Assembly (NCBI RefSeq): GCF_000284115.1 | Contig: NC_017080.1 | Location: 150,001-182,000 of the forward strand | Origin: Phycisphaera mikurensis NBRC 102666 | GTDB lineage: Bacteria; Planctomycetota; Phycisphaerae; Phycisphaerales; Phycisphaeraceae | Direction: 5' to 3' | DNA: 32,000 nt | Part shown: positions 1-32,000 of the stretch, one piece after another | Position numbering within the stretch: position 1 is the stretch's first letter | Layout of the letters: the number at the start of each line of letters is the position of its first letter | The notes under the pieces: generated by a model | What the model was told of the DNA's origin: nothing | Databases searched by the model: none | What the model saw: only the letters and a program-made list of their open reading frames with translations | Position numbers and translations under genes: made by a program

Positions 1-957
1 GAGGGCCGTCACGAAGATCCCCTCGATCCGCTTGCTGCACAGGTGCTCGTTGAGGAAGGCGCATGCCGTGCCGGCGGTCGCCTGGTGCTCGACGGGCATC
101 GCCATGAGGATGCTCTGGAACATCGCCATCACCACCGCCGCCGCCGGTCCGTGGCCCGAAACGTCGGCCACCACCAGGCCCCAGGCGCCGATCGCCCGCC
201 CCCGGTCGAGCCCGTCAACGCCCAACCCCCGGACGGTGTAGAAGTCGCCGCCGGCGGCGGCGGGCGTCTGGTACATCACCGCCAGCGACGCCCCGGGCAC
301 GTCGGGCAGCCGCTCGGGCAGCAGCGCCCGCTGGATCTTGCCGATCCGCTCGACCTCGGCGTCCTGCTCGGCCGCCGCCTCGCGGATCTGCTCCGCGAGG
401 CGGACCAGCCGCACGTTGCCGCCGACGAGGTTGCCCTGCAGCAGGGCTTCCCGCAGCTCCTCGTCGGTGAAGGGCTGGTCGTGCGCCCGCAGCTGCAGCG
501 CCCAGTTGAGCGGCTCGCCGCCGTCGAAGAGCGGGACCGCCATCACGCTGCCGAAGCGCTCGGCGTCGGGCCCGAGCACCGCATCGCGGACGGCGCCCAA
601 GCCGTTGCGCAGCCGCGGGCCGCCGCCGGCGATCATCTCGGCGATGAGGCCGCCGCGGTGCACCGGCAGCCTCCCCGCGTCGCGCCAGGGGTTGCCGCTC
701 TCGATGGACTCGTCCTCGTCGGTCAGGAGACGGCGGGTCACGCGGTACTCGCCGTCGCCGAGGCCCCGCCGTGACACGGAGACGAAGCCGCCGAGGTGGC
801 GCCCGCGGTGGAGCGCCTCGGCGAAGTGGCGGAGCACCTGCCGGGGGTCGCGGGCGGCGCTCACGCCGCGGAGCAGCTCGACGAGCCGGCCGAGGTCGGG
901 CGGGACGGGTTCGTCGGCGGAGCCGTCTCCGCGCGGATCAGGCGGTTCCGGGGCCAT
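1..957 (-). CDS. SpoIIE/PP2C-family serine phosphatase with N-terminal GAF-like sensor region (C-terminal part lies beyond the window start)
   Basis: Absent from the ORF track because it is open at the window edge. My translation of the minus strand from ATG (957-955) is stop-free to position 1 (319 codons). It reads MAPEPPDPRG...IGKIQRALLPERLPDVPGASLAVMYQTPAAAGGDFYTV...WGLVVADVSGHGPAAAVVMAMF...RIEGIFVTAL. The GDFY and ADVSGHG motifs are typical of SpoIIE/RsbU phosphatases. Confidence 0.8.
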   Translation of the reverse strand, partial: MAPEPPDPRGDGSADEPVPPDLGRLVELLRGVSAARDPRQVLRHFAEALHRGRHLGGFVSVSRRGLGDGEYRVTRRLLTDEDESIESGNPWRDAGRLPVHRGGLIAEMIAGGGPRLRNGLGAVRDAVLGPDAERFGSVMAVPLFDGGEPLNWALQLRAHDQPFTDEELREALLQGNLVGGNVRLVRLAEQIREAAAEQDAEVERIGKIQRALLPERLPDVPGASLAVMYQTPAAAGGDFYTVRGLGVDGLDRGRAIGAWGLVVADVSGHGPAAAVVMAMFQSILMAMPVEHQATAGTACAFLNEHLCSKRIEGIFVTAL

Positions 958-990
958 GCCGCGAGCCTACCGGGGTAGCGTCCCGGCCCC

Positions 991-1752
991 GTGGAAGCCG
1001 CCGACCGCCCATCCGATCCGTTCACGCCCGGCGGGCTTGGCGTGGTGATCCCGGCCCGCAACGAGGTCGACGCGATCCCACGCCTCGCCGCCGCGCTCGC
1101 GCCGCTGCTCGCCGACGGGTCCATCGCCCGGGCGGTCCTCGTCGACAACGGCTCCACCGACGGCACCGCCGCCGCCGCGGAAGCCGCCGGCCTCGGCGTC
1201 GTCCGCGAGCCGGTCCGCGGCTACGGCGCCGCGTGCCTCGCGGGAATCGCCCGGCTGCGGGAGGACCGCCCGGCGCCCGCCGCGGTCGGCTTCCTCGACG
1301 CCGACCTCGCCGACGACCCGGGCTTGCTCCCCGCCCTCGCCGCCCCGGTGCTCGCCGGCGCGGCGGACCTCGCCCTGGGCCAGCGCCCCCGCCTCGCCGA
1401 GCCCGGCTCGCTCAACGGCCACCAGCGCTTCGGCAACACGCTCGCCACCGCCCTGCTCCGCCTCGCGACCGGCCGCCGCCACCGCGACCTGGGGCCGATG
1501 CGGGTCGTCTCCGCCGCCGCCCTCGACCGGCTGGAGATGGCCGATCGCACGTGGGGCTGGACGATCGAGATGCAGCACAAAGCCGCGACCCGCGGCCTCC
1601 GCGTGGTCGAGCTGGACGTTCCCTACCGCCGGCGGACCACCGGCCGGAGCAAGATCAGCGGATCCCTGACGGGCTCCGCCCGCGCCGCCGTGGTGATCGT
1701 CCGCACCGTCGCCGCGCTGTGGTGGAGCGAGCGGCGTCGGCCCGGAGCTTGA
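991..1752 (+). CDS. Family 2 glycosyltransferase
   Basis: 253-aa ORF with the GT2 N-terminal signature VVIPARNEVDAIP...VLVDNGSTDGT and a DAD acidic motif (FLDADLADD). The track start at 991 is GTG. An alternative GTG at about 1039, just before VIPARNE, is equally plausible. Confidence 0.75.
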   Translation: MEAADRPSDPFTPGGLGVVIPARNEVDAIPRLAAALAPLLADGSIARAVLVDNGSTDGTAAAAEAAGLGVVREPVRGYGAACLAGIARLREDRPAPAAVGFLDADLADDPGLLPALAAPVLAGAADLALGQRPRLAEPGSLNGHQRFGNTLATALLRLATGRRHRDLGPMRVVSAAALDRLEMADRTWGWTIEMQHKAATRGLRVVELDVPYRRRTTGRSKISGSLTGSARAAVVIVRTVAALWWSERRRPGA

Positions 1753-1783
1753 ACGCCGACGCTGCCGCGGCGGATGCCGCCCC

Positions 1784-3157
1784 TCATCCCGCCGCGGGCG
1801 CGTTCACGGCGCGGCGTCCCACGCTCACGTAGGTGAAGCCCGCCTCCTCCATCACCGCGGGCTTGTAGAGGTTCCGGCCGTCGAAGATCACCGGGGCCGC
1901 GAGCGTCTCGCGGAGCCGCTCGAGCGGGGGCTGCTTGAACTCCGGCCAGTCGGTGCAGATCAGAAGGGCGTCGGCGTCCCGGGCCGTGTCCATCGGGCGG
2001 TCGCAATAGGTGATGCGGTCGCCGAGCAGCTCGCGTGCGGTCTCGTGCGCCACCGGGTCGTGCGCCTTCACCGTCGCCCCCGCCGCGAGAAGCTTCTCGA
2101 TGAGGGTGACCGCGGGGGCCTCCCGGACGTCGTCGGTGCCGGGCTTGAAGGCCAGCCCCCACACGCCGAAGGCCTTGCCGCGGAGGTTGCTCTCGCCGCC
2201 GAAGTGCTTCACGATCTTCGCGAAGAAGTCTTCCCGCTGCCGCTGGTTCACGTCATGCACCGCCTGCAGCAGCGGCGTGGGCGTCGCGCTCTCGCTGCCC
2301 ATGGACACGCAGGCCAGCGTGTCCTTGGGGAAGCACGAGCCGCCGTAGCCCAGCCCCGGGTACAGGAACTTGTTGCCGATGCGGGCGTCGGAGGTCATGC
2401 CCCGCCACACCTCGTCGACGTTGCTGCCGTAGGCCTCGCACAGGGCGGCGATCTCGTTGATGAAGCTGATCTTCGTCGCCAGCATCGCGTTCGCCGCGTA
2501 CTTCACCATCTCCGCCGAGGGGATGTCCATCACGTAGATGGGGTGGCCGTTGCGCACGAAGGGCTCGTACAGGTCGCGCATGCGGCCGCCGGTGCCGTGC
2601 TCGTCGTCGACGCCGACGACCACGCGGTCGGGCTTCATGAAGTCGGTGATGGCCGCGCCCTCCTTGAGGAACTCGGGGTTGCTGGCCATGCGGAAGGGCT
2701 TGCCGGTCTTCGCGGCGATCGCCTCGCGGACCTTCGCGTTGGTGCCCACCGGGACGGTGCTCTTGACGACGATGATCTTCGCCCGGCGCTCGCCCGGGTC
2801 GCCGCCGGTCTCGCCCCCGGCCGCCTCGATCGCGTCGCCGATGTCGCCCGAGGCGGCCAGGACGTACTTGAGGTCGGCGTGGCCGCGGGCGTCGGAGGGC
2901 GTGCCCACGCACAGGAAGATGATCTCGGCGGAGGCGTACGCCGCGGCCTTGTCGACGGTGAAGTGCAGGCGGCCGGCCTTCACGTTCCGGGCGATCATCT
3001 CGTCGAGGCCCGGCTCGTAGATCGGCGAGATGCCGGCCTTGAGCTTGTCGATCTTCACGGGATCGACGTCGAGGCAGGTGACCTCGTTGCCCAGGTTCGC
3101 GAAGCAGGTGCCGGTGACGAGCCCGACGTAGCCGGTGCCGACCATCGTGATGCGCAT
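1784..3157 (-). CDS. ugd: UDP-glucose 6-dehydrogenase
   Basis: 457 aa. It has the N-terminal Rossmann motif MRITMVGTGYVGLVTG, the catalytic-Cys motif GGSCFPKD and a typical UDPG/MGDP dehydrogenase C-terminal domain (GLAFKPGTDDVREAP). Confidence 0.93.
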   Translation of the reverse strand: MRITMVGTGYVGLVTGTCFANLGNEVTCLDVDPVKIDKLKAGISPIYEPGLDEMIARNVKAGRLHFTVDKAAAYASAEIIFLCVGTPSDARGHADLKYVLAASGDIGDAIEAAGGETGGDPGERRAKIIVVKSTVPVGTNAKVREAIAAKTGKPFRMASNPEFLKEGAAITDFMKPDRVVVGVDDEHGTGGRMRDLYEPFVRNGHPIYVMDIPSAEMVKYAANAMLATKISFINEIAALCEAYGSNVDEVWRGMTSDARIGNKFLYPGLGYGGSCFPKDTLACVSMGSESATPTPLLQAVHDVNQRQREDFFAKIVKHFGGESNLRGKAFGVWGLAFKPGTDDVREAPAVTLIEKLLAAGATVKAHDPVAHETARELLGDRITYCDRPMDTARDADALLICTDWPEFKQPPLERLRETLAAPVIFDGRNLYKPAVMEEAGFTYVSVGRRAVNAPAAG

Positions 3158-3339
3158 GAAGGAAGCCGTGGTTGGGGGGGAAGCGGGGTCCGGAGCCCGG
3201 TCTATCGGGCGGAGAGGGTAGATCCTTCACGATCCAGCGAAGGTGTCAGGTACATTCATCCCGCCCGCCGCCCGCCGCCGCGGCTCCGCCGGGTGCCCCC
3301 GAGGCCGCGGGCTCCGATCGTGCCGCCTCGCCGGGCGCT

Positions 3340-4107
3340 TCAGCTGAAGAACAGCTTGTCGAGCTCGTTGAGGAACTTCGCGAGGAAGAAGTTCGCGACA
3401 ATGATCGCGATGAAGGCGTTGACGAAGGCTTCGGTCGTCGCGCGGCCCACCCCCGAGGCCCCCGCCCGGCAGGTGAAGCCCTTGTAGCAGGCGATCAGCC
3501 CGATCAGCAGGCCGAACACCACCGACTTGATGATGCCCGTCGCGACGTCCCAGCTGTCGATGAGGAAGGCCGAGAAAGCCCCGTACTGGCCGCCGTCGAC
3601 GCCGAAGCCTTTCACCACCACGAGGTAGCCGCCGGCGATGCCCAGCAGGTTCGAGAACACCGTGAGCACCGGCAGCATGAAGACGCAGGCGAGCACCCGC
3701 GGCACGGCGAGGTGGCGCACGGGGTCGGTGCCCATCGCCCGGAGCGCGTCGATCTGCTCGGTGACCCGCATCGTCCCCAGCTCGGCGGAGAAAGCGCCGC
3801 CCACCCGGCCGGCGACCATCATCGCCGCGAGCACCGGGCCGATCTGCTTGACGACCGAGAGACCGATCGCACCGCCGAGGCGGGTCTCCTGGCCGATCTG
3901 CGCGAGCAGGTCGAAGGTCTCGATGCCGATCACGGCGCCCACGAACAGCCCGACGAGCCCGACGACCGGCACGCTCGCGACGCCGACCACGAACATCTGC
4001 GGCATGAGCACGCGGACGCGGCCTTTGAGGGGGGCGAAGAGCGTCCACCAGCCGACCTGCCCGCAGAAGCGGCTGAAGCGGCCGAAGGCCTCCAACAGCC
4101 GCGCCAC
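3340..4107 (-). CDS. mlaE: MlaE-family ABC transporter permease
   Basis: The C-terminal 255 codons of track ORF 3340..4335 are hydrophobic and MlaE-like (GPVLAAMMVAGRVGGAFSAELGTMRVTEQIDALRAMG...). The first ~76 codons of the track ORF are Arg/Pro/Gly-rich and overlap the next gene. I therefore place the start at GTG 4107. The start is uncertain. Confidence 0.8.
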   Translation of the reverse strand: MARLLEAFGRFSRFCGQVGWWTLFAPLKGRVRVLMPQMFVVGVASVPVVGLVGLFVGAVIGIETFDLLAQIGQETRLGGAIGLSVVKQIGPVLAAMMVAGRVGGAFSAELGTMRVTEQIDALRAMGTDPVRHLAVPRVLACVFMLPVLTVFSNLLGIAGGYLVVVKGFGVDGGQYGAFSAFLIDSWDVATGIIKSVVFGLLIGLIACYKGFTCRAGASGVGRATTEAFVNAFIAIIVANFFLAKFLNELDKLFFS

Positions 4108-4214
4108 GCCCGGGGGTTCTCGGCGGTGCGGTGCGGGCGGAAGCACCGGGCGGGGCGCCGTGGGGGCGTCGGGATCGGCGGGCGCGGCGGTGATGCTTCG
4201 ACGGTAGCCGGGGC

Positions 4215-4841
4215 TCAGCGGCCGAAGCGGAGCGTGCGGGCGGGCGTCGCCAGCGCGGCGACCGGCCGGTCGTGCGCTCCCACCGGGACGGCGGCCACGG
4301 CCTGCGCCTCGAAGGCCAAGCCCACCGAAAAGCACCCCGGGTGCCCGGCGAGCCAGCGGTCGTAGAAGCCGCCGCCGCGGCCGAGGCGGGCCCCGGTCGC
4401 GGGGTCGAAGGCGACCCCGGGCACGAGCACCACGGCGGGGTCATCCATCCACGCGCCCGCCTCGTCGCCCGGGGCCGGTGCCGGGGCGGGCACGCCCAAG
4501 GGCCCGGCCGCGAGCCCGGCGAGCCCCCGCGGCTCCAGCCGTCGCGCCCGCATCGCCGCCGGACCGGTCACCACCGGCACCGCCACAACGTGGCCCGCGG
4601 CGAGCAGGCGATCCACCAGGCCCGCCGTCGGCAGCTCCCGCGGCGTCGCCGCGTACGCGAGCACGCGCGTCGGCGCCGCCAGCTCCGGCAACGCGAGCAC
4701 GCGGTCGGCCACCGCTGCGCCGGCCGCCGCCCGATGCGCCGGCGTGATCGAGCCGCGGACCGCCGCCATCCGCTTGCGGAGACGGGCCTTGCCCAGGCCG
4801 ATCGCGGCGCGGTCCGCGTCGGTCGGGTCGGGTGCGGGCAC
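4215..4841 (-). CDS. 5-formyltetrahydrofolate cyclo-ligase
   Basis: The C-terminal part of track ORF 4215..5096 carries MTHFS signatures (KARLRKRM...VLVPGVAFDPATGARLGRGGGFYDRWL). The longer ATG start at 5096 would overlap the divergent ORF at 4923. In-frame GTG at 4841 gives 208 aa, a typical length. The start is uncertain. Confidence 0.8.
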   Translation of the reverse strand: MPAPDPTDADRAAIGLGKARLRKRMAAVRGSITPAHRAAAGAAVADRVLALPELAAPTRVLAYAATPRELPTAGLVDRLLAAGHVVAVPVVTGPAAMRARRLEPRGLAGLAAGPLGVPAPAPAPGDEAGAWMDDPAVVLVPGVAFDPATGARLGRGGGFYDRWLAGHPGCFSVGLAFEAQAVAAVPVGAHDRPVAALATPARTLRFGR

Positions 4842-4922
4842 GGCCGAGGCTAGGTCGCGCCGGGACGGCGCCCGAGGCCGAGCGACGCCCGGTCGTTCTT
4901 GAGCGCGGCCTAGAATCCCTGC

Positions 4923-5357
4923 GTGATGATCCCCGCGGAACTCGTCGAGCTCGCCCGCTCCAGCCGCTACCCGCTGGACGCGTTCCTGTTCGTCCAGCGA
5001 GGCCTCGACCACACGGTCCGCGCGCTGCACGGCGACGGCGACGACGCGACCCAGGCCCAAGACCCCGAGGAGGACGAGGAGGACACCAGCCGCCACGTCT
5101 CGGGCCGGCAGCTCTGCGAGGGCATCCGCGACTTCGCGATCGCCCAGTACGGCCTGCTCGCCCCCGTCGTGCTCAACCGCTGGAATGTGCGGAGGAGCCA
5201 GGACTTCGGCCGGATCGTCTTCGAGATGGTCGACGCCGGGCTGATGCGCAAGACCGACGAGGACAACGTCGACGACTTCAACGACGTGTTCGACTTCCGC
5301 GAGGCCTTCGGCCCCGAGGCCGCCATCGCCAAGGTGCTGCCGCCGGTCGCGGGCTGA
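4923..5357 (+). CDS. Conserved acidic hypothetical protein (resembles the Planctomycetes/Verrucomicrobia-restricted Minf_1886-type family)
   Basis: 144-aa ORF with non-shadow composition (RYPLDAFLFVQRGLDHTV...LCEGIRDFAIAQYGLLAPVVLNRWNVRRSQDFGRIVFEMVDAGLMRKTDEDNVDDF). The start is GTG 4923 or the adjacent ATG 4926. The family assignment is from memory only. Confidence 0.6.
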   Translation: MMIPAELVELARSSRYPLDAFLFVQRGLDHTVRALHGDGDDATQAQDPEEDEEDTSRHVSGRQLCEGIRDFAIAQYGLLAPVVLNRWNVRRSQDFGRIVFEMVDAGLMRKTDEDNVDDFNDVFDFREAFGPEAAIAKVLPPVAG

Positions 5358-5436
5358 GCGTCCGGCCGGCGGGGATCCGCGGGTGCCGCGTCCCGCGCCC
5401 GCCTCGCGGAACGCTCCCGATCCGGCTGCCGGCGCG

Positions 5437-6918
5437 TCAACCCAGCGCTTTGCGGGCGTCGCGGATCGCCTCGACGCGCTCGCGGATGTCGCGGTAGCCG
5501 ATGTCGCTCTGGAGCAACGCGCTGGCGTACTCGGACGCCTTCTCCAGGTTCTCCGCGGGCTCCTGCCCGTCCGCGGCCGCCTTCTGGTGCGCGGTCATGA
5601 GCTCGTACTGGAGATCCTTGCCGACGGCGTCGTCCTTCACGGGGTGCTGCTCGAGCCCCTTGCCCAGCGTCTGGACCGCCTCGCCCACCCAGTCCTTCGC
5701 GAGGAAGGCGCGGCCGAGCAGGAGGTGGCTGGCGGAACGCGACTTGGGGTCGGTGGCGGCCTGCTGCAGCATGCCGATGGCCTCATCGTGCATGCCGGCT
5801 TGCAGCAGCCGCTTGCCGAAGTCGTACTTGAGACGCAGGTCCGTGGGGTACTGCTTGACGCGGGTCTGGTACTCCTTGAGCTCGAAATCCAGCCGCTGCT
5901 TCGTGGCTTTCTCGTACTTCTCCCGGTAGCCGGCGTCGTCCGGCGCCGCCTTCACGAACTGCGCGAGCTGCTGGCAGCGCTGCGCCAGCTGCTTCATGCG
6001 GATGTCGCCGGCCTTGGCGCGGAAGCGGAACTGCCCGGTGGCCTCCGCCGCGGCGGCGAGCCGCTTGATCGCCTCGTCGGCGTGCTCCTTCTCGCCGGTC
6101 TTGAGCAGGGCATCGACCAGCTTGGTGAGGGCGTCGGTGTCCTCGGGGTTCGCGTCGACCTCCTCCCGCCGCTTGGCGATCAGCGACTCGACGCCCTTGC
6201 CGCCGCCGGAGATCTCGGCCTGGATCTCGGCCTGCTTGTCGGCATCCTTGAGGTTGCCCAGGGAGGACTTCGCCTCCTTGCGCTCCATCGTGTACTTCTG
6301 CGCCTCGAGGTCCTTGAGCTCGTCGATGAGCTTGTCGTTGTTGGGCGTGAGGCCGATGGCGCGGCGGTGGGCCTCGACCGCCTTGTCGTAGCGGCCGATC
6401 GCGGAGAAGCCGTCGCGGGTGCGGAGCAGCAGCTTCGCGTCGGGCTTCTTCGACGAGAGGTTGTAGTCCATCGCCATCTCGCCGATCCAGAACACCACCT
6501 CGCCGAGGTGCAGGTCCTCGTTGGCGGGGTCGTTGTCGGCCTCGACGGCGGCGTCCATCACGCCCTGGGCGAGCGCGGGATCGGTGAAGTCCATCGCCCA
6601 GATCTTCTCTGCGTGGGCGAGGCGGTCGACCGGGCTGTCGCCCATGCCCTTGAGCTTCCGCTCGGCGAAGCCGGCGGGCTTGCCGCCGGAGACCTTCCGC
6701 CGCTTGGCGGCGTCGAGCAGCGCCTCGTGCCGTCTCATGTCGTCGGGGCTGAGCTGCAGCCCGCGGATGTACATGTCGATCGCGCCGTCGTACCGCCCGC
6801 TCTCGGCGTAGGTGGCCGCGTGCTCGAAGAAGCGCTCCGCCTTCTTGGGGTCGCGGCGCGAGGGCCTGGCGGGCGCCGCGTCGTCCTTGCTTTTGCCGCC
6901 GATGCCGAAAAGAGCCAA
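5437..6918 (-). CDS. TPR-repeat protein
   Basis: The C-terminal 493 codons of track ORF 5437..7455 have normal Lys/Glu/Asp-rich composition and TPR-like helices (AERFFEHAATYAESGRYDGAIDMYIRGLQLSPDD; GRYDKAVEAHRRAIGLTPNN; LLGRAFLAKDWVGEAVQTLGKGLEQHP). The upstream part overlaps dapB and looks like a shadow frame. The only in-frame start before dapB is TTG 6918 (reading MALFGIGGKSKDD). The start is uncertain. Confidence 0.7.
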   Translation of the reverse strand: MALFGIGGKSKDDAAPARPSRRDPKKAERFFEHAATYAESGRYDGAIDMYIRGLQLSPDDMRRHEALLDAAKRRKVSGGKPAGFAERKLKGMGDSPVDRLAHAEKIWAMDFTDPALAQGVMDAAVEADNDPANEDLHLGEVVFWIGEMAMDYNLSSKKPDAKLLLRTRDGFSAIGRYDKAVEAHRRAIGLTPNNDKLIDELKDLEAQKYTMERKEAKSSLGNLKDADKQAEIQAEISGGGKGVESLIAKRREEVDANPEDTDALTKLVDALLKTGEKEHADEAIKRLAAAAEATGQFRFRAKAGDIRMKQLAQRCQQLAQFVKAAPDDAGYREKYEKATKQRLDFELKEYQTRVKQYPTDLRLKYDFGKRLLQAGMHDEAIGMLQQAATDPKSRSASHLLLGRAFLAKDWVGEAVQTLGKGLEQHPVKDDAVGKDLQYELMTAHQKAAADGQEPAENLEKASEYASALLQSDIGYRDIRERVEAIRDARKALG

Positions 6919-7039
6919 GAGGAAAGCTTTCGTTGGGGGGAGGGAGGGCGGAGGCCTTGGAGCCGGGGAGTCTAAGGAACAAGCGGAGCGGTAGGCAGAG
7001 CCGACGGGGCCTCCCGCGGCTCTGCGGTACAACCTGCTC

Positions 7040-7801
7040 ATGGCTCCACCGATTCCCATCGCGGTCAACGGCGCGGCCGGCCGCATGGGCCAGCGGCTGC
7101 TCACCCTCGCCGAGGAGGACCCGGCGCTGCGTCCCGTCGCCGGCTTCGACATCGAATCCCCCGTCACCGCGGCAGCGCTGCGGGAGGTGAACGCCCGTGC
7201 GCTCATCGACTTCTCCCACGCCGACGCGCTGGAGGCCTCCGCCAAAGCCGCGGCCGGCGCGGGCGCCGCCTTGATCCTCGGGACCACCGGGCTCGACGCC
7301 TCGCACGACGGGGCGATCGACGCGGCGGCGGCGCGGGTTCCGGTCGTCGCCGCGAGCAACTTCTCGGTGGTCGTCAACGTGCTGCACCACCTCGCCGCCG
7401 AGGCGGTGCGGCTGCTGCAGCCCGACGCCGCGCCGGGCTGGGACGTGGAGGTCATGGAGATGCACCACCGCTACAAGAAGGATGCGCCCTCGGGGACGGC
7501 GCTGGCGCTGGCGCGGACGCTGGCCGCAGCCGCGGGCCGCGACCGCTCGTGCATCCGGCTGGAACGCCACGGCGACGAGGCGACTCGCGACCCCGGCGAG
7601 ATCACGGTGCAGACGCTGCGGGTGGGCGACCACCCCGGCGAGCACACGATTCTCCTGGGCGCACCGGGCGAGCGGCTGGAACTCAAGCACGTGTCGACGA
7701 GCCGCGACAGCTACGCAACCGGGGCGCTGCGGGCGGCGGCGTGGGCGGCGGGCCGGCCGCCGGGGCGGTACGCGATCGCCGAGGCGCTGGGCATCGGCTG
7801 A
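7040..7801 (+). CDS. dapB: 4-hydroxy-tetrahydrodipicolinate reductase
   Basis: 253 aa. It has the N-terminal NAD(P) motif IAVNGAAGRMGQ and the DapB signature EVMEMHHRYKKDAPSGTALALA. Confidence 0.93.
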   Translation: MAPPIPIAVNGAAGRMGQRLLTLAEEDPALRPVAGFDIESPVTAAALREVNARALIDFSHADALEASAKAAAGAGAALILGTTGLDASHDGAIDAAAARVPVVAASNFSVVVNVLHHLAAEAVRLLQPDAAPGWDVEVMEMHHRYKKDAPSGTALALARTLAAAAGRDRSCIRLERHGDEATRDPGEITVQTLRVGDHPGEHTILLGAPGERLELKHVSTSRDSYATGALRAAAWAAGRPPGRYAIAEALGIG

Positions 7802-7846
7802 GCCCGCGGACCGTGGGCGAGAACGCGACCCGATGCCGACGGTCCG

Positions 7847-7913
7847 CGGATCCGACGCCGGACCAGGCCCGGACCAGGCCCGGATCCGACCCGGATCGGG
7901 CCCGGATCAGGCC
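7847..7913. repeat. About six tandem copies of an 11-bp unit (consensus CGGAyCnGnCC)
   Basis: Read directly: cggatccgacg(c) cggaccaggcc cggaccaggcc cggatccgacc cggatcgggcc cggatcaggcc. It lies in the convergent spacer between dapB (ends 7801) and the minus-strand ORF whose stop is at 7907-7909. Confidence 0.85.
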
Positions 7914-8497
7914 GCGACGTCGGCCCCGAGGTCTGTCTCTCGGTCCGACCCTTGGTCGAACCCTTGTTCCTGCCGCGTCGGCCGGGCGGCGGAGAGATCC
8001 GCCCAGTCGGCGGCGCTGAGCGTCGCGAGCTCGCCGGGGTCTTCGGGGAGCAGGGCGTCCGCCCAGTACGCCGCGTCCTCGTCGCAGCCGACGCCCGAGA
8101 GGGCACAAGCCAGCGCGACGCGTGCGCGCACCCACGAGGGGGAGAGCCGGACGGCCGCGCGGAAGTGGCCGATCGCGTCGCCGGGGAGCAGCTCGGCGCA
8201 GGCGAGGCCGGCGGCCAGCTGGAAGCCGGGGCGGTTGGGGCACAGGTTCGCCGCCCGCACGAGGTGGTCGCGGGCGGTCGCCGGCTCCCCGGCCGCCACC
8301 GCGAGCCGACCGAGCACGAACCACGCCCGGCCGCGGCCGGGCGAGAGCAGCGCCGCCTGGCGCGCCAGCCGCCCCGCCGCGGCGGGGTGGTCGTGGGCGC
8401 AGCAGCGTTCCGCGAGGTCGAGCAGCACGCCAATGCCTGATCGGAGGCTCCGCCGGTGGCGGAGCTTCGAGTGCGGGGAGAGGAGGCTTTCCGCCAT
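7907..8497 (-). CDS. Hypothetical protein, TPR-like helical repeats
   Basis: Internal ATG 8497 (MAESLLSPHSKL...) of track ORF 7907..8719. Upstream codons are Arg/Pro-rich and abut the fliC stop. It has helical repeat-like segments (AWFVLGRLAVAAGEPATARDHLVRAANLCPNRP; AIGHFRAAVRLSPSW). No confident family. Confidence 0.4.
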   Translation of the reverse strand: MAESLLSPHSKLRHRRSLRSGIGVLLDLAERCCAHDHPAAAGRLARQAALLSPGRGRAWFVLGRLAVAAGEPATARDHLVRAANLCPNRPGFQLAAGLACAELLPGDAIGHFRAAVRLSPSWVRARVALACALSGVGCDEDAAYWADALLPEDPGELATLSAADWADLSAARPTRQEQGFDQGSDRETDLGADVAA

Positions 8498-8715
8498 GCC
8501 CACCGTATCGGGGGGAGGGGCGTGGAGGCTCCGGAAAAGGCGGGGGCCCGTCGGTGGGAGCGGGCGCCCGAGCAAGCGAAGAAGGGGCCGCAGAAGGCGC
8601 AGGACCCGCCGGGAAGGCGCGGCACGGCGAGCCTCGCCGTCCGGACCACCCCGCCGCGACCCGTTCCTGCTCGCTCCCCCCGCTCCCTCGCCCCGGCGGC
8701 GTGGCCGGCGCTTGC

Positions 8716-10188
8716 TCACTGCAGCAGCGAGAGCACGTTCTGCGCGCTCTGGTTCGCCAGGGCCAGCGTCGACGTGTTCGCCTGCTGCAGGATCTGCGCC
8801 CGCGTCAGGGCGGCGCTCTCCTCGGCGAAGTCCGCGTCGCGGATCGAGCTCTCGGCGGCGCTGAGGTTCTCCAGCGCCGCCTGCTGGCTCCGGGCCCCGG
8901 CGTCGAGCGTGTTCCGCTCGAAGGCGCCGAGCCGGCCGCGGAGCGTGGCGACCTGCTCGCTGGCGGCGTCGATGATGTCGGAGGCCTCGCGGGCCTTGCC
9001 CTCCACGAGCGAGTTGCCGCCGCCGGTGGCGATCGACGAGAGCACGCCCACCGTCGCGTTGCCCAGCCGCGAGGCGGCGATCGAGCCGATGCCGAAGCCG
9101 ACCTGCTGGAGCGAGTTCACCTCGGGGCCGACCTGGAAGAGCGCCCCGCCGCCGGTGATCGTGAACTCGGTCGTGTCGTTGAGGGTCGTGGCCGTGCCGC
9201 TGGTCAGCACCAGCTCGACGTCCAGCGTGGGCGTGGCGAGCGTGAGGCCGAGCCCCTTGCCCTCGGCGACGTTCCCGTTGACGGTGGCGAGCACGTCCTC
9301 GCCCCGGTCGCGGCCGAGCGCGGCGGCGACCGGCGCGCCGGGCGAGGAGAGCGTGACGAAGCTGTCCCCGCCGTCGAGCACGCTCACCGAGACGAACGCG
9401 TCGTCGCCGTAGCCGGTCGACTCGATGATCAGGCCGTCCTCGGGCGTGCCCGGGTTCTCGAGCCGGGCCGACACGCCGGTGGCGTCCCGCACCTGGTTGA
9501 TCGCGGTGGCGACGTCGGCCATGGACGTGCCCGAGATGAAGCTGAACGTGGTGCCCCCGACCGAGCCGGCGAGCTCGATCGTCACGCTCTCCTCCAGCCC
9601 GCCGGGGAAGGAGGCGTTGCCGCCGGAGAGGAACAGCGAGGCCTTCTCCGCCGGAGCGAGCACCGAAACCTCCAGCGGGATCGAGCTGTCGAGGCCGAAG
9701 TTGGCGGCCCGCACGAAGACGTCGTTCACTTTCGTCTGGTCGACGCCGCTGGTCACGAAGCCCAGCGTGCCGTCGAGCAGGTTCAGGCCCGCGAAGCTCG
9801 CGGTGTTGCTGATCCGCGTGATGCTCTGCACGGCCGAATCGATCTCCAGCTGGTTCGCCTCGATCTCCGCCGGGGAGAACGCGCCGGTATTGGCCGCCTG
9901 GATGGTGAGGGCCTTGATCGAGGTGAGCAGCGAGCTCACCTCCGCGAGAGCGCCCTCGGTGGTGGCGATCACGTTGCTGGCGCGCTCGGCGTTGTCGACG
10001 GCCTGGTCGGTGGCACGGATCTCCGAGCGGAGCCGCTCGCTGGCGATCAGGCCGGAGGGATCGTCGGAGCCGCGGTTGATCCGCAGGCCCGTGGAGAGGC
10101 GTTCGAGCCGGGTGTTCAGGTCGACGGTCGAGCGGTCGAGGTTGTTCCGGGCGACGAGCGACGAGACGTTGGTGTTGATGCGGGACAA
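8716..10188 (-). CDS. fliC: Flagellin
   Basis: 490 aa. The flagellin N-domain reads MSRINTNVSSLVARNNL...GLRINRGSDDPSGLIASERLRSEI. The C-domain reads LTRAQILQQANTSTLALANQSAQNVLSLLQ. The start codon is TTG (10188-10186), preceded by GGAGG. Confidence 0.93.
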   Translation of the reverse strand: MSRINTNVSSLVARNNLDRSTVDLNTRLERLSTGLRINRGSDDPSGLIASERLRSEIRATDQAVDNAERASNVIATTEGALAEVSSLLTSIKALTIQAANTGAFSPAEIEANQLEIDSAVQSITRISNTASFAGLNLLDGTLGFVTSGVDQTKVNDVFVRAANFGLDSSIPLEVSVLAPAEKASLFLSGGNASFPGGLEESVTIELAGSVGGTTFSFISGTSMADVATAINQVRDATGVSARLENPGTPEDGLIIESTGYGDDAFVSVSVLDGGDSFVTLSSPGAPVAAALGRDRGEDVLATVNGNVAEGKGLGLTLATPTLDVELVLTSGTATTLNDTTEFTITGGGALFQVGPEVNSLQQVGFGIGSIAASRLGNATVGVLSSIATGGGNSLVEGKAREASDIIDAASEQVATLRGRLGAFERNTLDAGARSQQAALENLSAAESSIRDADFAEESAALTRAQILQQANTSTLALANQSAQNVLSLLQ

Positions 10189-10195
10189 GCGGTGG

Positions 10196-10203
10196 CCTCC
10201 ATG
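10196..10203 (-). promoter_or_regulatory. Shine-Dalgarno GGAGG embedded in CATGGAGG (fits CsrA core CAnGGAnG), 7 nt upstream of the fliC TTG start
   Basis: The minus strand reads ...cactccggCATGGAGGccaccgcTTGtcccgc. csrA and fliW lie immediately upstream on the same strand. Confidence 0.55.
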
Positions 10204-10330
10204 CCGGAGTGAAGCCCCCTCTGGGGGAGCCGGAAGGTTGAGGAAGACGGGGGGCCGTCGGCCCCGGTGCGGGGCGGGCGCCGGCCCGCGTCAGGGGCGG
10301 GCGCCGCGACGGCGGGACTTGGAATGGGGA

Positions 10331-10585
10331 TCAGGCGGAGCGGGCCGCGGGCGGCGGAGCGGCCCCGGCGAGGCCGGGGTTCAGGCGGAGCCCCTCGAAG
10401 GCGATCGACGCCGAGGCGGCGTTCTCCTCCTGGATGGCTTCGTAGATCTCCTTGCGGTGGACCGACACGTCGCGCGGGGCGTGGATGCCGATGCGGACCT
10501 TGTCGGCGCGGACGTCGACGATGGTGATCTCGATGTCGTCACCGATCTTGATGACCTCGTCGCGTTGTCTGGATAGAACGAGCAT
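10331..10585 (-). CDS. csrA: Carbon storage regulator CsrA (flagellar type with C-terminal extension)
   Basis: 84 aa: [55 protein letters not shown], plus a ~25-aa tail. Confidence 0.93.
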
Positions 10586-10641
10586 GGCGGGGAAGGAAGG
10601 TTGGAAGGAGGAGGAGGAAAGCCGGCAAGGGGGGGGAAGGA
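10586..10641. repeat. Polypurine/polypyrimidine tract abutting the csrA start codon (9 GGA on plus strand, 9 UCC in the csrA leader; includes a G8/C8 run)
   Basis: The plus strand reads ggcggggaaggaaggttggaaggaggaggaggaaagccggcaaggggggggaagga. GGA was counted at 10591, 10595, 10603, 10607, 10610, 10613, 10616, 10635 and 10639. Confidence 0.85.
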
Positions 10642-10702
10642 TCAGCGGGTCTGGCTGAAGGTCTCCTTGGTCCCCCGGACGCGCTCACCTGCTGGCAGAG
10701 AC

Positions 10703-11209
10703 TCAGGAAGCCAACGCGGCCGGCTGGCCGATCGTCGTGACGACCGCGGCACGCTCACCGGGCTCCTCCGCCTTCAGGTTCAGGAGCGGCACGTGCGTGC
10801 CGAAGCGCTTGTCCGACAGCACGAACTGCTCGCCGACGCGCGTCGTCGTGTTGACCAGCAGCGGGCCCTGCAGGTTGCCGGTGAGCGTCTGGCCGCGCTT
10901 GTTCACGATCACCAGCACCTGCACGGCGGCCGCGGCGGCCCCGGCTTCCAGGCCGATGGCGGCGAGCTGGGCGCGGCCGACGGGCACCCGGAAGCCCGCG
11001 ACGTGCAGCGCCGGGTCGGTGACGACGAAGGCGAGGCCGCCGTCCTCGGTGCTCTGCAGCCACCAGAAGGGCTTGGGTTCGCCGGCGTGCGAGGCCTCCA
11101 GGAGGAGGAAGCGCGTGCGGCCGGGGAACCCGAGCAGCCCCCGGGGGAAGCGGATCTCCTCGGTGGGGTCGATGTGGAGTTCGCCGAAACGGGAGGTCGT
11201 GAGCGTCAT
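10703..11209 (-). CDS. fliW: Flagellar assembly factor FliW
   Basis: 168 aa. It reads FGELHIDPTEEIRFPRGLLGFPGRTRFLLLE...PFWWLQSTEDGGLAFVVTDP...TGNLQGPLLVNTTTRVGEQFVL, typical FliW, and lies directly upstream of csrA. Confidence 0.92.
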   Translation of the reverse strand: MTLTTSRFGELHIDPTEEIRFPRGLLGFPGRTRFLLLEASHAGEPKPFWWLQSTEDGGLAFVVTDPALHVAGFRVPVGRAQLAAIGLEAGAAAAAVQVLVIVNKRGQTLTGNLQGPLLVNTTTRVGEQFVLSDKRFGTHVPLLNLKAEEPGERAAVVTTIGQPAALAS

Positions 11210-11277
11210 GGGGTGCGTCCTGCGGGAGAGGGAGGGCGGCGCCGCTTCGGCGCGGCGCTGCGGAAGGTTTGGTGGGC

Positions 11278-13227
11278 TCAGCCCAGGTAGTCGAAGAGCG
11301 AGAGGCGCAGGCTCTGCGCGGTGGTCTGCATGGAGGCCTGCAGCTGGATCTGCAGCCGCTGGTAGCGGGAGATCACCTCGGCGAGGTCGGCGTCGGTGAG
11401 CTCGGAAAGCATCGCGGTCTCGGTCTCGGTGAGGTCAATCGCACGCTCTCTGGCGTCCTCGAGGCCCGCGGCCCGGACGGCCACGCCGGAGCGGGCGGCG
11501 ATGAGGCGATCGGTGTCGCCCTCCAGCCCCGTACCAGCAAGGCTGATGCCAGCGGTGTCGTCGGCCCGCAAAGAGGCGGCCAGCCCCGAGAGGTGCGTGA
11601 AGGCGTTGGCCACGTGGACCGTCGCGGTGTCTCCGCCGGCGAGGGTCCCGCCGGGTCCGGCCGAGGCTGTGGGTGGGAAGCCGAGGTGCTCGAGGGCGTG
11701 GCTCTGGTTGTCCCAGGCGACGGACATCGACGCGGGGCCCGCCGTGTTGTCCTGGAACACGAGGCCCGTGCCGGTGGCGGCGAGCGAGAGGTTGAAGTCG
11801 GCGGGCCCGACGCCCGCCGCGGCGGCCGCGGCGTTGGTGCGGCCGAGGACGTCCGACACGGTCGCCGCGCCCGTGAGGTCGACGCCGAAGGCGGTGCCGT
11901 CCGCGAGCGTGACCGTGAAGTCGTCGCCGTCGACCGCCACCACGCCCTCGCCGTGGCGGAAGGAGGACAGCGCCGTCGCGGCGCCGAAGGTCGTCAGACC
12001 CAGGTCGGCCGCGGTGCTGCCGCCGTTCTCGCCGAGCGAGAGCTCGAGGCCGGCGACCTCCTGGACGATCTCCAGCGATCGGCCGTCCGCGGTGACCTCC
12101 AGGCGGAGGCCCAGGCCCAAGCCCTCGATGGCGTTCTGCGCGTCCTGGACCGTCGTCGCCGCGGAGAGGTCGAGCACGGCCTCGGTGCCGCCCTGGTTCA
12201 CGAGGATGCCGCTGGCGAGGTCCAGCGGTCCGGGCAGCGCCGACAGCGGCGTCTCGGCGGTGAGCCGGGGCGCCGGATCGGCGCCCGCGGCGGTGCCGGC
12301 GGTGGCGGTGAGGCCGGCGACGCCGAGGTCGGCGGCGGCGAAGCCGCCGGCGGGATCGGTCAGCGTGATGGTCGGCCCGGCCGAGCCGAGCACGAGGCCG
12401 CCGGGGGTGACGGTGACCGAGCCGGCGCCGGGGGCGGCGGACTCGATCGCGGCGGTGAGCCGGGTTGCCGCGTCGCCGAGGGTGTCGGCGTCGGTGAGGT
12501 CGGCGACGGCCGCGGCCGCGCCGACCTGCACCCGGATCACGCCGCGCCGGATGCCCTCGCCGGCGCCGCCGCCGAGGTCGGCCAGCGCGGTCGCCGAGGA
12601 CGCGGCGGGCCCGAGGTCCACGCCGCCGCCGACGCGGGCGTCGAGCGCCCCGAACGCGTCGGCCCCGTTGCTGGTGAAGGCGACGAGACCCGGCTCGCCC
12701 ACCGGCGTCCGCAGGTCGTCGGCCGTGCCCGTGTAGCGGATCCCGCCGCGGAAGCTCTCGAACGCTTGGAGGCCGGCCCGCTCCCCGCCGCGGCCGGCGA
12801 AGGACGGCAGCGTGTTGAAGGCCCGGTTGGCCACCTGCTGCAAACCGGCGATCTGGCCGTCGACCACGGTCGCCTGCACCGCGCGGTTCTCCGGGTCGGA
12901 GGTGACGCCGACCTGTGCGAGCGCGAGGCTGTGCGCCTCGTTGAGCAGATCGGTCGCCTCGCCGAGCCCCTGCTCCGCGGTCAGCAGGTGGCGGGCCGCG
13001 GCGTCGAGGTTGCGTTGGTCCTGCTCCCGCGCGTCGATCCGCTCCCGCAGGTACAGCACCGACGACGCCCGCCCCGCCGCGTCGCTGGGCCGGTGGACCT
13101 TCTTGCCCGTGGCGATCTGCCGCTCCGCATCGGCGATCTCTGCCTGCGTCGACTGGATCGTCCGCAGGCTGCGCGCACCCGCGAGCAGGTTCGAGGAGCG
13201 GCCGAACTCGGTGGGAAAGGAGGACAT
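11278..13227 (-). CDS. flgL: Flagellar hook-associated protein 3 (FlgL), unusually long
   Basis: 649 aa. It has a flagellin-like N-terminus (ATGKKVHRPSDAAGRASSVLYLR) and C-terminus (VISRYQRLQIQLQASMQTTAQSLRLSLFDYLG). It is positioned after flgK. The Gly/Ala/Thr-rich centre has repeated segments resembling flagellin-hook IN motifs. Confidence 0.85.
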   Translation of the reverse strand: MSSFPTEFGRSSNLLAGARSLRTIQSTQAEIADAERQIATGKKVHRPSDAAGRASSVLYLRERIDAREQDQRNLDAAARHLLTAEQGLGEATDLLNEAHSLALAQVGVTSDPENRAVQATVVDGQIAGLQQVANRAFNTLPSFAGRGGERAGLQAFESFRGGIRYTGTADDLRTPVGEPGLVAFTSNGADAFGALDARVGGGVDLGPAASSATALADLGGGAGEGIRRGVIRVQVGAAAAVADLTDADTLGDAATRLTAAIESAAPGAGSVTVTPGGLVLGSAGPTITLTDPAGGFAAADLGVAGLTATAGTAAGADPAPRLTAETPLSALPGPLDLASGILVNQGGTEAVLDLSAATTVQDAQNAIEGLGLGLRLEVTADGRSLEIVQEVAGLELSLGENGGSTAADLGLTTFGAATALSSFRHGEGVVAVDGDDFTVTLADGTAFGVDLTGAATVSDVLGRTNAAAAAAGVGPADFNLSLAATGTGLVFQDNTAGPASMSVAWDNQSHALEHLGFPPTASAGPGGTLAGGDTATVHVANAFTHLSGLAASLRADDTAGISLAGTGLEGDTDRLIAARSGVAVRAAGLEDARERAIDLTETETAMLSELTDADLAEVISRYQRLQIQLQASMQTTAQSLRLSLFDYLG

Positions 13228-13375
13228 GGCGGGGAGCCCGTGGGGCCCGGGCGTTCGGGCGTGGGGCAGAGCGAGAACGTCGGGTCGGGGGGGTGCGTGG
13301 CCGGTCGCGGGCCTGCTGGCTTCTTCGGAGGGTCTGCTTCTGGGGGACGCACCCGCCCGAGACCGGGAGCGGCGC

Positions 13376-15106
13376 TTAGACGAGCCTCAAGAGCTCCTGC
13401 GTCAGCTCGTCCACCGTCGAGAGGAACCGGGCGCTCGCCTGGTAGCCGCGCTGGTACTGCAGGAGCGCGAGCGCTTCCTCGTCGCTGTTGACGCCCGAGA
13501 GCGCCTGCTGCTGGGCCTCGAGCGACTCGCGGACGGTGGCGGTGGAGGAGGCGTTGTCGCGGGCGCGCGACGTGGCGGCGGCGAGCGTTTCGACCTCGTT
13601 GGTCCAGGCCTGCCGGATGGAGCGGCCGCCCAGCCGGGCGCTGCCGCCGTCGGCGAGCGCGGCCACGGCGAGGGCCCCGCGGTTGTCGCCGGGGCGGTGG
13701 TCGCGGCCGACGGCGAGGCGCGACGGGTCGCCCACCACCGCCGCGTCGACGGCGAGGTCGGTGGCGTCGGTGCCCGAGAAGAAGGCGTTGATGCCCAGCG
13801 CCGCGAGCACGCCGGAGCTGTCTTCCCCGAAGCTCACCGCGGAGCCGGGCGTGTCGCCGGCGATCGTCAGGCGGCCGTCGGGGGAGACGGTGGCGGCGAG
13901 GCCATCGACCGCGTCGAGGCTCGCCGCCAGCGTGTTGAGCGTCGTGTCGTCGCCGCCGAGCCCGTCGAGGTCGACGGCCACGGTGGTGCGGGTCCGCTGG
14001 CCCGAGGCCGCGTCGCCGACGAAGACCGCGAAGGAGCCGTGGCTCGCGGCGAAGGCGCGGTCCGCGTCGGGCAGGTTGAGCGCGAGGTCCGCGTCGGCGA
14101 CGCGGTGGATCGCGGTCCAGCTCCGCTGCGCGACCAGGCCCTGGCTCGACGCGTGGGCCCGGTTCGTCTCGAACGCGATCGCTCCGGCGACGTCGTCGAG
14201 GTTCTCAATCGAGCGGCGGAGCTCCACCGTGCGGAAGTTCTGCAGCGCCCCCAGCGTGCCGCGCTGGCTCTCGATCGGCGTGCCGTCGGCCTCGATCGCC
14301 ACGTACGACTCGACCCGCGGCGGCGCGCCGTCCACGCCGGCGACCTCGCGCTCCGCCACGGTGAGCCCGCGCGATCGGCCGTCGAGCATCAACGCCTGGC
14401 TGCCCACGTGCACGTTCAGCTTGCCGGAGGCGTCCTCGGTGGAGGTGATCGGCAGCGTCTCGGCCAGCCGCGTGAGCAGCACGCCGCGGCGATCGCGGAG
14501 CGAGGCGGCCTCTCGGGCCCGGCCACGCCCGCCCTCGGCGGTGGCGATGCGGCCGTTGAGGTCCTCGATCTCGGCGAGCACGGCGTCGGCCTCGGCGACG
14601 GAGGCCCCGAGCTGATCCAGGCTCTGGTCCTCCAGCTCGGCGTAGGCGCCGCGCAGCTCGTTGAGAAAGCCGGCCAGCCCGCGGGCCTCCTCCACCACCA
14701 GCGACCGCAGCGCCGGGTCCTCGGGCCCGGTGGACAGCTGCGACCATGCGTCGAAGTAGCGGGTCAGCCGGTCGGAGAGGCCCGTGCCCGAGAGCTCGTT
14801 CTGCAGGCCTTCCACCTGTTCGAGCAGGCCGGCCGTCAGCGCCGCGCCGCCGGCATCGGTGCCCGCGAGCCGGAGCCGGCTCTCCAGCGCCGCATCGAGG
14901 ACGCGCTCGGCTCCGGCGAAGGCCACGCCGGTTCCCAGCACGTGGTCGCGGCCGAGGGCCACGTCCCGCCCCGGCTCCAGCCGCACCGCCCGGCGGTGGT
15001 GCCCGGGCGTGTTCACGTTGGCCAGGTTCTCCCCGGTCACCTCGATCGCCCGCTGGTGGGCGAGCAGGCCGGAGCGGCCGATCTGGAGGGCGGAGGAGAG
15101 CGACAT
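13376..15106 (-). CDS. flgK: Flagellar hook-associated protein 1 (FlgK)
   Basis: 576 aa. The N-terminus is MSLSSALQIGRSGLLAHQRAIEVTGENLANVNTPGHHRR. The C-terminus is EEALALLQYQRGYQASARFLSTVDELTQELLRLV. Confidence 0.9.
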   Translation of the reverse strand: MSLSSALQIGRSGLLAHQRAIEVTGENLANVNTPGHHRRAVRLEPGRDVALGRDHVLGTGVAFAGAERVLDAALESRLRLAGTDAGGAALTAGLLEQVEGLQNELSGTGLSDRLTRYFDAWSQLSTGPEDPALRSLVVEEARGLAGFLNELRGAYAELEDQSLDQLGASVAEADAVLAEIEDLNGRIATAEGGRGRAREAASLRDRRGVLLTRLAETLPITSTEDASGKLNVHVGSQALMLDGRSRGLTVAEREVAGVDGAPPRVESYVAIEADGTPIESQRGTLGALQNFRTVELRRSIENLDDVAGAIAFETNRAHASSQGLVAQRSWTAIHRVADADLALNLPDADRAFAASHGSFAVFVGDAASGQRTRTTVAVDLDGLGGDDTTLNTLAASLDAVDGLAATVSPDGRLTIAGDTPGSAVSFGEDSSGVLAALGINAFFSGTDATDLAVDAAVVGDPSRLAVGRDHRPGDNRGALAVAALADGGSARLGGRSIRQAWTNEVETLAAATSRARDNASSTATVRESLEAQQQALSGVNSDEEALALLQYQRGYQASARFLSTVDELTQELLRLV

Positions 15107-15290
15107 CGGCAGGAGGAAGAGGGAGCAGGCGGGGAGGAAGCGGCGAGCGATCGCGAGGAAGAAATCCAGGAGGAGGAGCGGGACCGAGGCTCTGGATCGT
15201 CGCGCCCGACCCTTTCTTGAACTCCCCTCTCGCTCGCTCCTGTCGGAGCCGAGGCGACGCTGCGAGCGCCGATCCTGCTCCGCGGCGCAC

Positions 15291-15797
15291 TCACGCCACC
15301 AACGACATCCGGCTCAGCGAAAGCCGTGCCGGGGCGTGGCGGCCGCTGGCGGCGTAGCGGGCGCCGGAGCTGCGCTGCTTCATGCGCCGGACCAGCCCGT
15401 CGACGTGCGCGGCGGCGGCGGCGGCGGCCCGCGCGGCCGAGGCTGCGCGGCGGCCGTTGGCCTCGGCGGCGTCGCGGAGGGCGGCCCGCGCGTCGAGCAG
15501 GCGGCGGCGCGGGACCGGCGCGAGGCCCTCGGCGATGGCGGCGAGGCCCGCGTCTTCGGAGAGGCCCAGAGCGGCGGCCAGCGTCGCCGTCTGCGTCCGC
15601 CGCTTCCGCTCCAGGGCGACGCCTTCGGCGAGCGCCGCCGCTTCGTCGCGGTCGGCGGCCGCCATGGCGTCGGCGTCGGCGCGGCGGAGCGCCGACGTCC
15701 GCGCCTCGATCAGGTCGATCAGCCGCTCCTGCACCCGCAGCGCGGCGGCGAGGCCGGCGATCAGGTCCTCGACCTCGCGGGGCGCGAAATCGCTCAA
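15291..15797 (-). CDS. FlgN-like flagellar export chaperone (putative)
   Basis: 168-aa helical Ala/Arg/Glu-rich ORF immediately upstream of flgK, the usual flgN position. Its start overlaps the stop of the preceding ORF by 4 nt. The assignment rests on position and composition rather than a strong motif. Confidence 0.5.
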   Translation of the reverse strand: MSDFAPREVEDLIAGLAAALRVQERLIDLIEARTSALRRADADAMAAADRDEAAALAEGVALERKRRTQTATLAAALGLSEDAGLAAIAEGLAPVPRRRLLDARAALRDAAEANGRRAASAARAAAAAAAHVDGLVRRMKQRSSGARYAASGRHAPARLSLSRMSLVA

Positions 15798-16150
15798 GGC
15801 TGCGGCCCCCGCTTGGCGGCGTCGGCGACGATGCGATCGACCACGGGGAAGCGGGCCCCGCGGACGACGGCGTCGGCCAGGTGCGTCTCGAGCTGCTGAG
15901 CCATCGCGTCCTGCCCGAAGCCGCCGCCGAAGAGGTCGCTCTTGAGGGCCCCGCCGCGGGCTTCGGCCATGAGCGGGAGCAGGAAGGCCGAGGCGACGAA
16001 ACGCTCGGCCGCGACGCGGGCCTCGTCCGCGGCCCTGGCTTCGGCTCGGTCGTGCGCGCCGCGGACCGCGGCGTCGAAAGCGTTCGGACGGCTCCGGTCC
16101 GCGGATCCGCCGGGCCGGTGCCCGCCGGCGGCGAAACCCGGGGAAGCCAT
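15794..16150 (-). CDS. Rod-binding protein (FlgJ N-terminal-domain-like, no muramidase domain)
   Basis: These are the last 118 codons (from ATG 16150) of track ORF 15794..17428. They read AAERFVASAFLLPLMAEARGGALKSDLFGGGFGQDAMAQQLETHLADAVV, matching the rod-binding domain pattern. The rest of that 544-aa track ORF overlaps flgI out of frame and is Arg/Pro/Gly-rich. Confidence 0.6.
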   Translation of the reverse strand: MASPGFAAGGHRPGGSADRSRPNAFDAAVRGAHDRAEARAADEARVAAERFVASAFLLPLMAEARGGALKSDLFGGGFGQDAMAQQLETHLADAVVRGARFPVVDRIVADAAKRGPQP

Positions 16151-16179
16151 CGCCGCGGAGACCGTCGGCGGGACGCCGC

Positions 16180-17304
16180 TCACCGGTGGACCTCCAGCGT
16201 TGCGTGCAGGTTGCCCAGGGCGTGCAGCGTCTTGATGACGTTGGCCTGGTCCTCGAAGGGGACGTCCAGCGTGTTGAAGGCGTCGACGAGGTCCTGCAGG
16301 CGGGCGCCGTCGGCGCGCCGGCCGGGGTCCATCGCGATGAAGTTGTCCCGGTCGATCACCGGCTCCGCCAGCAGCGGATCCGGCGGCGGGACGAGCCTCG
16401 AGATCGTCATGCCCTTCACGGTGATCACCGTCGGCGTGAACTGCACGTCGTGATCGACGACGATCACGCGGGCCCGCTCGTTGATCATCACGCGGGCCCC
16501 GCTGGTCACCTGTGTCGGGTCGAGGTAGCTCTCCAGCACGCGGGCGATGAAGGCCGCCGGCCGCGCCGCCTCGCCCGGCGGGAGCGCCACGACGACCCGC
16601 TGCGGCGACACCGCACGGGCGATCTCCAGGTCCTGCCCGAGCGGGCCGAGGCCGTTGACCAGCGCCGCGACGTTCTTGGCCACCGGCCACGAGGCGTTGG
16701 CCTCGTGGAGCAGCAGCTCCATCGTGCCGTCCGCGGACAGCACCGCGGGCGTGAGGTCGCGGACGACGTGCAGGCCGTCCCCCACCCGGGCCGAAGCCGG
16801 CATCTCCGGGTCCTCCACGACGAGGCTGCCCGAGGCGAAGGCGAAGATGCCCCCGCCCGAGCCGCCGTCGCCCGCGACCGGGCCCTTCATCGGGGTCACG
16901 AGCAGGCGACCGCCCACCAGCGAGGTCGCGGTGCCGGCGACGTCGACGTAGCAGTCGAGCAGGTCGCCGCCGGCCGAGCCGGTCTCGGGCAGCCGCCCGT
17001 GCACGTGGACCAGCGCGATGGACTTGGTGCCGTCGAAGTCGTCGAGCACCGCCGTGTCGTCCGCGAGCTGGGCGACCATCTGCTTGAGCATCCGGTGGGC
17101 CGGACCGAGCTTCTTGTCGCCGGTCCCGTTCAAGCCGACGACGAGGCCCACGCCCAAGAGCGGCATCCCCTCGGCCCCGCGGAGCCGGGCGATGTCCTGC
17201 ACCTGCACCGCCGCGGCGGGCACGCCCGCCGCGACGGCGAGGAGGCCGAGCAGGACGAGGATCCAGGAGGACGTGCGGGAGGGTTCTGCGCGGGCGGTCG
17301 GCAT
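16180..17304 (-). CDS. flgI: Flagellar P-ring protein FlgI
   Basis: It reads IARLRGAEGMPLLGVGLVVGLNGTGDKK...SLVGGRLLVTPMKG..., typical FlgI. Internal ATG 17304 gives a signal-peptide-like N-terminus (MPTARAEPSRTSSWILVLLGLLAVAAGVPAAA). The track start at 17367 adds 21 non-signal residues. Confidence 0.9.
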   Translation of the reverse strand: MPTARAEPSRTSSWILVLLGLLAVAAGVPAAAVQVQDIARLRGAEGMPLLGVGLVVGLNGTGDKKLGPAHRMLKQMVAQLADDTAVLDDFDGTKSIALVHVHGRLPETGSAGGDLLDCYVDVAGTATSLVGGRLLVTPMKGPVAGDGGSGGGIFAFASGSLVVEDPEMPASARVGDGLHVVRDLTPAVLSADGTMELLLHEANASWPVAKNVAALVNGLGPLGQDLEIARAVSPQRVVVALPPGEAARPAAFIARVLESYLDPTQVTSGARVMINERARVIVVDHDVQFTPTVITVKGMTISRLVPPPDPLLAEPVIDRDNFIAMDPGRRADGARLQDLVDAFNTLDVPFEDQANVIKTLHALGNLHATLEVHR

Positions 17305-17551
17305 TTGTTGCGCTGCTTCGAGAAAGGGAGGCGTGAGGGCGGGCTCCGTCCCGCCGCGGGGAGCCACGACGCAACCGCTGTGCCACGCCGCAACGGAACC
17401 CGTCCGCGTGACGGGTGCTCGCCCGCACGACGGCCGACCTCAGCGGCGGCTCGCGCTACCGGTCGCGCCGCATCGCCCGCTTCCCGCATCCGCGACGCCC
17501 GGGAAGCCAGCACGCGCAGCGTGCCGGGCACGCCGCGCCGCGTCGCTTCGC

Positions 17552-18538
17552 TCACCCCCCCGCCGCCGGCTCCTGCTGCGAGAGGCAGTGCAAGGCGCCG
17601 AGCCCGACGACGAGCCACTCGGCGCGGACCGGGACGATCCGCAGCTCCGGGGCCGCGCGGTCCGCGGCGGCGAGCGCCGCGTCGTCGCTGGCGCAGCCGA
17701 AGACCGGCAGGAACAGCGAGCCGTTGGAGATCAGGAAGTTCGCGTGGCTGGCCGGCACCAGCTCGCCGGCGGCGGGGTCCTGGCCGAGGCGACCGGTGGC
17801 GGCGTCGTAGAAGAAACCCGGGTCGACCGAGGGCAGCGTGTGGACGTCGAAGCCGCCGTGGGCGCGGAGGGTCTCCAGGTTTTCGCTCAGGGCGTCGTGG
17901 TCGCGGTGCCCGGCCGGCGCCTCCAGCGCCAGCACCGCGTCCTCGGAAACGAACTGCGCGCAGTCGTCCACGTGGCCGTCGGTGTCGTCGCCGCGGATCC
18001 CCTCCCCGAGCCAGACGACGCCGGGGGCGCCGAAGCACTCGGCGAAGAGCCGCTCCACCGAGGCTCTCGTCTCCCCCGGGTTCCGCTCCGCGTCGAGCAG
18101 GCAGGCGGCCGTCGTGAGCACGCTGCCCCGGCCGTTGACGCTGAACGCGCCGCCCTCGAGGAACAGGCCGTGCCGCCAGCGCCGCAGCCCGGGGTGCTGC
18201 TTCTCCACGAAGTCGAGCACGCGGGCGGCCCCCGCGTCCATCCGCGCCCACGGCGGGTACTTCCCGCCCCAGCTGTTGAAGCGGAAGTCGTGGGCGCCGA
18301 GGCCCCCGCGGTCGTCGACGACGAACACCGGGCCCCAGTCGCGGATCCAGGCGTCTTCGGGCCGCGCCTCCGCGACGAGGTCCTGCACGACGGCGACCTC
18401 GACGACCTCGCGCATCGCGTCGACCCACGCCGCGTGCTGCGCCTGCGCCCTCTCCAGCGCCGCCGGCCCGGGCCACGTGTCCGGGTTGTCCGGCCGCGAC
18501 ACCCACACCCGCCGCTGCGGCTCGAACTCGCCGGGCAT
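17552..18538 (-). CDS. aguA: Agmatine deiminase
   Basis: These are the last 328 codons (from ATG 18538) of track ORF 17552..19756. They read MPGEFEPQRRVWVSRP...WIRDWGPVFV...FRFNSWGGKY...GDDTDGHVDD...GLGALHCLSQQEP, with the C-terminal catalytic Cys motif. The upstream part of the track ORF overlaps aguB out of frame. Confidence 0.9.
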   Translation of the reverse strand: MPGEFEPQRRVWVSRPDNPDTWPGPAALERAQAQHAAWVDAMREVVEVAVVQDLVAEARPEDAWIRDWGPVFVVDDRGGLGAHDFRFNSWGGKYPPWARMDAGAARVLDFVEKQHPGLRRWRHGLFLEGGAFSVNGRGSVLTTAACLLDAERNPGETRASVERLFAECFGAPGVVWLGEGIRGDDTDGHVDDCAQFVSEDAVLALEAPAGHRDHDALSENLETLRAHGGFDVHTLPSVDPGFFYDAATGRLGQDPAAGELVPASHANFLISNGSLFLPVFGCASDDAALAAADRAAPELRIVPVRAEWLVVGLGALHCLSQQEPAAGG

Positions 18539-18546
18539 GCGCCAGC

Positions 18547-19497
<951 letters not shown>

Positions 19498-19697
19498 GGA
19501 GGTTTCTAGCGGATGGCGCAGACGGAAGCCGCGGGCGTCCCGGCCGGGCCCAGGCACGCCGAGCGGCCGCACCGTCCGGCGGCAGCGATCCTCCCGGAGA
19601 GGCCGGCCTCTGGATCGGGGCGGCTTCCGGATCCGCGGATCGTTGCGCACTTCGCCGCCAAGAGCCGTCGGATCCGCGGGTCGGCGCACCCGAACGC

Positions 19698-21137
19698 TCA
19701 GTCCGGCCCGCGCCGGCGGGCCAGGGCCTCCGCTTCGGCCCGCGTGAGGGGCGCACGCTCCGGGCCGATCCGATGCTCCGGAGCCAGCGTGGACACCCGC
19801 GGGCGGTACTCGCCGGTCAGCCGGTCGGCGACGAGGCCCTCGGCGATGAGGTCGGCCTCGTCCCGCAGCCCCAGGTCCGGGACCGAGGCGGCGAAGCCGT
19901 CGAGCGCCCGCCGGTGCTCGGCCAGCGCAGCGGAATGCTCCGGATCGTCGGCCAGGTTCCGGAGGCAATCGGGATCGGCCCGGGCGTCGAACAGCTCCTC
20001 GGGTCGTTTGTTCACCGCCATGAAGAGCGCGGCGTCCCCGTGCAGCTCCCCCGCCGCGTGCAGGTCCCGCATCCGCTGGAGCGTCGGCTCGTGCTCCATG
20101 TACCCGTGGTGGCTCGCGTAGGGCAGCCCCGGGAATCCGTTGCGGATGTAGTGGTACCGCTTGGACCGCGCCACGCGGACGTGGTCGAAGTTCGCGTCCA
20201 TGCGGTCACGCCCGGCGAACACGAAGGCGCGGGGCTCCGCCCGCTCCTCGCCGAGGAAGACCCGCCCGTCGCCGCCCGGCGGGACCGGCACGCCCATCAG
20301 CGCGAGGATCGTCGGCGCGACGTCGACCCAGGCGACCAGGCGGTCGTCGACGGTCTCCGGCTCGATCACCCCCGGCCAGCGGACGATCAGCGGCAGGTGG
20401 ATCCCGGCGTCGTAGCACCAGCGTTTCTCGCGTGGCAGGCCGCGGCCGTGGTCGGTGAGGTAGATCACCAGCGTCTCGTCGGCGATGCCCGCGGCGTCGA
20501 GCGCGTCCAGCGCCCGGCCGATCTCCCGGTCCTGCATCAGCAGGTTGTCGTGGTAGCGGGCGACGTCGCGGCGGGTCTGGGGCGTGTCGGGCAGGTACGG
20601 CGGCACGGGGGCGGCGGCCGGGTCGTGGAGCTCGTCGGCGCCGAGGCTGGCGAGCGTGTCCGCGTAGGTCTTGCCTCCGTGGGGGTTCACGTCCCAGACG
20701 CGCGACTCGTGGGTCGCCGCGAAGTTGCGGTAGAAGAAGGCCGGCCCGGCGGGCGGGCTGCCCGCCAGCGTCTCCAGCCAGTCGTCGGTGGTGTCGGCGA
20801 AGCCGGCGGGCGGCTCGAAGTTGAAGTCGGTCTTCGTCGGCCAGGCGACGTGGATGCCGGCTTCGCGCAGCGCGTGCGTGAACAGCCGCGGCGGGTCGAG
20901 CAGTGTCGACCGCATGGCGTGCGTGCCGATCGCCCACGGGTAGCGGCCGGTGACCAGCCCGCTGCGTGAGGGCGCGCAGACCGGCGAGTGGGTGAAGGCT
21001 TGGGTGAACCGGCAGCCTCCCGAGGCGAGCCGGTCGAGGTTCGGCGTCGTCGCGTAGCCGTTGCCGTAGCAGCCGAGGTGGAGCCCGGTGTCTTCGCCGA
21101 CGAGCAGCATCACGTGCTTGGGGCAGGAGGTGGCCAT
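19698..21137 (-). CDS. Sulfatase (formylglycine-dependent arylsulfatase family)
   Basis: 479 aa from ATG 21137 (MATSCPKHVMLLVGEDTGLHLGCYGN...). The sulfatase signature is SPVCAPSRSGLVTGRY (CxPxR). No obvious signal peptide. The upstream 176 codons of the track ORF are Arg/Pro/Gly-rich shadow. Confidence 0.9.
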   Translation of the reverse strand: MATSCPKHVMLLVGEDTGLHLGCYGNGYATTPNLDRLASGGCRFTQAFTHSPVCAPSRSGLVTGRYPWAIGTHAMRSTLLDPPRLFTHALREAGIHVAWPTKTDFNFEPPAGFADTTDDWLETLAGSPPAGPAFFYRNFAATHESRVWDVNPHGGKTYADTLASLGADELHDPAAAPVPPYLPDTPQTRRDVARYHDNLLMQDREIGRALDALDAAGIADETLVIYLTDHGRGLPREKRWCYDAGIHLPLIVRWPGVIEPETVDDRLVAWVDVAPTILALMGVPVPPGGDGRVFLGEERAEPRAFVFAGRDRMDANFDHVRVARSKRYHYIRNGFPGLPYASHHGYMEHEPTLQRMRDLHAAGELHGDAALFMAVNKRPEELFDARADPDCLRNLADDPEHSAALAEHRRALDGFAASVPDLGLRDEADLIAEGLVADRLTGEYRPRVSTLAPEHRIGPERAPLTRAEAEALARRRGPD

Positions 21138-21609
21138 GAGAGCGGAGCCGCTCCGCCGGAGGCGGGGGGTGCGACGAACGTACCGGCTCCCTCCGCATCC
21201 CCAGCCCGGCCGGACCGAGGGCGGCGACGCCGCTTGCGGCGGCACCCGCGGACCGCGACTCCTGGCAGCCATCGGGGACGACGGTCCTCGGAATCGATCG
21301 CCCCCCCGGCGCTGCGTCTCGCCCGAACCGCCGCGGCGGCCTCGGGATCCCGGCGGACGGCTACCGCCTGGAACCGTCGGAGCCACCCGCAAAGAGCCCC
21401 TCGCCGGCCTCGCCCGCCTCGAAGCCCACGTGGTCGGCGCCGGCCTTGGTGAGGGCCGTGCGGAGGCCCGAGGTGCATCGCAGCAACCGCCGCACCTTCC
21501 GCGGGAGAGTTCCCGCCTCCGGGCAGGCGCGATGGAGCCATTGAACCCGAACGCAGATCGTCCACAGGTGTCTCGCCGAGCCGGGCCGCAGACCCGTAGA
21601 TTTGCCCGC

Positions 21610-24600
21610 GTGAGCGACGCCTTCTTCCAACGACCGATCCTCAACTCGCCGTACGAGCGACCCACGAAGCACTGGGAGCTGGCGGCCGACGGTCAACCGA
21701 CGCAAAAGGAACGAGACGGCCGCCGGGAGGTCCGCTTCGTCACGCCCATCCCGGCCCCCCGGAAGAAGAGCGGCCAGGAAGGCCTCGGCTTCAACGAAGC
21801 CGAGGAGCTCACCGACGGCGAGCAGCGGTACGAGAAGACCGCCGAGACGATCCGCACGGTCCGGCGCCGCGTGGACGCGTGGCGGAAGCTGCCCGAGACG
21901 CAGTGGAAAGTCACGCCCGAGACCGCCCGCCTGCTGCACCACTGGCGGCGGCCCCAGGAGCACTGGGACGGCCCCCGGCCCTTCTTCTGCCAGCGGGAAG
22001 CGGCCGAGGTCGCGATCTGGCTCACCGAGGTGGCTCCGCAGTCGGGCGTCGAGGCGAAGGCCCTGCTGGAGTTCCTGCACGACGCCAACGAGGGCGCGAA
22101 CCCCGGCCTGCCGCGCCTCGCCCTCAAGCTCGCCACCGGCGCCGGCAAGACCACCGTCATGGCGATGCTGATCGCGTGGCAGACCGTGAACGCCGCCCGT
22201 CGGCCCAGCTCCAAGAACTTCACGCGGGGCTTCCTGATCGTGACGCCGGGGCTGACCATCAAGGACCGCTTACGCGTCCTGCAGCCCAACGACCCGGACA
22301 ACTACTACGAGACCCGCGGGCTGGTCCCGCGCGACCTCCTGCCCGAGGTCCGCAAGGCCACCGTGGTCATCACCAACTACCACACCTTCCAGCTGCGCGA
22401 GACGATGGAGGTGAGCCGGGGCGGCCGGGCCCTCCTGCAGGGCCGCACCGGCGAGGAGATCTCCTCGAAGGAGACGCCCGGCCAGATGCTCCGCCGCGTG
22501 CTCGGTTCGCTGATGGGCCTGCGCGGGTTGGTCGTCATCAACGACGAGGCGCACCACTGCTACCGCGGCAAGCCCGAGGAACAGACCGAGGAGGGCAAGC
22601 TCACCGGCGACGAGCTGCAGGACGCCAAGAGCAACGACGAGGCCGCCCGCGTGTGGATCTCCGGGCTGGAGACCGTGCACGAGCACCTGAAGCTCGCGCG
22701 GATCTACGACCTCTCCGCCACGCCCTTCTTCCTGCGCGGCAGCGGCTACGCCGAGGGCACCCTGTTCCCATGGACGATGAGCGACTTCTCGCTGATGGAC
22801 GCCATCGAGTGCGGCATCGTGAAGCTGCCGCGGGTGCCCGTGGCCGACAACCTCGCCGGCGCTGAGCAGTCCGAGATGCCGAAGTTGCGGGAGTTGTGGA
22901 AGCACATCGGCAAAGCGATGCCCAAGGGCAACCGCAAGAACAGCAAGCTCGACCCCGAAGACCTCCCGCTGCTGCTGCAGACCGCGCTCCAAGCGCTCTA
23001 CGGCCACTACGAGAAGACCCACGCCAAGTGGGAGCAGGCCGCCAGGCGGCGCGGCAAGCGCAGGTGGATCCCCCCCTGCTTCATCGTCGTGTGCAACAAC
23101 ACCGCGACCAGCAAGCTGGTGCACGACTGGATCGCCGGCTGGACCGCCACCGACGAGGACGGCAACGAAGCCCCCCGCTTCGGCCGGCTGGAGCTGTTCC
23201 GCAACACGGACGGGTACGGCCAGCCCCTCGCCCGCCCGCGCACGCTGCTCATCGACTCCGCCCAGCTGGAGAGCGGCGAAGCCATCGACAAGGATTTCCG
23301 CGAGGCCGCGGCCGACGAGATCGATCGGTTCCGCCAGGCGGAGCTCGACCGCGGCCGGTCCGCCGCCGAGGTGGAGACCTTCTCCGACGCCGACCTGCTC
23401 CGCGAGGTGATGAACACCGTGGGCCAGGAGGGCGGGCTGGGCGAGCAGGTCCGCTGCGTGGTCTCGGTCGCGATGCTGACCGAGGGCTGGGACGCCAACA
23501 ACGTCACCCACGTGCTCGGCGTGCGGGCCTTCGGCACCCAGCTGCTCTGCGAGCAGGTGATGGGCCGGGCCCTGCGCCGCCAGAGCTACCAGCTCGGCGA
23601 CGACGGGCTCTTCGGCGTGGAGTACGCCGACGTGCTGGGCATCCCCTTCGACTTCACCGCCGAGCCGGTCGTCGCCCCGGTGCAGGACCTGCCGCAGCGG
23701 ACGCTGGTCCGGGCCGTCAAGCCCGAGCGTGATCCGCTCGCCATCCGCTTCCCCCACGTTCGCGGCTACCGCACCGACTTCCCCGACGAGACGCTCAAGG
23801 TCAGCTTCCGCCCCGAAGATTCGGTTCTCAAGCTCACCCCCGAGCTGGTCGGGCCGACCATCACGCAGAACGCCGGCATCATCGGCGAGGCCGCGCACCT
23901 GGACCTCTCCCACACCGCCGACACGCGGAAGGGCACCATCCTGATGCACCTCGCGAGCCACCTGGTGACCACGAAGCTCAAGGGCGAGGGAGGCCGGCCG
24001 AACTTCCACCTGCTGCCGCGGGCGAAGGCGATCTGCAGCGATTGGATGGACGGCTACCTGAAGTGCGTCGGTGGCACGCACCCGGCGCAGCTGCTCTACA
24101 AGCCGCTGGCGGAGGACGCCTGCCAGAAGATTTTCAACGCCATCACCCGCGGCGCCGGCGAGGCCCCCGTCCTCGCCGTGCTGGATCCCTACAACCCCGA
24201 GGGCTCGACCGCGTCGGTGCACTTCCAGACGTCGAAGCAGGATTTGTGGGACACCGCCGGCTTCGGCGGGGTCGAGGCGCCGGAGGAGTCACCCGAATCT
24301 CCCTCCCCCGCCTGCCGCAACCACGTCAGCCACGTCGTGCTCGACTCCGGCTGGGAGGCCGAGTTCTGCCGCGTCGCCGAGACCCACCCCCGCGTCCTCC
24401 GCTACGTGAAGAACCACGGCCTGGGGCTGGAGATCCCGTACCGGTTCCAGGGGCAACCCCGCCGCTACCGCCCCGACTTCGTCGTCGTCCTCAACGACGG
24501 GAATGGGGCCGAAGACCCCCTCCACTTGCTCGTCGAGGTCAAGGGCTACCGCACCGAGGACGCCAAGGAGAAGCGCCAGGCCGCCGAGACCTTCTGGGTC

Positions 24601-24768
24601 CCGGGCGTCAACCGCCTCGGCGGCTTCGGCCGCTGGGCCTTCGCCGAGTTCGGCAACGTCTTCGCCATGCAGGAGGACTTCGCCGCGGAGGTGGAGAAGA
24701 ACTTTGAAGCGATGGTGGAGGGGGCGTGCGGTCAACCCGCCCACCTAGGAGGCCCCGCCCATGCCTGA
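21610..24768 (+). CDS. res: Type III-like restriction enzyme Res subunit (SF2 helicase + C-terminal PD-(D/E)xK nuclease)
   Basis: Motif I is LKLATGAGKTTVMAM and motif II is VVINDEAHHCY. Later motifs are YDLSATPFF and MLTEGWDANNVTHVLGVRAFGTQLLCEQVMGRALRR. The C-terminal nuclease-like region reads VVLDSGWEAEF...RPDFVVVL...LLVEVKG. I place the start at GTG 21610 (VSDAFFQRPILNSPYERPTKHWEL), which matches the N-terminus I recall for this family. ATG 21532 is an alternative. The track start at 21088 overlaps the sulfatase start and is shadow-like. Confidence 0.85.
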   Translation: MSDAFFQRPILNSPYERPTKHWELAADGQPTQKERDGRREVRFVTPIPAPRKKSGQEGLGFNEAEELTDGEQRYEKTAETIRTVRRRVDAWRKLPETQWKVTPETARLLHHWRRPQEHWDGPRPFFCQREAAEVAIWLTEVAPQSGVEAKALLEFLHDANEGANPGLPRLALKLATGAGKTTVMAMLIAWQTVNAARRPSSKNFTRGFLIVTPGLTIKDRLRVLQPNDPDNYYETRGLVPRDLLPEVRKATVVITNYHTFQLRETMEVSRGGRALLQGRTGEEISSKETPGQMLRRVLGSLMGLRGLVVINDEAHHCYRGKPEEQTEEGKLTGDELQDAKSNDEAARVWISGLETVHEHLKLARIYDLSATPFFLRGSGYAEGTLFPWTMSDFSLMDAIECGIVKLPRVPVADNLAGAEQSEMPKLRELWKHIGKAMPKGNRKNSKLDPEDLPLLLQTALQALYGHYEKTHAKWEQAARRRGKRRWIPPCFIVVCNNTATSKLVHDWIAGWTATDEDGNEAPRFGRLELFRNTDGYGQPLARPRTLLIDSAQLESGEAIDKDFREAAADEIDRFRQAELDRGRSAAEVETFSDADLLREVMNTVGQEGGLGEQVRCVVSVAMLTEGWDANNVTHVLGVRAFGTQLLCEQVMGRALRRQSYQLGDDGLFGVEYADVLGIPFDFTAEPVVAPVQDLPQRTLVRAVKPERDPLAIRFPHVRGYRTDFPDETLKVSFRPEDSVLKLTPELVGPTITQNAGIIGEAAHLDLSHTADTRKGTILMHLASHLVTTKLKGEGGRPNFHLLPRAKAICSDWMDGYLKCVGGTHPAQLLYKPLAEDACQKIFNAITRGAGEAPVLAVLDPYNPEGSTASVHFQTSKQDLWDTAGFGGVEAPEESPESPSPACRNHVSHVVLDSGWEAEFCRVAETHPRVLRYVKNHGLGLEIPYRFQGQPRRYRPDFVVVLNDGNGAEDPLHLLVEVKGYRTEDAKEKRQAAETFWVPGVNRLGGFGRWAFAEFGNVFAMQEDFAAEVEKNFEAMVEGACGQPAHLGGPAHA

Positions 24769-26464
24769 ACATGAATCCGATCCCGTCGTGGTCGAACTTC
24801 TCGCTGCCGTCGAGCACGAAGATCTCGATTTCAAGAAGGCCGAGCGCAGCTTCTCGAAACAGGACCTGCAGGACTACGCCTCCGGGCTCTCCAACATGGA
24901 GGGCGGCCGGCTGATCCTCGGGATCACCGGGCGACGGCCACGGCGTGTCGCTGGCTCCAGCGCCTTCGAGCGGGACTTGGAGCAGCAAGCCCGCGACCTC
25001 GAGAACGCGATCCACGTCTCGATTCGACCCGAAGAGAGATGTCACTTCGGCAAGCGGGTCGTGATTTTCCACATCGCCAAACACCGACTCGGCGTTCCAA
25101 CCTCCAACGGTCGCGGCGGAGCGAAGATGCGTCGGAACGAGGAACTGATCGACCTCACCGAGGAGCGGCGACACGAGATCTGGAATGAGAACTCTGAAGA
25201 CTTCACGGCGCGAACCTGCGCCGGAGCCACGCTGGAGGACCTTGATCCCGAAAGCATCAAGGTCTTTCGTGAAAAGTGGATGGACCGGCTCTCGGGCTCC
25301 AGCCAAAAACGAGATCGCCGCGCGGCGGAGCGTCGAGCGGGTCTTTCAGCCGGCGACTTTCTCGCCGAAGTGGACCTGCTGAGGCCGGAGGGGCCGACCT
25401 ATGCGGCGATGATCCTCTTGGCCACGAGAGCTGCCTTGACCCGCCACCTTGGCAACGCCGAGATCATCTTCGAGTACCGCAGCGGCAGGGCCGCTGGTCC
25501 CGCTGCGGACCGGTTGAACCTGCGGGAGGGCCTGATCGGCTGTTTCGACGAACTCTGGGAGCGGATCAACCTGCGAAACGAACTACAGAGCGTCCAGGAA
25601 GGCCTCTTCCGCGAGCCCATTCCTACGTTTCAGGAAGAACCGATCCGCGAGGTCATGCTCAACGCCGTCGCCCATCGCGACTACACCCACCAAGGCAGCG
25701 TGATGATCAGGCAGTACCCGCGCGAACTGCGGTGTCAGAGCCCCGGCGGCCTTCCACGCGGCGTCACCCTCGCCAACATCTCGGACAGTTCCGTCCCACG
25801 GAACCGCCGGCTGATGGAGGCGCTCCAGGGCTGCGGACTCGTGGAGCGATCCGGCCAGGGCATCGACTTGATGTTCGCATCGTCGGTTCTGGACACCAAG
25901 CCGCTGCCCGATTTTGCCGGCACGGATGCGGACACCGTCGTGGTCACCCTCGGCGGCTCCATCACCTCGCCCGCGTCGATCCTGGCGCTACGCAAGATCG
26001 CCGAGGAACACGGGAGCAACCTCGGGACCGAGGACTTCCGCACGCTCCACCACATCGGCCGCCAAGAACCCGTGCCCGCCGACCTCCAGGTCAGCGCGAG
26101 GCACCTGTTGGACCTCGGGATCGTCGAGTCGCTCGGAGCGGGGAAAGGCCGGCGATTCATCCTCGGCCGGAACTACCGAAAGCTCACCGGCGACCTTGAG
26201 AAGTACACCCAGGAGCGAGGGCTGGACCGGGAGCAGAACGTCCAGCTCCTCTTAAAGCACCTACAGCACTGCGGGAGCGAAGGAGCACAGATCAGCGACC
26301 TTCAGAAGGTTATCCCGGCGCTGAGCCGCGGTCAGATCAAGGCAAGGCTGGCCACGCTCGCCGAGCGTCACCTGGCGCGGCTGGGAACCTCCGACGGGCG
26401 GCTCAGGCGTGGACACCACGCCCGCTGGTTCGTCGTGGAAGACGGTGTGGACGCGGATGATTGA
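24761..26464 (+). CDS. AlbA_2 (Schlafen-like) / HATPase_c_4 domain protein with C-terminal wHTH-like region (putative ATP-binding DNA-binding regulator)
   Basis: 567 aa. The N-terminus (EHEDLDFKKAERSFSKQDLQDYASGLSNMEGGRLILGI) is AlbA_2-like. The central region (MLNAVAHRDYTHQGSVMIRQYP...PRNRRLMEALQGCGLVERSGQGIDLMF) is HATPase_c_4-like. GGAGG at 24748-24752 lies 8 nt before the ATG. The ATG overlaps the res stop (ATGCCTGA). Confidence 0.8.
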   Translation: MPEHESDPVVVELLAAVEHEDLDFKKAERSFSKQDLQDYASGLSNMEGGRLILGITGRRPRRVAGSSAFERDLEQQARDLENAIHVSIRPEERCHFGKRVVIFHIAKHRLGVPTSNGRGGAKMRRNEELIDLTEERRHEIWNENSEDFTARTCAGATLEDLDPESIKVFREKWMDRLSGSSQKRDRRAAERRAGLSAGDFLAEVDLLRPEGPTYAAMILLATRAALTRHLGNAEIIFEYRSGRAAGPAADRLNLREGLIGCFDELWERINLRNELQSVQEGLFREPIPTFQEEPIREVMLNAVAHRDYTHQGSVMIRQYPRELRCQSPGGLPRGVTLANISDSSVPRNRRLMEALQGCGLVERSGQGIDLMFASSVLDTKPLPDFAGTDADTVVVTLGGSITSPASILALRKIAEEHGSNLGTEDFRTLHHIGRQEPVPADLQVSARHLLDLGIVESLGAGKGRRFILGRNYRKLTGDLEKYTQERGLDREQNVQLLLKHLQHCGSEGAQISDLQKVIPALSRGQIKARLATLAERHLARLGTSDGRLRRGHHARWFVVEDGVDADD

Positions 26465-26489
26465 ATGGAGTTTTTCTTCCCGCGACATG

Positions 26490-26596
26490 TCATTGAAGCG
26501 TCCTTCATTGACAGAAAAACCTCGCCAACAGCCTCCTGAGGGCGATTTCAATGGTGGATCCAACGACGCCACCACTCATTGACCCACCATTGACCC
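26490..26596 (+). promoter_or_regulatory. Array of CATTGA(C) repeats plus a 10-bp inverted repeat upstream of mod (candidate operator/promoter region)
   Basis: CATTGA occurs at 26491, 26506, 26577 and 26588. The last two are CATTGACCC copies 11 bp apart. TCAATGGTGG (26548-26557) is the exact reverse complement of CCACCATTGA (26584-26593). TTGACA is at 26508-26513. The spacer is locally AT-rich. Function is unproven. Confidence 0.5.
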
Positions 26597-26608
26597 CGGA
26601 CCCCGACC

Positions 26609-29578
26609 ATGGCCCGCAGAAAGAAGCCCAGCAGCCCCAAGCCCGTCGTCGCGCACCGCCACACGGACGCGACGCGGCGGAACATCCCCACGGCGGAGAT
26701 GGAGCCGGTGATGGTGCGGGAGGAGGCCGCACCGAAGGACGTGAAGTACGCCCGGAATCAGCCCGGCGAGGAGGTGCGGGAGGCGATCGAGGCGCGGGAG
26801 CCGGGGCTGGACCCGCAGCTGGTGTGGCGGGGCAAGGACACGCGGCCGTTCTCGGAGCTGGTCGTCAAGGCCCCGCCGCTGTTCATCCAGGAGAAGGTGC
26901 ACCCGCGGGTGCTGGTGGAGGACCTGCGGCGGCAGACCGAGCAGGCGCGGATGGCGAAGGAGATCGCCGGCGGCGGCAGGACCGTCGATGAACAGATCGA
27001 CCTGTTCGCCGACTTCAACGGGCTGCCCGAGGACCCCGACGCCCGGACCGACTTCTACCACCACGACCAGCACTGGTCCAACCGGATGATCCTCGGCGAC
27101 TCGCTGCAGGTGATGGCCTCGCTCGCGGAGCGGGAGGGCCTCCGCGGGAAGGTGCAGGCGATCTACTTCGACCCGCCCTACGGGATCAAGTTCAACAGCA
27201 ACTTCCAGTGGAGCACCACCAGCCGCGACGTGAAGGACGGCAACGCGGAGCACATCACCCGCGACCCCGAGCAGGTCAAGGCCTTCCGCGACACGTGGGA
27301 GGACGGGATCCACAGCTACCTCACCTACCTGCGCGACCGGCTGACCGCCGCGCGGGACCTGCTGACCGAGAGCGGGAGCATCTTCGTGCAGATCGGGGAT
27401 GAGAACGTGCACCGGGTGCGGTGCCTCATGGACGACATCTTTGGCGAGAGCAACTTCCTAGCGTCCATCGGATTCACAAAAACTTCCGTTGGTCTTCAGG
27501 CATCATCTCGAGTCGCCCTAATCTTTGATTCCATTCTTTGGTATTCGAAGGATGAAGGCAAGGGTAAGTTTCGACGTCTGCTAGATCACAAAGGCGAAGG
27601 CTTCGACTCGCAGTATTCGCTTTATCTTGAAGATGATGGGAGCGCACGTGGTCTAACTCCGGAGGAGAAAGACAGCTTCCCCGATAGCATTGACGTCAAT
27701 CGAGTTCTCCAAGCAGATAACCTGACGAAGCCTGGCCCTGGCGCGAAGTATCAAGTTCATTTTCGCGGACAAACTTTTGATCCGGGGAAGAGATGGTGGG
27801 GAACAACCGAAGATAACATGAACCGCCTTTTGAAAGCGGGGCGAGCAGTTATATCGGGAAAGTCTCTTCGATACGCTCGTTTCTTCTCCGATAGCAGGTA
27901 CGGGCAACTAAGCAATATCTGGACTGGGTATCTTGGTCAGAGTTCGCCCACATACGTGGTACAGACCAACACAGATGTAGTTGCCCGTTGCCTCCTCATG
28001 GCCACCGACCCCGGCGACCTCGTGCTCGACCCGACCTGCGGGTCGGGCACCACGGCCACCGTCGCCGAGCAGTGGGGCCGCCGGTGGATCACGATCGACA
28101 CCAGCCGCGTGGCGCTCGCGCTGGCGCGGGCGAGGGTCATGGGGGCCCGCTACCCGTACTACCTGCTGGCCGACTCGCCCGAGGGGGCGAGAAAGGAAGC
28201 CGAGGTCACCCGCTCGGAGGTCCGCTCCGCCCCGGCGGGCGGGCACCGCGACGACCTGAAGCGCGGCTTCGTCTACGAGCGGGTGCCGCACGTGACGCTC
28301 AAGTCGATCGCGAACAACAGCGAGATCGACGTGATCTGGGAGAACTTCCAGGAGACGCTGGAGCCGCTGCGGGAACAGCTCAACGAGGCGCTCGGGACCT
28401 CCTGGGAGGAGTGGGAGATCCCACGGACCTGGGAAGAAGCCGTTGCCCGGGTGCCACGCCCTCCAGGGGGTGGTGAAACCGGTTCCGCGGAAGAAGACCC
28501 ACCCCCTGGAGGGCGTGGCACCCAGGAGGCGGAGGAGCTGCACGCGTCGTGGTGGGAGGCGCGGATCGCGCGGCAGAGAGAGATCGACGCCTCCATCGCC
28601 GCCAAGGCCGACTCCGAGTTCCTCTACGACAAGCCCTATGAGGACCGAAAGAAGGTTCGCGTGGCCGGGCCCTTCACCGTGGAGAGCCTCTCACCGCACC
28701 GGATGCTCGGCACCGACGAGAACGGCGGCCCGGTGGACTACGCCCCGGATGCCGCCTCCGCGGGATCCGCCGCCGTCGCGGCGGGGGACTTCAGTTCGAT
28801 GATCCTCTCGAACCTCCGCTCCGCGGGGGTGCAGCAGGCGGACAAGGGGGACCGCATCGAGTTCGACTCGCTGGAGCCGTGGCCGGGGAAGATGATCGCC
28901 GCCGAGGGCCGGTACACCCGCGACGGGAAGACCCGCCGGCTCGCGGTGCTCATCGGCCCGGAGTTCGGTGCCCTCCGCCAGAACGACCTGACCGTCGCCG
29001 CCGTCGAGGCCGCCGAGAGCGGCTTCGACGGCCTGCTCGCCTGCGGCTTCGCCTACGAGGCCAACACCAGCGACCTCACGCGCGTCGGCCGCATCGACGT
29101 CATCAAGGCCCGCATGAACGCGGACCTGCACATGGCGGACCTGAAGAACACCGGCGCCGGCAACCTGTTCGTCGTCTTCGGCGAGCCCGACATCGAGGTG
29201 CTGCCCCCGGAGGACGCGCCCGACGGTGCCGACCCCGCCGACTACGACGCCATCCGCGTCCGCGTCCGCGGGGTGGACGTGTTCGATCCGAAAACAGGAA
29301 AAGTCCGCAGCGACTCGGCGGACGGCATCGCCTGCTGGTTCGTCGACACCGACTACAACCAGGAGAGCTTCTTCGTGCGGCAGGCGTACTTCCTGGGCGC
29401 CGGCGACCCGTACAAGAGTCTGAAGACCACGCTGAAGGCCGAGATCGACCGCGACGCGTGGGAGACGCTGAACTCCGACGTGAGCCGGGCGTTCCCCAAG
29501 CCGGAGGGCGGCCGCATCGCCGTGAAGGTCATCAACCACCTCGGCGACGAGGCGCTGAAGGTGTTTCGGGTGGGGTGA
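26609..29578 (+). CDS. mod: Site-specific DNA methyltransferase, beta-class (Type III Mod-like), probably N6-adenine
   Basis: 989 aa. Motif IV IYFDPPYG (DPPY at 27170-27181) precedes motif I LVLDPTCGSGTTATVAEQWGRRWITID (about 28020-28100), which is the beta permutation. The family-typical N-terminus reads NIPTAEME...LVWRGKD. The ~340-aa C-terminal extension ends KVINHLGDEALKVFRVG. Confidence 0.9.
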   Translation: MARRKKPSSPKPVVAHRHTDATRRNIPTAEMEPVMVREEAAPKDVKYARNQPGEEVREAIEAREPGLDPQLVWRGKDTRPFSELVVKAPPLFIQEKVHPRVLVEDLRRQTEQARMAKEIAGGGRTVDEQIDLFADFNGLPEDPDARTDFYHHDQHWSNRMILGDSLQVMASLAEREGLRGKVQAIYFDPPYGIKFNSNFQWSTTSRDVKDGNAEHITRDPEQVKAFRDTWEDGIHSYLTYLRDRLTAARDLLTESGSIFVQIGDENVHRVRCLMDDIFGESNFLASIGFTKTSVGLQASSRVALIFDSILWYSKDEGKGKFRRLLDHKGEGFDSQYSLYLEDDGSARGLTPEEKDSFPDSIDVNRVLQADNLTKPGPGAKYQVHFRGQTFDPGKRWWGTTEDNMNRLLKAGRAVISGKSLRYARFFSDSRYGQLSNIWTGYLGQSSPTYVVQTNTDVVARCLLMATDPGDLVLDPTCGSGTTATVAEQWGRRWITIDTSRVALALARARVMGARYPYYLLADSPEGARKEAEVTRSEVRSAPAGGHRDDLKRGFVYERVPHVTLKSIANNSEIDVIWENFQETLEPLREQLNEALGTSWEEWEIPRTWEEAVARVPRPPGGGETGSAEEDPPPGGRGTQEAEELHASWWEARIARQREIDASIAAKADSEFLYDKPYEDRKKVRVAGPFTVESLSPHRMLGTDENGGPVDYAPDAASAGSAAVAAGDFSSMILSNLRSAGVQQADKGDRIEFDSLEPWPGKMIAAEGRYTRDGKTRRLAVLIGPEFGALRQNDLTVAAVEAAESGFDGLLACGFAYEANTSDLTRVGRIDVIKARMNADLHMADLKNTGAGNLFVVFGEPDIEVLPPEDAPDGADPADYDAIRVRVRGVDVFDPKTGKVRSDSADGIACWFVDTDYNQESFFVRQAYFLGAGDPYKSLKTTLKAEIDRDAWETLNSDVSRAFPKPEGGRIAVKVINHLGDEALKVFRVG
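28449..28523. repeat. Perfect 25-bp inverted repeat with 25-nt spacer (75 bp total) inside the mod coding sequence
   Basis: Arm 1 (28449-28473) is gggtgccacgccctccagggggtgg. Arm 2 (28499-28523) is ccaccccctggagggcgtggcaccc, verified base by base as the exact reverse complement. The loop tgaaaccggttccgcggaagaagac contains the palindromes aaccggtt and ccgcgg. Confidence 0.95.
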
Positions 29579-29581
29579 GGG

Positions 29582-29657
29582 ACCTGTCGCAACCTGCCCA
29601 TCGTTTTCCCGGATCTCGGATAGTCGTGTACAGGTGTGTACAGGTGTTGATAACCTG
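29582..29657 (+). promoter_or_regulatory. Phased CAGGT/ACCTG pentamer array including a tandem 10-bp direct repeat GTGTACAGGT x2 (29626-29645), upstream of the ATPase gene
   Basis: ACCTG is at 29582 and 29592, 10 bp apart. CAGGT is at 29631 and 29641, 10 bp apart and inside GTGTACAGGTGTGTACAGGTGT. ACCTG is at 29653, giving CAGGTgttgataACCTG. Each repeat unit contains the palindrome TGTACA. Function is unproven. Confidence 0.5.
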
Positions 29658-29662
29658 GTGCG

Positions 29663-30859
29663 GTGGACGCCGCCTCCAACCCTTTCGAGCCCGGTGCGGG
29701 CAACCAGCCGCCCGAGCTGGCAGGCCGGGACGAAGTGCGTGAGAAGGTGCGGATCGCGCTGGAGCGAGCCAAGCGTGGCCGCTCCGCCCGCGGGCTGATC
29801 CTGCCGGGCCTGCGTGGCGTGGGCAAGACGGTGCTGCTGCGGCAGATCGGCCGCGACGCGGCGGCCGCGGGCGGGGTGGTGGTGACGCTGGAGGCGCCGG
29901 AGCAGCGTTCCCTGCCGGCACTGCTGATCCCGCAGCTGCGGGTGGCGCTGCTGCAGCTCTCCCGCGTGGCCGCCGCGAAGGAACACGCGGAGCGGGCGAT
30001 GCGGGTGCTGACCGGCTTCACCCGGGCCCTGCGGGTCAAGTACCAGGACATCGAGGTCAGCCTCTCGGGCGAGGCCGAGGAGGGCTTCGGAGACAACGGT
30101 GACCTGGAGCAGGACCTGCAGACGTTGCTCGTGCAGGTGGGCGCCGCGGCCGCCGCGGCGAGGAAGCCGGTGCTGATCCTGATCGACGAGCTGCAGTACG
30201 TGAAGGTGACCGAGCTGGGCGCCCTGCTGTCCGCCAGCCACCGGCTCAGCCAGGAAGCGCTGCCGGTGATGCTGATCGGAGCGGGCCTGCCCCAGTTGCT
30301 CGCCCGCATGGCGAAGGCGAAGTCCTACGCGGAGCGGCTCTTCGAGTACCCGCGGGTCGATGCGCTGCCCGAGGAGGCCGCCCGCCGGGCGCTGGTGAAG
30401 CCCGCCGCGGACGAGGGAGCCGCCTTCGAGGAGGAAGCCCTCGCCGAGATCCTCCGCCAGACCCGCGGCTACCCGTACTTCCTCCAAGAGTGGGGCAAGC
30501 ACGCCTGGGACTTCGCCGAGCGGTCGCCGATCACGCTCGACGACGTGGTGGCCGCTTCGGCCGCGGCCGTCTTGGCGCTGGACGAGGGCTTCTTCCGCGT
30601 GCGGCTCGACCGCGTGACGCCGATGGAGCGGCGCTACCTCCGGGCCATGGCCGAGCTTGGAGAGGGGCCGCACCGCTCCGGCGACGTGGCCGAGCAGATG
30701 AACCGCTCGCTGGAATCGCTGGGTTCCACCCGAGACAAACTCATCCGCAAGGGGATGATCTGGAGCCCGGCGTACGCGGAGATCGCGTTCACGGTGCCGA
30801 TGTTCGACCGCTACCTGAAGCGGGTGATCCCGGACGCGGAGGCGGACGAAGAGCCGTGA
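29663..30859 (+). CDS. AAA/ORC-Cdc6-like ATPase with C-terminal wHTH-like region
   Basis: 398 aa with a GTG start. The N-terminus is NPFEPGAGNQPPELAGRDEV, Walker A is LPGLRGVGKTVLL and Walker B is PVLILIDELQYV. The C-terminal region reads TPMERRYLRAMAELGEGPHRSGDVAEQM...TRDKLIRKGMIWSP. Confidence 0.8.
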   Translation: MDAASNPFEPGAGNQPPELAGRDEVREKVRIALERAKRGRSARGLILPGLRGVGKTVLLRQIGRDAAAAGGVVVTLEAPEQRSLPALLIPQLRVALLQLSRVAAAKEHAERAMRVLTGFTRALRVKYQDIEVSLSGEAEEGFGDNGDLEQDLQTLLVQVGAAAAAARKPVLILIDELQYVKVTELGALLSASHRLSQEALPVMLIGAGLPQLLARMAKAKSYAERLFEYPRVDALPEEAARRALVKPAADEGAAFEEEALAEILRQTRGYPYFLQEWGKHAWDFAERSPITLDDVVAASAAAVLALDEGFFRVRLDRVTPMERRYLRAMAELGEGPHRSGDVAEQMNRSLESLGSTRDKLIRKGMIWSPAYAEIAFTVPMFDRYLKRVIPDAEADEEP

Positions 30860-32000
30860 TCTTCCTCCTCGCCGACACGCTAACCCGAGCGCTCGCGAAG
30901 CTCACGAACCAGGAGCAGAAGCGGGTGAAGCTCACGTGCTTCCAGCTTCAAGTGGACCCCACCGGACACGGACTCCAGAAGCACCGAATCGACCATGGGA
31001 AGGACCCCAACTTCTGGTCGGCGCGTGTCAGCCGCGACCTCCGGCTGATCCTTCACCAGACGGGCAGCAGCCTCCTCGCGTGCTACGCCGGGCACCACGA
31101 CGACGCGTACGCGTGGGCGCAGCGCCGGCGGCTGGAGACGCACCCGCGGACGGGGGCGGCGCAGCTGGTGGAGGTGCGCGAAGCGGTGGAGGAAGCAAAT
31201 CCGCGGACCGTGGCCGAAAACGAGGAAACACCGCCACGGTCCGCGGATTCGGCGCCGGGAGTGCCGATCTTCCGGGGGGAGAGCGACGAGCGGCTGCTGT
31301 CCTTTGGCGTGCCGGAGGACTGGCTGCCCGACGTGAAGGCGGTGGTGGACGAGGACGCGCTGCTGGCCCTGGCCGACCGGCTGCCGGCGGAGGCGGCGGA
31401 GGCGCTCCTGTCGCTGGCGGTGGGCGAGGAGCCGGAAGTCACGCCGGCGACCGAGCCCGCTACGCCGGAGGAGGCCCTCGCCCACCCCGACGCTCGGCGC
31501 CGCTTCCACCTGATCGAGAACGATGCGGAGCTGGAGCGGGCCCTGGAGGCACCCGCCGACGGCTGGGCGGTGTTCCTGCACCCCAGCCAGCGGAGAATCG
31601 TCGACGCGACGCCGGCGGGGCCGACGCGGGTGGCCGGCTCGGCGGGCACGGGCAAGACGGTGGTGGCGCTGCACCGGGCGGCGCGGGTCCTGGCGCAGCG
31701 GCCCGAGGCCCGGGTGTTGCTCACAACCTTCGACCCGGTGCTGGCCCGGCAGCTGCGGCGGAAGATGAGCCTGCTGCTGGACGAGGACGCGAGGAAGCGG
31801 CTGGTGGTCAGGTCGCTCGACGACTTCGCGCTCGATCACCACGAGGCGGCAGTGGGCAGCGTGACCGTCGCCACCCGGGGCATGGTCCGCCGGGCGGTGG
31901 AGGACGCGCACGCGGGAGCTGCCCACGCGTTCCCGTGGCTCTCGCCGGAGCTGCTCGAGAGCGAGTGGCGGGACGTGGTGGACGCGTGGCAGATTGAGTC
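30856..32000 (+). CDS. UvrD-type (SF1) helicase with RelE/ParE-like N-terminal domain; 3' end beyond window
   Basis: Absent from the track because it is open at the window end. My translation from GTG 30856 is stop-free to 32000. It reads VIFLLADTLTRALAKLTNQEQKRVKLTCFQLQVDPTGHGLQKHRIDHGKDPNFWSARVSRDLRLILHQTGSSLLACYAGHHDDAYAWAQRRRLETHPRTGAAQLVEV... then an acidic/Pro linker, then FLHPSQRRIVDATPAGPTRVAGSAGTGKTVVALHRAARVLA (Walker A). The GTG overlaps the ATPase TGA (GTGA). Confidence 0.75.
   Translation, partial: MIFLLADTLTRALAKLTNQEQKRVKLTCFQLQVDPTGHGLQKHRIDHGKDPNFWSARVSRDLRLILHQTGSSLLACYAGHHDDAYAWAQRRRLETHPRTGAAQLVEVREAVEEANPRTVAENEETPPRSADSAPGVPIFRGESDERLLSFGVPEDWLPDVKAVVDEDALLALADRLPAEAAEALLSLAVGEEPEVTPATEPATPEEALAHPDARRRFHLIENDAELERALEAPADGWAVFLHPSQRRIVDATPAGPTRVAGSAGTGKTVVALHRAARVLAQRPEARVLLTTFDPVLARQLRRKMSLLLDEDARKRLVVRSLDDFALDHHEAAVGSVTVATRGMVRRAVEDAHAGAAHAFPWLSPELLESEWRDVVDAWQIE

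Follow-up and report, generated by a model that had tools for sequence, protein, structure and literature searches.

A perfect 75-bp palindrome, here termed E1, interrupts the coding sequence of a type III DNA methyltransferase gene (mod) of Phycisphaera mikurensis NBRC 102666 while leaving its reading frame open. The gene lies in the window analysed here, a stretch of 32,000 nucleotides (NC_017080.1, positions 150,001 to 182,000). At slightly better than even odds (a probability of roughly 0.55), we read E1 as a tolerated palindrome of the REP-dimer/REPIN or small-MITE type, a passenger in a permissive loop of Mod and not a regulatory device. Palindromic insertion of this sort is an already known kind of event.

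Direct reading of positions 28449-28523 gave the 75 bp GGGTGCCACGCCCTCCAGGGGGTGG / tgaaaccggttccgcggaagaagac / CCACCCCCTGGAGGGCGTGGCACCC. Arm 1 (28449..28473, GGGTGCCACGCCCTCCAGGGGGTGG) and arm 2 (28499..28523, CCACCCCCTGGAGGGCGTGGCACCC) are exact reverse complements and enclose a loop of 25 nt (28474..28498, TGAAACCGGTTCCGCGGAAGAAGAC); none of these features is assigned to a strand. The loop encodes ETGSAEED and contains the mini-palindromes AACCGGTT and TTCCGCGGAA. Of the two nested palindromes listed in the preliminary description, AACCGGTT is present as such, and CCGCGG is found inside the 10-nt palindrome TTCCGCGGAA. A repeat finder extended the arms to 28 nt with 96% complementarity (28446-28473 and 28499-28526), 25 nt apart and with the 25-nt perfect core inside. 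This extended palindrome (28446..28526, likewise without strand) is perfect except at the central position of CCCGG / CCAGG. When 25-mers were searched with <=3 mismatches, the two E1 arms were the only matches, with 0 expected from 100 shuffles. The exact arms and loop described earlier are thus confirmed by base-level reading, the repeat finder and shuffling.

Perfect hairpin arms in simulated sequence are much shorter: the longest was 11-15 nt in 40 runs of a first-order Markov model, each 47.8 kb long and of the same composition, versus 25 nt in E1. The earlier claim that the palindrome is far beyond chance stands. Its predicted stability is equally marked. The RNA fold was estimated at -76.8 kcal/mol (z = -7.1), with equally stable structures in 0/200 shuffles, and the DNA fold at -40.3 kcal/mol (z = -8.5), in agreement with the very stable hairpin that had been proposed. 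E1 encodes R614(part)-VPRPPGGGETGSAEEDPPPGGRGT-Q639(part) in frame, and translation of the sequence shows that five of the six reading frames through it are open.

The host gene, mod (26609..29578, + strand), encodes a type III DNA methyltransferase of 989 aa that matches PF01555 N6_N4_Mtase (E = 5.8e-32) and the PADLOC profile MTase_III PDLC03632 (1224 bits). The protein is 100% identical to a Phycisphaera mikurensis protein, and its core resembles EcoP15I Mod (4zcf). The partner res gene of this type III system (21610..24768, + strand; 1052 aa) was identified by gene call and Pfam in assembly GCA_014207395.1 and by PADLOC as REase_III. Res possesses a PF04851 ResIII helicase domain above the cut-off and a C-terminal match to PF19778 RE_endonuc of 21.7 bits, which is below the 23.4-bit cut-off. 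The order res...mod is also found in homologous loci. With a beta-class N6/N4 methylase domain, a full-length profile match and a Res partner, the protein is a type III Mod. Its open reading frame is unbroken over 989 aa despite E1, and the domains on both sides are conserved.

Within Mod, E1 occupies a hypervariable linker (aa 607-644, TWEE...AEEL; 28427..28540, + strand) between the conserved motifs EWEIPR and HASWW, as delimited by alignment, linker lengths and an AF2 model. Measured by a regular expression from EWEIPR to (L)HAxWW, this linker is 13 aa long in 69 of the 120 homologues and 38 aa in Phycisphaera mikurensis, an excess of 25; the expression missed 22 homologues, most of which have 13 aa by eye. 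Without 28449-28523 the linker reads TWEEAVAQEAEEL, which restores the length of 13 aa and keeps the conserved A and L in register. The nearest Mod homologues (<=67% identity) are without E1. The homologue alignment thus bears out a clean in-frame insertion of 25 codons, as the preliminary description had supposed. Its placement of the insertion between the catalytic core and the C-terminal region also proved correct, the PADLOC type III MTase profile match breaking at residue 607. The AF2 model is poor overall (mean pLDDT 53, pTM 0.30) and is relied on for one local statement only, namely that residues 615-638, with a pLDDT below 50, are modelled as a coil joining helices 608-614 and 639-672. 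To that extent it supports a disordered Pro/Gly-rich stretch; among solved structures, none covers the Mod linker or the C-terminal region.

The codon composition of E1 is foreign to the gene. GC3 is 0.50 over the arms and loop, whereas the mod sequence on the upstream and downstream sides has 0.83 and 0.94, respectively. Because of this difference, the whole unit appears to be non-coding DNA that arrived in one step. As the value of 0.50 extends across the arms and the loop alike, neither arm looks like old coding sequence.

The same linker is permissive and has been hit repeatedly in other Mod homologues. The insert of P0104, a REP dimer, has the form GTAGGGTGGGCTTCAGCCCACCATC-N17-reverse complement, with 25-nt arms and a GTAG tag, and folds with z = -10.7 (z = -4.1 for a single arm). 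In P0017 the insert forms a hairpin with z = -9.1, P0095 and P0041 carry a REP-heterodimer-like pair (z = -4.4 and -2.8, respectively), and the insert of P0025 contains a 9-bp stem. The weaker hairpin signals of the P0013 and P0059 inserts (z = -1.4 and -2.9) are consistent with decayed palindromes. A 61-aa helical linker insert in P0018, used as a control, gave z = -0.1. The hairpin-forming inserts of other lineages are unrelated in sequence to E1 and range from fresh to decayed.

Several phyla are known to carry REPs and REP dimers within genes, where they encode 20-30 aa; repair genes, UvrD among them, are frequent hosts (Di Nocera et al. 2013, PMC3733652). REP dimers, or REPINs, have two inverted units on either side of a 20-100 bp spacer and form one long hairpin; many of their in-frame hosts are DNA-metabolism genes, and most members of such REP families sit just 3' of genes (PMC3733652). 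The statement that nothing comparable was known is contradicted by these intragenic dimers together with the independent hairpin inserts at the same Mod linker. The architecture of E1 is that of a REP dimer or REPIN, with 25-nt inverted arms, a 25-nt spacer and a single hairpin. However, the GTAG/CGTC tag of REPs is absent at both of its ends (GGGTG... / ...CACCC), whereas the P0104 insert has GTAG, and, in contrast to REPINs, E1 has no further copies found so far (47.8 kb). A single REP unit is a short imperfect palindrome with a stem of 5-13 bp and a loop of 2-20 nt. An E1 arm can form CCAC.CCC/GGG.GTGG at -12 kcal/mol. Considered as REP-like stem-loops, the arms were not significant against shuffles, 12% of which fold as well as a single arm, and they are therefore not convincingly REP units.

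Two further element classes were compared. Rickettsia palindromic elements are about 100-150 bp long, imperfect and multi-copy, and occur in the small AT-rich genomes of obligate intracellular alphaproteobacteria. By contrast, E1 is 75 bp long, perfect, GC-rich and single-copy so far, and its host is a free-living planctomycete. Judged from organism and base composition, membership of E1 in that sequence family is implausible. The analogy itself, drawn in the preliminary description, is apt: the Rickettsia elements are in-frame palindromic repeats that lie at permissive surface positions of functional genes and are translated (summarised in PMC3733652), and E1 likewise is an in-frame insertion at a permissive site in a gene for a functional protein. 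For MITEs, we applied a definition of terminal inverted repeats of 15-30 bp, a total length of 70-300 bp and no coding capacity. E1 has perfect terminal repeats of 25 bp and, at a total of 75 bp, is at the extreme lower size limit. MITEs, like E1, can insert in frame, but E1 differs in having no known parent IS with matching ends. CCCGG / CCAGG, with a 4/5 match, is a candidate imperfect target-site duplication of 5 bp and is equally readable as an extension of the inverted repeat.

The same genome contains an abundant REP-like family, CCGCGGACCG-N26-CGGTCCGCGG, with about 9 copies in 47.8 kb, one of them in frame within the neighbouring UvrD-like helicase gene 2.7 kb away. This family resembles E1 in being hairpin-forming, in sharing its host and in having copies inside genes. 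As the E1 loop holds CGGTTCCGCGG, one inserted base off the family core, E1 was tried as a variant of the family and rejected: a nhmmer profile of 6 copies recovered other copies at E = 2.6e-10 to 8e-4, and E1 at E = 58. The family is defined by conserved 10-nt inverted cores at a fixed 36-nt register, which E1 lacks; its arms are 10 nt long and conserved, whereas those of E1 are 25 nt long and unrelated in sequence.

Further copies of the arm, which the preliminary description had suggested as the mark of a MITE or REP-like family, were not found: neither a second E1 nor another copy of its loop is present within 47.8 kb of the Phycisphaera mikurensis genome at <=7/25 mismatches. An exact 20-mer of E1 gave 5 matches in JGI metagenomes and 2 in IMG/VR, all inside unrelated coding sequence and without a partner arm. 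A search with the 17-mer TGCCACGCCCTCCAGGG in genome contigs gave at least 120 matches; all of those listed were single chance matches, none with a partner arm, and the Phycisphaera mikurensis record was not among them. BLASTN against PLSDB plasmids gave no match. Concatenated translations of the open frames of E1 gave no match in a protein search at E <=10, a search so insensitive that the self-match was absent too. The gene lists for the 47.8 kb examined contain no RAYT transposase. For the P0095 REP-like insert, no further copy was found in 22.9 kb of its own genome, so that failing to find copies in a few tens of kb counts for little in either direction.

Under the favoured reading, E1 would have begun as a ready-made palindromic DNA unit of 75 bp, non-coding in origin, that entered the hypervariable linker between two helices of the type III Mod in a single step. 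E1 would then be translated as a flexible Pro/Gly/Glu-rich loop at a place where the Mod family tolerates almost any insert. Its survival is attributed to a length that is a multiple of three, a stop-free frame and a flexible loop at a tolerant position. Any effects on mod mRNA would be side effects, as the 25-bp duplex could plausibly be cut by RNase III or hinder ribosomes. The palindrome, the clean gain of 25 codons, their foreign composition and a linker that is permissive and has been hit more than once are shown, whereas descent from a dispersed family of repeats and lack of function are inferred. Counting against this reading are the lack of a second E1 copy in the searches, of a GTAG/CGTC tag and of a clear target-site duplication, together with arms that are not convincingly REP units, the exclusion of E1 from the local CCGCGGACCG family and the perfection of its arms.

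Alternatively, E1 could have been formed on the spot when replication or repair went wrong, through template switching or fold-back priming, and be a singleton that is not mobile, which we regard as unlikely. The polymerase would in that case have copied the nascent or opposite strand and left a perfect inverted duplication in the linker. Template switching is known to produce perfect hairpins de novo and to homogenise inverted-repeat arms (PMC8794818, PMC8604942, PMC5453318). In the template-switch hairpins treated by Mönttinen and Löytynoja (PMC8794818) and Löytynoja and Goldman (PMC5453318), one event yields a perfect stem whose arms are kept identical by further switching. The perfectly identical arms of E1, the single copy in the sequence searched and an arm that is not REP-like by itself speak for local generation. 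However, template switching copies pre-existing neighbouring sequence, whereas the arms and loop of E1 look foreign to the frame. A pre-existing arm, and usually the spacer, would be needed, but GC3 is near 0.5 in each of arm 1, the loop and arm 2, versus 0.83-0.94 around them, and the excess over the modal linker is the entire 75 bp, not one arm. An intermediate with 50 extra nt would, moreover, frameshift the C-terminal region of 350 aa. Complete repeat-type palindromes also occur at the same site elsewhere, as in the GTAG-tagged dimer of P0104. As to the age of the event, old repeat copies seldom have arms that match at 25/25 positions, and a very recent or a locally generated event would account for such arms equally well.

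It is improbable that E1 is instead a functional intragenic RNA or DNA signal, such as an RNase III or other processing site, or a ribosome-pausing site, that tunes Mod or yields a truncated Mod. The hairpin is very stable, E1 lies exactly at a domain boundary, and its perfect arms could reflect selection. Against such a role, E1 is unconserved: the closest homologues, at <=67% identity, are without it, and the other inserts at the linker are unrelated and decay with time. The coding strand has no U-tract downstream of the stem. As regards intrinsic termination, the + strand is without a T-run after the full E1 stem, and the sole site flagged in a terminator search was a 6-bp sub-stem on the - strand. 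Rfam gave nothing above threshold for E1, and its sub-threshold matches were generic miRNA-hairpin noise only. With neither a U-tract terminator nor an Rfam family, the regulatory hairpin roles raised in the preliminary description are unsupported. We also give little credence to a broader version, in which the stem is kept because it works, through Mod dosage or truncation, and the linker is an actively targeted landing site for hairpins across phyla.

Very improbable is a role for E1 as a recombination substrate, whether an invertase or resolvase site or a loop-inversion switch that alters Mod. Some phase-variation systems of restriction-modification genes do use invertible segments flanked by inverted repeats, and translation of E1 with its loop inverted keeps the frame open (VPRPPGGG-SSSAEPVS-PPPGGRGT). 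However, inversion would alter just 8 residues of a disordered loop, the target-recognition region is elsewhere in Mod, the gene lists for the locus contain no recombinase gene, and all three assemblies carry a single orientation. These assemblies (the 3.80-Mb chromosome, GCA_014207395.1 and a Logan assembly of SRR12223476) contain identical copies of E1, one of them was built independently from raw reads, and the frame is intact, so that a sequencing or assembly artefact can be set aside as having a negligible chance.

Taken as a tolerated palindromic passenger, E1 would be a clean, very young case of a non-coding palindrome turned into protein sequence in one step. The older, decaying inserts at the same linker in homologues would therefore make up a time series of ageing into ordinary linker peptides. 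A process known from Rickettsia and from proteobacterial REPs would thereby extend to planctomycete genomes and to restriction-modification genes. When genomes are annotated, a Pro/Gly-rich 'disordered' insert in a defence gene may turn out to be a translated repeat and not a functional module. The view of type III restriction-modification systems would change only if mod expression were shown to be affected by the hairpin.

The palindrome E1 lies in frame within mod (ORF 26609-29578, forward strand) at 28449-28523, and direct reading gave arm 1 GGGTGCCACGCCCTCCAGGGGGTGG, a 25-nt loop TGAAACCGGTTCCGCGGAAGAAGAC and arm 2 CCACCCCCTGGAGGGCGTGGCACCC, the perfect palindrome of the preliminary description. 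A repeat finder reported longer arms of 28 nt containing one mismatch (28446-28473 / 28499-28526). The very stable hairpin claimed for this element was borne out by RNA folding (-76.8 kcal/mol, z = -7.1), and the DNA fold gave -40.3 kcal/mol (z = -8.5). We extended the window to 47.8 kb with flanks from L121 (GCA_014207395.1) and L132. Markov simulations of this length and composition produced perfect arms of at most 11-15 nt, versus 25 nt in E1, so that the stem is indeed beyond chance. A 25-mer search allowing 3 mismatches, with no match expected by chance, returned E1's two arms only. As E1 was identical in the 3.80-Mb chromosome record, the second NCBI assembly (L121) and a Logan assembly of raw reads (L122, run SRR12223476), an assembly artefact is very unlikely. 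E1 is real and non-random. Five of its six reading frames are open upon translation. An A-rich 8-mer, GGAAGAAG, rare in the surrounding GC-rich sequence, forms a direct repeat upstream of E1 (28429-28442, ctGGGAAGAAGcc) and in the loop (28487-28500, gcGGAAGAAGac); it may merely reflect Glu-Glu codons.

Aligning 28 homologues showed that no part of Mod varies more than the segment flanked by the conserved motifs EWEIPR and (L)HAxWW. By regex scoring this linker was 13 aa long in 69 of the 120 best homologues; the regex missed 22 of the 120, most of which also had 13 aa by eye. The Mod of this locus has a linker of 38 aa (residues 607-644), exactly 25 more, and without 28449-28523 it reads TWEEAVAQEAEEL, a 13-aa stretch that keeps the conserved A and L in register. 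Judged from this comparison, E1 is an insertion in the Mod linker, and the expected shorter linker of homologues and in-frame gain of 25 codons were both found (38 vs 13 aa). The nearest homologue outside the species is only 67% identical, so that no sister sequence reveals the ancestral linker. An AlphaFold model from the 28-sequence alignment, poor overall (pLDDT 53), placed residues 615-638 in a low-confidence coil between helices 608-614 and 639-672. We found no solved structure for the linker part of Mod.

The 989-aa product of mod is 100% identical to a Phycisphaera mikurensis protein and carries the PF01555 methylase domain. It matched the full-length PADLOC type III MTase profile with 1224 bits, the match being broken near residue 607. 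Upstream, res (21610-24768) encodes a ResIII helicase domain and a C-terminal RE_endonuc match of 21.7 bits, just under the Pfam cut-off of 23.4 bits. A Schlafen/AlbA_2-HATPase_c_4 gene within 24761-26464 separates the two and has an 8-nt overlap with the end of res, and genes for an AAA_16 ATPase and a UvrD-like helicase follow mod (29663-32000). The res-to-mod order is kept in homologous loci and the cargo between and after them differs, comprising PIN, DUF4062, DUF4268, or AAA_15/21 with DUF4276 at the same positions. The G+C content at 25-28 kb is below that of the rest of the window, with the lowest bin at 27-28 kb (0.572). Within mod, GC3 is 0.67 in the central variable part (nt 600-1200; 27209-27808), presumably the target-recognition region, versus 0.83-0.98 elsewhere in the gene. 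Together with the lowest G+C bin, this points to a segment that has been swapped or recently acquired.

For eight homologues whose linkers are longer, we retrieved the DNA and folded the linker part. In the linker of P0104 (L137; z = -10.7), GTAGGGTGGGCTTCAGCCCACCATC is followed after 17 nt by its exact reverse complement; the insert has 25-nt arms and is GTAG-tagged, and each arm contains a significant stem-loop of its own (arm z = -4.1). P0017 (L138) has a strong hairpin (z = -9.1), and P0095 and P0041 (L130/L131/L140) have in common an older pair of inverted units (z = -4.4 and -2.8), each keeping its own stem (TTCCGGC/GCCGGAA vs CCCCGGC/GCCGGGG). A 9-bp stem was found in P0025 (L134), and a common, probably decayed palindrome in P0013 and P0059 (L135/L136; z = -1.4 and -2.9). 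The control P0018, which has a 61-aa helical insert, displayed no excess folding (z = -0.1). The series spans perfect to decayed inserts, with E1 at the fresh end. Hairpins at this position in several lineages indicate that the linker has repeatedly accepted unrelated palindromic inserts; palindromic repeats have recurrently landed or been retained here. P0013 also has a second in-frame hairpin insert in an earlier linker, after KEAEITR (L135, ~3640-3790), with a 15-bp perfect stem (CCGACGAGCCGCGCA / TGCGCGGCTCGTCGG) and a nested inner hairpin; the KEAEITR-GFVYERV segment around this insert folds at -84 kcal/mol. In P0102, another Mod homologue, the linker spans 110 aa and is built from peptides repeated in tandem (GKTAGNA/TGKTAGN..., then SLREGKT x3), so the same site tolerates tandem-repeat expansion too.

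Further copies of the arm, a check proposed earlier for the complete genome, were sought in the 47.8 kb only, and no second E1 was found there at up to 7 mismatches in 25. The exact E1 20-mer gave only chance matches in JGI metagenomes and IMG/VR, all without a partner arm. Over a few tens of kb such an absence weighs little as evidence, since the REP-like insert of P0095 is likewise single in the 22.9 kb covered of its genome. E1 shows no clear target duplication, and 12% of shuffles folded as well as a single arm.

Only one other perfect hairpin in the 47.8 kb is far above chance. This element, E2 (31198-31249), has 17-nt arms (AATCCGCGGACCGTGGC / GCCACGGTCCGCGGATT) and an 18-nt loop. It sits in frame (NPRTVAENEETPPRSAD) in the UvrD-like helicase gene, at a variable linker; the gene runs from 30856 past the window end, and the N-terminal ~110 aa of its product are conserved without a Pfam match. 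The linker length is inside the homologue range, hence no simple length gain. E2 is one member of a dispersed family, CCGCGGACCG-N26-CGGTCCGCGG. The family 10-mer occurs 17 times in the 47.8 kb, with five exact pairs in a fixed 36-nt register and two one-mismatch pairs; a profile search added two copies, bringing the total to about nine. The spacer is fixed in length and variable in sequence, and AT[CT]C often comes after the whole unit. Copies lie, in window coordinates, at 7804-7849, 16059-16104, 17622-17667, 21246-21291, 31201-31246 (within E2) and 32618-32664, and in the flanks at 19324-19369 of L121 and ~18585-18638 of L132. Several are directly 3' of genes (dapB, flgI, a GGDEF/EAL gene), one beginning two bases past the dapB stop and another lying 75 nt past the flgI stop, and some are intragenic. 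This placement is REP-like behaviour as described in PMC3733652. The family had no matches in IMG/VR. E1 was rejected as a member (profile score only E = 58).

How did the 75 bp arise? GC3 is 0.50 in E1, low alike in arm 1, loop and arm 2, against 0.83 upstream and 0.94 downstream in mod. None of the three parts therefore resembles coding sequence long resident in frame, which argues for arrival of the whole palindrome in one step and against inverted duplication of linker sequence that was already there. With arm plus loop alone (50 nt), an intermediate would put the 350-aa C-terminal region out of frame. We favor, at a probability of roughly 0.55, a pre-formed miniature palindrome of the REP-dimer or small-MITE type that would have inserted in one step and in frame into the structurally permissive linker and been kept as translated passenger DNA. 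The main rival invokes a local event of template switching or fold-back, of the kind treated in PMC8794818, PMC5453318 and PMC8604942; this would account for the perfect arms and the absence of other copies, but it leaves the foreign codon composition and the length excess of the whole unit unexplained, and we consider it unlikely. A 25-bp perfect duplex in mRNA is a plausible substrate for RNase III cleavage. However, the intragenic regulatory hairpin suggested earlier found no support, as E1 is not conserved, has no U-tract after the stem and matches no Rfam family, making a regulatory role in mod improbable. A recombination switch is very unlikely.

In-frame palindromic inserts are already known in Rickettsia and in REP families of several phyla. 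Di Nocera et al. (PMC3733652) describe intragenic REP dimers that encode 20-30 aa, many of which lie in repair genes, UvrD among them. E1 differs from tagged REPs in having neither GTAG nor CGTC, whereas the P0104 insert at the same linker has GTAG. We found no literature connecting Phycisphaera with REP-type repeats. E1 adds an example in a planctomycete and in a restriction-modification gene; the more useful by-products are the recurrence of hairpin inserts in the Mod linker of different lineages and, in P. mikurensis, the REP-like CCGCGGACCG-N26 family.

Follow-up and report, generated by a model that had tools for sequence, protein, structure and literature searches.

Organization of the locus

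The window, a 32,000-nucleotide stretch of the Phycisphaera mikurensis genome, carries an operon that starts at 21.6 kb and continues past the window end at 32.0 kb, with all of its genes on the forward strand. The first gene of the operon framework (21610 to 24768) encodes Res, a type III-like restriction endonuclease of the BPTD_3080 family. Its translation reads as an SF2 ResIII motor followed by a C-terminal PD-(D/E)XK-like motif (...YRPDFVVVL...LLVEVKG); it matches Pfam ResIII and spans positions 1-969 of the 970 in the NCBIfam equivalog NF046055 with a score of 1203.5 bits (cut-off 800). Overlapping the res stop by 8 nt is the start of a gene (24761 to 26464) for a 567-aa protein with Pfam AlbA_2 (Schlafen-like) and HATPase_c_4 domains and weak PADLOC matches to pAgo-associated proteins. 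The second framework gene (26609 to 29578) encodes Mod, a type III N6/N4 DNA methyltransferase of 989 aa that matches Pfam N6_N4_Mtase and scores 1223.7 bits against the full-length PADLOC MTase_III model PDLC03632. It is followed by an upstream element with a repeat and a -10-like box (29579 to 29662) and by the gene for a 398-aa ORC/Cdc6-like AAA+ ATPase (29663 to 30859). The third framework gene, for a RelE/YoeB-fold, SF1 UvrD-type helicase, begins at 30856 and is cut by the window end at 32000. G+C content within this island is mostly 0.57-0.72, compared with 0.73-0.78 in the 8 kb directly upstream, and the shift supports the view that the operon is horizontally acquired from 21.6 kb to beyond 32.0 kb.

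In their make-up, SF2 ResIII plus PD-(D/E)XK-like for Res and N6/N4-type for Mod, the two restriction-modification (R-M) proteins resemble those of type III systems (EcoP15I-type; NCBIfam BPTD_3080 family). The locus differs from that class in its gene order, res then mod, in the length of Mod, and in having a conserved third gene, the helicase, along with two variable slots. A literature search for "BPTD_3080" gave no paper, and we found no description of the three-gene Res-Mod-helicase form. A sequence-only reading of this DNA had singled out the ATPase and the helicase as a two-gene defence module. Its description of the individual proteins has largely stood, but its grouping of them has not, and we consider it likely that the locus is a BPTD_3080-type Res-Mod-helicase R-M system with two cargo slots, in which the ATPase is an embedded, self-contained cassette rather than a partner of the helicase.

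A helicase with a RelE/YoeB-fold N-terminal domain

The helicase had been read as an open-ended frame starting at GTG 30856, inside a GTGA that carries the ATPase stop. The start is supported because its residue 1 lines up with Met1 of homologues, and the complete gene, recovered from beyond 32000 (positions 11194-13305 of the source contig, L001), encodes 703 aa with Pfam matches to UvrD-helicase (2.4e-14), UvrD_C (5.7e-15) and UvrD_C_2 (2.2e-8). An N-terminal domain (30856-31185) is followed by a disordered linker, a helical middle domain (~31276-31560) and the SF1 core from ~31573. As anticipated, the linker is acidic and proline-rich (aa ~111-140), and it contains the only residues with pLDDT <50 (112-119 and 125-131). 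The UvrD-helicase match begins at aa 242, Walker A (AGSAGTGKT) lies at 31633-31659, and motifs I-VI are readable as AGSAGTGKT, DEAQD, GDLNQRIF, NYRTSHQI, HRAKGLEF and YVACTRAR. The linker region also holds a perfect in-frame inverted repeat (31198 to 31249; 17-nt arms, 18-nt loop), one copy of a short palindrome that is dispersed in the genome and found six times in the window when up to three mismatches are allowed, where 0.37 copies would be expected.

The first 110 residues are modelled by AF2 with pLDDT of ~82-97, and both the model and Foldseek show a beta-alpha-alpha-beta-beta-beta(-beta) microbial RNase fold. The top PDB matches are RelE (3bpq, target TM 0.76), YoeB, YafQ, ParE2, HigB and Cami1, at a probability of ~1.0 over ~85-90 columns with target TM values mostly of 0.57-0.76. 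The RelE/ParE-like N-terminus proposed earlier therefore stands as a predicted fold, while its support from sequence is marginal: Pfam returned no toxin family for this domain at E<=10, and the best match of its profile against PDB, YoeB, had an E-value of 0.54. That alignment covers the beta-sheet core and places the invariant R63 and H81 opposite YoeB Arg65 and His83, which are catalytic residues in YoeB. A direct hhalign comparison with YoeB gave 70.8% probability. The two aligned residues suggest that the domain may be catalytically competent.

Although it shares its fold with the RelE, YoeB, YafQ, HigB and ParE toxins, the domain differs from them in its fusion to a helicase and in the absence of a cognate antitoxin gene from minimal Res-Mod-helicase trios. 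There, Mod and the helicase overlap or lie 3-21 nt apart, leaving no space for a small antitoxin ORF. Among full-length members the domain occurs only as the N-terminus of a helicase of ~690-700 aa, and the shorter matches among 1721 cluster representatives resemble fragments rather than free toxins. Cami1, in which a RelE domain is fused to a CARF sensor, shows that such a domain is workable inside a larger sensor protein.

An ORC/Cdc6-like ATPase with its own upstream element

The ATPase, which starts at a GTG codon, matches Pfam AAA_16 (E=1.7e-15; 58 bits, cut-off 32.6), and its Pfam matches are limited to AAA_16 and AAA_22. The Walker A (GLRGVGKT, aa 49-56, 29807-29830), Walker B (LILIDELQ, aa 171-178, 30173-30196) and winged-helix-like tail first seen in the translation are all present. 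The AF2 model (pLDDT 88.7) resolves into an AAA+ base, a lid and, at aa ~320-376 (~30620-30790), a C-terminal winged helix; a helical insertion follows strand beta-2. R225 is invariant and was assigned by eye as a candidate arginine finger, and there is a sensor-2-like motif. Foldseek likewise agreed with the suggested ORC/Cdc6-like architecture, returning RuvB, archaeal Cdc6/Orc1, ORC subunits and PABY2304 (including 2qby, 2v1u, 1fnn and 2qen). The likeness to ORC/Cdc6 initiators and to archaeal PABY2304-type (PF01637) ATPases lies in the base, lid and winged helix; it is one of fold only, the curated orc1/cdc6 model TIGR02928 giving 18.3 bits (cut-off 181.3). Unlike the initiators, the ATPase gene is bacterial and solitary, with a patchy distribution on chromosomes and plasmids. 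The accompanying suggestion of a STAND sensor was rejected: nSTAND Pfam matches all fell under their cut-offs (e.g. 23 bits vs 34), and base, lid and winged helix account for the 398 residues, with no sensor repeats or effector domain.

Ahead of the ATPase, GTGTACAGGT occurs twice in tandem at 29626-29645, each copy including a self-complementary TGTACA, and a -10-like GATAAC at 29649-29654 ends 8 nt before the GTG start. No Shine-Dalgarno sequence precedes the window ATPase, and none of 75 aligned upstream sequences of the family has an SD-like motif. The alignment gave the consensus AnTTTGAnnnAnATTAGnnAnTTTATnnnnnTnTTGTAAAnTnnnTAAnnTCnnTATAA(n)ATGGAyCC, and in 49 of the 75 a -10-like hexamer ends 6-9 nt ahead of the start codon. 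The window element is a G+C-shifted form of this family-wide AT-rich element, and a simple sigma-70 scan of the window itself found no match. The element is kept in solitary and embedded copies alike and is probably a leaderless promoter. Thus, the repeat-structured upstream region that had been credited to the gene pair is real, but it belongs to the ATPase cassette alone.

The helicase travels with Mod

Helicase homologues are found in many bacterial phyla, and the 80 genome loci analysed, the best-scoring of 381 confirmed matches, align across residues 1-700 at ~50% identity. The fractions given for these loci are approximate because they come from the best-scoring subset with 7-kb flanks. 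In 63 of the best 80, a co-directional Mod gene precedes the helicase, adjoining it (3-124 nt) in 14 loci; for most of the loci without Mod, the sequence available ahead of the helicase is too short to tell. A co-directional Res gene precedes the helicase in 32 of the best 80, a number capped by the 7-kb flank, and is co-linear with Mod in 32 loci. The AAA_16 ATPase, by comparison, is present in just four (L037, L059, L060, L067). Plasmids tell a similar story: p1NCPPB4222 of P. avellanae (RefSeq) carries a bare Res-Mod-helicase trio with overlapping stop and start codons and IS elements on either side, and the helicase almost always accompanies those plasmid Res proteins that share 50% or more identity with the window Res.

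Pairwise identities of Mod and the helicase are strongly correlated (Mantel r=0.77, reached by 0 of 2000 permutations), whereas those of the ATPase and the helicase are weakly so (r=0.34), and two ATPase clades do not follow the helicase. Judged from these comparisons, Mod and the helicase are co-inherited and the ATPase is independent of the helicase. We infer from the conserved linkage that the helicase has a role in restriction. The ATPase is nevertheless enriched at Res-Mod-helicase systems (7 of its 63 closest metagenomic relatives; 5 of 81 systems), mostly adjoining the helicase, and may have some functional affinity for them.

Two cargo slots

The contents of the gaps between the framework genes vary widely. 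The Mod-helicase gap is filled in 49 of 63 loci, by inserts of 0.3-6.8 kb, and the Res-Mod gap in 14 of 32. Representative cargo matches are AAA with Peptidase_S8, SIR2_2 with HerA, HamA with a DEAD helicase (Hachiman-like), Piwi (pAgo) and RVT_1, and others are AEP-TOTE with RVT, AAA_15/21, GmrSD_N with HNH (GmrSD-like) and HTH with PIN; several recurrent cassettes have no Pfam match. In the window, the Res-Mod slot holds the AlbA_2/HATPase_c_4 gene, which has a homologue in the same slot at one other locus (L051) among those with both Res and Mod, and the Mod-helicase slot holds the ATPase cassette.

Conserved framework genes with varied cargo between them, much of it known defences, are the mark of an embedding carrier. 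In the published guilt-by-embedding pattern, a multi-gene methylation framework offers slots that hold diverse, mostly co-directional defence genes, and embedded genes are present in 62.7% of Hma systems (bioRxiv 10.1101/2024.01.29.577857), as compared with 49 of 63 filled Mod-helicase gaps here. The two carriers share GmrSD-like, ABC/OLD ATPase, PIN and RT cargo. TgvAB embedded in a Vibrio cholerae type I RM system (PMC11411939) and PrrC embedded in type Ic RM are further examples. Hma itself (HmaA/HmaB/HmaC) is built on other families, a Snf2+NOV_C helicase, a DUF1156 methyltransferase and a DUF499 ATPase, and PADLOC Hma models matched none of the five window proteins. Type III RM lay outside the carriers analysed in bioRxiv 10.1101/2024.01.29.577857. 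What is new is thus the carrier, a type III-like R-M system for which the literature searched gave no description, rather than the embedding pattern. Our preference for a Res-Mod-helicase system with embedded cargo rests on the combination of a linked and co-varying Mod, an independent ATPase and varied gap contents, and it makes the ATPase, by its genomic context, a candidate single-gene defence.

Other roles for the ATPase and the helicase

The ATPase cassette might instead be selfish or serve plasmid maintenance, as an ORC/Cdc6-like DNA binder with an AT-rich binding region that plays no part in defence and lands in permissive slots. Its ORC/Cdc6/RuvB-like fold would suit such a gene, and the conserved AT-rich, repeat-bearing upstream region recalls initiator-plus-origin layouts. 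The family, with >8000 matches of ~396 aa at ~60% identity, includes homologues on 97 plasmids, in scattered and unconserved contexts. We consider this reading unlikely, however: the metagenome loci and plasmids looked at have no transposase, integrase or replication genes accompanying the ATPase, phages are represented by one record, and the gene stands singly on the chromosomes of many phyla, while the slot it occupies here otherwise holds recognisable defence systems. All 3 long contigs and both plasmids inspected likewise carry it without partners.

We regard as quite improbable that the ATPase is an optional operon regulator of the C-protein or BrxR type, binding TGTACA palindromes to set helicase expression. 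This role would account for the C-terminal winged helix, for the position of the ATPase directly upstream of the helicase, with translational coupling, in the window, and for the conserved upstream element, a subset of which has a palindrome-like core. The palindrome signal is modest, though: 23% of sequences pair at 8 or more of 10 positions, vs 6.7% of shuffles. Most members of the family stand alone and have no conserved gene downstream to control, most Res-Mod-helicase systems lack the ATPase, and a full AAA+ motor with its candidate arginine finger and sensor-2-like motif exceeds what a repressor needs.

The sequence-only reading had favoured a dedicated, translationally coupled pair, the ATPase acting as sensor or switch and the RelE-helicase as effector in defence or abortive infection, with the R-M genes merely adjacent. 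The GTGA overlap was taken to imply co-translation and a stoichiometric partnership, and the ATPase does lie directly upstream of the helicase in the four genome loci named above and in three metagenome loci (L124, L140, L148). The helicase is also, with Mod, the sole recurrent neighbour family around 63 ATPase metagenome loci with readable downstream DNA. Nevertheless, 56 of these 63 have no RelE-fold helicase nearby, 76 of the best 80 helicase loci are missing the ATPase, and the helicase co-varies with Mod instead; the two genes are thus not conserved neighbours. Nor is the overlap conserved, the spacing elsewhere being ~5-65 nt where measured, with an extra gene between the two at L117 and the ATPase downstream of the helicase at L147. 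Four-nucleotide start/stop overlaps are common in operons, and the Res/AlbA_2 junction overlaps likewise although the AlbA_2 gene is clearly cargo. With a promoter-like element of its own everywhere, the ATPase is very unlikely to be a dedicated partner of the helicase. The defence setting of the pair holds up, but its R-M genes are the conserved partners of the helicase and not mere neighbours. ATPase and helicase are therefore unsuitable to pursue as a pair, since cloning both would split the helicase from its real partners.

Gabija, in which an ATPase gene likewise precedes one for an SF1 UvrD-like helicase, had been set aside on sequence grounds and was rejected here as well. The ATPase is AAA_16/ORC-like, has neither TOPRIM nor AAA_15/21, and gave no PADLOC GajA match at E<=1; the partial GajB matches of the helicase (best 60 bits) fall in its generic SF1 core. 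Moreover, the window pair is not conserved, and its helicase has a RelE-fold N-terminal domain and a type III methyltransferase as its conserved upstream partner. In agreement with the earlier failure to match the pair to a named system, we found none for either protein in PADLOC, NCBIfam or the literature searched.

That the helicase serves DNA repair or recombination in general and lies near R-M genes by chance, as ruvB directly downstream on the opposite strand, recA ~7 kb away on the source contig and the PGAP names of homologues ("3'-5' exonuclease" or "UvrD-helicase domain-containing protein") might hint, deserves almost no credence: it is contradicted by a neighbourhood in which many phyla, and plasmid copies flanked by IS elements, keep the Mod/Res linkage and helicase loci have no conserved downstream gene, and also by scores far under the cut-offs of the NCBIfam UvrD, PcrA, Rep and HelR models and a patchy spread at ~50% identity across phyla that is typical of mobile genes.

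Possible mechanism and implications

If the locus is a Res-Mod-helicase system carrying embedded cargo, Res and Mod would restrict unmethylated DNA, and the helicase could be an accessory factor working on the DNA ends or intermediates that they make, by analogy with the SF1 helicase GajB in Gabija. The RelE-fold domain, with R63 and H81 kept, might either cleave RNA, as a back-up effector, or be a module that binds nucleic acids. The ATPase would act alone, probably as a DNA-binding protein that depends on ATP, oligomerises and has its own upstream element among its targets, and its embedding would mark it as a candidate single-gene defence. We propose that the GTGA junction reflects tight packing in the slot rather than partnership.

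[quoted passage not shown] It occurs in many bacterial phyla and on plasmids, with cargo in about three quarters of the loci sampled. An SF1 helicase with a RelE/YoeB fold and residues at two catalytic positions raises the question of whether restriction could couple DNA cleavage to an RNA-level response. The ORC-like ATPase becomes a candidate gene family in its own right, large, highly conserved and solitary, with a putative promoter element common to diverse sources.

A bolder version of the same proposal, which we offer as tentative, would see the trio as an undescribed, widespread three-component restriction system and two-slot carrier. Cassettes would enter it by recombination at the 5' end of the helicase gene and leave behind truncated duplicates of that end, the breakpoints of which cluster at codons ~69-74 in the three least-diverged cases. 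The RelE-fold domain would form an RNA-targeting second line of defence, and the ATPase, together with its conserved leaderless promoter element, would represent a new single-gene defence recognised through its embedding.

The helicase closes a conserved restriction framework

From the sequence alone, the ORC/Cdc6-like ATPase (ORF A) and the helicase (ORF B) had been read as a candidate two-gene defence module, co-translated and acting in partnership. The genomic comparisons lead us to a different arrangement, which we consider likely: the restriction endonuclease Res, the methyltransferase Mod and the helicase form a conserved framework, variable and largely defence-type cargo fills the two slots between them, and the ATPase is an independent cassette in the second slot. 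The genes called in the window, all on the plus strand, are Res (21610-24768), an AlbA_2/HATPase_c_4 gene between Res and Mod (24761-26464), Mod (26609-29578) and the ATPase (29663-30859; GTG start, 398 aa), followed by the helicase, which begins with the GTG at 30856, within the GTGA that contains the ATPase stop codon, and runs open past 32000. The complete helicase of 703 aa is found at 11194-13305 of the source-genome contig L001 (GCA_014207395.1, contig JACHEL010000005.1), and the next gene is ruvB on the opposite strand. The G+C content of the island is 0.57-0.72 over most of its length versus 0.73-0.78 in the 8 kb directly upstream.

In a genome scan for the helicase, the best 80 of 381 confirmed matches were full-length loci spread over many bacterial phyla, and the five window proteins were compared with these loci by tblastn using flanks of 7 kb. 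Mod lies upstream on the same strand at 63 of the 80 loci, most of the Mod-less ones having too little upstream DNA to judge, and Res does so at 32, a count limited by the 7-kb flank; the AAA_16 ATPase occupies such a position at four. Mod and the helicase lie between 3 nt and 6.8 kb apart: 14 loci have a gap of 124 nt or less, and in 49 it exceeds 250 nt. The pairwise identities of the two proteins are strongly correlated across the 36 complete loci (Mantel r=0.77, 0/2000 permutations). With 1203 bits (cut-off 800), Res qualifies as a "BPTD_3080 family restriction endonuclease" under the NCBIfam equivalog model, and Mod matches a full-length PADLOC model of type III methyltransferases. Exactly Res, Mod and helicase, with overlapping or abutting junctions and IS elements on the flanks, are present at positions 18967-27027 of the Pseudomonas avellanae RefSeq plasmid p1NCPPB4222, where the helicase is labelled "3'-5' exonuclease". 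Wherever a plasmid Res is at least 50% identical to that of the window, the helicase accompanies it, unless a transposon has broken up the system. No conserved fourth gene 3' of the helicase was found across the helicase loci. Given this linkage, the co-variation with Mod, the bare trio and the lack of anything conserved downstream, we conclude that a framework of three genes ends with the helicase.

Picosynechococcus sp. PCC 7002 plasmid pAQ5 carries a distant BPTD_3080 system whose Res is 44% identical (L170, locus 6989-15591), in which a UPF0175 and DUF3368 pair separates Res from Mod, and Mod is followed by a 624-aa hypothetical protein. This protein was considered as a diverged helicase and rejected as unrelated; which gene takes third place in the framework therefore depends on the subclade.

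The ATPase is an independent cassette

The surroundings of the ATPase likewise speak against an obligate pair. A metagenome scan gave 80 ATPase loci, of which we used the 63 whose downstream DNA extends for 400 bp or more; the helicase is nearby in seven and Mod in five, and clustering of all flanking ORFs at the metagenome loci revealed no other recurrent neighbour. Another gene stands between ATPase and helicase in L117, and the ATPase is downstream of the helicase in L147. In the eight loci with both genes, the identities of the ATPases are weakly correlated with those of the helicases (r=0.34, 255/5000 permutations), and the ATPases form two clades that do not follow how the helicases are related. 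The family has at least 8000 significant members among all candidates scored, of about 396 aa and at best about 60% identical to the window ATPase. It occurs on 97 plasmids and in one phage record, being solitary on both plasmids inspected, and three homologues on long contigs are also solitary in unrelated surroundings. With the ATPase so rare at helicase loci, the helicase at seven of 63 ATPase loci and the identities so weakly correlated, the proposal of a two-gene module finds no support. The GTGA junction on which co-translation had been argued is present in the window and is unshared by other loci, where we measured spacings of about 5-65 nt (L037, L059, L060, L067 and L148). In this operon Res and the AlbA_2 cargo gene share 8 nt, from the start of the latter to the stop of the former, and overlapping or tight junctions are the packing style of the operon irrespective of cargo.

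A conserved AT-rich element of about 75 bp lies in front of almost all ATPase genes, whether these are embedded or solitary. In A4, our alignment of 75 ATPase upstream regions, its consensus is AnTTTGAnnnAnATTAGnnAnTTTATnnnnnTnTTGTAAAnTnnnTAAnnTCnnTATAA, a short spacer and then ATGGAyCC. A -10-like hexamer ends 6-9 nt ahead of the start codon in 49 of the 75 sequences and a Shine-Dalgarno-like motif appears in none of the 75, which together suggest that the ATPase gene brings its own promoter and has a leaderless mRNA. A G+C-rich version of the element is seen in the window (29579-29662), where a GTGTACAGGT tandem at 29626-29645 and GATAAC at 29649-29654, 8 nt before the GTG, lie at the corresponding positions. 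Since these repeats match the positions of a family-wide element, the repeat-structured region formerly assigned to the module belongs to the ATPase cassette. A sigma-70 scan of 29400-31000 gave no promoter match, and the promoter reading therefore draws on the family alignment, not the window. We also looked for a conserved palindromic operator at this place and found at least 8 of 10 pairs in 23% of sequences versus 6.7% of shuffles, a modest excess overall, so that we propose no universal palindrome; the palindrome, with its mode at -38, is clear in some members. The conservation of this non-coding DNA across diverse sources is unusually wide.

Cargo in the two slots

The ORFs of the Mod-helicase slot are highly diverse and mostly co-directional. 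Pfam assignments of representative proteins include AAA and Peptidase_S8 pairs (the AAA partner in seven loci, the subtilase partner in five), SIR2_2 with HerA/DUF87, HamA with a DEAD-box helicase, one Piwi protein, reverse transcriptases, AAA_15/AAA_21 ATPases, GmrSD_N with HNH, and HTH_17 with PIN. Among the reverse transcriptases is a 1710-aa protein that joins an AEP-TOTE primase-like domain to the transcriptase in a single ORF and makes up the entire slot in a Treponemataceae genome (L056 1754-6886). Several recurrent families have no Pfam match. Such cassettes are found in the Mod-helicase slot at L003 4174-5847, L009 5317-6984, L015 1198-2871, L016 2303-3417 and L076 5282-6979, and further ones at L065 1621-3296 and L078 373-2044; one consists of proteins of about 254, 180 and 140 aa (four to five loci) and another of a 128-aa and 423-aa pair (two loci). 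By virtue of their embedding, these cassettes are candidates for unstudied defence systems. The Res-Mod gap is filled in 14 of 32 loci. Among loci with both Res and Mod, the AlbA_2 (Schlafen-like)/HATPase_c_4 gene of the window has a single slot counterpart, in L051, and its protein gives weak PADLOC matches to Argonaute-associated proteins.

In L034, L110, L148, L007, L082, L117 and L147 the 5' end of the helicase gene is duplicated: the cargo has the intact helicase after it and a truncated copy of the 5' end before it. The duplicates encode from aa 1-23 (the shortest) up to aa 2-74 (the longest), and share with the resident gene 99.6% identity in L034 (2173-2447 vs 6941-7215), 97% in L110 (3263-3448 vs 4936-5121) and 93% in L148 (5681-5900 vs 7238-7457). 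In these three the breakpoints cluster at helicase codons ~69-74, and the L034 segment takes in 60 bp 5' of the helicase start. The duplicates look like the scar left when a cassette recombined into the 5' end of the helicase gene; the window has no such fragment.

Architecture of the two proteins

The full helicase has UvrD-helicase, UvrD_C and UvrD_C_2 domains with motifs I-VI legible, and no nuclease domain was found along its length. Pfam searches of the N-domain (the first ~110 aa) and of the middle domain separately gave no match at E<=10. An AF2 model of the window part (aa 1-381; pLDDT 82 overall, ~82-97 across the N-domain) predicts a beta-alpha-alpha-beta-beta-beta-beta core, for which the best PDB matches are RelE (3bpq, target TM 0.76), YoeB, YafQ, ParE2, HigB and the Cami1 RelE domain. 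The top PDB sequence match of a 40-sequence N-domain profile is YoeB, weakly (E=0.54), and this weak alignment pairs the invariant R63 and H81 with R65 and H83, catalytic residues of YoeB. Many homologues are named "RelE" in JGI annotation. The fold matches thus indicate that the sequence-only reading of a RelE/ParE-like N-terminus was right at the level of the modelled fold; at the sequence level the support is marginal, and activity is a prediction. The family is sizeable: 3577 of the candidates scored reach E<=1e-3, and the best align over the whole query at about 50% identity. Shorter helicase-core relatives that lack the RelE-fold domain occur on plasmids of Thermus/Meiothermus, E. coli and Klebsiella (hits H13-H25); they align with aa ~210-700 of the query and are 35-38% identical to it.

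The ATPase matches Pfam AAA_16 (E=1.7e-15), and nSTAND and orc1/cdc6 models score under their cut-offs. With 120 homologues as input, AF2 gave a model (pLDDT 88.7) made up of an AAA+ base and a lid, with a winged helix at the C-terminus, and Foldseek matches it over nearly the full length to RuvB, archaeal Cdc6/Orc1, ORC subunits and the Pyrococcus PABY2304 ATPase. Walker A, Walker B and many other residues are invariant across the family, and R225, assigned by eye, is a candidate arginine finger. The description as ORC/Cdc6-like is thereby upheld; that of a STAND sensor we drop because neither an effector domain nor sensor repeats were found.

Relation to known systems and possible functions

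Neither ATPase nor helicase was assigned to a named system by PADLOC, NCBIfam or Pfam, which returned only generic matches for ATPases or helicases, weak ones to mad8, PDC-S01 and GajB. Hma was ruled out as the carrier: its proteins come from families different from those of the window carrier, and PADLOC gives no Hma match. Embedding of this kind is already known, having been published in 2024 (bioRxiv 10.1101/2024.01.29.577857) and for TgvAB (PMC11411939); no type III RM system was among the carriers analysed in the former. We found no published description of the Res-Mod-helicase trio or of BPTD_3080 in a search lying mostly outside subscription journals, so that a prior description is possible. 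As far as the searchable literature goes, the BPTD_3080-type carrier, its RelE-fold helicase and the solitary ATPase family are undescribed. The domains and defence context recognised earlier stand, in a setting other than a two-gene module.

Res and Mod would carry out type III-like restriction, and the helicase may be an accessory working on DNA ends or restriction intermediates, by analogy with the SF1 helicase GajB. The RelE-fold domain might be a latent RNase that gives an abortive, translation-level response, or else a nucleic-acid-binding module. The ATPase may act alone as an ATP-driven, oligomerising DNA-binding protein, a defence candidate by its embedding, and could autoregulate via its own upstream element. 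For the RelE domain and the ATPase alike, each specific biochemical role is put forward tentatively, and we lean somewhat against it.

Inverted repeats within the coding regions

An Rfam scan of 20-32 kb returned only sub-threshold miRNA-like matches, which are due to in-frame palindromes. Inverted repeats lie in frame in Mod (28446-28526; 28-nt arms, 96% complementarity) and in the helicase linker (31198-31249; 17-nt arms, 100% complementarity), both within low-complexity linker-coding segments. Against an expectation of 0.37, six copies of the GATCCGCGGACCGTGG-like motif of the helicase-linker repeat occur in the window, among them a further inverted pair at 7801/7836; the motif looks like a small dispersed palindromic repeat inserted in frame.
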